Origin: Puniceicoccales bacterium
GTDB lineage: Bacteria; Verrucomicrobiota; Verrucomicrobiia; Opitutales; LL51
Direction: 5' to 3'
NCBI GenBank assembly: GCA_031278845.1
Contig: JAITJQ010000023.1
Location: 1-45,410 of the forward strand
Length of the DNA: 45,410 bases
In this document: one piece after another, positions 1 to 45,410 of the stretch
How the letters are laid out: the number at the start of each line of letters is the position of its first letter
Position numbering within the stretch: position 1 is the stretch's first letter
The notes under the pieces: generated by a model
Seen by the model: the letters and a program-made list of their open reading frames with translations, nothing else
The model's database searches: none
What the model was told of the DNA's origin: nothing
Made by a program: the position numbers and the translations under genes

Positions 1-320
1 CAACCGCCTTCGAGGGCGAGTTTGACGATATTTTCCGGATCAAAATAGATCGGATTCGGTGCGAAACTGGCCGCTGCCGAATGTTCGATTCCCTGATCGA
101 CGGGTAAAATTGACGTATATCCCGTTCCTGCAAGCCGTCCCGTACGGGCAATCCTGGCCAGGTTATTGAGAACGCACTGGGAGCGATCGGTGTGTACAAA
201 AACGCGGTCGATAAAATCCGGCCCTGGAAGGTGTAACGCCTCTCTGGCGATCGTTCGGCATTGGTGTTCGACCAATTTATCTTTATCCCGAGCGATGAAA
301 TCTTGGATACGCTTATTCAT
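1..320 (-). CDS. fbaB: Class I fructose-bisphosphate aldolase (FbaB/DhnA type), N-terminal ~106 codons; gene runs off the left edge
   Basis: Reverse-strand translation from the ATG at complement 318-320 gives [40 protein letters not shown]...[45 protein letters not shown]. This is collinear with E. coli FbaB as I recall it ([38 protein letters not shown]). It is absent from the ORF track because it is truncated. Confidence 0.8.
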
Positions 321-357
321 ATGGGTTAAATGTTAACTCAATTTTTTTCTAAGGCAA

Positions 358-1731
358 TCAAGAATTGACATTATCTTTTAAATGTTGCGCGACGTTTGAA
401 AAATCACCATTGGAGAGAAAGAGAAAAACTTGTCTTTCGCGATCGATTTTTCTTGGAAAAGTAGCCTTGATGCCATCGATATCGATGGGGTATGCGGGAC
501 AATAGCGGATATCCCGTGCGAGCTTATGGGTATCGAGCCGTTGGGCTCTATTTTTATAAACTTCGGCGATGTAGACCTCATGACTGCCCGTAAAAGCGCC
601 TACGAACCCCTCCTGAAAACAATCGGAACAGGCGGTATTGCTACGCGGTTCAAAGGCGGTAATGAGTTTGTATTCTGGAAAGGCCTGTCGCACGGCACGG
701 ATTGTTTCCTGGATCGCCGTTGGATGATGCGCAAAATCTTCGATAATGATCGTATTTTTACTGTGGAAAATAACTTCCTGACGTTTTTTAATTCCCTTGA
801 AACGGCTCAGATCGATATTTAAATCCGGTCCCAAGTATTGCTGTGCCGCAACGATTGCCATTGCTGCATTGCGTACATTATGTTCACCGAAAAGTGGACT
901 CCGAATGGGGATTTTTGTCCCATTGCCGACGAGGGAAAAAGTTGTGTCCTGCGGGCTTAGCATTTCGTCTTCGATGATGAAATCGTTGCCATCATTTTTT
1001 CCCACAAAAATCGTTTTCGTCCAGGGGACAGGTAATAATTCGCGAATAGTTTCGGAATCGCCATTGGCTATGATACGGCCACTTGAGGGAACGAGTTTAA
1101 TGGCGTTGGAAAATGTCCGTTGGATATCGCGTAGGTCTCGAAAAATGTCGAGATGATCGAGCTCGATGTTGTTGATGAGAAGGATTTTCGGAGAGTAGTG
1201 AATGAATTTACTGCGCTTGTCGAAGAATGCAGAATCGTATTCGTCGCCTTCGATAATAAAAGGACTATTAGTTTTGCCATAATATCCTCCGGATGGGAAA
1301 TTAAGCGGGATACCGCCGATGAAATAGCCCGGATCGCAATGGTTGATGGACAGCAGATAAGTGAGCAATGTGGTGGTGGTGGTTTTCCCATGGGTTCCGG
1401 CAACGACGATCGCGTCCCGATCGCCGATGACTTTTTGGCGAATGAGTTCCGGGAGTGAGCAGTAAGGGATTTTTTTATGGTCGAGTAGCCATTCGACCTC
1501 TTCGTTACCGCGTGCGATGGCGTTGCCGACGACGACGAGATCGGGGCTAAGTTTTTCCAGCCGCTGTGCGGAATAGCCGGCATAGATAGCGATCCTATTC
1601 TGGGCGAGGAGATCGGACATGGGGGGGTACAGCTTTTGATCGCTACCGCAAACCCTATGGCCCTGCAATTGAAGTAGGACTGCCAAATTGCCCATGGCCG
1701 TTCCGCCGATACCTAGGAAGTAAATCTGCAT
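358..1731 (-). CDS. mpl: UDP-N-acetylmuramate:L-alanyl-gamma-D-glutamyl-meso-diaminopimelate ligase (Mur ligase family, Mpl-like)
   Basis: The 457-aa ORF has an N-terminus MQIYFLGIGGTAMGNLA...GSDQKLYPPMSDLL and a P-loop VAGTHGKTTTT typical of Mur ligases. The YPPMS context matches my recollection of E. coli Mpl rather than MurC. Confidence 0.8.
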   Translation of the reverse strand: MQIYFLGIGGTAMGNLAVLLQLQGHRVCGSDQKLYPPMSDLLAQNRIAIYAGYSAQRLEKLSPDLVVVGNAIARGNEEVEWLLDHKKIPYCSLPELIRQKVIGDRDAIVVAGTHGKTTTTTLLTYLLSINHCDPGYFIGGIPLNFPSGGYYGKTNSPFIIEGDEYDSAFFDKRSKFIHYSPKILLINNIELDHLDIFRDLRDIQRTFSNAIKLVPSSGRIIANGDSETIRELLPVPWTKTIFVGKNDGNDFIIEDEMLSPQDTTFSLVGNGTKIPIRSPLFGEHNVRNAAMAIVAAQQYLGPDLNIDLSRFKGIKKRQEVIFHSKNTIIIEDFAHHPTAIQETIRAVRQAFPEYKLITAFEPRSNTACSDCFQEGFVGAFTGSHEVYIAEVYKNRAQRLDTHKLARDIRYCPAYPIDIDGIKATFPRKIDRERQVFLFLSNGDFSNVAQHLKDNVNS

Positions 1732-1794
1732 ATTTTGCTTCCGTTGTAGTTTTTCATGAAGAATATCAATGGTATACTGTAAAGAAAAGAAAAT

Positions 1795-2844
1795 TTATAT
1801 TTCTGGTACATTTTCCAGGAGCATCATGAGCGAACTGATGCCGCTGCCGATACCGAGCAGAGCGGTTTTACCATGGATAACATTTCGTTCAATGGCGAGC
1901 GATAGGGTTAGGGGAAGGGCGACGGAACCCGTATTGCCGAGGAAGGGAAATGTTGAGAAATCCTTTTCCAGATCGAGTCCCAGCGTTTGGTAGAGCAGGG
2001 ATCGGTGCCGCTGGCCGACTTGATGGCAGATCGTATGGGCGATATCCGCATTGGGGAGATGGGCGAGGAATTGTTGCCAATTATTTTGGGCGAGTTGGAT
2101 ACCGAGTTTGAGCAGGGCTCCCGAATCCGTTTCCATGGCGAGACCGCTGTCGGCCGTCGTATCCCCTTGGCATAGGGTACAGCCGCTCGAATCGGAAAGC
2201 GCCGAAACCGCCTTTAGTTTTAGCATATTCCCGTGTTTTTTCACTAAAGATTCGTGGCAGAGGAGTGCCGCCACTGCCCCGGAGCCGATCGTTAGGTTTG
2301 CGAAATGGGATTTTATTGTTTTACGCGTAATGGTGGTGTTATTTTGGAGGAACGCGACTGTGTGGTCGAGCAGCGGCTTACCATTTTCTCCGGAGACGAT
2401 GAGTGCGGAGCGGATTTGTTGCGCTTCGATCATTGCGGCGACCATCGCCATGGCATTCAGGAATCCGAGGCAGGCGTTTGAGAGGTCGTAGAATAGCGTA
2501 TGCTCTGGGAGCTGCAGATTGTGGTGAACGTAGGCTGCCGTTGCTGGTTCTAAACGATCGCGGCAGACGGAGGCGTGGATGAGTAAATCGATATTATTGC
2601 GAGGGAGCGAAGTTTGCCTCAGGACATTTTTAGCGGCCTGCGTACTAGCCTGGGAGGGAAGAATCGTTTCGGGCCAAATCCGCCGTTCTTTGATACCGGT
2701 CATCAGTTCGAGGCGGCCGAATGGTAAGTGGAGCCGTTCATAGACTGCGTTTAGCCGTTGTTCGATTTCGTCCGATGTAATGGCAATGGGAGGCAAAACA
2801 TGGGCGATCGATTCGATGGCGACGTTGGAAAAAGAAAAATTCAT
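1795..2844 (-). CDS. 3-oxoacyl-ACP synthase III family protein (FabH-like)
   Basis: The 349-aa ORF carries the KAS III catalytic contexts SNACLG (Cys), ICHQVG (His) and LGNTGS (Asn). Confidence 0.7.
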   Translation of the reverse strand: MNFSFSNVAIESIAHVLPPIAITSDEIEQRLNAVYERLHLPFGRLELMTGIKERRIWPETILPSQASTQAAKNVLRQTSLPRNNIDLLIHASVCRDRLEPATAAYVHHNLQLPEHTLFYDLSNACLGFLNAMAMVAAMIEAQQIRSALIVSGENGKPLLDHTVAFLQNNTTITRKTIKSHFANLTIGSGAVAALLCHESLVKKHGNMLKLKAVSALSDSSGCTLCQGDTTADSGLAMETDSGALLKLGIQLAQNNWQQFLAHLPNADIAHTICHQVGQRHRSLLYQTLGLDLEKDFSTFPFLGNTGSVALPLTLSLAIERNVIHGKTALLGIGSGISSLMMLLENVPEI

Positions 2845-2857
2845 GGGATCAGGTTTT

Positions 2858-3271
2858 TTAATTCGTTGGGGCGACGATATGTTTCACCTTGACGACGATC
2901 ACCCCGCGGTATTTGTGGGGGAACGTTTGACCGTTGACGGTGACCGTTTTGCCTATGAGATTAGCTAATGGGATACCGATTGCGAGGTCGGAAACGTCCA
3001 GGAATGCAATGGTATCGCCTTTGGAGTCTACGATGCGGTAGTCGTAATTGGGGTTCCAGAAGGATGGGATCCAAAATGAATCGCAGCGCTTCAGCGTGCC
3101 ACTATAGGCGTAGGGGTGAGCCTTAGCCTGAGGGATATCCGAATCGATAGGGGATTTCTCGGAATGCTTGCGTATTTTCGATGAATCTCCGGGGAAAATA
3201 CTGGAACATCCTGAAAAGAGAAGGGCAATAACCATTCCAAAAATCGTAAAACTGACTTTCGAATACCACAC
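2858..3271 (-). CDS. Hypothetical lipoprotein
   Basis: The 137-aa ORF has an N-terminal hydrophobic segment ending in the lipobox LFSGC. It lies 13 nt downstream of the fabH-like gene. I recognise no family. Confidence 0.5.
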   Translation of the reverse strand: MWYSKVSFTIFGMVIALLFSGCSSIFPGDSSKIRKHSEKSPIDSDIPQAKAHPYAYSGTLKRCDSFWIPSFWNPNYDYRIVDSKGDTIAFLDVSDLAIGIPLANLIGKTVTVNGQTFPHKYRGVIVVKVKHIVAPTN

Positions 3272-3337
3272 GGAAGAGTAGATTTCCTAAGAAAAGGAAA
3301 ATTTCAAGCAACAAATATTTTTTGATGGGCGCCAGGG

Positions 3338-3620
3338 GCGGCTGACAGTGTCAGCTTCCATACCGCTAGCGCGCGAACGTCAGCAACTGCCGATCCATTG
3401 CTGGCCAAAAGCCAGCTTTTTTGCTGGCGAAGCCAGTTCTATCACTGTCGACTGTGTCGACATCGCAGCCGGCCGTGCCGGCGCTGACAGTGTCAGCTTC
3501 CATACCGCTAGCGCGCGTGCTGAAGCCCTCCGTAGAGTTGGTTTGCCGCCATTGCCGACGAAGTCGGCTCAGTGGGAGTCGACACCGTCAGCCGGCGTTG
3601 ACATATTTAGATTTTGACTT
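3338..3620. repeat. GC-rich mosaic of short hairpin modules (multi-mini-hairpin repeat, locus 1)
   Basis: A chain of short perfect palindromes is present. GCTGACAgTGTCAGC occurs at 3341-3355 and again at 3483-3497, each followed by ttccataccgctagcgcgcg. The others are GCTGGCcaaaaGCCAGC at 3400-3416, CTGGCgaaGCCAG at 3424-3436, GTCGACtgtGTCGAC at 3447-3461, GCCGGCcgtGCCGGC at 3468-3482 and GCCGACgaaGTCGGC at 3554-3568. The modules recur at 4501-4590 (inverted) and 5149-5236 (direct). Confidence 0.85.
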
Positions 3621-4426
3621 GAGGTAGCAACACTTAACGCCCTTGAACCCAACGACAATTCCGGATTATATGTTTTCCTCATTAGCTCTTCCGCTGTATT
3701 GCCTTGAGGATCCCTAATATTGTTATTAGCAACGCCCTTCAATAAAATGAAGACCGGTACATTCTGTTTTGCGGCAGCCAAATGGAATGCTGTCATGCCT
3801 GTATTATCCAGAGCATTCACATTAATGCCGGGGGCATTTACCAATACTTCAGCAGTCTTTTGGGAATTTATCAGCCTATTGCAGCTATTGTCGTATCCGG
3901 AAAGCCATTCGGTGGCCCAATGGAGTGCTGTCCGGCCTTCACCATCCTGAGCATTCACAAGAATGCCGGGGGCATTTACCAACACGCTAACGACTTTTGG
4001 GTGGCCAGAGGCTGCGGCCAAATGGAGCGCTGTCAGGCCTTTACCATCCCGAGCATTCACAAGAATGCCGGGGGCATTTACCAACACGCGAGCGACTTCT
4101 GGGCATTCATTGGCTGCGGCCCAATGGAGTGCTGTTCGGCCTCCATTATCCTGAGCATTCACAAGAATGCCGGGTGTATTTACCAACACGCCAACGACCG
4201 CTGGGCGGTCAGAGGCTGCGGCCTCAATGAGCGCTGTACGGCCGATCCGACCTGTAACATTCACATTAACGCCTTGGGCTATTGCCGCCAGAACACCTGG
4301 TAGGTCGTCATTTGATGCAGCCGCAAGATACTGGCGCTCGGCAGCCCCCTCAAGATGGCTTATGCTCAATAAGCAACTACTCATTGCTACATATTTTATT
4401 GTATTTTTTATATTTATGTTTTTCAT
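3569..4426 (-). CDS. Ankyrin-repeat protein with N-terminal signal-like leader
   Basis: The 285-aa ORF has the leader MKNINIKNTIKYVAMSSCLLSIS. It contains repeated ANK units (GRTALHWAA...VLVNAPGILVNAQD). Three units are near-identical at DNA level with a 102-nt period (cattcacaagaatgccggg starting near 3952, 4054 and 4156). The last ~20 codons and the stop lie inside the hairpin mosaic. Confidence 0.85.
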   Translation of the reverse strand: MKNINIKNTIKYVAMSSCLLSISHLEGAAERQYLAAASNDDLPGVLAAIAQGVNVNVTGRIGRTALIEAAASDRPAVVGVLVNTPGILVNAQDNGGRTALHWAAANECPEVARVLVNAPGILVNARDGKGLTALHLAAASGHPKVVSVLVNAPGILVNAQDGEGRTALHWATEWLSGYDNSCNRLINSQKTAEVLVNAPGINVNALDNTGMTAFHLAAAKQNVPVFILLKGVANNNIRDPQGNTAEELMRKTYNPELSLGSRALSVATSSQNLNMSTPADGVDSH

Positions 4427-4500
4427 GGTGTATTACATGATAGTATTTTTTTAACGTCCATCAAGGATTTTTTTTTATTTTTCAAAACGTAGTTTTTTAA

Positions 4501-4590
4501 ACCCACGCCATTGCCGCCAGCGGCGGCCCGAGTCGGCCCGATCGGCTGCGATGTCGACACAGTTGACAGTGATAGAGCTGGCTTCGAAGT
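4501..4590. repeat. Multi-mini-hairpin mosaic repeat, locus 2 (inverted relative to locus 1)
   Basis: The segment 4543-4586 is the reverse complement of 3428-3471, with 42 of 44 positions matching in my manual alignment. Additional palindromes are GCCGCCagcGGCGGC at 4513-4527, CCGAgTCGG and CCGATCGG. Confidence 0.8.
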
Positions 4591-4757
4591 ATGGTTGACA
4601 TGATGTTAGTTGGGGGAGTTTGCGTAATCTTTCCCTAATCCTCCTATATATACGCACACACACACATTTTATACGCGGGAGAGAGTAAGAGAGAATTAGG
4701 GAATTATTTATATATATATCTTTTTTTATTAGTATTTATGCGGGTTCCAAGGCCTTT

Positions 4758-4877
4758 AAATTGTTCCCAGAATTGTTCCCTCGTTGGGGGGACTATTCGC
4801 CGATTTGCTCCTTTTTAAGTATATTTTTTTGTAATAGTTCCCCGCTTCGGAACAATTTTGAACAATTCGGGAACTAT
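4758..4877. repeat. Inverted arrangement of four ATTGTTCC/GGAACAAT motifs plus a 9-bp inverted repeat
   Basis: aaattgttccc (4758-4768) and gaattgttccc (4770-4780) face ggaacaatt (4849-4857) and gaacaatt (4860-4867). ATAGTTCCC (4834-4842) pairs with GGGAACTAT (4869-4877). Confidence 0.6.
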
Positions 4878-5148
4878 TTAGAGGAGTTTATAGACGACGG
4901 CGTTTTCGTTTTGGTCCCTTCGAGATATTCCCGAACGGTGCCGTTCTCCTCCAGTGTGGTGATGATGCGTTTAAACGCATCCGTAGGCTCCCTACACCTC
5001 CTGAGCGGCATGTTTTGCTCCCCGGGGGAAATATCCTCCCCAAAAACTCTTGACAGCCCGCCGGGATCGTCCAAGGCTGAAGGGTAGAGGGTGGGAGCGA
5101 GCGGCGTCGGTACAACCGACAATGATACCGCTGACGCGTTAGGCGTAA

Positions 5149-5236
5149 GCAACTGCCGATCCATTGCTGGCCAAAAGCCAGCTCTATCACTGTCGACTGT
5201 GTCGACATCGCAGCCGGCCGTACCGGCCCAGCCGGC
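5149..5236. repeat. Multi-mini-hairpin mosaic repeat, locus 3 (direct relative to locus 1)
   Basis: gcaactgccgatccattgctggccaaaagccagct followed by ctatcactgtcgactgtgtcgacatcgcagccggccgtaccggc reproduces modules 3383-3417 and 3439-3482 almost exactly. It lies immediately downstream of the atpA stop. Confidence 0.85.
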
Positions 5237-5279
5237 ACATTTGGAATTAGGTGTAACGGGCGTTTTTTTCCATTCGGGT

Positions 5280-6815
5280 TTAGGCCTGAGTATTCTGCCA
5301 ATGGGTAGCGATTTCCAGGAGATTTTTTTCGATTGCTTCCGTCAGTTGGTTTTCCTGGATAATTTGTGATAGGACTTGCATACCATTTGTGGCGAAGTAG
5401 GCGAGTAAAGATTCTGCGGCGGCGTTGATATGGTTAAGGGAGGTGGAGTCAAAAATACCTGTTTTGATAGCCCAGAGGAGAAGGACTTGATCGGAGACGC
5501 TTCTGGGGGCATTAGCGGGTTGTCGGAAGAGGGCGACGATACGGGCACCGCGGTCGAGTTGTTGTTGTGTTTTGGGATCTAGATCGGAGCCGAATTGGGC
5601 GAAGGAGCTTAGTTCATAGTATTGACCCAGTTCGAGTTTTAATTTTCCGGCGACCTGTTTAAAGGCTTTAATTTGGGCAGCGGAGCCGACCCGTGATACG
5701 GAAATTCCGATAGAGATTGCGGGGCGTACGCCTCGGTTAAAGAGGTCCGTATCGAGGAAGATTTGGCCATCGGTGATGGAGATGACATTAGTGGGAATAT
5801 AGGCGGAGACGTCACCGGCCTGGGTTTCGATGATCGGTAGGGCGGTGAGGGAGCCGCCGCCACTTTGGGGATTCAGTCGAGCGGCGCGTTCGAGGAGTTT
5901 TGAATGGAGGTAGAAGACATCGCCGGGGTAAGCTTCCCGCCCGGAGGGCCGTTTCAGGATGAGGCAAATTTGGCGGTAAGCGACGGCATGTTTGGAGAGG
6001 TCATCGTAGACGATGAGGGCATCCATACCGTTTTGCATGAACCATTCGCCCATGGCGCAACCGGCGTAGGGGGCGATGTACTGGTTAGCGGGGTTATCGG
6101 CGGCCGAGGAATTGACGATGATAGTAAAGTCCATGGCCCGGTGATCGGAAAGGGTTTTAATGGTACGGGCGATGGTAGAATTTTTTTGTCCGATGGCGAC
6201 GTAGATGGAGTAGACGGGGCGGAAGTCAGGATTATTGGAAGCGAGGCCTTGCCGATTAATTTCGGCCTGATTGATGATGGTATCGATGACGAGGGTAGAT
6301 TTCCCGGTGGCGCGATCGCCGATGATGAGTTCCCGTTGGCCGCGGCCGATGGGGATCATTGCGTCAATGGCGAGGATACCGGTTTGGAGGGGTTGATTGA
6401 CGGATTGGCGGGGCATGATACCGGGAGCAATTTTTTCGATGGGGAAGGATATTTCCGGGGGAATGGGGCCCTTGCCGTCGAGGGGATGGCCGAGGGCATC
6501 GACGACGCGGCCGAGGAGACTTTTACCGACGGGTACGGAGAGTAATTTCCCGGTGGCGGTCGCCTGATCGCCGGATTTGAGGTGGGCGTAATCGCCGAAG
6601 ATGACGACGCCGACGAAATCTTCTTCGAGGTTTAGGGCGACGCCGAAGGTATCATGATCGAAGTCGATCATTTCGTTATACATGACTTCGGAAAGGCCAT
6701 TGAGGAGGGCGACGCCATCGGCGATGGAGACAATGGTTCCGATATTTTTTTTAATGGGTACGGGATTTGAGGAGAAAATCTCCTGACGGATTTGGTCAAG
6801 AAGCGCGTTAGCCAT
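5280..6815 (-). CDS. atpA: F-type ATP synthase subunit alpha
   Basis: The ORF track gives 5280..6872. Homology to alpha subunits starts at the internal Met ([14 protein letters not shown]...), so I place the start at 6815. Diagnostic motifs are [17 protein letters not shown] (Walker A), [71 protein letters not shown] and [11 protein letters not shown]. Confidence 0.9.
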
Positions 6816-6903
6816 GGTACCAAAGATAGGGATAAGGGGAAAGATCACAAGCCTAATTTTACGGTGGGGCAAGATTTTTACGGTGAATTTTTTTGCAGGT
6901 GCA

Positions 6904-6963
6904 TAAAATATTTTCGCGAAAAAGCCAAAAAAATACTTGAAAACGATAAAAAGTGTTTATAAT
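6904..6963 (+). promoter_or_regulatory. Promoter-like module, distal copy of a tandem duplication
   Basis: ataaaatattttcgcgaaaaagccaaaaaaatacTTGAAAacgataaaaagtgttTATAAT has an A-tract, a -35-like TTGAAA and a perfect TATAAT. The spacer is only 15 nt, or 17 nt if ACTTGA is taken as -35. It is a near-copy of 7055-7113. Confidence 0.35.
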
Positions 6964-7054
6964 ATTAAACTATAGTAATTGGGTTGGGGGCAAAGATTAT
7001 GATTACAAGTTAATTTTTATGGAAGGTTTTTTATGGCGAATTTTTCGCAAAAGA

Positions 7055-7113
7055 ATAAAATATTTTCATAAAAATCAAAAAAATACTTGAAATCGACAAA
7101 AAGTGTTTATAAT
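7055..7113 (+). promoter_or_regulatory. Promoter-like module, proximal copy, 40 nt upstream of the 7153 ORF
   Basis: ataaaatattttcataaaaatcaaaaaaatacTTGAAAtcgacaaaaagtgttTATAAT has TTGAAA at 7087-7092 and TATAAT at 7108-7113. It is oriented toward the 7153..8973 gene. Confidence 0.45.
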
Positions 7114-7152
7114 GGCGGTCGTTAATTATTAACAATTCAACAAAGGAAAAAT

Positions 7153-8973
7153 ATGGATTATAAGATTATAAGTAAAATAATGAGTGGGATGTTTTTGATA
7201 ACGCCACTTGTATCAAATGCCTGGGATAAGGTGATTTATCGTGATGATGTCATTGGGCCAGTGCTCTACACCCAGGAAGATAGTACTGCAATTGATTTGC
7301 AACTACGCGGTGTGCCTGCTGCGTCTGCTGCGTCTGCTGCGCCGTCTGCTGCGCCGCCTGCTGCGCCGCCTGCTGTGCCGCCTGCGTATACTAAGGCTGC
7401 ATATACAGGGATGGGCCTATGCCCTTTGCGGGATGTGCACGACAAAGCGACCATTTTCATTAATGCTGGTGCTAATCCTTTTGCTAGAACAAAAGGAGCG
7501 CATCTGGCAACTAACGATTATTGGCCCTATGAGTTAGTGTCGAACGGGCAAACATATAAATCAGCATCGCGGGCCTTTACTGAGAGATACACTCTTCCAG
7601 GGGTACCGATGTTTGTGCCGGCATATCCTCTTGCTAAGAATTTTTATTGGTATCCCGGGAAGGCCCCTGTTCCTCCTGCTGTTCCTGCTTCAAATTTTAG
7701 CGACTGTGGTCATGATAAGCAGGGTACTGAGGTTTTGAATTTTGGCGGCAATCTGTTGGCCTGCATCTCCATTGATACCCCGCCCCCCCCGGGAACGCCG
7801 CCAAAGCATCGATCGATTATGATTTACCGTTACAATGAAAATAACAGGTGGTTTTTATTCCCTGCGCCTGCGGCGATACAATATTGTGAGCTGAAGGATA
7901 ACAAGAGTGTGGATATTGAAGTTTTTACTAATAATGGTGAAGATTTCGTAGGGGGTCTAAGCGCCAACGATCAATTTAAGTATATAGGAGTTTATAATAA
8001 CAAATCAGGAACCGATAAAAAATTCCCGGCAATGACTGTGGCAGGTGATTCTACTGTTGTTCCTCCTCAGAAAGACCACGCTTTGTCAGCTTATGCAAGC
8101 CAGGGGTGGGCGAAATGCCCTGGAGGGCACTCAATGAGCTCCTACTACGGTCTTCCGGGAATAGCAATCAAGAACACGGATAACAGTAATTTTATTAAAA
8201 ACAAGATAGCGTGCAAGGGTCATGAGTTTATTGTGTATAATTTCTTTTTGAATGAACGATTGACAACTGAATTTCAAAATGCGTTATTTAAAGAGAGAAC
8301 TAATGGTTGCACAGGGATTGACGGTTGCACAGGGATTGACGGTTGCAATACTACAGGGTATGGCGACCTAGCCTCCTTATACGAAAAATTAAGATTGTTA
8401 GTATTGCAAAAAAACGTCTTATGGGGAAAACGCGAGGAGAAAGATCCAGATCGGACCAGTTCCGATTACATCAAAGACAAAGAGAAAAAAGATCAGGATG
8501 TTGGATTTATACGTGATATTCTAGCAGCCATATATGATATAGGTATACAAGAGCAAAAATCACAGATCAATTATTTAAATGGGGTGATTGATGCGACGCT
8601 CCGTCTCGAGCCACATAGACTTTTTGATCCATCATTACCATTGGGAAAAAAATCGGATGGTACTTCTCCGGGTAAAAGTTCTTCGAGTAAAAGTTCTCCG
8701 GATGATAGTTCTTCGGATGATAGTTCTCCGAGTAAAAGTTCTCCGGATAGACCTCCTCCTTTCGCTTCCACGGCCGCTTCGAAGAAAGCTGCTGAGCGAG
8801 AAAGGGCCAGGAAGAGAGAAGCTGCTGAGCTAAAAAGGATCGGGGAGATAGATGGTGAAAAGATACTGAAAAAGCCACTCACTTCCGAGGAACGGAAGGC
8901 AATAGATGAAAGAATAAAGAGGAGCAAGAGGGCAATATCTCGTTTAAATCGTCGCCCTCCCGCCAAGTCGTAA
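7153..8973 (+). CDS. Secreted hypothetical protein with Ala/Pro, GCTGID and Ser/Pro tandem repeats and a basic C-terminal tail
   Basis: The 606-aa ORF follows the RBS-like aaaggaaaaat. The signal-like N-terminus is MSGMFLITPLVSNA. Repeats are AASAASAAPSAAPPAAPPAVPPA, GCTGIDGCTGIDGC and SSSSKSSPDDSSSDDSSPSKSSPD. The C-terminus is Lys/Arg-rich (KKAAERERARKREAAELKR...KRSKRAISRLNRRPPAKS). I recognise no family. Confidence 0.75.
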   Translation: MDYKIISKIMSGMFLITPLVSNAWDKVIYRDDVIGPVLYTQEDSTAIDLQLRGVPAASAASAAPSAAPPAAPPAVPPAYTKAAYTGMGLCPLRDVHDKATIFINAGANPFARTKGAHLATNDYWPYELVSNGQTYKSASRAFTERYTLPGVPMFVPAYPLAKNFYWYPGKAPVPPAVPASNFSDCGHDKQGTEVLNFGGNLLACISIDTPPPPGTPPKHRSIMIYRYNENNRWFLFPAPAAIQYCELKDNKSVDIEVFTNNGEDFVGGLSANDQFKYIGVYNNKSGTDKKFPAMTVAGDSTVVPPQKDHALSAYASQGWAKCPGGHSMSSYYGLPGIAIKNTDNSNFIKNKIACKGHEFIVYNFFLNERLTTEFQNALFKERTNGCTGIDGCTGIDGCNTTGYGDLASLYEKLRLLVLQKNVLWGKREEKDPDRTSSDYIKDKEKKDQDVGFIRDILAAIYDIGIQEQKSQINYLNGVIDATLRLEPHRLFDPSLPLGKKSDGTSPGKSSSSKSSPDDSSSDDSSPSKSSPDRPPPFASTAASKKAAERERARKREAAELKRIGEIDGEKILKKPLTSEERKAIDERIKRSKRAISRLNRRPPAKS

Positions 8974-9033
8974 AAATAAGAAGCATCGGGGGGGCATCCT
9001 CCACTTCATTGAAAAAATCTAAACTATTCCAAC

Positions 9034-9063
9034 AAAGGGCTTTTGAATCACCAAAAGCCCTTT
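9034..9063 (+). terminator. Stem-loop terminator candidate after the 606-aa gene
   Basis: AAAGGGCTTTTG aatcac CAAAAGCCCTTT forms a 12-bp perfect stem. It is followed by ctctattcc, which is only a weak T-tract. Confidence 0.5.
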
Positions 9064-9253
9064 CTCTATTCCTATTCGAAAATCCTAAACGCTTGCAATG
9101 AATCCCAATCCCTCCGAATAAACTTGACTCCCCATAACATCGCGCAATCTCCATCCCCATGTGGCCTACGATTATCAAATATTGCTGCGAATGTAACCGT
9201 TGCCCCAAAAATAATCGGGAAAATAACCCCCTCCCATCGATCACCCCTCCGGA

Positions 9254-9925
9254 ATGACCATAGACCTCCTTTCCCTTTTCCCAGAAATGATCGACGGATT
9301 CCTGCAAACATCGATCATCGCCCGGGCCCAAAAAAATCAACTCCTCCATTGCCGTACCCATAACCTCCGCCAGTGGTCCACCGGTAAACACCGGAAAGTC
9401 GACGATCGACCCTTCGGCGGCGGCGCCGGAATGGTCATCCAACCGGATCCCCTCGCCCGGGCTATCAAAAATCTGAAAACAGAACAATCCTCCACCATTT
9501 ACCTCTGCCCAGACGGTACCCCATTTACAACTGCTATCGCCCAACGATTCGCCCAACAATCACACCTTATCCTCGTCTCCGGCCATTACGAGGGGATCGA
9601 TCAACGCATCCGCGATCGATATGTCGATTGGGAAATTTCCATCGGAGACTACGTCCTAACCAATGGTACCCTGGCTGCCGCAGTCGTTATCGATGCGATT
9701 TGCCGCCATATCCCCGGCGTTTTAGGTAACGCGGCTTCCCTGAAACAGGATTCCTTTAGCGACGGATTACTCTCCCCCCCACAGTACACCCAGCCAAGAA
9801 TCTTCGAGGGTATGGAAGTCCCCGATGTACTGTTGAGCGGTAACCACGCCGCCATTGACCAGTGGCGCCAACGACAACGTCTCGAACGTACCCGTCAAAA
9901 AAGACCCGACCTGCTCAATGGGTAG
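9254..9925 (+). CDS. trmD: tRNA (guanine37-N1)-methyltransferase
   Basis: The 223-aa ORF has the TrmD pattern: IDLLSLFPEM, DDRPFGGGAGMV, LVSGHYEGIDQRI, ISIGDYVLTNG and LLSGNHAAIDQWR. Confidence 0.9.
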   Translation: MTIDLLSLFPEMIDGFLQTSIIARAQKNQLLHCRTHNLRQWSTGKHRKVDDRPFGGGAGMVIQPDPLARAIKNLKTEQSSTIYLCPDGTPFTTAIAQRFAQQSHLILVSGHYEGIDQRIRDRYVDWEISIGDYVLTNGTLAAAVVIDAICRHIPGVLGNAASLKQDSFSDGLLSPPQYTQPRIFEGMEVPDVLLSGNHAAIDQWRQRQRLERTRQKRPDLLNG

Positions 9926-9987
9926 TGTTGTTTAAGAAAATGTTTGACTCCTGTCTTTCATTTTTCAATTATAGCAAATAGACAGGT

Positions 9988-10338
9988 ATGAATCCAATTA
10001 TTCAAGATATCACCGCGAAACAACTGGTTATCAATCGCGACAATTTTAAGGTTGGCGACGGAGTGAAGGTCCACGTCAAGGTCCGCGAAGGCGATAAGGA
10101 ACGCATTCAGATTTTTTCCGGTATCGTCATCGCTAAAAAACATTCCGGGATTACCGCTTCGTTTACCGTCCGCCGCGTAATTGCCGGTGAGGGTGTCGAG
10201 CGTGTCTTCCCGCTCCATTCGCCTAGCATTGCCCAAATCGAAGTCGAACGGGTCAGTGTTCCCATGCGCGCCAAACTCTACTATATCCGTAAACGCATCG
10301 GAAAGGAAGCGATGAAGGTGAAGGAAAGAAGGCGCTAG
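9988..10338 (+). CDS. rplS: 50S ribosomal protein L19
   Basis: The 116-aa ORF has FKVGDGVKVHVKVREGDKERIQIFSGIVIAKK and RVFPLHSPSIAQIEV. The trmD-rplS order is canonical. Confidence 0.95.
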   Translation: MNPIIQDITAKQLVINRDNFKVGDGVKVHVKVREGDKERIQIFSGIVIAKKHSGITASFTVRRVIAGEGVERVFPLHSPSIAQIEVERVSVPMRAKLYYIRKRIGKEAMKVKERRR

Positions 10339-10346
10339 TTTATACC

Positions 10347-10721
10347 ATGCTCGAGGAAATTGTTAAATCGGTAGTTTTTATTGCCCTACTCGCTTTGGGC
10401 GGATATTTTTTTGTGCTCTTCCGCCGAAAGGGTTGGTTTTTCCCGCAGATGGCTAGTGGTGATCGCTCCAGCCCCGACCACCTCTGCGTAACCGAACGCC
10501 TATCCATTGGGGGACGCCATTACGTTGCCGTTATCCAGTGTAACGGACAGAAGTTTCTCATAGGTGTTTCGCCCAATTCGATCACATCACTCGGTGTATT
10601 GCGCCCATACCGCAGGGAGAATACCAATAGATTCCGCAGTGAAAGTTTTGTCCATTGGGAGAATAATCGGTCGGCGAAGGAGCATGATATTCCGATGCAG
10701 GAGGTGTTGAATCGCCCGTGA
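10347..10721 (+). CDS. FliO-like single-pass membrane protein (tentative)
   Basis: The 124-aa ORF starts 8 nt after the rplS stop. It has one TM helix (VVFIALLALGGYFFVLF). The following LCVTERLSIGGRHYVAVIQCNGQKFLIGVSPNSITSL lines up with the conserved core of E. coli FliO as I recall it (LKISASASLGARERVVVVDVEDARLVLGVTAGQINLL). This is a memory-based assignment and needs an HMM check. Confidence 0.5.
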   Translation: MLEEIVKSVVFIALLALGGYFFVLFRRKGWFFPQMASGDRSSPDHLCVTERLSIGGRHYVAVIQCNGQKFLIGVSPNSITSLGVLRPYRRENTNRFRSESFVHWENNRSAKEHDIPMQEVLNRP

Positions 10722-10733
10722 CGCTGTATCCCT

Positions 10734-11612
10734 ATGGTGTCAATTATCGAACTGCTTGCGGAAGGGGTGAGCTTTCTGTATTCCAACGATATCGAGGGAT
10801 CAAAAAATGACGCGGAATGGCTCTTGGCCCATGTTTTGAATTGTTCGCGGCTGACGTTAAATTTAAATGGACAGACAACGATCAGTAAGGAGTCCGAAAC
10901 GCAGTTTCGAGAGCAATTGCTCCGGCGTGCTCGACGGGAACCGTTACAATATATTTTGGGCAAAGTCGATTTCCACGATATAAAATTAAAGGTCGATGCC
11001 CGCGTTTTCATTCCACGCGGAGAAACGGAAATACTTGTCGAATGGCTGATCAATCATATCAATAAATGCATGGGGAATACCTTTTCCGATGGGGAAAATT
11101 TTCCGTCCCTGAATATTCTGGACCTGGGAACGGGAAGTGGTGCGATCGCGATTGCCTTAGCGAAACGTTTCCCGAAGAGTTGCGTATTTGCCGTCGATCG
11201 ATCACCACTGGCGCTAGAGGTTACCCGCGAAAATATGCGGCGTAATGGCGTAAATAACTTGCAACTCTTCACATCGAATTGGTACAGCGCTTTCGAAGGC
11301 GATCAGGAACTGTTCGACATCATCGTTTCCAATCCTCCCTATTTGACGCGCCAGGAGTTTGATACGGCCCAGGACGAAGTGCGTCGCTATGAACCCGTTT
11401 CGGCACTCGTTGCCGAAGAAGAGGGTCTTCGAGATATCAGAATAATTCTCGATGGAGCCCAAAGATTTCTCAAAAAAGATGGTGTTGCCGCCGTTGAAAC
11501 GGGTATTTTACATCCCCAACGACTCCAAAAGATATATGGAAAACGTTTTAGGCAAACGGAAATTTTAAAGGACTTGAATCAGTTTGATCGTTTTTTTATC
11601 GCCTACCGTTGA
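10734..11612 (+). CDS. prmC: Release-factor glutamine N5-methyltransferase
   Basis: The 292-aa ORF has EPLQYILGKVDF, the SAM-binding motif ILDLGTGSGAIA and the catalytic motif VSNPPY. Confidence 0.9.
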   Translation: MVSIIELLAEGVSFLYSNDIEGSKNDAEWLLAHVLNCSRLTLNLNGQTTISKESETQFREQLLRRARREPLQYILGKVDFHDIKLKVDARVFIPRGETEILVEWLINHINKCMGNTFSDGENFPSLNILDLGTGSGAIAIALAKRFPKSCVFAVDRSPLALEVTRENMRRNGVNNLQLFTSNWYSAFEGDQELFDIIVSNPPYLTRQEFDTAQDEVRRYEPVSALVAEEEGLRDIRIILDGAQRFLKKDGVAAVETGILHPQRLQKIYGKRFRQTEILKDLNQFDRFFIAYR

Positions 11613-11668
11613 AGTTTAAGGGCTTGCTATTTGCTAAATTTTGAATAAAAGGACAACGGCTAGAGAGT

Positions 11669-11938
11669 ATGGATCAGAATTTTATTATTAGTATCACGGA
11701 GCAGGCAATGATACTCATTCTCATGCTATCGATGCCGCCGATTTTAGTGGCGACCTGTGTAGGACTAATAACGAGTTTGTTACAGGCTCTCACGCAGATT
11801 CAGGAACAAACGCTGGGGTTTGCTATCAAATTATTCTTTACCGTTACGGTTTTGATGCTATCGGCGTACTGGATCGGAGATGAGTTACTTGCATTTGCCA
11901 ATAGTTTATTTACTAATTTCCCAACAATTATTCACTAA
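11669..11938 (+). CDS. sctS: Type III secretion export apparatus protein SctS (YscS/FliQ family)
   Basis: The 89-aa ORF has two TM segments. LSMPPILVATCVGLITSLLQALTQIQEQTLGFAIKL closely matches the YscS-type signature QALTQIQEQTL. It matches less well to flagellar FliQ (QAATQINEMTL), both as recalled. Confidence 0.9.
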   Translation: MDQNFIISITEQAMILILMLSMPPILVATCVGLITSLLQALTQIQEQTLGFAIKLFFTVTVLMLSAYWIGDELLAFANSLFTNFPTIIH

Positions 11939-12726
11939 TGGAAACGGGATTAGAGCAGGTAACATCGATTTTATTCTTAATGATGATGTGTATCATCCGT
12001 TTAGCGGCGGCGTTATCATTGACGCCGGTATTCGCTAAACAATACATCATGGGGACAGGGCGTAACGTTGTGATTTTCGCCATGGCCTTACCTCTTTTCC
12101 ACGTCGTGTATCCGACCCTACCGACGACACAACTTCCGCTGCTCATTCTTTTTGTAACGATTTGTAAGGAGGTTATTATTGGTGCGATGTTGGGTTATTT
12201 ATCGGGATTTATTTTTTATGTTACGGATAGTGTTGGGTTTATTATTGACATTCAGCGTGGATCGTCGCAGGCCATGACATTTGATCCCATTGCTGGTTCT
12301 CAGACGTCGCTTTTGGGTAGTTTTTTGACCCAGATGATTGCGACGCTATTTTTTACGATGGGGGGTTTTTTATTTTTTCTCGGCGTGATTTATAAGACCT
12401 ATGTTGTCTGGCCTGTTTTTACGTTTTTTCCCTCCTTCAACGTCAATTTTCCAGCATTTATGATGTCATTTGCGGATGAGATTATGGAGGCAGTTTTTTG
12501 TTTTTCGGCGCCGATTTTAATCGTATTATTTCTTGCGGAGTTTGGGTTAGGGATGATCAGCCGTTTTGCGCCGCAACTAAATGTATTTTTTATGGCGATG
12601 CCGGTTAAGAGTTGGCTATCGGTGTTTTTTTTACTATTTTATTTTTCTCTGCTGGGGAAATTATTTCACTACCATTTTTTCACGCAGAGTAAATTATCAT
12701 TTTTCGTTGATCATTTTCTGAAATAG
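11938..12726 (+). CDS. sctT: Type III secretion export apparatus protein SctT (YscT/FliR family)
   Basis: The 262-aa ORF is a polytopic membrane protein. Its ATG overlaps the sctS stop (TAATG). Its position between sctS and sctU and its size fit the SctT/FliR family. Confidence 0.8.
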   Translation: METGLEQVTSILFLMMMCIIRLAAALSLTPVFAKQYIMGTGRNVVIFAMALPLFHVVYPTLPTTQLPLLILFVTICKEVIIGAMLGYLSGFIFYVTDSVGFIIDIQRGSSQAMTFDPIAGSQTSLLGSFLTQMIATLFFTMGGFLFFLGVIYKTYVVWPVFTFFPSFNVNFPAFMMSFADEIMEAVFCFSAPILIVLFLAEFGLGMISRFAPQLNVFFMAMPVKSWLSVFFLLFYFSLLGKLFHYHFFTQSKLSFFVDHFLK

Positions 12727-12755
12727 AGGTAATAGGGAGAGGAAGGGATAGCTAA

Positions 12756-13835
12756 ATGAGTGAGAAGACCGAGGAACCGACACCGAAGCGTATACGCGAT
12801 GCGCGCAACAAGGGAAATATTGCTAAGAGTCAGGACGTCAATTCGACGCTTACCCTAATCGGTGCCTTTTGCTATGTTGGGCTAGGCTGGAACCAGCATT
12901 TAGATAATATTTCGGAGATGATTTTAATTCCGACTCAATTTATTGGGCGGTGTAAAGATTTAAGTGGTTATACGGGGCAGGCACTTTGGAGTGTTTTGGT
13001 GAAGACGGGTAATATTGTTTTCCCGGCGATTTTCGTCGTTGCGCTGATGGGGATCATTGGAAATTTTGCGCAGGTGGGGATTTTATTTACGACGAAAACG
13101 ATACAACCTGATCTCAATAAAATCAATCCCATGTCGAAGGCGCAGCAGATGTTTTCCATGAAAACCATCGTCGAGCTACTGAAATCGACGGTAAAAATTC
13201 TTTTTTTAGGTTTTCTATTGATTGGTGTTGTAAAAGATGTATTTGACGATTTAATTTTGCTACCGTTTTGTAAGCTATCGGGTGTATTGAGCATCCTCGG
13301 TCCTATTATGACTAATTTTGCAAAGATGGTCATTTTCGCGTATATTGCGATGGCGGCTCTCGATTACTCCTATCAGAAATATAAGTGGAAAGAGGGGCTC
13401 AAAATGAGTAAGGATGAGGTCAAGCGGGAGTATAAGGAATCCGAGGGTGACGGGCAAATTAAGAGTAAGCGCAAGCAAATTCACAAGGAAATGATGGAAG
13501 AGGATCCGCAGCAGAAAACGAAGCAGTCTTCGGCCCTAGTAACCAATCCGGAGCACATTGCGATTGCGTTGCTTTACGATTTCGAGCGTCCTGTTTTTCC
13601 GTTACCGATCGTAACTGCGAAGGGGGTAGGTATCATTGCGGAGCAGATGATAGCGGTTGCGAAAAAGGAAGGGATACCGATTATGCGCAATGTACCTTTA
13701 GCGCACGCGTTATTGGATACGGCAAATGTTATGGAGTACATTCCCACGGAGTTAATGGCGCCGGTTGCGGAAGTTTTACGTTGGGTTAAGGACATGAAGG
13801 ACGAGCAAGCCCGAGGGAATGCGGCGTTTGTCTGA
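12756..13835 (+). CDS. sctU: Type III secretion substrate-specificity switch protein SctU (YscU/FlhB family)
   Basis: The 359-aa ORF has the N-terminus MSEKTEEPTPKRIRDARNKGNIAKSQDV and four TM segments. It also has KMSKDEVKREYKESEGDGQIKSKRKQIHKEM, the autocleavage-site position reading NPEH, and PLAHALL...APVAEVLRWV. It is collinear with YscU as I recall it. Confidence 0.9.
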   Translation: MSEKTEEPTPKRIRDARNKGNIAKSQDVNSTLTLIGAFCYVGLGWNQHLDNISEMILIPTQFIGRCKDLSGYTGQALWSVLVKTGNIVFPAIFVVALMGIIGNFAQVGILFTTKTIQPDLNKINPMSKAQQMFSMKTIVELLKSTVKILFLGFLLIGVVKDVFDDLILLPFCKLSGVLSILGPIMTNFAKMVIFAYIAMAALDYSYQKYKWKEGLKMSKDEVKREYKESEGDGQIKSKRKQIHKEMMEEDPQQKTKQSSALVTNPEHIAIALLYDFERPVFPLPIVTAKGVGIIAEQMIAVAKKEGIPIMRNVPLAHALLDTANVMEYIPTELMAPVAEVLRWVKDMKDEQARGNAAFV

Positions 13836-13846
13836 ATAGATGTGAG

Positions 13847-13960
13847 AGGAGTATGCTTTGGGGTTCTTACTCGGACGCTCTATGGTACTCTCTGTTGCAT
13901 CTATAATGAGCGATTCTAGCCCATCTGGTTTAACCCAGTTCTCTTGGGGAGCTTCATACC
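13847..13960 (-). pseudogene. Short DDE-transposase-derived fragment (IS5/DDE_Tnp_4-like), copy 1
   Basis: The reverse strand reads APQENWVKPDGLESLIIDATESTIERPSKNPKAY, resembling the IDATE..I.RP region of DDE_Tnp_4 transposases as I recall them. About 105 nt are nearly identical to 34632-34735. There is no start codon and no intact ORF. Confidence 0.45.
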
Positions 13961-14098
13961 CGGAGAGAGGATAGGCTCAACTTCCCCACGAGAAAACAAC
14001 CACCAAGCATATGTTAGAGCTCTAGAACTATTCAGACGATACCGATCACACCTATTTAGATAGTAAAATTTAAACCTGAATAATTAGATAAAAAAGCG

Positions 14099-14126
14099 AA
14101 AGCACTTCCCGAAAGAGGTGCTTTTT
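14099..14126 (+). terminator. Rho-independent terminator module at the start of the ankyrin array unit
   Basis: AAAGCACTTC ccgaaa GAGGTGCTTT is followed by TTT. The same module follows ankyrin paralogs A and B (15354, 17041). Confidence 0.55.
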
Positions 14127-14212
14127 GGCTCTACAATTTACATGTCGCTTCACTTTCTGAAAAATTCCTCGAAAATAATTTTGAGTTCAATAAATGTTAT
14201 ATTAATATAATA

Positions 14213-14240
14213 TTGACAGCCTAGAAGCTTCACCTAATAT
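14213..14240 (+). promoter_or_regulatory. Sigma70-like promoter of ankyrin paralog A
   Basis: TTGACA (14213-14218), a 16-nt spacer and TAATAT (14235-14240) lie about 50 nt upstream of the start codon. Confidence 0.55.
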
Positions 14241-14291
14241 TATGTAAATATTTAACGCCTGTTACGTTAGATACAAAAAGAAAGGTTTAAT

Positions 14292-15320
14292 GTGAATAAA
14301 AGTTATAATATAAAAAATAAATTCCTGAAAAATATTGTACTCGGGAGCTTCCTATTTAGCAGTTTCGCGGGTACCTCTTCTCAACTCCAGGCCGCTCCTA
14401 TCCACGGTAGGGCAGCCCGAGGAGATGTTGTAGGGATACAACAATTGCTTAATGGGGGTGCTAATCCAAACCAAAGAGACGAGCATGGACAGACACCACT
14501 ACATTTCGCAAATACCCCAGATGTAATTGATATCCTGTGCGACTGGGGCGCCGATCCCAACGTAGCCAATAACTTTGGTTATACACCATTGCATTACAAA
14601 GTACGTGTCCTATTTGAGCCACACCTAAATGACCTAACACGCCCACAAAATAACAAAAGAAAAATACAATCACTGTTATCATGTATTAAACAATTACTAA
14701 GAAGAGGCGCCGATAAAAAGAAAATAAACAATGCAGGCTATTCCCCTGAATCAATTGTAGAGCAAGCATTTCAAACCAATGTGTTTTATGATGGCAATAC
14801 CCGTTATAATGTAAGCAGTAATGCGCTCCAAGCATGCATCGAAATCCGAGGATTATTCCCTAAATCGATTTATGATGCGGTGGCCGATAACGACATAATA
14901 GAAGCAAGACAGCTACTTGCTGCGGGTGTAGATCCCAATGGAATAAATCGGTTCGGATATGCACCACTGCATTACGCAACAACCCCAGAGATGGTTGAAC
15001 TATTGTGCAACGCAGGAGCCAATATCAATGGCCCCGATCAATGGGGCAACACTCCATTACATAGTGCTGTAGCCATCATCAATCCAAATTTAGAACTCAT
15101 AAGAAAATTATTGCAAAAAGGTGCTAGAATAGACATACCAAACCAACAAGGCGAAACTCCATTGTCAAAAGTAAAACGGACAATTCAAACTGGTGTAGTT
15201 ACCTATAGCCGATCTCATTTGGGCCTAATTACCATAGGGGAAGACGTCGCACCCCAAACATTTATTAGGGTTCAAGACTTATTCTGCTCATTCTCCCCAT
15301 CCCGATATAATATACAATAA
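14292..15320 (+). CDS. Ankyrin-repeat protein, family paralog A (two modules), Sec-type leader
   Basis: The 342-aa ORF has a GTG start after aaagaaaggtttaat. The leader is MNKSYNIKNKFLKNIVLGSFLFSSFAGTSSQLQA/AP. ANK units include GQTPLHFANTPDVIDILCDWGADPN and GYAPLHYATTPEMVELLCNAGANIN. Confidence 0.85.
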   Translation: MNKSYNIKNKFLKNIVLGSFLFSSFAGTSSQLQAAPIHGRAARGDVVGIQQLLNGGANPNQRDEHGQTPLHFANTPDVIDILCDWGADPNVANNFGYTPLHYKVRVLFEPHLNDLTRPQNNKRKIQSLLSCIKQLLRRGADKKKINNAGYSPESIVEQAFQTNVFYDGNTRYNVSSNALQACIEIRGLFPKSIYDAVADNDIIEARQLLAAGVDPNGINRFGYAPLHYATTPEMVELLCNAGANINGPDQWGNTPLHSAVAIINPNLELIRKLLQKGARIDIPNQQGETPLSKVKRTIQTGVVTYSRSHLGLITIGEDVAPQTFIRVQDLFCSFSPSRYNIQ

Positions 15321-15353
15321 AAATTACACTTAAATAATTAAATAAAACAAGCA

Positions 15354-15381
15354 AAAGCACTTCCAGGGAGAGGTGCTTTTT
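15354..15381 (+). terminator. Rho-independent terminator after paralog A
   Basis: AAAGCACTTC caggga GAGGTGCTTT is followed by TT. Confidence 0.6.
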
Positions 15382-15467
15382 GGCTCTACAATTTACATAT
15401 CGCTTCACTTTCTGAAAAATTCCTCGAAAATAATTTTGAGTTCAATAAATGTTATATTAATATAATA

Positions 15468-15495
15468 TTGACAGTCTAGAAACTTCACCTAATAT
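15468..15495 (+). promoter_or_regulatory. Sigma70-like promoter of ankyrin paralog B
   Basis: TTGACA (15468-15473), a 16-nt spacer and TAATAT (15490-15495). This is a near-identical copy of 14213-14240. Confidence 0.55.
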
Positions 15496-15546
15496 TATGT
15501 AAGTATTTAACGCATGTTGCGTTAGATACAAAAAGAAAGGTTTAAT

Positions 15547-17004
15547 ATGAATAAAAGTTATAATATAAAAAATAAATTCCTGAAAAATATTGTACTCGGG
15601 AGCTTCCTATTTGGCAGTTTCGCGGGTACCTCTTCTCAACTCCAGGCCGCTCCTATCCACAGTAGGGCAGCCCGAGGAGATGTTGTAGGGATACAACAAT
15701 TGCTTAGTGGGGGTGCTAATCCAAACCAAAAAGACAATTTGGAACAGACACCACTACATTTCGCAAGTACCCCAGGTGTAATTGATATCCTGTACACCTG
15801 GGGCGCCGATCCCAACGCAGCCAATAATTTTGGTGATACACCATTGCATTGCAAAGTACGTACCCTATTGGCAACAAACCTACAAGGTAACGAAAAAAAA
15901 ATACAATCACTGTTATCATGTATTAAACAATTACTACAAATAGGCGCCGATAAAAAGAAAATAAACAATGCAGGCTATTCCCCTGAATCAATTGTAGAAC
16001 AAGCATTTCAAACCAATGTGTTTTATGATGGCAATATCCGTCGTGATATAAGCAGTGATGCACGCCAAGCATGCATCGAAATCCGAGGATTATTTTCCCC
16101 ATTACAGGCCAAATCGATTTATGATGCGGTAGCCGATAACGACATAGAAGGAGTGCGTCGGTTACTTGATGCGGGTGTAGATCCCAATAAAATACATGAT
16201 CGATTCGGATGTGCACCACTGCATATCGTACAAACCCCAGAGATGGTTGAACTACTGTGCGGCAGAGGAGCCAATATCAATGGCCCCGATCAATGGGGTA
16301 ACACTCCATTGCTTTGTGCCCTATCTTTCGGCAGTCCGAATTTAAAACTCATAGAAAAATTATTACAAAAAGGCGCTAGAATAGATATACTAAACCAACG
16401 AGGTCAAACCCCAGTTTCGCTAGTACAACAAGCAATCGACAAACGTATAGTTAGCGGTGGTCGGCCTAGTGATGCCTCAATTTCTTTAAACGAAAACGAA
16501 CACAAAACATACATTACAGTCAAACAACTATTATTTTCTCAAAATCGGACTAGATCACTCCATAATGTGATGCTCGATGATAACATAATAGAAGCAAGAC
16601 AGCTACTTGCTGCGGGTGTAGATCCCAATGGGATGGATCAGTTCGGAGGTACACCACTGCAGTATGCAACAACCCAGGAGATGATTGAACTATTGTGCAA
16701 CGCAGGAGCCAAGATCAACGGCCCCGATCAATGGGGCAACACTCCATTACATAGTGCTGTGACCATCAATCCAGATTTAGAACTCATAAGAAAATTATTG
16801 CAAAAAGGTGCTAGAATAGACATACCAAACCAACAAGGCGAAACTCCATTGTCAAAAGTAAGACAGGCAATTCAAGTTGGTATAGTTAGCGGTGGCCGAC
16901 CTCATTCGCCCTCAAATGCCATACAGGAAGACGCCGTACGCCAAACATTTATTGGGGTTCAAGACTTATTCCGCTCATTCTACCCATCCCAATGTAATAT
17001 ATAA
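15547..17004 (+). CDS. Ankyrin-repeat protein, family paralog B (three modules), Sec-type leader
   Basis: The 485-aa ORF differs from paralog A at only about 4 positions over the first ~185 nt by manual comparison. Its last module is also near-identical to the last module of A. An extra central module is present. Confidence 0.85.
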   Translation: MNKSYNIKNKFLKNIVLGSFLFGSFAGTSSQLQAAPIHSRAARGDVVGIQQLLSGGANPNQKDNLEQTPLHFASTPGVIDILYTWGADPNAANNFGDTPLHCKVRTLLATNLQGNEKKIQSLLSCIKQLLQIGADKKKINNAGYSPESIVEQAFQTNVFYDGNIRRDISSDARQACIEIRGLFSPLQAKSIYDAVADNDIEGVRRLLDAGVDPNKIHDRFGCAPLHIVQTPEMVELLCGRGANINGPDQWGNTPLLCALSFGSPNLKLIEKLLQKGARIDILNQRGQTPVSLVQQAIDKRIVSGGRPSDASISLNENEHKTYITVKQLLFSQNRTRSLHNVMLDDNIIEARQLLAAGVDPNGMDQFGGTPLQYATTQEMIELLCNAGAKINGPDQWGNTPLHSAVTINPDLELIRKLLQKGARIDIPNQQGETPLSKVRQAIQVGIVSGGRPHSPSNAIQEDAVRQTFIGVQDLFRSFYPSQCNI

Positions 17005-17040
17005 TAAAAATTACACTTAAATAATTAAATAAAACAAGCA

Positions 17041-17068
17041 AAAGCACTTCCAGGGAGAGGTGCTTTTT
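17041..17068 (+). terminator. Rho-independent terminator after paralog B
   Basis: AAAGCACTTC caggga GAGGTGCTTT is followed by TT. Confidence 0.6.
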
Positions 17069-17157
17069 GGCTCTACAATTTACATGTCGCTTTATTTTCT
17101 GAAAAATTCTCGAAAATCATTTCCGATCTCAGTAAATATATCGCAAATACAATAGAA

Positions 17158-17553
17158 GTGCTTCGGTTACTTGATACGGGTGCAAATCCCAATGCAATGG
17201 ATCGGTGCGGATATACACCATTGCATGCTGCGAATACCCCTGAAATCGTTGATCTGTTACTCAATACCGAAGCCGATATCAATCATCCTAACCAATTGGG
17301 CGATACTCCATTACGCATCGCCGTAGCCGATCGCCATCCGAAATTAGAATGCATAAAAGCATTATTGCGACAAGGCGCCGACAAAGATATACAGGATGCA
17401 AAAGGCAAAACCTCCTTAGAAGCGGTACAGGACGCAATTGAATTTGGTGTCGTTGACAGCAGTCGCTCTACCTCAACAAAAATAGATAACAACGCACGCA
17501 AAGTATACGCTGAAGTCCTGGAACTATTCTTCTTTCCCAAACATCTCTGGTAA
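17158..17553 (+). pseudogene. 5-prime-truncated ankyrin paralog C (lacks promoter, RBS and leader)
   Basis: The 131-aa ORF from a GTG is homologous to residues ~47-180 of paralog D (LLDTGANPNAMDRCGYTPLHAANTPEIVDLL...YAEVLELFFFPKHLW). The upstream intergenic module stops at ...cgcaaatacaa and joins directly to mid-ANK sequence. The equivalent point before paralog D (...caccaatacaa) continues into the promoter and leader. Confidence 0.6.
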
Positions 17554-17775
17554 AAATAAAAGCACAATAGCAGGAAAAAGGCAAAAGCACTCCCCCGAGA
17601 AAGTGCCTTCCGACTCCACAATTTACACATCACTCCATCCCCTGAAAATTTCTCAAAAATAATTTCGGACCTCTGTAAATATATCACCAATACAACATTG
17701 GCAATCTAGCTATTTTACTTAGCATTATGCAATATTTAACACGCATCGCGTTAAATATACGAAGAAAGGTTTAAC

Positions 17776-18318
17776 ATGAATAAAAGTTATAACATAAAAA
17801 ATAAATTCCTGAAAAATATTGCACTCGGGAGCTTCCTATTTAGCGGTTTCGCGGGTACATTCTCCCAACTTCAAGCCGGCCCGCTCCATGGTGCGGTAAC
17901 AAATGAAGACATAGATGAAGTGTATCGATTACTTGAAGCAGGTGAAGACCCTAACGCAATAGATAATCGGTTTGGATATACTCCATTGCATCTTGCAAAC
18001 ACCCCTGAAATGGTTAATTTGTTGTGCAGCAAAGGAGCTCATATCAACAACTCTGGTCGATGGGGCAGTACGCCACTACGTGAAGCCGTATCCGCCTACT
18101 ATCCGAATTTAGAACTCATAAAAGCACTATTGCGACAAGGCGCTAACAAAGACATATCGGATGTAAGAGGTAAAAACTCCGTAACCGCCGTACGGGACGC
18201 AATCGAATTGGGTATAATTCAAGGCAACCACTATGCCACTGTATTAAAAATAGATGACGATTCGCGCCTAGCATACGCTGAAGTCCTAAAACTATTTTTC
18301 CTCCCCCAATGTCTCTGA
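17776..18318 (+). CDS. Ankyrin-repeat protein, family paralog D (one module), Sec-type leader
   Basis: The 180-aa ORF has the leader MNKSYNIKNKFLKNIALGSFLFSGFAGTFSQLQA. ANK units include GYTPLHLANTPEMVNLLCSKGAHIN. The C-terminus is YAEVLKLFFLPQCL. Confidence 0.85.
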   Translation: MNKSYNIKNKFLKNIALGSFLFSGFAGTFSQLQAGPLHGAVTNEDIDEVYRLLEAGEDPNAIDNRFGYTPLHLANTPEMVNLLCSKGAHINNSGRWGSTPLREAVSAYYPNLELIKALLRQGANKDISDVRGKNSVTAVRDAIELGIIQGNHYATVLKIDDDSRLAYAEVLKLFFLPQCL

Positions 18319-18395
18319 TAAAAACTGAACCCCAACCATTAAGATAAACCAAAGCAAAGCTCTCTCTAAGAAGGTTTCTTTGGACTCTATAATTT

Positions 18396-18720
18396 ACGCG
18401 AATGGCGAAATGAAATGGCCTGAATAAAAGGGAAAATGGCTTAGGAGGATTAAATGAAAATCATTCCCCCAAGCCTGATTAGATTATCTGTTGAAGGGGA
18501 TGACCTTTGCAAGGAGAAAAAGAGGGTACCATTAAGAAGACCAAGAAAAAAGTAAGTTGTCTATAAGTGAAATGGTAACTATTTATGTTTGGTTTTTAAG
18601 ATCGAAAGGGAAGGATTTTAAGACGTTTTATGAAGGATGCCAGGGACAGTTTTTGAGGGAATAACTCGCCTCACGTCTTCCTCTGTCCATCTTAGTATAC
18701 CCTCTCTCCCTCCTGGTATA
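18396..18720 (+). mobile_element. IS982-family insertion sequence remnant (5-prime part only; right boundary approximate)
   Basis: acgcgaatggcgaaatgaaatgg...attaaatgaaaatcattcccccaagcctgattagatta is shared with 34808-34890. The translation, with frameshifts, gives GDDLCKEKKRVPLRRPRKK / LSISEMVTIYVWFLRSKGKDFKTFYEGC. This resembles the IS982 transposase N-terminus as I recall it. It interrupts the array intergenic module at ...ctctataatttacgcg. Confidence 0.5.
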
Positions 18721-18851
18721 CCATCTATCCATGTTGGTACAACAAAGCCTGGCACAGCAGCCATGCTTGAAGTTATGGCACCCGGAAAGTGTCCCAATAG
18801 GAAACCGCCCACTGTTAGATGTTTTAATATTTTTGTTTTTCTAATATTCAT
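18618..18851 (-). pseudogene. Leader-only remnant of a fifth member of the leader family, inverted orientation
   Basis: The 77-aa ORF MNIRKTKILKHLTVGGFLLGHFPGAITSSMA... has a leader DNA that parallels the family leader (ggcggtttcctattgggacactttccgggtgcc versus gggagcttcctatttagcagtttcgcgggtacc). The remainder of the ORF reads through the IS remnant on the opposite strand. Confidence 0.3.
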
Positions 18852-18961
18852 TTTTTCCTTTTTTTTATTGTTATTATTGTCAATTTGTTTTACTGCTTTA
18901 AATAAAACAGGCTTTATATTAATGTTTTTTTAAGAACGCAAGGGGTTTTTGTGGAAAAATA

Positions 18962-20272
18962 TTAATATTTCTTTTGAGTCCGATTTTCTTTGAGAGCTTG
19001 CCATTCGCGAAGGCGTTCCGCTAGAACTTTCTCGGCACCGATTGACTTCGGCTCATAGAATTTTTTCGGCGTCAACATATATTCCTGGCCCGAGATGTTC
19101 CGTTCGAAATCGTGGCTGTATTGGTAATATTTCCCGTGCTGTAATTTTTGGGCGGCCGCACCATGCGCGTCGCGTAACCATATCGGTACCGCTTCTTTCC
19201 CATGTTTTTTTATGTAAGCTGTTGCAGCCTCAAGTGCTAGGTAGGTCGAATTGCTCTTCGGCGCTAGCGCACAAAATACCGTCGTGTGCGCTAAACTTAA
19301 ACGACATTCCGGCATGCCTAGTCGTTCACAGGCGTCAAAGCACGCGTCGGCAATTAATATCGTCCGAGAATCCGCTAAACCAATGTCCTCCGATGCAATA
19401 ATTAGGAGCCGCCGTGCAATGAATCGCGGGTCCTCTCCGCCTTCTAACATCACCGCTAACCAGTAAATTGCTGCGTCCGGATCACATCCGCGAATGCTTT
19501 TTATGTACGCCGAAATCGTGTTGTAGTGCTCATCCTCATCGGTATCGTAGGTCAGTTGCTGCTTAAATAGAAATTTTCCCGCCTCCTCGATGGTAACGGA
19601 TGTTCCCAAAGGCGTATTGAGCACGATCGATTCCAAAACATTGAGCGCCTTCCGCGAATCACCATTGCACTGCTCAGCAATCAGGATCAATGCATCCATG
19701 TCTAGCGTGCAATTCATTGCTCCTAATCCGCGCTCCTTGTCTTCAAGGGCGTTTTTCAGAATAGTAATAATCGCTTCGTTGGACAACGGCTCCAGTTCGA
19801 TCAGTCGGCAGCGGCTGAGTAGGGGATTGATGACATAAAATCCCGGGTTATGCGTGGTCGCACCGATCAGCTGAATCGTTCCCGCTTCCACATCGGGGAG
19901 TAAAAGGTCCTGCTGCGATTTGTTGAAACGGTGGATTTCGTCGATAAATAAAATGGTGCGCGACGACGGATTGCGTTGGGCTGACCGTAGGATCTCACGG
20001 AGTTCGGTGACGTTCGATAAAACGGCATTAACTTTCATGAATTGACGTTTTTCTTCGTTGGCGATGGCTTCGGCAATGGATGTTTTCCCACTTCCCGGTG
20101 GACCGTATAAAATGAGACTCCCCAACGATTGGTTGCGTACGAGATCGATAAATGGCGATCGTATGAGCGCATCTTGTCCTATAATTTCATCGAGGTTACG
20201 CGGCCGCATGCGTACAGCTAGTGGCCCCGATCCCATACGGCAGGTTTCAAAAAATTCTGTCATCGGAATCAT
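18962..20272 (-). CDS. rarA: Replication-associated recombination protein A (AAA+ ATPase, MgsA/RarA)
   Basis: The 436-aa ORF has Walker A GPPGSGKTS, Walker B ILFIDEIHRFNKSQQD, and the MgsA C-terminal region YDEHYNTISAYIKSIRGCDPDAAIYWLA. Confidence 0.9.
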   Translation of the reverse strand: MIPMTEFFETCRMGSGPLAVRMRPRNLDEIIGQDALIRSPFIDLVRNQSLGSLILYGPPGSGKTSIAEAIANEEKRQFMKVNAVLSNVTELREILRSAQRNPSSRTILFIDEIHRFNKSQQDLLLPDVEAGTIQLIGATTHNPGFYVINPLLSRCRLIELEPLSNEAIITILKNALEDKERGLGAMNCTLDMDALILIAEQCNGDSRKALNVLESIVLNTPLGTSVTIEEAGKFLFKQQLTYDTDEDEHYNTISAYIKSIRGCDPDAAIYWLAVMLEGGEDPRFIARRLLIIASEDIGLADSRTILIADACFDACERLGMPECRLSLAHTTVFCALAPKSNSTYLALEAATAYIKKHGKEAVPIWLRDAHGAAAQKLQHGKYYQYSHDFERNISGQEYMLTPKKFYEPKSIGAEKVLAERLREWQALKENRTQKKY

Positions 20273-20324
20273 ACTTTATTGGAATGCCCGCATGGTGTAA
20301 ATAGTAGATTCGTCGCCAGGAGGA

Positions 20325-20424
20325 CCGGTGGGTGGCTTTTTATGCACCCATTTGCGGTGAAACCGCAAAACCTTCGAAGAAGGTCAAGGAGATAAATCTC
20401 CTTATGGGTGCATAACCCAACCGG
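20325..20424. other. Perfectly paired cloverleaf-like (four-way junction) element with an outer extension stem
   Basis: The outer stem pairs CCGGTGGGT (20325-20333) with ACCCAACCGG (20415-20424). The inner 11-bp stem pairs TTATGCACCCA (20340-20350) with TGGGTGCATAA (20405-20415). It encloses three hairpins: TTGCGGtgaaaCCGCAA (20352-20368), CCTTCgaaGAAGG (20371-20383) and AAGGAGataaatCTCCTT (20386-20403). It lies in the intergenic space between the BFN nuclease gene and rarA. Confidence 0.65.
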
Positions 20425-20493
20425 CATCCCACGCTTTTCGATTTAAAACCCCAAAATCCATGGACATCGAAATCCATGGACATCGAATGACAT

Positions 20494-20949
20494 TTAGTGA
20501 CAAAGAAAAAAAGTATTGGGTGTTTGAATACCGAAGGGGATAGCATCGAGCCAGGAAAGTTTTTCTATGAGTGTTTGTGTTGCGAAGATGGGGAGTTGGT
20601 TAATGAGTGCGAGGGCAACGGCATCACTCGGACGCGCATCGAGACATAGGGTGGTTCCCTTATTATTCAGAATAATTTTTGCGAAAAAAACTCCTTCACA
20701 GGTGTCATCAATGATAATGTCTTGAATCGTAGCTCCCAGGGTGGTGATACAATTCGAAAGCAGCGTCAATGTAAGGGGACGTTTAGCCATTTGTTTTTCT
20801 AGAAGATTGCGGAGCAAAATACCGGTTTCACTGGAAACGTGAATCGGAAATCTTTTTCCGTCAGTATTATTCTGCATAATTAGGGAAGAAGCTCCACTAG
20901 AAAAAACGATATCAGAAATAGAAATCCCAACCAAACCAACATAAACCAT
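20494..20949 (-). CDS. Bifunctional nuclease family protein (DUF151/BFN)
   Basis: The 151-aa ORF has FPIHVSSETGILL, RPLTLTLL, the ARPSDAVALAL motif and PIFATQTLI, typical of the BFN family as I recall it. Confidence 0.7.
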   Translation of the reverse strand: MVYVGLVGISISDIVFSSGASSLIMQNNTDGKRFPIHVSSETGILLRNLLEKQMAKRPLTLTLLSNCITTLGATIQDIIIDDTCEGVFFAKIILNNKGTTLCLDARPSDAVALALINQLPIFATQTLIEKLSWLDAIPFGIQTPNTFFLCH

Positions 20950-21112
20950 GGGTCTATTCTGTTGAAATTAAATTTTCTAGCAAGCGGAAAATGCCTATAA
21001 AAATTTTCCTCCATTGCAATGATAAAAATATAAAATTTTCACGGAATCAAAAAAATGAATAAATACCACTGGGAAACTTATACAATTCTTAAGCCTATAG
21101 TGAGGGATAATC

Positions 21113-22951
21113 CTATTCTACGGTGACGGATTTAGCTAAATTGCGTGGGCGATCGACATCGCATCCCCGCAGTATTCCAATATAGTAAGCTAAAAATTGT
21201 AGTGGAATGACCGAGGTGATCGGATTGATTCCGGGATGTACTTCGGGGATTATGAGTACTTCGTCGCAGAATATTTCCCAAGCGATGCAGTTATTATTCA
21301 CAATTGCGATGACTTTTCCGCCCCGCGCTTTCACTTCCTGTATATTATTCATCGTTTTATCCAGTAGCTCATTTTGTGTCGCGATAAATATGCAAATCGT
21401 TTCCTCGGAAATGAGTGCGATGGGGCCGTGTTTCATTTCCGCCGTTGGAAACGCTTCCGCATGGACGTAGGCGATCTCCTTCAGTTTTAACGCACCTTCC
21501 AGGGCAATGGGATACATCGCCTGGCGACCTAAGAATAAAAATCGCTCGTACCCGTAATATTTTTCTGCAATTATTCGGATTTGCTCAGATAATTTTAATA
21601 CGTCGCTTGCAATAATTGGGAGCGACTTTAATGCCTGCACATATTGCAATCCGACGATCGCATCCATATCGCGTATTCGTGCGAATAGCAGGGCTAACAT
21701 GGATAAAATTGTAATTTGTGAGGTAAAAGCTTTCGTGGAAGCGACGCCCATTTCGAGTCCTGCGTGTTGATAGATACCCGCATCCGTAGCGCGGGCGATG
21801 GTCGAACCGACGACGTTTGTGATCCCTAGAACCATGTAGCCCCGGCGTTTTGCTTCATGGAGCGCGGCCAGTGTATCGATCGTTTCTCCGGACTGACTGA
21901 CGACAAAAACGAGTGTGTTGCGTTGGGGGGGAGCATTGCGATAGCGGAATTCCGAAGCGTATTCGACATCTACGGGGATACGTGCGTATTTTTCAATGAG
22001 ATATTTCCCTACCAAGCACGCGTGGTAAGCAGTACCACAGGCGCAAAAGAGGAGGCGATCAACCATACGTAACTCCCGGGGAATCAGTGAAATCCCTCCA
22101 AATTTTGCCGAACATCCATCTGCCGTAAAACGTCCACGCATGGCATTTTCGATAACGGAGGGTTGTTCGAAGATCTCCTTTAGCATGTAGTGGGGGTAAT
22201 CGGCGAGGTCCGTGTCATGAATTTCCCAATCGAGCTCGTGACAGACCACATCGACCGCATTTTCATGGAGCGTCGTGATCGAAAAATTATCGGAACGTAC
22301 GGAGGCAACTTCACCGTCATTTAAATACACGACGCGCTTCGTGTAGCGGGCAACGGCGGCGGCATCACTGGCGACAATATTCTCACCTTCCCCAAGACCG
22401 ATTAGAAGCGGTGAACCCTTACGGGCCACTACAAGTTCATCGGCAAAAATTTTACTTATGATGGCGATTCCGTAGGTACCTTCAACGTGTAACAGCGTTT
22501 TGCGAACGATTTCTGCGAAGTGTAAGTGGGGTGCTTTTTGGTAATGGTAATCGATGAGATTGGCGAGGATTTCCGTATCCGTATCGGAAGCAAAGCGGTA
22601 ATTTCTTTCGATGAGGAAGGCTTTAATTTGCAGGTAATTTTCGATGATACCGTTATGAACAACTGCAAAACGGCCATCATCGCTGAGATGGGGATGGGCA
22701 TTACGTTCGGAAACGTTACCATGCGTTGCCCAACGGGTATGGCCGATGCCGATGGGGCCACGATGTGGGAATTTCGTTTGAGCCCTAGCGAGTTCCGCAA
22801 CTTTTCCGATGCGTTTGAGGGAGAAGATAGTTCCATTATCCAGGACAGCGACTCCTGCGGAATCGTATCCCCGGTATTCCATACGTTTCAGGCCATCGAT
22901 TAGAATGCTATTAGCTTCCTTTTGGCCGATATATCCGATGATGCCGCACAT
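21113..22951 (-). CDS. glmS: Glutamine--fructose-6-phosphate aminotransferase
   Basis: The 612-aa ORF starts MCGIIGYIG (nucleophile Cys2). It has GHTRWATHG, two SIS domains (VSQSGETIDT) and ends KSVTVE. Confidence 0.95.
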   Translation of the reverse strand: MCGIIGYIGQKEANSILIDGLKRMEYRGYDSAGVAVLDNGTIFSLKRIGKVAELARAQTKFPHRGPIGIGHTRWATHGNVSERNAHPHLSDDGRFAVVHNGIIENYLQIKAFLIERNYRFASDTDTEILANLIDYHYQKAPHLHFAEIVRKTLLHVEGTYGIAIISKIFADELVVARKGSPLLIGLGEGENIVASDAAAVARYTKRVVYLNDGEVASVRSDNFSITTLHENAVDVVCHELDWEIHDTDLADYPHYMLKEIFEQPSVIENAMRGRFTADGCSAKFGGISLIPRELRMVDRLLFCACGTAYHACLVGKYLIEKYARIPVDVEYASEFRYRNAPPQRNTLVFVVSQSGETIDTLAALHEAKRRGYMVLGITNVVGSTIARATDAGIYQHAGLEMGVASTKAFTSQITILSMLALLFARIRDMDAIVGLQYVQALKSLPIIASDVLKLSEQIRIIAEKYYGYERFLFLGRQAMYPIALEGALKLKEIAYVHAEAFPTAEMKHGPIALISEETICIFIATQNELLDKTMNNIQEVKARGGKVIAIVNNNCIAWEIFCDEVLIIPEVHPGINPITSVIPLQFLAYYIGILRGCDVDRPRNLAKSVTVE

Positions 22952-23102
22952 AAGATCTTTCTATTTTCTTTTGAAAAAATAACAACCGTCAACTCGGACC
23001 GTGGCCAGTCGACTGTTCGTAAAGTTATAGAGAATTTTAAAGTCAAAAATCAAACCCATAATAAATATAAATCCTTGTTATGATTCCTATTCATGTCAAC
23101 AA

Positions 23103-24206
23103 TTAAAAAACCGAACACAAGCCCACGCATCCTATCAACGATAGAAAACCACTGACAATCCAAAAGCGCACCGTAATTTTCGTCTCGTGGTATCCTAGTA
23201 ACTCAAAGTGGTGATGAATGGGGGCCATCTTGAAAATACGCCGTTTATTGCGAAATTTATAGGAGGATACTTGCAGAATATCCGATAGTGCTTCGACTAC
23301 AAAAACGCCGCCTACAATGACAAGATGGAACGGATGATTCGTTAAAAATGCGATAATCCCGATCAGGGCTCCCAGGGAAAGTGATCCCGTATCGCCCATA
23401 AAAATTGCTGCCGGGTAGGAATTATACCATAGGAATACGATTAGAGCGCCCAGAGCTGCGGCACAAACAATTGCCAATTCTCCGTTTCCGGGAATGGGAA
23501 CGGCGGATATGAACATTGCCGTATGAGTATTTTCCGTGGCGATGGAAACGAGGGTTAAAAAAAGCAAAACCGGAATAGCACAACCCGTTGCGAGTCCGTC
23601 GAGTCCGTCCGTCAAGTTGACGGAATTACTTGTACCGGCAAAGATGAAAAAAAGGAAAATAGTGAGGAGAATGGGGGATGAGAGGGTGAAATACTTCCCC
23701 GTGAAGGGAATGGGCATGGCGGTGTACTGCTCCCACAGCTTCGGGTAGTGATAGAGTGCTGCGATGATCACTCCGGAAGCGACGAGTTGGATCAGCAGTT
23801 TAATGCGTCCGGGCATTCCTTTCGCATTTTTGAAGCGAATTTTAGCGAGATCGTCGATGAGTCCTATGGCGACGCAGAACAGGTAGCTGCAAAGTGCAAT
23901 CACCACTTGCGCATTCCAGCGTACGGCGATGAAGGTTCCCATGAGTGTCGCCATAACAGCGATCACACCTCCCATAGTTGGGGTATGTGCCTTGGAGCTA
24001 TGAAGCGTAGCGAGATTGTGAACTTCTGTTTGGTCGCGAAAAACCTGTTCCAATTTCAATTTTTTGAGGTACCTTATTGCGGTTGGAGCGAAAATGGCTG
24101 CCACTAAAAATGATGTGGAAAAGGCTAAAAGCATTCGTTTAAGTATGTATTCCAACTCCGTGAGGTTAGGGAGCATTTGCCCATACATTCTATCAAATAA
24201 AAACAT
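23103..24206 (-). CDS. mraY: Phospho-N-acetylmuramoyl-pentapeptide transferase
   Basis: The 367-aa polytopic ORF has TPTMGG, DDLAKI, NSVNLTDGLDGLA, MGDTGSLSLG and APIHHHFE. The exact start is uncertain because several in-frame Met codons lie near the N-terminus. Confidence 0.9.
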   Translation of the reverse strand: MFLFDRMYGQMLPNLTELEYILKRMLLAFSTSFLVAAIFAPTAIRYLKKLKLEQVFRDQTEVHNLATLHSSKAHTPTMGGVIAVMATLMGTFIAVRWNAQVVIALCSYLFCVAIGLIDDLAKIRFKNAKGMPGRIKLLIQLVASGVIIAALYHYPKLWEQYTAMPIPFTGKYFTLSSPILLTIFLFFIFAGTSNSVNLTDGLDGLATGCAIPVLLFLTLVSIATENTHTAMFISAVPIPGNGELAIVCAAALGALIVFLWYNSYPAAIFMGDTGSLSLGALIGIIAFLTNHPFHLVIVGGVFVVEALSDILQVSSYKFRNKRRIFKMAPIHHHFELLGYHETKITVRFWIVSGFLSLIGCVGLCSVF

Positions 24207-24287
24207 AAACGCGTAGCGTACTTAATCGAAAATATTTTTCAAGGCTGCAACGCTATTTTCTCGTACACGCTGAAAATTTTACAATAT

Positions 24288-24902
24288 TTGAAACATATGT
24301 ATGCTTTAGAATCTTTAGGGGAGCGCTATCCTCAATTAGATATTTGTCGGGATGCAATCGAGCAAGCGCGCGATATTTTGGTCACCTCTCTTGAAGGTGG
24401 AGGAAAGTTATTGCTAGCGGGCAATGGGGGTAGTGCAGCCGATGCGGGACATATTTCCGGGGAGTTATTGAAAAGTTTTTGTAAAAAACGACCCATTCCT
24501 CAAGATATCGCCGCCAAAATCGGATCGGAAATGGCTTCAAACTTGGAGGGGGCATTACCGGCGATTTCGTTACCAGACTTCGTTTCCTTCCATACGGCCT
24601 ACGCGAACGATCGCAGTGCGGAGTATAATTTTGCGCAGCTCGTCTTAGCCCTAGGTGACGAGGGCGATGTACTATGGGCGCTATCGACTTCAGGGAATTC
24701 GAAAAATATCATCCATGCGATTCGGACTGCCCGGGCAAAAAATCTGAAGATAATTGGGTTAACGGGGCGTAGCGGTGGTACGATGTGCGACCTATGTACG
24801 ACTTGTATTTGTGTTCCGGAAAAGGAGACCTTCAAAATTCAGGAATTACATTTGCCGGTTTACCACGCGCTTTGTCAGGCAATCGAGGCTCATTTTTTCT
24901 GA
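24288..24902 (+). CDS. gmhA: SIS-domain sugar-phosphate isomerase (phosphoheptose isomerase GmhA family)
   Basis: The 204-aa ORF has GGKLLLAGNGGSAADAGHISGEL, GDVLWALSTSGNSKNI, IIGLTGRSGG and IQELHL. It has a TTG start at 24288, with an alternative ATG at 24297. Confidence 0.75.
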   Translation: MKHMYALESLGERYPQLDICRDAIEQARDILVTSLEGGGKLLLAGNGGSAADAGHISGELLKSFCKKRPIPQDIAAKIGSEMASNLEGALPAISLPDFVSFHTAYANDRSAEYNFAQLVLALGDEGDVLWALSTSGNSKNIIHAIRTARAKNLKIIGLTGRSGGTMCDLCTTCICVPEKETFKIQELHLPVYHALCQAIEAHFF

Positions 24903-25029
24903 GAAATAGGGTGACAAACGGTCAGTAATAATGGTTCGCTAGACGCTAAATATTGAGTCGTGAGGACAGAAAATTAAAAATATTCGAGAAAAAACTTGCA
25001 GTTTAGGGATAGATGATTTCGTAGTAACT

Positions 25030-25320
25030 ATGTTTTTAGCAACAGCAGCGGAACAGGTATCGGGACGTTCTCCTGGGGTAGAAATGCTTATCATGTTATT
25101 TTTATTTCTGGGTATGTGGTTTATCCTCATTGCCCCGCAGAAGAAAAAACAGAAAAAACATGAGGAAATGATCAATCTACTGAAATCGGGAGATAAGGTT
25201 CTCACGGCAGCGGGAATTTTCGGTGAAATTCGTGGTGTGAAGCCCGATCGTTTTGAGGTAAAAGTCAGTGAGCATACTATCTTAGAAATCCACCGCTCCT
25301 GTATTACCACCAAATTATAG
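25030..25320 (+). CDS. yajC: Preprotein translocase subunit YajC
   Basis: The 96-aa ORF has one TM segment. FILIAPQKKKQKKHEEMINLLKSGDKVLTAAGIFGEI matches the YajC pattern (RPQ.K..K.....L.KGD.V.T.GG..G). Confidence 0.8.
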   Translation: MFLATAAEQVSGRSPGVEMLIMLFLFLGMWFILIAPQKKKQKKHEEMINLLKSGDKVLTAAGIFGEIRGVKPDRFEVKVSEHTILEIHRSCITTKL

Positions 25321-25613
25321 TTTTCGCACTTTTATGGGATTTGTATGGATTTTGAAGGAGGGCCTTTGGGCGTCATAGCTTTAGTTTTGTGCTACATATT
25401 TTATTTACAGGCCCCCGTCTAATCGATTAATTTTGGATTTCTTTTAACGTATTTGCTGATGCGCGTATGTTTTTGTGTGTATTTTTGTGGTTTTATAAGG
25501 AATAAACCATAAACAAATGCATTAATTTATTTAATTTATTATTTTTCTATATAAATATATTGTAAAAATAAAATTATAGGCTATGCTTATGTCATTCAAC
25601 GAGAAAGAATAAT

Positions 25614-27701
25614 ATGAAAAAGTCGGTCAGTATACTAGTAATGGCATGCGCAGCGGCATGGAGTTGGGGAACGGCACCGAGTCGTATCCCTTTAATATCG
25701 GGGGACGAATCATCCTATGATACGCCATCATTTCAAATGTGGGGTGAAACTCCTTTAGTTTTCAAGGATGGGCGTGGATTTCATGTGGCGCCGTGGTTTA
25801 AGGCGATTCAACCCGATTTGTTACATTTAATTAAACGCAGTTATGTCCTTACGAAACGGGAACATAACGGCAAATTTCGCAATGAACATCGCATGTTATC
25901 GGACAGTTCGGCATTTTATGTTCCGGAGACCGGACACCAATGGATTTGTGATCGCAACTTTACCGGTATCCATGGAAAGCTGAAGGAGAGTTCGCGTATC
26001 GGAGGGGTATTGAATGTCGCATTTGAAGCGGTTACGCTTGGGAAATTTGCTCCGGAAATTGATTTTCCTGGATACGTTGCAGCTTTGCAAACTGGACCAT
26101 ACCACGTTATTGCCATCGTATTGAGAGGAAGTCAGGGGGAAGATTTTCAACCGGGATCGGGACTACTCAGTGCGAGTTGGGCAACGAATTACGATGCGGG
26201 ACCGTTCGAAGTCAATCCGGAGTTATACGGATTTAGCGGAAGAATGCATGGTGGTTACCTAACAAAAATAAATTCCTGTAATCTGCCTCAGGAAGAATTT
26301 GAACAAATGGTTGACGATCGTGAGATTAGTAATCCTTTACAATCGAGAGCAGATCTCGATTTCATTTATCCACTTTTTGAAAGTGTTCGGCGTGTCATTG
26401 AACAGATTCCAGATGATGAACGGGACCGTATACGTTTCGTTGTAACGGGCCACAGCCAGGGGGGAGGGTTAGCGCAGGTCGCTTTACCGCTCATGATCAG
26501 TCAATTTGGAGGAGCGATTCCCGGATTTGGCAATAATACGGAAACGCCACGATTTTTTGGATATTTCCTATCGGCTCCACGCGTTGCCGCCGATCAAGGG
26601 ACCGTCGATAGTTACAATGCGTTGGTTGGGCATGACAATATGATTAATCATTTTGCTTTCCGTGACGTCGTTACGATGGCTTGTCTGCACGGGTACAAAA
26701 CGTTAGGCCATTTGGCATGTGATTCGGCGAGGGATGTACTACATCGCGGGATTTGTTCAGAAGTTGCCCATAATAATCGCATGCTTTTGCTCAGTTTTAT
26801 TCAGGCGTGCATCGATGCTAGTGCTTTTGATACGGGCGATAATCAGCATTGGTTTTTGGAGGAGAATCCGGAGTTGATCATTTGTTGGGATGAAATTAAG
26901 CATCTTTTATCGTACCAGCAATTCACCTATGAGCGGATCAATCCGGATGGAATTACAGACCTATGTAACTTTGCACTCGACCAATATCGGCAAAGATATG
27001 CCATTGATGGAGATTTACATTTTACCGTAGATCAAATTCCGTTTACGAGATATTGCAATTGGGAAGAAATTCAGAGGATTTGTCGCGGCGACTTATTTCC
27101 CAACGAAATCCGACTCAATGAAGCAACCTGTGCCATACTTGATCGGGTTGTTGAGAACATCTATGGCAGGACGGCTATATTTTCAGCGGATGGAAGGTTT
27201 AATGTTAGTGCCCTAATCGATACGGTATTTGATTTATTAGATGCTGGGCGCGGTAGCGATAATCCTGGGGGATGCTTGGAGTGTCTAAAGCGTTGTTTCT
27301 GCTGTTGTTGTTCGCTCTTTGGTCGTTCCGATGTCCAAGCTACCTTTGATTTTGATCCGGAGTTCCAAGCATTACTGGAATCCAATGGCATTAATCCCTC
27401 CGACCTGGGAATAATTAAATTGGGAGGTAGTTCACTGATCGCCTACTTACATTTCGGTTCAGGGGCCAATGGTTTTAATGCGAAATTGTTCGATAAGTTT
27501 TTACCGTCAAGGAATCTAGAATTTGCCCTAAGGAATGGCGAAATTGTTACTACCCAACGGAATCCAGTATTGCGTTCGGAAATAAAGGAGATATCGCCTA
27601 TTATAGATGAATCCCATGAAGAATATTCCGATGGAGAAGTTTCGGCCCATCGTCCACCGAGTGTCATTTTTAGAATGAAAAAGTCAAAGTCAGCGACATA
27701 G
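25614..27701 (+). CDS. Secreted class-3 lipase-like alpha/beta hydrolase with a long C-terminal extension
   Basis: The 695-aa ORF has the signal-like leader MKKSVSILVMACAAAWSWG and the nucleophile elbow VTGHSQGGGLAQ. An upstream IAIVLRGSQG strand is typical of Lipase_3. The C-terminal ~330 aa have no family I recognise and contain CLECLKRCFCCCCSLF. Confidence 0.7.
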   Translation: MKKSVSILVMACAAAWSWGTAPSRIPLISGDESSYDTPSFQMWGETPLVFKDGRGFHVAPWFKAIQPDLLHLIKRSYVLTKREHNGKFRNEHRMLSDSSAFYVPETGHQWICDRNFTGIHGKLKESSRIGGVLNVAFEAVTLGKFAPEIDFPGYVAALQTGPYHVIAIVLRGSQGEDFQPGSGLLSASWATNYDAGPFEVNPELYGFSGRMHGGYLTKINSCNLPQEEFEQMVDDREISNPLQSRADLDFIYPLFESVRRVIEQIPDDERDRIRFVVTGHSQGGGLAQVALPLMISQFGGAIPGFGNNTETPRFFGYFLSAPRVAADQGTVDSYNALVGHDNMINHFAFRDVVTMACLHGYKTLGHLACDSARDVLHRGICSEVAHNNRMLLLSFIQACIDASAFDTGDNQHWFLEENPELIICWDEIKHLLSYQQFTYERINPDGITDLCNFALDQYRQRYAIDGDLHFTVDQIPFTRYCNWEEIQRICRGDLFPNEIRLNEATCAILDRVVENIYGRTAIFSADGRFNVSALIDTVFDLLDAGRGSDNPGGCLECLKRCFCCCCSLFGRSDVQATFDFDPEFQALLESNGINPSDLGIIKLGGSSLIAYLHFGSGANGFNAKLFDKFLPSRNLEFALRNGEIVTTQRNPVLRSEIKEISPIIDESHEEYSDGEVSAHRPPSVIFRMKKSKSAT

Positions 27702-27834
27702 ATTTAAGAGATTATATCATAGAGCTTTTGAGGTGCTACGATGCAATAGCACGTTGCCCTCAGTATCTGGGTGGTGATCATTAATCGCAGAAAAATTTCC
27801 GGGAACGATTCCCGAAAAAACAAAAAACCATCCA

Positions 27835-27870
27835 TCAAAAAACCAAAGGCCCATTCTTTAGAATGGGCCT
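27835..27870 (-). terminator. Rho-independent terminator of the Mip-like gene
   Basis: On the minus strand, AGGCCCATTC taaa GAATGGGCCT forms a 10-bp stem and is followed by TTGGTTTTTTGA. It lies between convergent genes. Confidence 0.65.
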
Positions 27871-27894
27871 GTCACATAACCAACTTATCGAATT

Positions 27895-28737
27895 TTATTT
27901 GGAAGGAGTTTTTGTATCAACTTTTGGTTCTTCTTTTTTGAGTTCTTCTTTTTCCGGCGTTGGCTGATTAATTTCATGGACCTCAATGAAAAACTCTAAA
28001 GTATGCCCATCACCATAAGCCAGTTCAGGAGGAATCCAAGCTTGAATTGTTCCGCCTTCGCCAATCAATTGGATTACTTCAGCCACACCGAGGGGGAGCA
28101 TAAATAGGTAAATAAGTTCTCCAAGTCCATTGGTATTCTCAATAATTTTGCCATCGATTGACCTTACTGTGAAACCAACTTTGACACTGTCATCCGGACC
28201 AGCACGCTTACTATTGCCCTGCTTAGTAATTTTATAAAGCGATCCCGAAACTGTTTTTTGGACGTCTGGTTCCTTTTGTTTTGCTGCTAGAAATGCTTCG
28301 TCGCGCTTTTTAATCTCTGTAATATAAATTTCTTTTTGTTTCTCTAAAAATCGTTGAAACTCTTCAATTTCTTTCTGATTAAGTTCGGGAAGTTCCTCGC
28401 CATTGAGTGCAGCTTTTAGGCCAAACATAAGTTGCTCTTTTTGCTGTAGATCCAAGCCAAATTCAAGAGCTCCCGTATTGTCAATGATCATGTGACCGAG
28501 CACCTGTAGATAGTGATTCTCCCGGGCTTTTTGGTCAACAACACTCACCGTAGGAGTAGCTAGTAAATCTGAGGCACCTTTCGCGGGTGATAACACTGGG
28601 ACTACGGGATTAGGCGCGGTACCTTTGGCAGGCGATACGGGTGCCTGTACTTGGACCGCAGGATCCTGTAATGCATATAACGACAATCCACTCCAAAGCG
28701 TGGATACAATAAGTAAATCTTTCCAATTATTCATCAT
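27895..28737 (-). CDS. Mip-like FKBP-type peptidyl-prolyl isomerase homolog (divergent FKBP domain)
   Basis: The 280-aa ORF has a signal-like N-terminus and a helical FKBP_N-like region. The C-terminal domain reads DDSVKVGFTVRSIDGKIIENT...IQAWIPPELAYGDGHTLEFFIEVHEI. It ends in a Lys/Glu-rich tail. Confidence 0.65.
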   Translation of the reverse strand: MMNNWKDLLIVSTLWSGLSLYALQDPAVQVQAPVSPAKGTAPNPVVPVLSPAKGASDLLATPTVSVVDQKARENHYLQVLGHMIIDNTGALEFGLDLQQKEQLMFGLKAALNGEELPELNQKEIEEFQRFLEKQKEIYITEIKKRDEAFLAAKQKEPDVQKTVSGSLYKITKQGNSKRAGPDDSVKVGFTVRSIDGKIIENTNGLGELIYLFMLPLGVAEVIQLIGEGGTIQAWIPPELAYGDGHTLEFFIEVHEINQPTPEKEELKKEEPKVDTKTPSK

Positions 28738-28994
28738 TAGCTTCCTAAGCGCTACTTAACCTAGAAAAGATGAAATGAAAAGCAAGAAAATAATTACAAA
28801 TATTTAAACGATAATGGAGTAGATGGCAAAATGGGTAATGAAAAGGGCAATCGGGGGTATCGGATACCATTTCGTCACGGAACTTTTGCGAAAAATTTTT
28901 ATGGCATACAGTGGAACTAGGGACGCGTGCTAAGCGTTTCGTAGCAAAAATCCAGTCCAATCGTTACTTTTTAGTGTAGAAGCGACATACCTAA

Positions 28995-29170
28995 CACTTC
29001 CCCCCTCTTCCCAAAGGCCCCCGGTTTTACAACCGAGGGCTGGATGGGATATGGATGGGAAATTCTTTAAAGCATAAACTTGGTTATCATGCTTTTACAG
29101 CACAATGCCTTGTTGGGCCGGATAAAGTAGACCTTTATCGCTTCATCCAGGTACAAGACATATTGCGTAA
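28995..29170 (-). pseudogene. Decayed copy 1 of the rpsT 3-prime end plus terminator
   Basis: The minus strand reads ...NKALCCKSMITKFML*, compared with authentic ...NKASRHKSMMAKFIF*. It is followed by the same cccatccatatcccatccagcc plus GCCCTCGGTTGtAAAACCGGGGGCC hairpin (core 29016-29064). Confidence 0.6.
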
Positions 29171-29430
29171 GTAACTAATGCAACCATAAAATGACAAAAA
29201 ATCAATATTTACGAAATTATCTCCAGAAGGTATAAAGCCGCTGGTCATTTGCTCACGTTACTTATCACTTTTGCGGCAATGATAAACCAATCAAGAAGAA
29301 CAAAATTTTTCCCTCATTGGCGCTTTTCGTAACACTATTGCAACGACGTCCACACATTATTTTTCTCTCCGAATAAAATAAATACTTCGAACTCGCATTG
29401 TTTTTCTTTCCGAACAAAGTGACATTCCCG

Positions 29431-29565
29431 ACTCGCTCTTCTTCCTAAAGGCCCTCGGTTTTGCAACCGAGGGCTGGATGGGATATGGATGGGAAATTTT
29501 CTAAAACGTAAACTTGATCGTCATGCCTTTATGATATAATGCCTTGTTGGAATGAGTAGAACAAC
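29431..29565 (-). pseudogene. Decayed copy 2 of the rpsT 3-prime end plus terminator
   Basis: The core 29450-29498 (ggccctcggttttgcaaccgagggctggatgggatatggatgggaaatt) is nearly identical to the true rpsT terminator region 29701-29749. The adjacent coding-derived sequence is degraded. Confidence 0.55.
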
Positions 29566-29692
29566 CCCCCACTGCCTTATCTAAGCACAGAACACACTCC
29601 ACAGACAACCATTAAATCATAGCAACAACATCCAACAACACTTACGCCCTATCCCCCTCTCCGAATGGAATGATACCTCCAACTCGCTCCTT

Positions 29693-29725
29693 CCCCAAAA
29701 GGCCCCCGGTTTTGCAACCGAGGGC
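29693..29725 (-). terminator. Rho-independent terminator of rpsT
   Basis: The minus strand has GCCCTCGGTT gcaa AACCGGGGGC followed by CTTTTGGGG. It lies 26 nt after the rpsT stop. Confidence 0.7.
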
Positions 29726-29751
29726 TGGATGGGATATGGATGGGAAATTCT

Positions 29752-30003
29752 TTAAAATATAAACTTGGCCATCATGCTCTTATGGCGCGAAGCCTTGTTG
29801 GAGTGGATAACAAAAACCTTAGCCGCCTTATCCAAATATGAAGTATACTCTATCGCTGCCTCTCGAACAGCAGGGCTGTTCTCCTTTGCTAGCGACATCA
29901 CCTTCTTAAACTGCGTCCGTAACCGGCTGATAATCATACGGTTCCTTATCGTACGCTTACCCGCCTGTTTAATACTTTTTAACGATGCTTTATTGTTAGC
30001 CAT
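29752..30003 (-). CDS. rpsT: 30S ribosomal protein S20
   Basis: The 83-aa basic ORF MANNKASLKSIKQAGKRTIRNRMIISRLRT... shows the typical S20 pattern. Confidence 0.9.
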   Translation of the reverse strand: MANNKASLKSIKQAGKRTIRNRMIISRLRTQFKKVMSLAKENSPAVREAAIEYTSYLDKAAKVFVIHSNKASRHKSMMAKFIF

Positions 30004-30111
30004 CCTCTTTCTCCACTAGATTTAAATTACGAGAAAAGAAATAGCAGCGTCGGTTGGCCTTGTCAAGTACTTTTTTCGAAAAAAATCTAATTCAATCATT
30101 TTCCCGAAAAA

Positions 30112-30918
30112 TTAGCAAACGATACTGGGAATGGAAGTCGTAACAGTACATTTGGGGCGTGATTTGGCATTTATTTTGCAGAGATTATTCTGGATAGACT
30201 TCTGTAACTGTTCGATACTGCTTTGGGCATACTGTTCCGGCAAAATAACGCGCAACGTGACCGAAATACGCGAAAATGGTTTCGGCAAATAAAACCGATC
30301 CCAGGAATTAAATCGCCAAGCGCGGCGTATTTTTACACCGGCAAGAACGATCGGTACACGCATTTCTTGGGCTAACATAGCGATCCCGGGCTTGACGAAA
30401 TACCGCGGCCCACGGGGACCATCGGGTGTAATCGTAACCGTATGGCCTTCCCGAATGGCATCGACCATCTCAAGGAAGGCGTTGCGGCCACCCCGTTGCG
30501 TCGATCCGCGAATCGCATGGATTCCGATATTGCGATAGATTTCCGATAGCCACGCTCCGTCCCGGCTCGGACTGATTAGACCATACATCTTTGTCCCTTG
30601 AAAATACTTTTGAAAGAGGTGAGAAGCAATGAAAAGTCGATTATGCCATAGGGCACACACTTTCGGCGTATGATCATATGTTTTGAGTAGCTGTAAGCTT
30701 TTTTCGTCGATTTCGATGTGAAGGGTCTTAGACCACATTTTTAGCGAGGCAGCGAGTAATTTTGCGAGTAATTTTTTTGCGGGTGATAGCCAATTGATGC
30801 GGACACTCATGGAAGCTGAGTAAAATCTTCGGAGAATATTTTCAAACAAATAAATCGCAGCCAAAGGAATGCAGTAGGCCAATTGACCGATAAATTTGGT
30901 GATAATGGAAGATTTCAA
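30112..30918 (-). CDS. Lysophospholipid acyltransferase family protein (DUF374)
   Basis: The 268-aa ORF has LWHNRLF, ISPSRDGAWLSEI, RGSTQRGG and ITPDGPRGPRY, characteristic of DUF374 as I recall it. Confidence 0.7.
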   Translation of the reverse strand: MKSSIITKFIGQLAYCIPLAAIYLFENILRRFYSASMSVRINWLSPAKKLLAKLLAASLKMWSKTLHIEIDEKSLQLLKTYDHTPKVCALWHNRLFIASHLFQKYFQGTKMYGLISPSRDGAWLSEIYRNIGIHAIRGSTQRGGRNAFLEMVDAIREGHTVTITPDGPRGPRYFVKPGIAMLAQEMRVPIVLAGVKIRRAWRFNSWDRFYLPKPFSRISVTLRVILPEQYAQSSIEQLQKSIQNNLCKINAKSRPKCTVTTSIPSIVC

Positions 30919-30988
30919 AGGAGGCCCAATTTGTTGTTAAATTTATTATTGTTTTTTTTTAAAAAAAGTATATCTTTCAGAACACGAT

Positions 30989-31486
30989 ATGGAAAACTGT
31001 TTAGATACTTTTAGAACGTATATTAAAGCGCTCGGCGAAAAATTGAAAATCGAAGATTTGGATTTGGATGAAAATAACGATTGTTATCTCGCTTTCGATG
31101 GGAAATATTTTGTCAAATGTTCCGTCGATGCGGAAAAAGCACAAGTCCGCCTTCTCGCCTATATCGGTTCATTACCCGGAGATAAGGAGATTTTTTACCG
31201 CGGTATTCTCGAAAGTTGTCACTTCTGGTGCGATACGGCCGGTGCAAATATTTCGCTTGATCCCACCGATCGTACGCTTTTACTCGTACAATATTGCGAT
31301 ATGAGTATGCTCGATAGCGACGCTTTTTATAATGCTTTGGAGAAATTCGTCAACGCGATGGAACATTGGGATACGAAACGCCTTGAGGAGTGGATGGCAA
31401 TGACCAGTAATGAAACCGAAGCGAGTAGTGCGGTAGCTGGTCCGGACGATGGGGGTGTGCCGGGAATGATGATGTTCGGTGTCTAA
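30989..31486 (+). CDS. Class I type III secretion chaperone-like protein (CesT/SycE-like)
   Basis: The 165-aa acidic ORF has the typical chaperone layout. This includes FRTYIKALGEKLKIEDLDLDENNDCYLAFDGKYFVKCSVD, RLLAYIGSLPGD, ILESCHFWCDTAGANISLDP and FYNALEKFVNAMEHW. This is a pattern-level call made from memory. Confidence 0.6.
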   Translation: MENCLDTFRTYIKALGEKLKIEDLDLDENNDCYLAFDGKYFVKCSVDAEKAQVRLLAYIGSLPGDKEIFYRGILESCHFWCDTAGANISLDPTDRTLLLVQYCDMSMLDSDAFYNALEKFVNAMEHWDTKRLEEWMAMTSNETEASSAVAGPDDGGVPGMMMFGV

Positions 31487-31492
31487 TGAAAA

Positions 31493-32077
31493 TTGGAAAT
31501 GTCCGCTGCTAATGCGATTGTTAATACGAGTGGCTTGGGATGTTGTCCCGTTTTATCTTCGGAGCGCCTGATGTTGCAAACGATACAGGAAAAAGACTTA
31601 AGCGCCATTGTTAATCTGCTATCCGATTATGAAACCGTCTGGATGTTGACCTATGCTCCCTGGCCCTATACGGTTCAGGAGGCCGTACTTTGGGTTAACT
31701 ATGTCAATAACATGTGTACGATGGGTAGAGGTTGTTTCTGGGGAATTCATGGAGAGGGAAATGTATTCATCGGGACGGCCGGTTTGTCGATTATTCCGGA
31801 GCATGAAAAGGCAGAGTTACACTATTGGCTTGGGAGAGCGTATTGGGGGCAGGGGTATGGGACGGAGATTGCCCGTCGCATTATGAGCTACGCCTTTGAA
31901 GATCTAAAAGTGAATCGCCTTGAAGTAAACCATATGGTACGGAATACCCGCTCACAGCACGTCATTGAAAAATGTGGATTTAAGTTTGAAGGGACATTGC
32001 GCTCCTACGTAAAACGTTTTGATCAATTTGAGGATGTAAAGTTTTATAGTCGATTGCGTGAAGAATTTTTAACATAA
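31493..32077 (+). CDS. GNAT family N-acetyltransferase (RimJ/RimL-like), paralog 1
   Basis: The 194-aa ORF has ERLMLQTIQEKDL, the GTAGLSIIPEHEKAELHYWLGRAYWGQGYGTE motif, VNRLEVNHMVRNTRSQHVIEKCGFKFEGTLR and an acetyl-CoA-binding Q/RxxGxG/A-type context. It has a TTG start at 31493, with an ATG at 31499. Confidence 0.8.
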   Translation: MEMSAANAIVNTSGLGCCPVLSSERLMLQTIQEKDLSAIVNLLSDYETVWMLTYAPWPYTVQEAVLWVNYVNNMCTMGRGCFWGIHGEGNVFIGTAGLSIIPEHEKAELHYWLGRAYWGQGYGTEIARRIMSYAFEDLKVNRLEVNHMVRNTRSQHVIEKCGFKFEGTLRSYVKRFDQFEDVKFYSRLREEFLT

Positions 32078-32139
32078 AATATTAAGTTGAAAAAATGCAA
32101 AATATATTTTTGTGGTTACAATAATTACGAAGGAGTAAA

Positions 32140-32967
32140 ATGAATAAAAAGTCGGTACGTTACTGTTGGATGGGGATTGGTGCTTTTTTGATCGGTTTAG
32201 GTGTTTTTGCAGTGGGAAAGCGGGCGGTGGAGCGTTGCCGTTGCCCTAGCCCGATCCATTATGCGACGCAAAGTTCGATTCCCGGTGAAAAGAGTTTAGG
32301 TCTTGGGAAATATGTTCTTCAACCTAGTCCGGAGGTATTGCGTGTACTGGAGGAAAAGGCGAAGCAGCCTATTCGCGAGAGTAATCCCAGTTTTCGGGGT
32401 CTTGCGGTGGCTCCCGTTTTGGGCACTGAGCGCCTCGTTTTACGGGGGATGGCTTCGAAGGATTTGGATAATTTGGCAGAAATTTTTTCGGATTACGAGA
32501 CGATATACATGACTGCTTTCATGCCTTGGCCATTTGATCGAAGTCACGTAAAAGTATACATGATGAATTTGAGTTATAACATGGAGAATGGCCATTCTTT
32601 ATATTGGGCGATTACGTTACCTGGGGAGGATCAGCTCATTGGCGTCATTGGGCTTACGCTGGAGCATGCGCACGACCGGGCTGAGATGCATTTTTGGCTA
32701 GGCAAAAAGCATTGGAGGAAGGGATACATGACGGAAGTGGCAAGGCGTATTGTGGACTATGTTTTCCGGGATTTGAAGCTCAATCGTTTAGATATCAACC
32801 ATTTAAATGTCAACATAGGATCGCAGCGTGTCGTTGAGAAATGCGGATTCAAATTGGAATGCGAAAAGGATGATTTTTGCAAAAAAGAGGGTAAATACGA
32901 GAACATGAAGTTTTATCGCCTTTTATGCCGAGAGTACTTAGCGGTACAGGAGCAATCAGATAGGTAA
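32140..32967 (+). CDS. GNAT family N-acetyltransferase, paralog 2, with N-terminal TM/signal segment and ~95-aa extension
   Basis: In the 275-aa ORF, residues ~95-270 parallel paralog 1 (ERLVLRGMASKDL...GVIGLTLEHAHDRAEMHFWLGKKHWRKGYMTE...LNRLDINHLNVNIGSQRVVEKCGFKLE). The N-terminus has a hydrophobic segment, MNKKSVRYCWMGIGAFLIGLGVFAVG. Confidence 0.8.
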   Translation: MNKKSVRYCWMGIGAFLIGLGVFAVGKRAVERCRCPSPIHYATQSSIPGEKSLGLGKYVLQPSPEVLRVLEEKAKQPIRESNPSFRGLAVAPVLGTERLVLRGMASKDLDNLAEIFSDYETIYMTAFMPWPFDRSHVKVYMMNLSYNMENGHSLYWAITLPGEDQLIGVIGLTLEHAHDRAEMHFWLGKKHWRKGYMTEVARRIVDYVFRDLKLNRLDINHLNVNIGSQRVVEKCGFKLECEKDDFCKKEGKYENMKFYRLLCREYLAVQEQSDR

Positions 32968-33534
32968 TAGCAATACTTGTTGCATCGAAGTTCCGGAATA
33001 ATGTTGCAAAGTTTTAGGCAATGATGAAACGAAATGAAATTCGCATTGCCGAGATCAAAATACATTGCAGCACTTTCGGCCTTTAGGGGCGACATTTTTA
33101 GTAATCGCTTGGTATGTCTGTTTCCGCATTTTGCTGTTTTTTACGGTGCCAAAGCCATGCTTAACAATAACGTATAATCTGTTCTTTGAGCATGGAGTAG
33201 GGCATGTTTTTTGTTCTTTTCAGAATAGCACGTATAATTTTTGGAGTCTTGGCTGATAAACGAAGCCTGCAGAAATCGTCCCATCCGTGATACGGGGTCG
33301 AAAACAGTTTTTCGGAATTATGGCTTCCGAAGCTTGTATTGATAAACGATGCACCCAAAATCAGGCCCGTGTCGACTTTGCGGTTGATTTTTTTACATTG
33401 ATTTTCTTCATGGTTTCCGTTTTCTTGCACAAGTTTGGAGCGATGTCAAGTGAGATTTTAAGAAAAAAATCAAAAAACGATTAGATACGGAGTGATTGCA
33501 TCGGCATCTTTCGATTCCGATTCCATTCCGCCCA

Positions 33535-34473
33535 TTACAACTCTTTTATGATTTGTTGTGTATAATCTTCGATAACTTTAGCGCATTTATCGAGGGCAAC
33601 GCGTTCTTTTTCATCCAGTTTAGGGTATAAAACCTTTACGATTCCCGAACGATTAATGAGCGTTGGCATTGCCAGGCAAACATTGTTAGCACTTTCGATG
33701 GTATCATGATGCGAGGAAACGGGTAAAATTGTGTTAGAATCCGCAGCGATCGAGTGGCAAATTTTTGTTAAGGCGCCGGCGATACCGTAGAATGTTGCGC
33801 GTTTACCTTCGATAATTTTATAGGCTGCGTTGCGCACATGATCGTCGATCCTGTTTTTCACATCCTCCGTGATTTGTTTACCAGAAACTGCAGCAAATTC
33901 ATGGATACTCATAATCCCCACATTGGCTTCAGACCAGGCGAGTACTTCGTTATCGCCGTGTTCTCCGAGGACGTAGGCATTAATATTCTCCGATGAAATG
34001 CCTAGAAATTTAGAAAGTTCGACGCGGAAGCGGGAGCTATCGAGTAGGGTGCCACTGCAAATGACCCGAGATTTTGGTAATCCGGACAATTTCAGTGTAA
34101 TTTCGGTCATAATGTCTGCTGGATTTGAGGCGACGAGCAAGATAGCATCGGTGGCATATTTTATTACTTGGGGAACAATTTCTTTGAGAATTTGTGCATT
34201 AATTTTTAGGAGATCGAGCCGTGTTTGGCCTGGTTTTTGATTAGCACCGGCTGTAAAAATAACGATATCGGAACCGGTGAGGTCGCTGTAATCACCCGAG
34301 CGAATGCGATTATTGTGGGCACATGGCGTTGCATGGCTGATATCAATTGCTTCTGCTTCCGCACGTGCCGTATCCTTATCGATTAAAAAAACTTCATGGG
34401 CAACTCCGCTCATTACCAGCTGAAACGCCGTTGCACTTCCTACAAAACCTGAACCTACGATACCGATTTTCAT
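33535..34473 (-). CDS. ldh: L-lactate dehydrogenase (LDH/MDH superfamily, LDH-type specificity loop)
   Basis: The 312-aa ORF has the Rossmann motif IVGSGFVGS. The loop AGANQKPGQTRLDL carries Gln, which is LDH-type, where MDHs carry Arg. It also has VLGEHGD. Confidence 0.8.
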   Translation of the reverse strand: MKIGIVGSGFVGSATAFQLVMSGVAHEVFLIDKDTARAEAEAIDISHATPCAHNNRIRSGDYSDLTGSDIVIFTAGANQKPGQTRLDLLKINAQILKEIVPQVIKYATDAILLVASNPADIMTEITLKLSGLPKSRVICSGTLLDSSRFRVELSKFLGISSENINAYVLGEHGDNEVLAWSEANVGIMSIHEFAAVSGKQITEDVKNRIDDHVRNAAYKIIEGKRATFYGIAGALTKICHSIAADSNTILPVSSHHDTIESANNVCLAMPTLINRSGIVKVLYPKLDEKERVALDKCAKVIEDYTQQIIKEL

Positions 34474-34631
34474 ATGTTGCTAAGTCTCACAAAATTTTAG
34501 ATAATGGCAAGTGAAATAAAAATCGATGTTAGACCTGTTGCAAAAGTGATTATCAAAGGATATAGGATAGATTACCACAAGTCCCCGATTACCTGCCCCG
34601 ATTCATGGGAATCCAAATTCGCTCTTCAGAT

Positions 34632-34735
34632 ATGCTTTTGGGTTCTTACTTGGACGCTCTATGGTGTTCCCTGTTGCATCTATGATGAGCGATTCTAGCT
34701 CATCTGGTCTTAACCCAGTTCTCTTAGGGAGCTTT
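34632..34735 (-). pseudogene. Short DDE-transposase-derived fragment, copy 2
   Basis: The reverse strand reads KLPKRTGLRPDELESLIIDATGNTIERPSKNPKAY. About 105 nt are nearly identical to 13847-13960, with a 1-nt indel. Confidence 0.45.
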
Positions 34736-34807
34736 GTAACCTGATACTCTACGCTGCACAATTTTTATCAGAGTTCGAGGCAATTTACTTCCTTTGCAAT
34801 AGGTTTA

Positions 34808-35290
34808 ACGCGAATGGCGAAATGAAATGGTCTGAATAAAAGGCCAAAGGGCTTGGGGGGATTAAATGAAAATCATTCCCCCAAGCCTGATTAGATTATT
34901 TCCAATTGGCACAACGGGAGGAAAAATCGGGGTTCCTGTTGATCGATTCCACACCCCTCCCGGTTTGCGAAAATGTACGTGCGAACCGGCATCGAACTTT
35001 TCGAGGAGTGGCCAATGGGACACATTCTTCGAAGACTACATTTGGTTTAAAGCTCCATCTGGTCCTAACGGAAAAACAAAAAATTACTCAATTTGGAATA
35101 AAATACTCCGATAGAAAAAAAGTTACTCCGAAAACGTTCTCTCCTGGAAACGGCCATCGGAAAGTTTAAATCCCTTTTTGGCTTCACGCTTTCCAAATTC
35201 CGTTCCCAAATTCCGTTCCCAAATTCCGGCTTTTGCCTCTTTTTCTCTCGCTATTTTTGCCTTTAATTTTCCCTCTTCATTGCGCCATCC
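34808..35290 (+). mobile_element. IS982-family insertion sequence remnant (internally deleted, frameshifted)
   Basis: It has the same left end as 18396 (acgcgaatggcgaaatgaaatgg...). Coding fragments are LLIDSTPLPVCENVRANRHRTFRG...FGLKLHLVLTEKQKI (DDE region) and RSLLETAIGKFKSLFGFTLSKFRS (C-terminus), in different frames. It also carries an internal tandem ccaaattccgttc duplication. Confidence 0.6.
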
Positions 35291-36004
35291 GCGTATAGAC
35301 TCTATAAATTAAATTATTTGACAAATTCACAAATGGCTCCCATGCCTAGCGGTAGGCCCAACCAGGAAAATTTAACTTTCCATTCCCGGACCGGTTTCGA
35401 TAAATTAACATCGCGAACAAAAAATTTGACGTATTTTTCGCAAGCCCCGGAATATAATTACTCACAATTTATACAGTCGCCGCCTCTTTCTCGTCCCTTA
35501 AAATGTCAGTTGGTTTGACGTTTTTGACTAATTTTTAATGCCCGCAATCGAATTAATACCAATCAAATTGAACCCATTATATTCGCCGTGAACGTTTTGG
35601 TCGCGGAAATTTGGGGCGTCGCTTGATGCAGATAGTGCCACGAGAGAATGGCAGGAAGCTTAACTGAAGGAAGAGAGGTGAGGGCTTTGAGAAAAATCGC
35701 GAAAATCTTGAAATGGGTTGCCAGGTATATGTGTTTTCCCTAGAAAGATTTCAATGTTTTAACGTTAAAGATTGATAATGGTAAAAGGGAGGCGATCATT
35801 TGTTTTATGTTATTCCATTAAATTTTATCTCCAAGGTAGGGAAAATTGTCCCGTTAGGTAACATTTGTGCAATTGAAATAGTTACGAAAATTTATTAGGA
35901 AAGGGTTATGGCACCTATGATTGGGAGAGAATTATGGAAAAATTAGGATAATTACAAAAAAAGATTGACAAGGCAGAATTTTATAAAAGAACTATTAACA
36001 GTAT

Positions 36005-37504
36005 ATGAGAAAGGCATTCAAAATTTGTTGTGTTTTTACTTTGATGGGGTTATTGCCTCATGTGAAAGCGGTTCGTTTTAGTAATAACGAAGTTTCTGGA
36101 AATAGGACGAATATTCCAAGCAATTCGTCCAGGAACTTAGCATTACCGAGGAGGGGTGCACCGCAGGCGCCCAGGAGCTCAGCACCACCACTGCAGCCGT
36201 CCAGGAGCTTAGTACCATCGCGGAGGGTTACACTGCAGCCACTCAGGAGCTTAGTACCATCGCGGAGGGTTGCACCGCAGCCACTCAGGATCCCGGCACC
36301 ACCACCGCAGCCACTCAGGAGCTTAGTACCATCGCGGAGGGTTGCACCGCAGCCACTCAGGATCCCAACGCCGCCACCGCCGCCACTCAGGAGCTTAGTA
36401 CCATCGCGGAGGGTTGCACCGCAGCCACTCAGGATCCCAACACCGCCACCGCAGCCGCTCGGGATCCCAACGCCACCACCGCAGCCACTCAGGATCCCAA
36501 CACCGCCACCGCAGCCACTCAGGAGCTTAGTACCATCGCGGAGGGTTGCACCGCAGCCGCTCGGGATCCCAACGCCACCACCGCTGTCGCTCGGGAGCTT
36601 AGCATTACCGAGTGTTCCGACATTAAGAAATGTCGCCATAGTGGGTGTTACCGATTTGCATTGTAATGCGCAAAACTATGCAAAAATAGAACATGTTATA
36701 GATGCTTTGTGCATACAAAATGATACCGTTATATTGGGCCTTAATGGGGATATCACGACAAAGTTTGATGCTAATAGTGGCAATCCTGTTACAGTTTCGG
36801 CGGGAGACGGACATCTTGATCGATCGAAACAATTAACGGCTAGTCTTACAGGATTATTATCGAGATATTCAAATCTGTACGTAATTTTCAATATGGGCAA
36901 TCATGAGCTTATGGGGAGTCATCCACATCTTATTTCATGTTTTTTACAAATCATGACTCAAGCTGGGAGCGGTCGGTTCCATACGATCAGTAATATCAAG
37001 ATGTTAACCCCACAAGAGGATATGAAGTCGCATGAACCTCAGAATGGATTGAAGGATTTCGTAAAACCTCATGTTACCATTGATGGAATTACTATTGTGG
37101 GTTACTGTACGCCGAATATTTTTCCTGATGTAAAACCAGAAAATCAAGAGCTCTATAAATACGCATTGGGGAATTTTTTCGCCAATGTTGGGGGAAGTAG
37201 ACATATAGATAATTTTGTTGAAAATTTTAATTCGGCTATGTCCCAAGGCGGGCTCGCAATGGTTGTACTGGCCCATGAGGGTGCGCCTGAATTCAAGCGA
37301 TGCGTATGGTCGAGATTTGGTCTGCGTATTACATCGCTGCCACGGCTTATCATCGGCGTATTTGGTCATGATCATGGGAAAACTCATGCAAATGGTGTTG
37401 AGATATCTGGTATGAGCGTCGTTCAGCCGAAGCCGTTTGGCAATGATGTAGCTGTAATTAAATTGCAGGGCCAGAGAATTGTTTCTCTAGGGTATTCTAG
37501 TTGA
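36005..37504 (+). CDS. Secreted metallophosphoesterase (calcineurin-like) with N-terminal proline-rich tandem repeats
   Basis: The 499-aa ORF has the signal-like leader MRKAFKICCVFTLMGLLPHVKA. Residues ~58-200 are PQPLRSLVPSRRVAPQPLRIPTPP repeats. The phosphoesterase motifs are VGVTDLHCN, LNGDITT, MGNHE, LAHEG and GHDHG. Confidence 0.75.
   Translation: MRKAFKICCVFTLMGLLPHVKAVRFSNNEVSGNRTNIPSNSSRNLALPRRGAPQAPRSSAPPLQPSRSLVPSRRVTLQPLRSLVPSRRVAPQPLRIPAPPPQPLRSLVPSRRVAPQPLRIPTPPPPPLRSLVPSRRVAPQPLRIPTPPPQPLGIPTPPPQPLRIPTPPPQPLRSLVPSRRVAPQPLGIPTPPPLSLGSLALPSVPTLRNVAIVGVTDLHCNAQNYAKIEHVIDALCIQNDTVILGLNGDITTKFDANSGNPVTVSAGDGHLDRSKQLTASLTGLLSRYSNLYVIFNMGNHELMGSHPHLISCFLQIMTQAGSGRFHTISNIKMLTPQEDMKSHEPQNGLKDFVKPHVTIDGITIVGYCTPNIFPDVKPENQELYKYALGNFFANVGGSRHIDNFVENFNSAMSQGGLAMVVLAHEGAPEFKRCVWSRFGLRITSLPRLIIGVFGHDHGKTHANGVEISGMSVVQPKPFGNDVAVIKLQGQRIVSLGYSS
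36176..36610 (+). repeat. Intragenic tandem repeat (72-nt unit with 24-nt subunits) encoding the Pro-rich region
   Basis: Recurring ccaccgcagccactcaggagcttagtaccatcgcggagggttgcaccgcagccactcaggatcccaac units are present. This also creates the spurious 193-aa antisense ORF at 36058..36639. Confidence 0.85.
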
Positions 37505-37632
37505 GTTTTCATATATATTTCTTATTTTAGGAATATTTTTGAAAAAGAGTTGGGAGGATTCTCGTTCCATGAGATGTAATCGAGAATTGCACGAAGGTAC
37601 CAGTGGCGACTGGAAAATATCTCATGAAGGTT

Positions 37633-37997
37633 GTGTTTTTTTATAAACGTAAGTCGCTGCTGAAAAATTTTAACGCACCGCTTGCTCCCACTCTCTACCT
37701 TCTGGCCTTGGAGGGGAATCGGCGGCTGTCAAGTAATTTTGTGGGTGTTTTTTCTGAAACGTTGCATGAAATTTATGTTTTTTTGTAAATGCAGACCGCT
37801 GCTTTTTAACGTGCCACTTGCTCTCACCCTCCACCTTCTGCTTTGGGATGAAATCAGCAGCTGTCAAGCCGCTTTTGGTAAGAATGTTTTCCGGAGGGCC
37901 AAATGTACCGCTCGCTCCCGCCTTTGGGAAAACCAAACGCGCCGCTTGCTCCCACCCTCTGCCTTCTAGTCTTGAGAGGAAACCGGAGGCTGTCAAA
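37633..37997. repeat. Three tandem copies of a ~128-136-bp noncoding repeat downstream of tRNA-Ser
   Basis: The ~62-nt cores aacgcRccgcttgctcccacYctctRccttctRgYcttgRagRggaaWcSgSggctgtcaaR lie at 37672-37733 and 37936-37997. A diverged copy lies at 37808-37868. The inter-core segments of the first two units are also related (gtgttttttt...cagcRgcg...). Confidence 0.75.
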
Positions 37998-38196
37998 TCG
38001 TTTTTTGAAAAGTGCAAGGGTAGCTTTCGTAATTTTAAATTTCTCATTGAGTTTTTGATCTGCCATTGCCGTGAAATGTTTACCTTGAGAAATTCATTTA
38101 ATAACTCCCAAATATTTTTAGCTACAGAAAGAATTTTCGATTCAGATTCTCAACCTTTGAAAGGCCGTCGAAATTCGGAAATATTCACAGGATCAC

Positions 38197-38289
38197 TGGC
38201 GGAGAGAGAGGGATTCGAACCCTCGAGCCCCGTTTTGCAAGGCTACCTTCTTAGCAGGAAGGGGCTTTCGACCACTCAGCCATCTCTCC
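38197..38289 (-). tRNA. tRNA-Ser (anticodon GCT), with encoded CCA
   Basis: The minus strand reads GGAGAGATGGCTGAGTGGTCGAAAGCCCCTTCCTGCTAAGAAGGTAGCCTTGCAAAACGGGGCTCGAGGGTTCGAATCCCTCTCTCTCCGCCA. It has a 7-bp acceptor (GGAGAGA/TCTCTCC), an anticodon arm CCTTC-CTGCTAA-GAAGG, a long variable arm and a T-arm GAGGG-TTCGAAT-CCCTC. Confidence 0.92.
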
Positions 38290-38474
38290 TTCTCCCCACA
38301 GCTAATAAACAAATAGTTTGGGTCAAGAAAAAGTTCGTTGCAGAAAAAATCTTCCCGTACAATTCCTCAGACGTCGATAGATAAAAAACAATAAAAAAGC
38401 TTGACTTTAAAAAAAATACTTGATTTAATAATAATTCAATCAAACTTCGCGAATAGTTTAAAGAAAGGTTTACT

Positions 38475-38993
38475 ATGGTAAAAAAACATTCAAAAAATAA
38501 TGGTTTTAGTAATTTTTGTTTTGCTACTTCTGGTAGCAGAGAAGAACAACAGTTGGAGGGTATCCTTCAGAAGGACTTGAAAGACTATAGATCGCAGGAG
38601 GAAGTTCAGAAGGATTTGCAGTTTCTAGAGGACGTAGAAGCATGCTGGATAGGACAGGGAGAGCCGTGGCGACTGCCTGTACCGGGGATGGGGTGGAGAC
38701 GTCTAGAACTGAAAATATTAGTAAGTGTTAGGAATATTGAGAGTGTGATAGGGCGCATACGTGACTTTTTACAAAAAAAACGAGAGAGGTATCGTAGTGA
38801 AGGTGAATATAGAAAAGAAATTGAGGAAATTTATAGCAATCATGGGGCATCGGATACAGAAGAAAAGGTATTTTATGAAAATGTTATTTTTTTGAAAGAG
38901 ATCCGTTCGGGGCATTTGTATGGAGATATAAATCAAAAACTTGGAGAGGTTAATACGTTGCTCAGGGGTATGGCTTTTTGGGAGGGATCATGA
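38475..38993 (+). CDS. Hypothetical protein (no recognisable family), translationally coupled to the next ORF
   Basis: The 172-aa ORF is preceded by aaagaaaggtttact, the same RBS context as the ankyrin family. Its stop overlaps the next start as ATGA at 38990-38993. Confidence 0.5.
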   Translation: MVKKHSKNNGFSNFCFATSGSREEQQLEGILQKDLKDYRSQEEVQKDLQFLEDVEACWIGQGEPWRLPVPGMGWRRLELKILVSVRNIESVIGRIRDFLQKKRERYRSEGEYRKEIEEIYSNHGASDTEEKVFYENVIFLKEIRSGHLYGDINQKLGEVNTLLRGMAFWEGS

Positions 38994-40000
38994 AAGCGGG
39001 TACAGTTTTCGCGTTTTTATGTTGCTGGTTCAGTTCTTTATTTTGTGCGGTTGATGTTTATGTTTTCAATGCGGGGCAAGGGAATTTCATTTGGGTCAGC
39101 ATGGACGTTGTCAGCGGTAGAAATAGGGATAAAAAGAAAATTTTGATTGTTGATTGTGGTTCAGGGTACAGTGAGGGATGGATGAATAATGGAAATTTTA
39201 TTACGAACTTGCAGAATATGGGTTTGTGTCAGAATGTATATGGTTATGCATTGTGGGTGACGCATCTCCATGCGGATCATTTTAGTTTATTATGGCAAAA
39301 TATTCCGGGTAGCAGAAGATCAATTTTAGACGAAGTGGGGTACGTTTTTGTCGGAGTGGGCGGAGGTTGGCAAGAGGAAGGTCTTGATTATTGGTCGACC
39401 TCCAGTTTGCCCGATTATGCAAAAAAGGTAAAATTGGCGATAGAAAAGAAAAGTGCAGATGTGCGAGAAAAATGGGAAGAATATCAATCCCAAAAAGGGA
39501 ATATGGTCAAATCTTCTTTGGGGCGAATATGTGCCTATATTAAAAGAAAGAAGGACGGGAACGCATGTTTCCCAATAAAAGTTTGGGATTATGATCCGGG
39601 AGAAATAGAGTTACTGCAAAGAGCTTTGAATGAGTTTACCGCAGGGACAAATTGCCATTTACGACCTTTATTGCCAGAGTTACGGCCTGAAGTGCTAGCG
39701 TCAGAGAACAAACATAGGTATAACGAGGGGGAGGAACCAACCAATCCCAATGATCAGTCTTTGGTTTTGGCTTTGGAATATGCTGGAAAGCGTGTCATAT
39801 TCCCAGGAGATGCTCCAGGAGGATTTATTTTTCATCATTGAATAGGGAAGACCGAGCGTATGTCAGTGGAGCGGGTGTACTGTGTTCATTATTATCATTA
39901 TCATATTGGAGATAGTTTGCGACTTCGAGCCAATGAAAGGGTTATTAATATCATTCCGAATCCGGAAGCTCCAGAAGAAGAAAGCAGTTTGGAAGACTAA
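38978..40000 (+). pseudogene. Secreted MBL-fold (ComEC/Rec2-like) metallo-hydrolase gene interrupted by an in-frame TGA
   Basis: The ORF 38978..39841 more likely starts at the ATG at 38990. It has the signal-like leader MKAGTVFAFLCCWFSSLFCA, VYVFNAGQGNFIWV, ILIVDCGSG, the HxHxDH motif WVTHLHADHF and NDQSLVLALEYAGKRVIFPGD. After the TGA at 39839-39841 the same frame continues for 52 codons (…VYCVHYYHYHIGDS…) to the TAA at 39998-40000. This continuation plausibly holds the missing HHGS-like motif region. Confidence 0.55.
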
Positions 40001-40455
40001 AGAAGAGGAAAATCTGGGTTTCTTTTTGGCTTTATGTGGAATATTTGCTAATTTTTGGTTGATAGAGCAAATAAAGCACTCTCAAATTAAGAGTAACTCG
40101 AGAGGTAAAAAGATAAAAACGGTCACTAATCCCCCCAAGGGCTGGATGTGCCGTGTTTTATATTAATTTATCACCTTTGCCATCAGACAACATATGCAGG
40201 TGATGACGTTTTTGCCTTTCGGCTCACCGACACGACAGCTACGCCACACGCCCTGCTAACTTTAAGAAAAGAGTAAGGAATAAATTCAATCATAAAAATC
40301 ACGTTCACTCCAGCAATTCCCTACGCTAAACAATTTAAGAAAAAATCCAGCAGAAAATGCAGGAATTGGAATTTTTTTTTCGGTAATCAAATGAAATCCC
40401 CTAAAAATGATTTTTTTATTGGCAGAAAAAATAGATTATCTACTATGGAGGAGGA

Positions 40456-41043
40456 GTGGATAGTTTTTATGAATTCGTGAAAGAATGGGGCTATTTGGCC
40501 GTATTTTTAGGGGCAATGGTGGAAGGAGAAGTGGTAATCCTAACCGCCAGTGCCCTCGCTTTTTATGACTACTTATCCATCTATTATGTCTTTTTAATAT
40601 CCTTCCTGACGACGGTCGTCGTCGATCAGGGATTGTTTTGGATCGGATATCGCATGGGAACGGAGTGGATTACGAAAAAATTTAAAAGGGTGGCTGAAGT
40701 CAGGGATAAGGTCTTCAACCTCTTGCGCAAAATGGATGCATTGTTTATTTTCTCATTCCGCTTTATCTACGGCATCCGTATGGCAAGTCCCCTCATCATC
40801 GGCTCCGCTCGCGTGAATCCCTACCGCTTTGCCCTTTATAATACACTCTCAGGATTAACCTGGGCGTTTATCACTTGCTTCATTGGCTACATCGTTGCGG
40901 ATGTGATTATGGACGGTCGCCTCGACTCCATGCCCTATGCCCATCTGATCACCATCCTGGTCGTTATCATTGCCCTAGTCGTCGGAATAAGAATGAAATT
41001 TAAAAAAGCTAACCAATCCTCTCCCAATACTCCAAATCAATGA
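40456..41043 (+). CDS. dedA: DedA family membrane protein
   Basis: The 195-aa ORF has WGYLAVFLGAMVEGEVVILTA and FSFRFIYGIRMASPLIIG, typical of the DedA/SNARE-associated family. Confidence 0.8.
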   Translation: MDSFYEFVKEWGYLAVFLGAMVEGEVVILTASALAFYDYLSIYYVFLISFLTTVVVDQGLFWIGYRMGTEWITKKFKRVAEVRDKVFNLLRKMDALFIFSFRFIYGIRMASPLIIGSARVNPYRFALYNTLSGLTWAFITCFIGYIVADVIMDGRLDSMPYAHLITILVVIIALVVGIRMKFKKANQSSPNTPNQ

Positions 41044-41138
41044 TGCGGCCGATGTAGCTTCGATAATTTTGTAGCCCAATGAAATAAAAGTGAATTTATA
41101 CCATTGGCAGTGCTTGTGGAAAAATTACGAAGACAAAC

Positions 41139-42331
41139 ATGTTCTTGAATAATGTAAGAAAATTTGCGATGCCGCTTATCTTTTTGTTGGCCCTGCTTTT
41201 CGCGATACTTCTGGGCGGATTATTGCCCGTCACAGTTAAATCATTTTTTTATACGATTAGCTTAGTTATTAAAGAATGTCTCGTTTTTATACTTCCGCTG
41301 GTTATTTTTGCACTTGTTTATCAATCTTTTAGTAAGCTAGGGATCAATGCCCTGAAATTTTTGTTTTTAATCATACCACTGATATGTCGTTCTAATTTCG
41401 CCAATACGTCTCTCTCATACCTGGTCGGAATGTCTTCCATAAAGTTGGGAGCAATCGCTAAAATTCAGGTAATGCAGGCGGAACTTCCGGTTTTGCTTCC
41501 GCTTTTTTCTTTTAAATTGCCATCGATTGTCTTCAATGATATTGCCCTTTTTAGCGGTATCGTATGTGGTATATTTTCAAAACTGATCCGGCGCAGCATG
41601 GATGAAAAAATAGCGCATTTTTTTGATGTTTTCGTGAAATATTTTTTAAAATCCTGATTCCCACAATGCCCCTATTTATCATGGGGACAGCGTTGAAACT
41701 GCAACACGATGAAATGCTTTCCGCCATTTGCTCAAAATATTGGGCCATTATGCTGGTCTTTGTGGTTTCGGCATATGGATACGTTTTGTTGCAATTTTTG
41801 GTATTGTCGGGGTTTCGCTTCGGGCGCTTTGTGTTTTATTTAAAAAATATTACGCCAGCACTCATAACGGCATTTGGATCGGCGTCGAGTGCTGCCGCAT
41901 TTCCCCTTTCGCTAAAAGCAGCCGAAGAAAACCTAGGGAATAAAAGTAACGCCGCAATTATTATTCCATCCACGGTCAACGTACATCTCGTCGGAGATTG
42001 CTTTTTTATCCCGATGCTTGCCTTGGGGATTCTCGTATCGTTGGGATTACCGCTTCCTAGTTGTACGCAATATTTCCTATTTGCCATATACTTTGTCCTC
42101 GCGAAATTTGCCGTTGCGGCAGTTCCCGGTGCTGGAATTTTGGTAATGTTGCCCATTTTGCAAGCCCATTTGAATTTCAATGGGGAAATGCTGGGATTGA
42201 TTACGGCGCTCTATGTGCTTTTCGATCCGATTATTACGGCGTGCAATGTCGCTAGAAATGGGGCAATGGCGATTATATTTGATAGGATGACAAAAAGCAT
42301 TCAACGAAAAAAACTCGCCTCCAATTCTTGA
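41139..42331 (+). pseudogene. Dicarboxylate/amino acid:cation symporter (SDF/DAACS family) split by a frameshift
   Basis: The ORFs 41139..41657 and 41666..42331 are the N- and C-terminal halves of one transporter (AFGSASSAAAFPLS, VPGAGILVMLPIL). Removing one base in the T6A4 run at 41642-41651 joins ...VKYFLK to ILIPTMPLFIMGTALKL in frame. Confidence 0.75.
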
Positions 42332-42499
42332 GATGCTATAGCAGGAATTGGGGACAGAAATTCCATGGACTGAATTTGCATACCCCTCCCTTACCAATTG
42401 TAAGTCTAACAATTTACAAAAAAACGATTTATTTCGTTGGCAAAGTGAGATAAATTATTTAGTTTTTCTTTCCAGAGGGTAAAAGAATCGAGGTAGAAA

Positions 42500-45355
42500 A
42501 TGATTGGAAAATTTTTAAAACTGTTTTCGGGACGTCATTACAAGAAATTTCTGAGAAAATGTCAGCCTAAAGTTAAGGCCATCTATGGCCATGAGGCGGA
42601 ATATAAAGCGCTGAAGGAAGCTCAGCTGTGCGAGAAAACGATGGAATTTATGGGACGCTGCCAGCGGGGTGAATCCCTGGATAGCCTGCTTCCGGAGGCC
42701 TTCGCCCTCGTTAAGGAAGGTGCGCGCCGCCTATTTGGTCACACCGTCGAGGTCTGTGGCCATGAAATCGAATGGAATATGATCCACTACGATGTCCAAC
42801 TCATCGGCGGTATCGCGCTCCATGAAAATCGTATCGCGGAAATGGCTACCGGCGAAGGTAAAACCCTCGTCGCTACGTTGCCCCTCTACCTCAATGCCCT
42901 CACCGGTCGCAATTGCCAATTGGCTACGGTTAACGATTACCTCGCCCGTCGCGATTCCGAGTGGATGGGCTATCTATATAACTTGCTAGGCCTTTCCGTG
43001 GGTTGTATCCAGAGCGGTATGGATTCCAATGAGCGCCATGAGCAGTATGCCTGCAACATCACCTACGGCACCTCCTCCGAATTCGGCTTCGACTACCTCC
43101 GCGATAACGGCCTTGCCTCCTCCTTGGAAGAGCAGGTGCAGAAGGATCACTATTTCTGTATCGTCGACGAAATCGATTCGATTCTCATCGATGAGGCGCG
43201 AACCCCGCTCATTATCTCCGGTCCCAGTTTCGAAGAATCCGAGGCGCCCTATTTAGAAATTAAGCCCCTCGTGGAAAAAGTCGTCACCCTACAGCAGGCG
43301 TTGTGCAATAAATTAATCGATGAGGCGAGGGATCTCCTCGGTACGGATCCGGAGAACGAGGATGGTTATAAAAAATTATGGAAGGTGAAACAGGGGATGC
43401 CAAAAAATCGCCAATTCATGCGCCTCTTGGAAAATGGTGCCTATGCGAAAAAGCTCGATAAATTTGATCTGGAAATCGGTGCCGATATCAACCGCGAAAT
43501 GCGTACGGAACTCAAGGAAGAAGTTTATTTCACCATAGACGAAAAGGGCCACCAGGTTGACCTATCCGAAATGGGTCGGACGGCACTTTACCCCGAAGAT
43601 CCCAACGCCTTCGTTTTACCCGATTTGCCTGCGATTTATTCCGAAATCGATGGCAATTACACAATGAGTCCGGAGGAAAAATTGACTAAAAAACAGGCCG
43701 CCGAAGCCATATTTATTGAAAAAAGTGAAAAAATTCATTGCCTCCATCAACTGCTACGCGCCTATAGTTTATACAACCGCGACGAGGAATACGTCGTCCA
43801 GGACAGAAAGGTAATCATCGTCGATGAGAATACGGGGCGTGCGATGCCGGGACGCCGTTGGAGCGAGGGTCTCCACCAGGCGGTAGAAGCGAAAGAGGGC
43901 GTAAAAGTGGAAAAAGAATCGAAAACTTACGCGACCATTACGATCCAAAATTATTTCCGCATGTACGAAAAATTGGCCGGGATGACCGGTACCGCCGAGA
44001 CGGAGGCCCAGGAATTTTATGACATTTATAAACTAAACGTAATGGCCATTCCAACCAATTGCCCCTGCCGCCGCATCGACCATAACGACGTCATCTATAA
44101 GACGCGGCGAGAAAAGTACGCAGCGGTTTTGGAAACCATTAGGGAGGCCCATCAGAAGCGGCAACCGGTATTGGTCGGGACGGCTTCCGTGGAAGCATCG
44201 GAGCTGCTCAGCCGCATGCTCCGGTTGGAAGGAATTAGGCACACCGTTCTGAACGCAAAGTTCCACGAAAAGGAGGCGGAAATCGTCGCCAACGCGGGGC
44301 AATTGGATGCGGTAACCATTTCGACCAATATGGCCGGTCGTGGTACGGATATTCGTCTGGGCGAAGGGGTTGCGGAACTCGGTGGCCTATTTGTTATTGG
44401 AACGGAGCGCCACGAGTCCCGGCGTGTCGATCGGCAGCTGCGGGGACGTTGTGCGCGCCAGGGGGATCCGGGTGTTTCCCGTTTCTTCATTTCACTGGAG
44501 GACAATTTGATGCGCCTCTTTGCGGGCTCAGGACCGATGGCGGCGCTTTTAGACCGTAATTTCCAGGATGGCGATGTACTGGAACACCCTCTACTTAATC
44601 GCTCCATCGAATCGGCACAGAAAAAAGTCGAAGCCTATAATTATTCCGTACGCCGCCGGCTTCTACAGTACGACGATGTTTTGAATAAGCAGCGCGAGAT
44701 CATTTATAATATGCGCAACCAGGTTTTGGCCGCGGAAGATATCAGGACGCTGCTGTTTTCCCTGATCGAGGACGAAATTACTGCCCAACTCTCCGCCTGT
44801 CTACTGACCAAAAAGGATCACTTTGGCGATAGTCCTGGGTTCGACGGGGTCATCAGCTCCTTCAATATTTATTTTCCGATTGCCCTCAAACGGGAGGATT
44901 TGGAACAGTTCGACAATCCAAATGTTGCGGCCAATTTTGTCATGGAGAAGATTAGGTCGGCCTACGCCGTGAAGGTCGATGTGGAGGGATCGGATTTCCT
45001 AGGCGAAATGGAACAATACATCATTTTGAGCGCCATCGATCACAATTGGCAGGACCACCTCACCGAAATGGAAGAGTTGCGCCGCAGCGTTGGCCTACGC
45101 GGCTACGGTCAGAAGGATCCCCTCAACGAGTACAAACACGAAGCCTTTAGTTTCTTCGAGATGTTACTATCTCAAATTCGTCGGGAAGTTTGTTCCAAAG
45201 TATTTCGTATGGCATCGAGCAACCATTCGCTAGGCTTGATGATCGAACATCTGTTGGGGGACGAAAATTTATTGGGAGGGGGAGGGGGACGGAAAAAAAA
45301 TAAAAAAAATGGTGACAATCGCATGAATTTAACATTTGATCACAGCGATGAATAG
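42500..45355 (+). CDS. secA: Preprotein translocase ATPase SecA
   Basis: The 951-aa ORF has [47 protein letters not shown] and [13 protein letters not shown]. The C-terminus is Lys-rich, and I saw no Cys-rich zinc-binding tail. Confidence 0.95.
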
Positions 45356-45410
45356 TTTTAACGATCGTTGTTCCTTTTGTGGCAAACATCAGGGTCTCGT
45401 GAGAAAATTA
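45348..45410 (+). CDS. clpX: ATP-dependent Clp protease ATP-binding subunit ClpX, first 21 codons (runs off the right edge)
   Basis: The ATG at 45348 overlaps the secA 3-prime end by 8 nt. The translation [21 protein letters not shown] matches the ClpX N-terminal zinc-ribbon start (CSFCGK...V.KL). It is not in the ORF track because it is truncated. Confidence 0.6.

What the first reader, a model, noticed from the sequence alone, without database searches (positions are those of the whole stretch)
10347..13835. Injectisome export-gate genes sctS-sctT-sctU attached to a trmD-rplS-prmC operon, with a FliO-like ORF and no sctR
trmD, rplS, a 124-aa FliO-like ORF, prmC, sctS, sctT and sctU all lie on one strand with gaps of 8, 12, 56, -1 and 29 nt, so they look like a single transcription unit. 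In canonical T3SS and flagellar loci the order is (fliO)-sctR/fliP-sctS/fliQ-sctT/fliR-sctU/flhB. Here the slot where sctR should sit is occupied by the release-factor methyltransferase gene prmC, and no SctR/FliP-like ORF exists anywhere in the window. SctS and SctU look injectisome-like (Ysc-like signatures), whereas FliO is regarded as a flagellum-specific assembly factor. A FliO-like protein next to injectisome gate genes would therefore be unusual. The export gate cannot assemble without SctR, so either the gene lies elsewhere or the system is non-canonical.
Basis: partly seen in the sequence, partly recalled or inferred. Interest (0 to 1): 0.7.

Follow-up and report, generated by a model that had tools for sequence, protein, structure and literature searches.

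The report
Orphan FliO gene beside injectisome sctSTU
In an endosymbiont-like verrucomicrobial (Puniceicoccales) genome, a conserved FliO-family membrane-protein gene lies between rplS and prmC, next to a stand-alone sctS-sctT-sctU injectisome module that has its own conserved promoter-like element and no sctR nearby; this adds a lineage to the recently reported non-flagellar FliO homologues and is not a new kind of system.

Summary
trmD, rplS, a 124-aa FliO-family ORF (Pfam E=2e-10), prmC, sctS, sctT and sctU lie on one strand with the stated gaps. SctS/T/U pass the injectisome models and fail the flagellar ones. No SctR is encoded in the window.

- The window comes from a Puniceicoccales lineage known only from MAGs. 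There, sctS-T-U sits in at least four different housekeeping contexts, never next to sctR. The missing sctR therefore reflects dispersed T3SS genes, as in Chlamydia. prmC is not occupying an "sctR slot". I could not locate sctR.
- The FliO-like gene is an orphan under purifying selection (dN/dS 0.05-0.29). It starts 1-8 nt after rplS in 12 relatives. Other Puniceicoccales carry it beside recA/rsmE with no T3SS genes near.
- A promoter-like element upstream of sctS is invariant across 13 loci, and another is conserved upstream of rplS. This suggests two units, rplS-fliO-prmC and sctSTU, rather than one operon.
- A 2025 paper already reports FliO homologues in non-flagellar T3SS operons and in non-flagellated Chlamydiia.

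My best guess is that the protein chaperones injectisome gate assembly. This is untested.

The parts
9254..9925 (+). trmD (tRNA m1G37 methyltransferase)
   Evidence: Pfam tRNA_m1G_MT E=1e-61. Syntenic in all relatives of the clade.
9944..9972 (+). Promoter-like element upstream of rplS (TTGACT-17 nt-AATTAT)
   Evidence: Consensus scan. The TTGAC[TA] box, preceded by an A-rich stretch, is conserved at the same position in 15 related loci. Function is inferred, not shown.
9988..10338 (+). rplS (ribosomal protein L19)
   Evidence: Pfam Ribosomal_L19 E=4e-40.
10347..10721 (+). FliO-family gene. The 124-aa protein has an N-terminal membrane helix, a small four-strand beta domain and a variable tail.
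   Evidence: Pfam FliO E=2e-10, 41.1 bits, above the gathering score of 22. It is below the NCBIfam FliO equivalog cut-off, 34.6 < 55.25. There are 18 homologues, all from Puniceicoccales/Verrucomicrobiota MAGs, with invariant LLALGGYFF and GGR..AV..C..Q.FL.G motifs. AF2 model: helix 2-28, strands 47-85, disordered 91-124. dN/dS is 0.05-0.29. It starts 1-8 nt after the rplS stop in 12 loci.
10734..11612 (+). prmC (release-factor N5-glutamine methyltransferase)
   Evidence: NCBIfam TIGR03534 261.6 bits, cut-off 199.1. Pfam PrmC_N + MTS.
11623..11650 (+). Conserved promoter-like element upstream of sctS (CTTGCTA-N16-TAAAA)
   Evidence: Columns C-T-T-G-C-x-A and T-A-x-x-A are invariant in a 10-locus alignment of the prmC-sctS spacer. 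The element is found in 13 of 13 clade loci, once with a different spacing, although dS between the deep lineages is saturated. The pattern occurs only twice in the window, against 0.35 expected. Function is inferred.
11669..11938 (+). sctS (injectisome export-gate subunit)
   Evidence: NCBIfam SctS equivalog 96.9 bits, cut-off 76.5; FliQ is below its cut-off. dN/dS is 0-0.06.
11938..12726 (+). sctT (injectisome export-gate subunit); overlaps sctS by 1 nt
   Evidence: NCBIfam SctT equivalog 205.8 bits, cut-off 163; FliR 117.8 < 168.6. dN/dS is 0.05-0.09.
12756..13835 (+). sctU (export switch protein). The autocleavage motif reads NPEH instead of NPTH.
   Evidence: NCBIfam SctU equivalog 371.2 bits, cut-off 358; FlhB 295.3 < 349.3. 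It is 45% identical to the SctU of a canonical injectisome cluster in a Verrucomicrobiales contig. The NPEH motif starts at residue 264.
14095..14130 (+). Terminator-like hairpin followed by UUUUU, about 260 nt downstream of sctU
   Evidence: MFE -15.6 kcal/mol, z = -3.4 against shuffles. Sequence read. A TTGACA-16-TAATAT promoter-like site follows at 14213-14240, before the first ankyrin gene.
30989..31486 (+). CesT-family type III secretion chaperone; the only other T3SS-related gene in the window
   Evidence: Pfam CesT E=4.5e-17. CesT genes also lie near gyrB in the syntenic loci L002, L004 and L009.

Best explanation
The window comes from a Puniceicoccales (Verrucomicrobiota) bacterium with the genomic look of an intracellular symbiont. 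Its injectisome genes are dispersed among housekeeping genes, as in Chlamydia.

Two neighbouring units are present. The first is rplS-fliO-like-prmC, driven by a conserved TTGACT promoter-like box, with trmD just upstream. The FliO-like gene starts 1-8 nt after rplS. The second is sctS-sctT-sctU, preceded by its own conserved promoter-like element and followed by a hairpin-U5 terminator. Some read-through from prmC into sctS is possible because no terminator lies between them.

sctR is not missing from the system. It is simply encoded elsewhere, because sctS-T-U without sctR is the rule across the whole order. This step is inferred; I did not find the gene.

The FliO-like protein is a real, selected, bitopic membrane protein of the FliO family in a lineage with no flagellar gene in any fetched locus. 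It most likely does for the injectisome gate what FliO does in flagella. There it chaperones assembly or stability of the FliP/SctR-FliR/SctT core in Salmonella, and of FlhB/SctU in Campylobacter. This functional step is inferred from homology and from one lineage-specific adjacency. It has not been shown.
For: Anatomy and family assignments.

Lineage: all 18 FliO-like homologues and the top ~90 SctU homologues come from Puniceicoccales MAGs or unnamed metagenome contigs. One is a complete 878-kb genome, CP095464.1, with the same gene order. The window also carries many ankyrin-repeat genes and an apparently split transporter gene.

sctS-T-U without sctR occurs in four contexts. These are after prmC (window clade), before ksgA (L011), after a dCMP deaminase (L012/13) and after a 5'-3' exonuclease (L039). 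An SctR HMM hits none of the window or the 38 fetched Puniceicoccales-type loci. It hits only the Verrucomicrobiales locus L014, at 1.6e-110.

Injectisome type: the closest outgroup SctU sits in a canonical cluster with the needle protein, SctJ, L, N, O, P, Q, R, S and T, and a translocon gene.

Selection: dN/dS is 0-0.09 for SctS/T/U, 0.05-0.29 for FliO-like and 0.11-0.21 for PrmC. The gate genes are therefore in use, which requires SctR.

Two units: conserved promoter-like elements, a terminator-like hairpin after sctU, and no terminator-like site between prmC and sctS.

FliO fold: membrane helix plus four strands.

Precedent: FliO homologues occur in non-flagellar T3SS operons of Myxococcota and several Pseudomonadota. 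An orphan FliO occurs in non-flagellated Chlamydiia. FliO affects FlhB stability in C. jejuni (all PMC12403147). The Chlamydia T3SS is encoded by 10 operons in 5 loci and may mix in flagellar-type parts (PMC2734247).
Against: - sctR was never located in this clade. My one homologue search with a verrucomicrobial SctR was swamped by closer relatives of the query.
- The adjacency of FliO-like and sctSTU is confined to the sub-clade whose SctU is at least ~69% identical to the window's. A relative at 63% (L039) lacks it.
- In a second Puniceicoccales group the FliO-like gene is monocistronic between recA and rsmE, with no T3SS gene within 10 kb.
- In L007/L025 and L024, rplS-fliO-prmC is kept with no sctSTU downstream.
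- The tightest and most conserved link of the FliO-like gene is to rplS, not to sctS.
- The FliO match is below the NCBIfam equivalog cut-off.
- The promoter and terminator calls are sequence patterns plus conservation, not transcription data.
- Whether these genomes lack flagellar genes entirely was not tested genome-wide.
Confidence: 0.5

Rival explanations
1. The FliO-like protein has nothing to do with the injectisome. It would be a relic of a lost flagellar system recruited to another membrane or housekeeping role. It is expressed with rplS and prmC, and its position next to sctSTU would be an accident of genome rearrangement in one sub-clade.
For: - The rplS-FliO gap is 1-8 nt in all 12 loci, whereas sctS has its own conserved promoter-like element.
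- The gene is an orphan between recA and rsmE in a second Puniceicoccales group.
- rplS-fliO-prmC is retained without sctSTU downstream in L007/L025 and L024.
- sctSTU occurs in three other contexts without FliO.
- The authors who found the Chlamydiia orphan FliO proposed a non-T3SS role for it (PMC12403147).
Against: - The only experimentally known FliO functions concern the type III export gate (PMC7911332, PMC12403147).
- Every lineage in which I saw this FliO subfamily is one where Puniceicoccales SctU genes are also abundant.
- T3SS genes in these genomes are scattered anyway, so lack of adjacency says little.
- FliO homologues inside non-flagellar T3SS operons exist elsewhere (PMC12403147).
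Confidence: 0.3
2. trmD-rplS-fliO-prmC-sctS-sctT-sctU is one operon, so FliO-like and the gate genes are co-expressed by design, with prmC sitting where sctR used to be.
For: All genes are on one strand with short gaps. There is no terminator-like site between prmC and sctS. The order is conserved in more than 10 genomes, some with only ~41-46% FliO identity. The order fliO-x-sctS-sctT-sctU mimics fliO-fliP-fliQ-fliR-flhB.
Against: A conserved promoter-like element lies directly upstream of sctS. The arrangement is absent from the next relatives. sctR is absent beside sctS in every Puniceicoccales context, so the R/STU split predates this arrangement or is independent of it. Synteny is high throughout these reduced genomes, so conserved order alone is weak evidence.
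Confidence: 0.12
3. The export gate is non-canonical: these bacteria lack SctR altogether, and the FliO-like protein or another factor substitutes for it.
For: No SctR was found in the window or in roughly 0.5 Mb of related loci.
Against: The SctR5-SctS4-SctT1 core is universal in structurally studied systems (PMC7064499, PMC7911332). A 124-aa bitopic protein cannot replace a four-helix pentameric subunit. Only ±10 kb around two gene families was sampled, which is about 2% of each genome. Strong purifying selection on SctS/T/U implies a working gate.
Confidence: 0.03
4. The locus is a rearranged flagellar export operon (fliO ... fliQ-fliR-flhB).
For: The FliO family hit. The best full-length PDB matches of SctU are FlhB chains.
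Against: The flagellar equivalog models all fall below their cut-offs while the injectisome models pass. The nearest outgroup homologues lie in a canonical injectisome cluster with needle and translocon genes. The PDB ranking reflects which full-length chains have been solved; YscU C-domains score 115 bits over 137 residues.
Confidence: 0.02

Closest known systems
Flagellar FliO (Salmonella/E. coli fliOPQR operon)
   Same: Pfam family PF04347. Small bitopic protein with an N-terminal membrane helix followed by a short conserved beta-rich domain. Encoded on the same strand and upstream of FliQ/FliR/FlhB-type genes.
   Different: No fliP/sctR next to it. The neighbouring gate genes are injectisome-type. 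It is transcriptionally tied to rplS. It falls below the NCBIfam FliO equivalog cut-off. No flagellar genes were seen in any fetched locus.
FliO homologues inside non-flagellar T3SS operons of Myxococcota and some Pseudomonadota (PMC12403147, 2025)
   Same: A FliO-family gene associated with non-flagellar type III secretion genes in organisms or loci without flagellar genes.
   Different: There the gene is reported as part of the T3SS operon. Here it sits in a ribosomal/translation-factor unit next to a partial (S-T-U only) module that has its own promoter-like element. The phylum differs (Verrucomicrobiota, order Puniceicoccales), and the paper and its held supplements do not mention it.
Orphan FliO of non-flagellated Chlamydiia, in an operon with a YbjN-family protein, MqnB and MqnD (PMC12403147)
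   Same: A PVC-superphylum, host-associated, non-flagellated lineage with a dispersed injectisome and a FliO homologue in a non-T3SS neighbourhood.
   Different: The neighbours differ: rplS/prmC or recA/rsmE here. Orthology between the two was not tested because I had no chlamydial sequence. Lead from memory only: the YbjN-family neighbour may correspond to the T3SS chaperone Mcsc/CT260 (PMC2734247 describes Mcsc). If so, a T3SS link would also apply to the chlamydial gene.
Chlamydial dispersed T3SS organisation (10 operons in 5 loci; cdsR-S-T and cdsU-V apart; PMC2734247)
   Same: Injectisome core genes split into small groups embedded among housekeeping genes, each apparently with a sigma-70-like promoter.
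   Different: The break points differ. Chlamydia keeps R-S-T together and U with V. Puniceicoccales keep S-T-U together and R elsewhere.

Membership tests
FliO family (Pfam PF04347) | Significant match to the family profile above the curated threshold | tested here: met
   41.1 bits against a gathering score of 22, E=2e-10, residues 25-88. The group-2 relative L033 scores 36.6 bits. The subfamily profile merges into 699 FliO-like representatives at E<1e-3.
FliO family (NCBIfam TIGR03500 equivalog 'flagellar biosynthetic protein FliO') | Score above the equivalog cut-off | tested here: not met
   34.6 bits < 55.25. It is a homologue but does not qualify as a functional equivalog of flagellar FliO.
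FliO family | Bitopic architecture: one N-terminal transmembrane helix followed by a small conserved domain | tested here: met
   Invariant hydrophobic LLALGGYFF segment. AF2 gives helix 2-28 and four strands 47-85, with pLDDT 69-93 in these parts. No solved FliO structure is available for comparison.
FliO family | Encoded beside fliP/sctR in a type III export operon | tested here: not met
   No SctR/FliP in the window or within 10 kb of any FliO-like gene in 30+ loci.
FliO family | Promotes assembly or stability of FliP-FliR (or FlhB) | not testable with these tools
   Needs biochemistry or genetics.
Non-flagellar T3SS export apparatus (SctS, SctT, SctU) | Pass the injectisome equivalog models and not the flagellar ones | tested here: met
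   Scores against cut-offs: SctS 96.9/76.5, SctT 205.8/163, SctU 371.2/358. FliQ 76/88.9, FliR 117.8/168.6, FlhB 295.3/349.3.
Non-flagellar T3SS export apparatus | Nearest relatives outside the lineage lie in complete injectisome clusters | tested here: met
   L014 (Verrucomicrobiales; SctU 45% identical) carries sctD, needle, sctI, J, L, N, O, P, Q, R, S, T, U, CesT chaperones and an SseC-like translocon gene. For several other non-Puniceicoccales hits, the SctR and SctU hits report the same longest-contig length, which suggests one contig.
Non-flagellar T3SS export apparatus | SctU autocleavage motif NPTH | tested here: inconclusive
   The window has NPEH. N, P and H are kept and T is replaced by E. 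This is shared by 47 of 120 SctU homologues, essentially the window clade and its sister group. More distant Puniceicoccales and the outgroups have NPTH. Whether NPEH still cleaves is unknown.
Non-flagellar T3SS export apparatus | sctR-sctS-sctT-sctU contiguous | tested here: not met
   sctR is absent beside sctS in all four Puniceicoccales contexts.
Non-flagellar T3SS (whole system) | Full core set (SctC, D, J, N, Q, R, V) present in the genome | not testable with these tools
   Only ±10 kb around FliO-like and SctU genes could be fetched. The window adds one CesT chaperone.
Flagellar fliOPQR-flhB operon | FliQ/FliR/FlhB equivalogs and fliP present | tested here: not met

The most novel reading that the evidence does not exclude
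Non-flagellated, host-associated PVC bacteria (Puniceicoccales here, Chlamydiia in PMC12403147) may have kept FliO as the one flagellar-era assembly factor that their dispersed injectisomes still need. It would act as a membrane chaperone nucleating the SctR5-SctT1 gate (or stabilising SctU) when sctR is translated from a different locus than sctS/T/U. In this clade its synthesis would be coupled to ribosomal protein L19. That would make FliO a general type III gate assembly factor rather than a flagellum-specific one.
Probability: 0.3. Interest if true: 0.6.

Novelty: new member of a known kind. Interest (0 to 1): 0.4.

Why it matters
FliO was long taught to be flagellum-specific, with injectisomes assembling their SctR-SctT core without help. 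A 2025 survey broke that rule for Myxococcota, some Pseudomonadota and, as an orphan gene, Chlamydiia.

This locus adds a further PVC lineage: small-genome Puniceicoccales. The termite-gut origin of these MAGs is my inference from the isolate codes. Here a FliO homologue under purifying selection persists with no flagellar gene in sight, and in one sub-clade it lies one gene away from sctSTU.

If the protein serves the injectisome, it offers a compact natural case for asking what FliO does at the export gate. If it does not, it is evidence for a second, T3SS-independent role of the FliO fold.

The 'missing sctR' itself is not remarkable. It shows that Puniceicoccales, like Chlamydia, have dispersed injectisome genes, but broken at a different point (R | S-T-U).

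Tried and rejected
1. Locating sctR in the clade. tblastn and an HMM against the window and 39 fetched loci found nothing. A database search with the Verrucomicrobiales SctR returned only closer relatives of the query (61-99% identity, none from Puniceicoccales) in the 120 rows shown.
2. FliO-SctR fusion as the origin of the FliO-like gene. The profile search of 1.84 billion representatives gave no long FliO+FliP proteins near the top; the closest hits are 80-190 aa. I dropped this idea.
3. Naming the nearest relatives of the FliO-like subfamily. The top 20 representative clusters are Puniceicoccales or unnamed metagenome proteins. No link to Chlamydiia or Myxococcota FliO could be shown or excluded.
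4. Metagenome scans. One with a third FliO-like subgroup found nothing.
5. Structure comparison. The AF2 model (pLDDT 65.6) has no significant PDB neighbour, best E=0.33. This is uninformative because no FliO structure has been solved.
6. PDB sequence search with SctU. Full-length FlhB chains ranked above SpaS. I judged this an effect of which chains exist, not evidence for a flagellar origin.
7. Looking for the sctS promoter-like motif elsewhere in the window as a possible T3SS regulon signal. There was only one other match, inside a gene on the other strand, so there is no regulon evidence.
8. Literature searches for the genome, the samples, and 'Puniceicoccales + type III secretion + endosymbiont' found no paper.
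9. The last contig look-up (P0031) landed on a contig that begins at sctU. It said nothing about the upstream context.

Full report
**1. What is there**

The + strand of the window carries seven genes:
- trmD, 9254-9925
- rplS, 9988-10338
- a 124-aa ORF, 10347-10721
- prmC, 10734-11612
- sctS, 11669-11938
- sctT, 11938-12726
- sctU, 12756-13835

The gaps are 62, 8, 12, 56, -1 and 29 nt.

Pfam confirms every assignment. The 124-aa ORF hits only FliO (PF04347), at E=2e-10 and 41.1 bits against a gathering score of 22. The match covers residues 25-88, which is the soluble part rather than the hydrophobic helix.

NCBIfam places SctS, SctT and SctU above the cut-offs of the injectisome equivalogs and below those of FliQ, FliR and FlhB. 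The FliO-like ORF scores 34.6 bits on the flagellar FliO equivalog, below its cut-off of 55.25.

The rest of the window was scanned ORF by ORF. It holds housekeeping genes, five ankyrin-repeat genes and one CesT-family chaperone (30989-31486). It has no FliP/SctR and no other T3SS core gene. tblastn with a verrucomicrobial SctR (best E=0.24) and an HMM built from 120 SctR sequences (best E=2) confirm that no sctR or sctR remnant is in the 45 kb.

**2. Whose genome**

All 18 database homologues of the FliO-like protein come from Puniceicoccales/Verrucomicrobiota MAGs or unnamed metagenome contigs. So do the first ~90 SctU homologues.

A scan of one genome per species found 24 FliO-like loci, 23 titled Puniceicoccales MAGs and one an uncultured Verrucomicrobia MAG. 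One of them, isolate Cc175_bin33, is 96% identical to the window.

A complete 878-kb genome (CP095464.1) and a ~757-kb contig belong to the same clade. The small genomes, the ankyrin genes and an apparently split transporter gene suggest an intracellular symbiont. This fits the roughly 1-Mb 'Nucleococcus cluster' symbionts of termite-gut protists described in PMC8204192. That affiliation is my inference from MAG isolate codes and genome size. It was not tested.

**3. The missing sctR**

In the window clade the order trmD-rplS-fliO-prmC-sctS-sctT-sctU is conserved down to 41% FliO, 43% PrmC and 69% SctU identity.

More distant Puniceicoccales keep sctS-sctT-sctU as a three-gene block in other places:
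- before ksgA (L011; SctU 54% identical)
- after a dCMP deaminase, next to Mu-like prophage genes (L012/L013; 47%)
- after a 5'-3' exonuclease gene (L039; 63%)

None of these has sctR within 10 kb.

By contrast, the closest SctU I examined outside the order sits in a textbook injectisome cluster in a Verrucomicrobiales contig (L014). That cluster runs sctD, needle, sctI, J, L, N, O, P, Q, R, S, T, U, with CesT chaperones and an SseC-like translocon gene. For several other non-Puniceicoccales hits, the SctR and SctU hits report the same longest-contig length, which suggests a shared contig.

So the R | S-T-U break is a trait of the order. prmC does not 'replace' sctR.

SctS/T/U are under strong purifying selection (dN/dS 0-0.09). 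I therefore expect a working gate, and hence an sctR elsewhere. I could not find it. My last homologue search was swamped by closer relatives of the query. Chlamydia offers the precedent of T3SS genes spread over 10 operons in 5 loci (PMC2734247).

**4. The FliO-like gene**

It is a real gene.
- dN/dS is 0.05-0.29 in six comparisons with unsaturated dS, similar to prmC at 0.11-0.21.
- The alignment shows an invariant hydrophobic LLALGGYFF segment, a conserved core (L..GGR..AV..C..Q.FL.G) and a free-running C-terminal tail.
- AlphaFold2 predicts a helix (residues 2-28), four strands (47-85) and a disordered tail. This is the expected FliO layout. No solved structure exists to compare it with.

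A profile search of 1.84 billion representatives shows a small subfamily: 17 clusters below 1e-10. It grades into the general FliO family, with 699 clusters below 1e-3. No FliO-SctR fusions appear near the top. The nearest clusters are again Puniceicoccales or unnamed.

A second Puniceicoccales group (12 MAGs, 33-40% identical) carries the gene as a lone ORF between recA and rsmE. It still matches Pfam FliO (5e-9), and no T3SS gene lies within 10 kb.

Within the window clade, L007/L025 and L024 keep rplS-fliO-prmC but have no sctSTU downstream.

The gene is therefore an 'orphan' FliO of the order. Its adjacency to sctSTU is lineage-specific.

**5. Transcription units**

- The FliO-like gene starts 1-8 nt after the rplS stop in all 12 loci examined. 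The FliO-prmC spacing varies from -35 to +86 nt.
- Upstream of rplS, a TTGAC[TA] box preceded by an A-rich stretch is conserved in 15 loci (window 9944-9972).
- In the prmC-sctS spacer, CTTGC[TCA]A followed 16-17 nt later by TA[AGC]AA is invariant in 13 loci. The surrounding spacer has diverged, and synonymous sites between the deep lineages are saturated. In the window this element is at 11623-11650, about 20-45 nt before the sctS start codon.
- sigma-70-like boxes can also be read by eye upstream of sctS in L039, L011 and L012 (sequences). This is my reading, not a tool call.
- No terminator-like site lies between prmC and sctS.
- A hairpin followed by UUUUU lies about 260 nt after sctU (14095-14130; -15.6 kcal/mol, z=-3.4). 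A good TTGACA-16-TAATAT site precedes the next gene.

The most economical reading is two units, rplS-fliO-prmC and sctS-T-U, with possible read-through. This is sequence inference only.

**6. Mechanism**

Shown: family membership, architecture, selection, genomic contexts and conserved non-coding elements.

Inferred: the FliO-like protein acts on the injectisome gate. The known activities of FliO are to promote a stable FliP5-FliR1 core in Salmonella (PMC7911332) and to stabilise FlhB in C. jejuni (PMC12403147). FliO homologues have now been found inside non-flagellar T3SS operons of Myxococcota and several Pseudomonadota, and as an orphan in non-flagellated Chlamydiia (PMC12403147).

In a lineage with an injectisome, and with no flagellar gene in any of about 40 loci, the gate is the only known client. 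A chaperone might be especially useful when SctR and SctS/T/U are made from different loci. I put this at about 0.5 including the structural part, and about 0.35-0.4 for the functional claim alone.

The main rival (0.3) is a T3SS-independent role. It is supported by the tight rplS coupling and by the orphan contexts.

**7. Novelty**

The 2021 review statement that no FliO homologue exists in virulence T3SS (PMC7911332) would have made this striking. The 2025 PNAS paper (PMC12403147) removes most of the surprise.

That paper and its held supplements do not mention Puniceicoccales, Opitutales or Verrucomicrobiota proper. I found no paper on these genomes. The finding is therefore a new member of a recently recognised kind (non-flagellar FliO homologues), plus a descriptive point about T3SS gene dispersal in Puniceicoccales.

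Interest is moderate at 0.4. It would be higher if co-occurrence or interaction data tied PVC orphan FliO proteins to injectisome assembly.

Noticed in passing
window 13545-13556 (SctU residues 264-267): The SctU autocleavage motif is NPEH instead of the canonical NPTH. 47 of 120 SctU homologues share NPEH, essentially the window clade and its sister group, with occasional NPAH, NPGH or NPQH. More distant Puniceicoccales and all outgroups keep NPTH. Whether cleavage and substrate switching still work is unknown.
   Followed up: partly
window 14292-15320, 15547-17004, 17158-17553, 17776-18318 (+) and 3569-4426 (-): There are five ankyrin-repeat genes. The first two downstream of sctU are tandem paralogues with nearly identical, signal-peptide-like N-termini (MNKSYNIKNKFLKNIVLGSFLF...QLQAAP). 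The syntenic position in relatives holds marC and unrelated ORFs instead. They are candidate secreted host-interaction proteins.
   Followed up: partly
window 7153-8973 (+): A 606-aa ORF rich in Pro/Ala/Ser low-complexity runs, with no Pfam match, lies between atpA and trmD. ORFs at the same position in relatives differ greatly in length: 572, 706 and 1849 aa. It is a fast-evolving protein and possibly an effector.
   Followed up: no
window 30989-32967 (+): A CesT-family type III chaperone gene is followed directly by two GNAT (Acetyltransf_3) genes of 194 and 275 aa. This may be a chaperone-effector arrangement.
   Followed up: no
window 41139-42331 (+): A sodium:dicarboxylate symporter gene appears split or truncated. 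The 221-aa ORF matches only profile positions 181-386 of 387. The 172-aa ORF just upstream has no match. This may be a pseudogene, in keeping with genome reduction.
   Followed up: no
window 25614-27701 (+) and 27895-28737 (-): A 695-aa protein has a weak class-3 lipase match (E=2e-4, just below the gathering score). A 280-aa protein has only the N-terminal dimerisation domain of Mip-type FKBP isomerases. Both types are known among host-interaction factors of intracellular bacteria.
   Followed up: no
L007/L025 4507-5753 and L024 81-1327: Within the window clade, two MAG lineages keep rplS-fliO-prmC but have no sctS-T-U downstream; dnaX and a TPR gene follow instead. Their FliO-like protein keeps the core domain but loses most of the tail (94 aa in L007). 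Whether sctSTU moved or was lost there is unknown.
   Followed up: partly
L012/L013 1500-6500: In a distant Puniceicoccales relative, the sctS-T-U block lies about 2.4 kb from Mu-like phage genes: terminase, Portal_Mu, Mu-like prohead protease and cement protein.
   Followed up: no
L014 11088-11372: The canonical Verrucomicrobiales injectisome cluster has an extra 94-aa ORF right after sctU. It is a second copy of the SctU C-terminal domain, 56% identical to residues 266-347.
   Followed up: no
L026-L038 (e.g. L033 9926-10294): Group-2 FliO-like proteins carry a conserved extra N-terminal segment of about 25 residues (e.g. MCNLPITSILGEALATPTQIS...) before the same LLALGGYFF membrane helix. A third subgroup of 146-192 aa has still longer N-termini.
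   Followed up: no

Follow-up and report, generated by a model that had tools for sequence, protein, structure and literature searches.

In Wolbachia, ANK genes change size by repeat expansion and contraction and by intragenic recombination, and they differ between close strains (Siozios et al. 2013, PMC3563639). ARPs of sponge symbionts that carry a signal peptide reduce phagocytosis, on the account of Nguyen, Liu & Thomas 2014 given in PMC6372511, and so does ANKp of the Ankyphage, an ANK protein with a signal peptide (10.1101/608950). A related verrucomicrobial cluster contains endosymbionts of termite-gut protists (PMC8204192). Here we describe a tandem array of ANK genes at about 13986-18390 of a 45,410-nt stretch of DNA (the window; contig JAITJQ010000023.1 of assembly GCA_031278845.1). 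The array is a lineage-specific multigene family in an uncultured termite-gut Puniceicoccales (Verrucomicrobiota) bacterium with an injectisome, the MAGs having been sourced from termite gut. On balance, we favour the reading that its products are not T3SS substrates but ANK binders exported by Sec, probably released and directed at a host, which evolve under diversifying selection.

Four consecutive ANK ORFs (A, B, C and D), all on the forward strand, make up the array, together with a relic of the tail of a fifth gene (Table 1). All four passed the Pfam gathering cutoffs for Ank (52-110 bits; cutoff 21.1) and Ank_2 (46-113 bits; cutoff 27.3). The first-pass annotation had described four units of hairpin, regulatory module and ANK gene, with one, two or three copies of one ~150-aa module. 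The four ORFs and the copy numbers stand (two in A, three in B, one in D and a truncated one in C), but the modules are of two types, and since C has no promoter, UTR, Shine–Dalgarno sequence or leader, the array holds only three complete units. C is probably a pseudogene or silent copy; it is kept at 93% amino-acid identity in a sister strain (L001) and shares 62% identity with the final module of a two-module protein (P0005). No ORF was found upstream of the relic, whose tail resembles those of D and C (...ARLAYAEVLKLF) and which is also present in the sister strain.

Table 1 Features of the ANK array and its repeated intergenic units, in window coordinates
Feature	Position	Strand	Description
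Fifth-gene relic	13986-14063	+	3′ tail of type II module, PRENNHQAYVRALELFRRYRSHLFR and stop; from frame-0 translation and repeat family
Terminator upstream of A	14095-14130	+	Intrinsic terminator hairpin and U-tract; -15.6 kcal/mol, z -3.4
Promoter of A	14213-14240	+	Sigma-70-type, TTGACA-16-TAATAT; 10/12 consensus matches
5′ UTR of A	14247-14291	+	Palindrome/hairpin weakened by two changes (-7 kcal/mol); GAAAGG Shine–Dalgarno sequence
Gene A	14292-15320	+	342 aa, GTG start
A signal peptide	14292-14393	+	
A type I module	14394-14861	+	
A chimeric type II module	14862-15317	+	
Crossover tract in A	14862-14897	+	B2-like to ~14893, B3-like from ~14898; from informative sites and repeat family
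Terminator after A	15350-15385	+	-15.2 kcal/mol
Promoter of B	15468-15495	+	TTGACA-16-TAATAT
5′ UTR of B	15502-15546	+	12-bp hairpin/palindrome GUAUUUAACGCA UGU UGCGUUAGAUAC and Shine–Dalgarno sequence; -14.4 kcal/mol, z -5.5
Gene B	15547-17004	+	485 aa
B signal peptide	15547-15648	+	
Module B1	15649-16092	+	
Module B2	16093-16539	+	
Module B3	16540-17001	+	
Terminator after B	17037-17072	+	-15.2 kcal/mol
C	17158-17553	+	131-aa ORF from GTG; type II module, 5′-truncated
Hairpin after C	17580-17612	+	Degenerate, without U-tract; -10.2 kcal/mol, z -1.6
Promoter of D	17698-17725	+	TTGGCA-16-TAGCAT; 9/12 consensus matches
Gene D	17776-18318	+	180 aa
D signal peptide	17776-17877	+	
D module	17878-18315	+	One type II module
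Last hairpin copy and unit end	18349-18397	+	Degenerate, ...ATAATTTAC; right edge of array

A repeated intergenic unit of hairpin, TTGACA-16-TAATAT promoter, 5′-UTR palindrome and GAAAGG Shine–Dalgarno sequence precedes A, B and D. Only three of the hairpins make good intrinsic terminators (each with a U-tract and about -15 kcal/mol); those after C and after D are degenerate. The unit promoter of the A type is conserved in the sister strain and in two related arrays (L007 and L008), and compensatory changes across loci were seen in the 5′-UTR hairpin of B. An Rfam E-value scan of 13500-19000 returned two chance-level matches only, so the 5′ UTR and the repeat belong to no known RNA family; none of the RNA-seq runs searched carried the window stretch. 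Each intact gene is laid out as a separate transcription unit: a sigma-70 promoter is followed by a UTR that opens with a conserved hairpin or palindrome, by a strong Shine–Dalgarno sequence and, usually, by an intrinsic terminator.

The leader has an n-region, MNKSYNIKNKFLKN, of net charge +4, an h-region, IVLGSFLFSSFAG, with an 11-13-residue hydrophobic core (KD ~2.0; 1.8-2.0 over an 11-residue window), and a c-region, TSSQLQA/A, with the site LQA/A (-1 Ala, -3 Leu); it carries neither a lipobox Cys nor a twin-arginine. A rule-based check of tripartite signal-peptide criteria, rather than SignalP, classed it as a Sec (SPase I) leader, and from its sequence we take it to be a classic Sec signal peptide that is predicted to be cleaved. 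Charge, core and site agree with the initial view of a Sec-type leader rather than a T3S signal, and a SecA gene is present in the window. By exhaustive phmmer search of 1.84 billion proteins, the leader was near-invariant over 17 representative protein clusters, and all of the newly retrieved leader-bearing proteins (11 of 11) read by eye as ANK-module proteins, which makes it a marker for locating the whole family; a word-index protein search with the 41-aa leader gave a single match, a 56-aa decayed ORF. In a diderm, a Sec signal alone delivers a protein only as far as the periplasm. The array proteins would cross the inner membrane by Sec, and we propose that they may then leave the cell, beyond the periplasm, via a type II system, vesicles or lysis.

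Behind the signal peptide, each protein consists of one to three self-contained ankyrin clusters, each running from an N-cap through two canonical repeats to a C-cap repeat that carries an inserted β-hairpin. The AF2 model of A (mean pLDDT 82) contains two ANK clusters, and stacked helix–turn–helix repeats with β-turn loops were recognized in the model and by Foldseek, whose best matches were DARPin–DARPin fusions and tankyrase ankyrin repeat clusters (probability 1.0 to DARPins and ankyrin-R/B). The C-terminal half of the module had been taken to be non-ANK; profile comparison matched it to ANK repeats in the PDB, where it opens with a C-cap-like helix aligned to DARPin repeats, and in the AF2 model it forms a fourth helix pair with an inserted β-hairpin, the hairpin region being modelled at low confidence (pLDDT 55-59). 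This half is for the most part a degenerate fourth ANK repeat, resembling a C-cap whose two helices are separated by a β-hairpin. The two module types are old: the N-terminal type I modules (A1 and B1) and the type II modules (A2, B2, B3, C and D) are only 30-35% identical.

In the terminator/regulatory unit, 11 of 202 nt differ between A and B, and so do 5 of the first 185 nt of coding sequence, giving 16 differences where about four had been estimated for the upstream module and the first ~185 nt. Their last modules, previously described as almost identical, share only 87% of nucleotides and 71% of amino acids (A2 versus B3), with only the last 300 nt at 90%. The second module of A is a chimera of B2 and B3 with a sharp crossover: over 14862-14893, A matches B2 at 13 informative sites and B3 at one. 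A has the structure of an exact one-module (441-nt) deletion product, and the chimera indicates that its ancestor was a B-like gene of three modules from which exactly one was lost. At silent sites, A and B diverge evenly, by ~5%, over the upstream unit, the leader and module 1 (dS within A1/B1 is 0.05, equal to the 5% non-coding divergence), and gene conversion was on this ground rejected as the source of the conserved 5′ end. The near-identical ends and different middle of the two genes result from excess amino-acid replacement. Of the ongoing unequal recombination or gene conversion envisaged at first pass, the former is supported by the chimera in A and by a sister strain without A, and the latter is not needed.

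That sister strain, whose SctU is 99% identical, has B, C and D and lacks gene A, so copy number does vary between strains, as had been suspected; a single independent contig of 1744 nt spans its B′ at 1x depth. Between the two strains, the promoter, leader and module 1 of B have a dS of 0.35 against a background of 0.02-0.06, which points to import by recombination. B3 contains a 14-nt B2-like patch, and the inter-module linkers LFSQ[VF][RQ][AT]KSLH resemble the leader c-region and mature start FSQLQA[GD]P[LI]H. The array evolves by birth and death: A and B descend from a gene duplication, unequal crossover that joined module 2 to module 3 cost A exactly one module, C arose by 5′ truncation and the relic by near-total deletion, a divergent 5′ tract was imported between strains and small patches were copied between modules.

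In four module comparisons, pN/pS was 1.98, 2.19, 1.54 and 2.61 (pooled p of 0.0099 for paralogues and 0.0097 for orthologues), values that rest on ~170 substitutions, the paralogue and orthologue comparisons sharing the B lineage. Control values were 0.5 for C and D (for C from 14 changes, too few to be informative), 0.2 for SctU and 0 for SctT. The amino-acid changes concentrate in the N-cap, the first β-turn and the β-hairpin, a hot-spot partition chosen after the data had been seen; as the hairpin is modelled at low confidence, some of its variability may come from relaxed constraint. In the mature modules of A and B, amino-acid changes build up about twice as fast as silent ones.

The sctT and sctU genes upstream of the array pass the NCBIfam cutoffs for injectisome SctT (206 bits; cutoff 163) and SctU (371 bits; cutoff 358) and fall below those for FliR (118; cutoff 169) and FlhB (295; cutoff 349), ruling out the flagellar identity of the export genes that a FliO-like match had raised. 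In relatives whose SctU is 82-92% identical, sctU is followed by unrelated genes or by no array: the available sequence downstream of sctU contains no ANK module in L002, L003 and L006, and the L004 contig ends ~0.9 kb after sctU. The related arrays of L007 and L008 adjoin a gene of metallo-β-lactamase fold (Lactamase_B), not sctU. The adjacency is therefore lineage-specific, and the position after sctU, once read as a hint of host-directed proteins, carries no functional weight. A CesT-family chaperone gene lies in the window, 12 kb from the array, and IpgD and Myb-domain genes lie on a related contig. The matches listed from a family-alignment scan of metagenome contigs include three unrelated ANK loci.

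As the source is a short-read metagenome assembly, with exact runs of 75-87 nt shared between units (87 nt being the longest between A and B) and with Logan contigs fragmented across A and B, none shown bridging the A–B junction, the array might be an artefact, either a longer repeat that collapsed or two strain alleles, A and B, stitched together by the assembly. We consider this very unlikely. Stitched alleles predict 0.5x depth each and collapse more than 1x throughout, whereas in run X1 the stretches specific to A or to B lay at 19-26, close to the flanks (27-29), and those common to both at 42-52, about twice the flank; the read-depth check that the first-pass annotation had proposed thus speaks for unique parts at ~1x and shared parts at ~2x. 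The exact shared runs are also shorter than a read, the sister-strain structure has the backing of its own contig, and upstream of B a terminator of the 'after-gene' variant (CCAGGGAG) leads into a full promoter unit, an arrangement to be expected of a tandem junction alone. There is equally little to recommend the idea that the proteins are effectors injected by the type III machine of the neighbouring sctU: the genes do lie directly downstream of bona fide sctT and sctU, with the CesT-family gene in the same window, but the linkage is not conserved in L002, L003, L006, L007 or L008, each gene has its own promoter, a terminator separates the array from sctU and the chaperone gene is not adjacent. 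The hydrophobic core and AxA-type site further mark the N-terminus as a Sec signal and not a T3S signal.

Periplasmic ANK proteins exist, among them the self-protection protein Bd3460 of Bdellovibrio and AnkB of Pseudomonas. The array proteins might likewise reside in the periplasm and act on bacterial targets, as immunity proteins or inhibitors against periplasm-acting toxins or hydrolases, in which case the tandem copies would be an array of immunity genes engaged in an arms race with the toxins of competitors. A Sec signal by itself leads to this location, and tandem, fast-diverging paralogues with pN/pS >1 fit immunity arrays too. We nonetheless find it unlikely, given that no toxin, T6SS, CDI or hydrolase gene lies beside the array here, in the sister strain, in L007 or in L008, that PADLOC found generic ANK similarity only, that a multi-module, multivalent layout is not typical of immunity proteins and that the genome setting is oriented towards eukaryotes (T3SS, CesT, IpgD and Myb). 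Programmed variation, with promoterless C (and the relic) as silent donor cassettes copied into expressed genes, would accommodate the 131-codon frame of C, open in both strains without promoter or leader, the small B2-like patch in B3 and the 5′ tract imported between strains. It strikes us as barely credible: the locus has a single silent copy, none of the tracts in A, B or D can be traced to C, neither a recombinase nor a guide sequence turned up and the contigs contain no within-sample junction variants. The multiple silent donors and donor-derived mosaics of cassette-based antigenic variation were not found at the locus.

Under the favoured reading of exported, host-directed binders, the array products would, once outside the cell, bind to proteins of a partner eukaryote (probably a gut flagellate), with valency determined by module number and specificity by the variable surfaces. 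We infer this host-directed role, eukaryotic target included, and an association of the source organism with protists is suggested by its gene content and source. A more specific and rather doubtful elaboration sees a multivalent 'binder set' secreted by a verrucomicrobium that lives with protists, Sec-dependent and T3SS-independent, with valency acquired by in-frame fusion of neighbouring genes. The bacterium would possibly be intranuclear or intracellular, of the Nucleococcus type; fusion would turn gene number into module number and unequal crossover would convert it back, and positive selection would readjust the surfaces of N-cap, β-turn and hairpin to host targets.

Both the growth and shrinkage of ANK genes and ANK proteins with signal peptides have been described elsewhere, and the array is conceptually not new; its lineage is. 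The locus would offer a clean, dated example of a symbiont tuning a secreted binder family: four-repeat ANK clusters are gained and lost whole, the crossover can be placed to within a few bases and two strains whose SctU proteins are 99% identical differ in the presence of an entire gene. For termite-gut Verrucomicrobiota, on which functional data are very scarce, it also suggests the existence of a Sec-dependent ANK family.

Tankyrase ARCs and engineered DARPin–DARPin fusions have the same beads-on-a-string layout, with several autonomous ANK binding units of 4-5 repeats per chain, but the former are eukaryotic and the latter synthetic, and the likeness is architectural only. The Dot/Icm Ank effectors of Legionella and Coxiella share with the array ANK repeats in a eukaryote-associated bacterium and weak profile similarity. 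Membership of that group is ruled out by scores of 30-67 bits against NCBIfam T4SS_AnkH/G/Y, far below the equivalog cutoffs of 500-600 (D, 34 bits against 600); moreover, those effectors have C-terminal T4SS signals and no Sec leader, whereas the array proteins have one. Wolbachia ANK families likewise change size via repeats, recombine and differ between close strains, but mostly by single 33-aa repeats, and they are often phage-linked and encode cytoplasmic proteins without Sec signals (PMC3563639); in the array, entire four-repeat clusters or entire genes come and go, the genome is verrucomicrobial and the surroundings contain no phage genes. As far as the accounts cited above describe them, sponge-symbiont ARPs and ANKp resemble the array proteins: all are small ANK proteins of bacterial type that carry a Sec signal at the N-terminus and lack a transmembrane domain. 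Their producers live with phagocytic eukaryotes, and they have been shown to act outside the producer on phagocytosis, which for the array proteins is only proposed; in sequence, the likeness does not extend past the ANK repeat. Unlike them, as described there, the array is tandem, with a near-invariant shared leader and regulatory unit, one to three discrete multi-repeat modules and a hairpin C-cap.

All four tandem ankyrin (ANK) open reading frames, A–D, matched Pfam ankyrin models well above cutoffs. Self-comparison resolved them into modules of ~150 aa: A consists of a leader and two modules (A1 and A2), B of a leader and three (B1–B3), D of a leader and one, and C of a single module without its first ~20 residues and without all upstream parts. 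The modules fall into two old types, which share only 30–35% identity: type I (A1 and B1), always directly after the leader and bearing a 12–18-residue insertion in its third repeat, and type II (A2, B2, B3, C and D). The relic of a fifth gene, overlooked by the first-pass annotation, lies immediately ahead of the first terminator; it preserves the final ~25 codons of a type II tail (…ENNHQAYVRALELFRRYRSHLFR-stop). Terminal type II modules (D, C and most family members) end in the conserved motif LF[FL]LP[QP]xLW, instead of which internal modules have a linker directly after LF; cap packing and a sorting signal are candidate roles for the motif.

Positions of the ANK array and of other features in the window and related contigs
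Feature	Position	Remarks
Second ankyrin gene	3569-4426 (-)	285 aa; unrelated to the array
ORF	7153-8973	606 aa
Export-gate region	10347-13835	FliO-like ORF, PrmC methyltransferase, gap large enough for sctS, sctT, sctU
sctU	12756-13835	left neighbour of the array
Fifth-gene relic	13986-14063	
A	14292-15320	342 aa; GTG start; same strand as B, C, D
A 5'-UTR hairpin	14247-14291	
B	15547-17004	485 aa; same strand as A, C, D
C	17158-17553	131 aa; same strand as A, B, D
D	17776-18318	180 aa; same strand as A, B, C
~95-nt element	18393-18487 and 34805-34899	93% identity
RarA/MgsA gene	18962-20272	opposite strand to the ANK ORFs; right neighbour
ORF	25614-27701	695 aa
CesT-family type III chaperone	30989-31486	
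SecA	42500-45355	
~95-nt element, sister strain (L001)	5741-6014	
IpgD-family gene (phosphoinositide phosphatase effector family) and three tandem Myb DNA-binding-domain genes, related contig L008	1-912 and 13692-15714	

An AlphaFold2 model of A, with eight family sequences as input (mean pLDDT 82), gave four helix pairs per module, in the order N-cap, two canonical repeats and a fourth pair. The first canonical repeat is two residues short, with TPE replacing xxGH, and the fourth pair holds a ~20-residue beta-hairpin between its two helices. When a profile of the C-terminal half, built from 16 modules, was searched against the PDB, its first ~25 positions matched ANK repeats, DARPin repeats and C-caps among them, with no match over the hairpin and last helix. 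The second half of the module, initially described as non-ANK, therefore amounts in essence to a degenerate C-cap repeat carrying an insertion. Best matches to the whole model were DARPin–DARPin rigid fusions and tankyrase ankyrin-repeat clusters; such chains of autonomous ANK units are the right architectural analogy.

It is unlikely that the array is an assembly artefact. In the Logan contigs (independent assemblies) of the source metagenome run, X1, word depth was 26–29 on sctU and on C–D, 19–26 on A-specific and B-specific stretches, and 42–52 on sequence common to A and B, as expected if one genome carries both genes in single copy; alleles would have given half depth each, and neither that reading nor a collapsed longer array fits. 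The A and B units have no exact run in common longer than 87 nt, and upstream of B an ‘after-gene’ terminator variant is joined to a complete promoter unit, as should be expected of a true tandem junction. No junction-bridging contig was present among the Logan contigs shown. X1 contigs also match A or B and then run into unrelated sequence (ends at 14646 and 15734), which suggests that other paralogues with the leader or module segments exist at further sites in the genome or in the community.

The repeated non-coding unit proved real. Its six parts are a U-tract-bearing hairpin (−15 to −16 kcal/mol in the copies flanking A and following B, degenerate in those after C and D), a conserved stretch (ACAATTTACA…GAAAATAATTT), a promoter (TTGACA-16-TAATAT in A and B, TTGGCA-16-TAGCAT in D), a palindrome or 5'-terminal hairpin (TTAACGCA-TGT-TGCGTTAA), a GAAAGG Shine–Dalgarno sequence and the start codon. 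It also lies upstream of family members in three other contigs, where the palindrome shows compensatory changes; no Rfam family matches it. The palindrome starts near the predicted +1; it may be an operator or a 5' stem-loop that stabilises the mRNA. C lacks promoter, Shine–Dalgarno sequence and leader because of a deletion that starts slightly 5' of the −35 box and ends halfway through the N-cap. B and D start with ATG versus GTG in A, whose 5'-UTR hairpin is weakened by two changes (−7 versus −14.4 kcal/mol in B); expression of A may be lower than that of B.

The leader, MNKSYNIKNKFLKN-IVLGSFLFSSFAG-TSSQLQA|A, has an n-region net charge of +4, an 11-residue hydrophobic window (KD about 2.0) and, at the cleavage site, Ala at −1 and Leu at −3, with neither a lipobox cysteine nor a twin-arginine. 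It is a textbook Sec/SPase I signal, as had been proposed. An exhaustive phmmer search with the 45 N-terminal residues of D against 1.84 billion representatives found 18 proteins, about 17 of them bearing the leader. All 11 newly retrieved sequences (125–353 aa) read as ANK-module proteins, which makes the leader a family marker. Some have low-complexity spacers between leader and module, and identity drops to 38–54% in the mature protein, the leader being better conserved.

The earlier suggestion that recombination alters module number was borne out. Over 14862–14893, 13 informative sites in A match B2 and one matches B3, and from about 14898 onward A matches B3, making A2 a B2/B3 chimera. 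Silent divergence (dS) is 0.57 between B2 and B3 and 0.09–0.11 between A2 and B3; B2 and B3 are anciently diverged, so the chimera's parent must already have had both modules. A is a deletion derivative of a B-like gene, having lost exactly one 441-nt module by unequal crossover. The sister strain's locus, L001 (SctT 100% and SctU 99% identical, dS 0.02–0.03), lacks A but keeps the relic, C, D and a three-module B′ (484 aa). Its gene content is confirmed in run X2 by two contigs at 1x depth, one of 1,744 nt running B′ into C and one of 1,255 nt linking sctU to B′. The dS of B3 to its L001 counterpart is 0.05, below that to A2, so the A/B duplication is older than the strain split and L001 has lost A.

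One tract, which runs from the promoter, takes in the leader and module 1 and ends early in module 2, is divergent between the strains (65–85% identity, dS 0.35, versus 93–100% and 0.02–0.06 around it), the mark of an import from a divergent allele or paralogue. In B3, a 14-nt patch matches B2 exactly at a place where A2 agrees with L001 B3: a small intragenic conversion. Truncation is recorded by C and near-complete loss by the relic; the last module of P0005, a two-module family protein, shares 62% identity with C. Inter-module linkers (LFSQ[VF][RQ][AT]KSLH) resemble the leader c-region plus mature N-terminus (FSQLQA[GD]P[LI]H), a hint that in-frame fusion of one gene's tail to the leader of its neighbour gave rise to multi-module genes.

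A and B are less alike than the first-pass annotation had stated: where about four differences were claimed we counted 16 (11/202 in the terminator and regulatory unit, 5/185 in the first coding positions), and the supposedly near-identical last modules share 87% of nucleotides and 71% of residues, reaching 90% only in the final 300 nt. From Nei–Gojobori counts, pN/pS was 1.98 for A1–B1, 2.19 for A2–B3 after the junction and, between the window and L001, 1.54 for B2 and 2.61 for B3, compared with 0.53 for C, 0.52 for D, 0.21 for SctU and 0 for SctT. Pooled one-sided Fisher tests, which rest on small counts and both include the B lineage, gave p = 0.0099 (paralogue pair) and p = 0.0097 (orthologue pair). 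Within A1/B1, silent divergence is 0.05, the same as the 5% seen in the non-coding upstream unit. The ‘identical ends, different middle’ pattern described at first therefore reflects constraint on promoter and leader together with excess replacement in the mature protein, not gene conversion of the ends. Replacements cluster in three places, at 0.36–0.49 per site per pair versus 0.05–0.14 in the module centre: the N-cap, the hairpin (which AlphaFold2 modelled with the least confidence) and the loop preceding the first TPLH. These hot regions gave pN/pS 2.6 (p = 0.001), with the hot/core split chosen after the data were seen.

SctU relatives were found in Puniceicoccales MAGs only, and the runs containing the stretch are termite-gut metagenomes; the verrucomicrobial ‘Nucleococcus cluster’ comprises endosymbionts of termite-gut protists (PMC8204192). 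SctT and SctU passed injectisome equivalog cutoffs and failed flagellar ones. The export-gate gene order is unusual, with sctR and sctV not nearby, and is kept in L002–L006. On the L008 contig, which carries a decayed copy of the array, the IpgD-family and Myb genes, eukaryote-like or effector-like in character, agree with a eukaryote-associated lifestyle. The second ankyrin protein has its own Sec-like leader (MKNINIKNTIKYVAMSSCLLSISHLEGA|A) and, because its gene is missing from the otherwise syntenic L002, is another lineage-specific exported ANK protein. The 606-aa and 695-aa ORFs have signal-like N-termini and no or weak Pfam matches, the former with a Pro/Ala-rich stretch and only 32–35% identity in relatives; both may be additional secreted proteins. 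A ~95-nt element that contains a hairpin (GGCTTAGGAGGA…TCCCCCAAGCC), without an Rfam match, is a multi-copy short repeat (word depth ~10–30x flanks: 286 versus 28 in X1, 296 versus 9 in X2) adjoining the array's right edge, also a synteny break.

Sec export is almost certain for the array proteins, as is their nature as ANK protein-binding modules under diversifying selection. Type III delivery is unlikely. The position after sctU had been taken to suggest host-directed proteins; upstream synteny (Mur ligase, FabH, AtpA, TrmD, FliO-like, PrmC, sctT, sctU) is kept in relatives, but that 3' of sctU is not. In L002 a 460-aa unknown protein, MarC, a flavoprotein and GyrA follow, the available sequence of L003 and L006 after sctU has no ANK modules, the L004 contig stops about 0.9 kb past sctU, and the related arrays of L007 and L008 adjoin a metallo-beta-lactamase-fold gene. 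The position is thus a lineage-specific accident at a synteny break and does not argue for type III delivery. The chief rival reading has the proteins act in the periplasm on bacterial targets, as immunity proteins for instance; against it, none of the four loci examined has an adjacent toxin or secretion-system partner, and the bacterium has other eukaryote-directed equipment. A cassette-type variation system is also unlikely. The array is a real, well-resolved feature. We lean towards putatively released, host-directed binders, and regard the existence of a host target as an even question; our confidence in the anatomy and evolution of the array is higher. The array offers an instructive record of module-level recombination together with evidence of positive selection.

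The array belongs to a symbiont ANK effector-like family, a kind already known. Functionally, the closest precedents are ANK proteins with signal peptides from sponge symbionts and their phages, which lessen phagocytosis by amoebae or macrophages (10.1101/608950; Nguyen et al. 2014, cited in PMC6372511). In its evolution the array comes nearest to the ANK genes of Wolbachia, which expand, contract and undergo intragenic recombination (PMC3563639).
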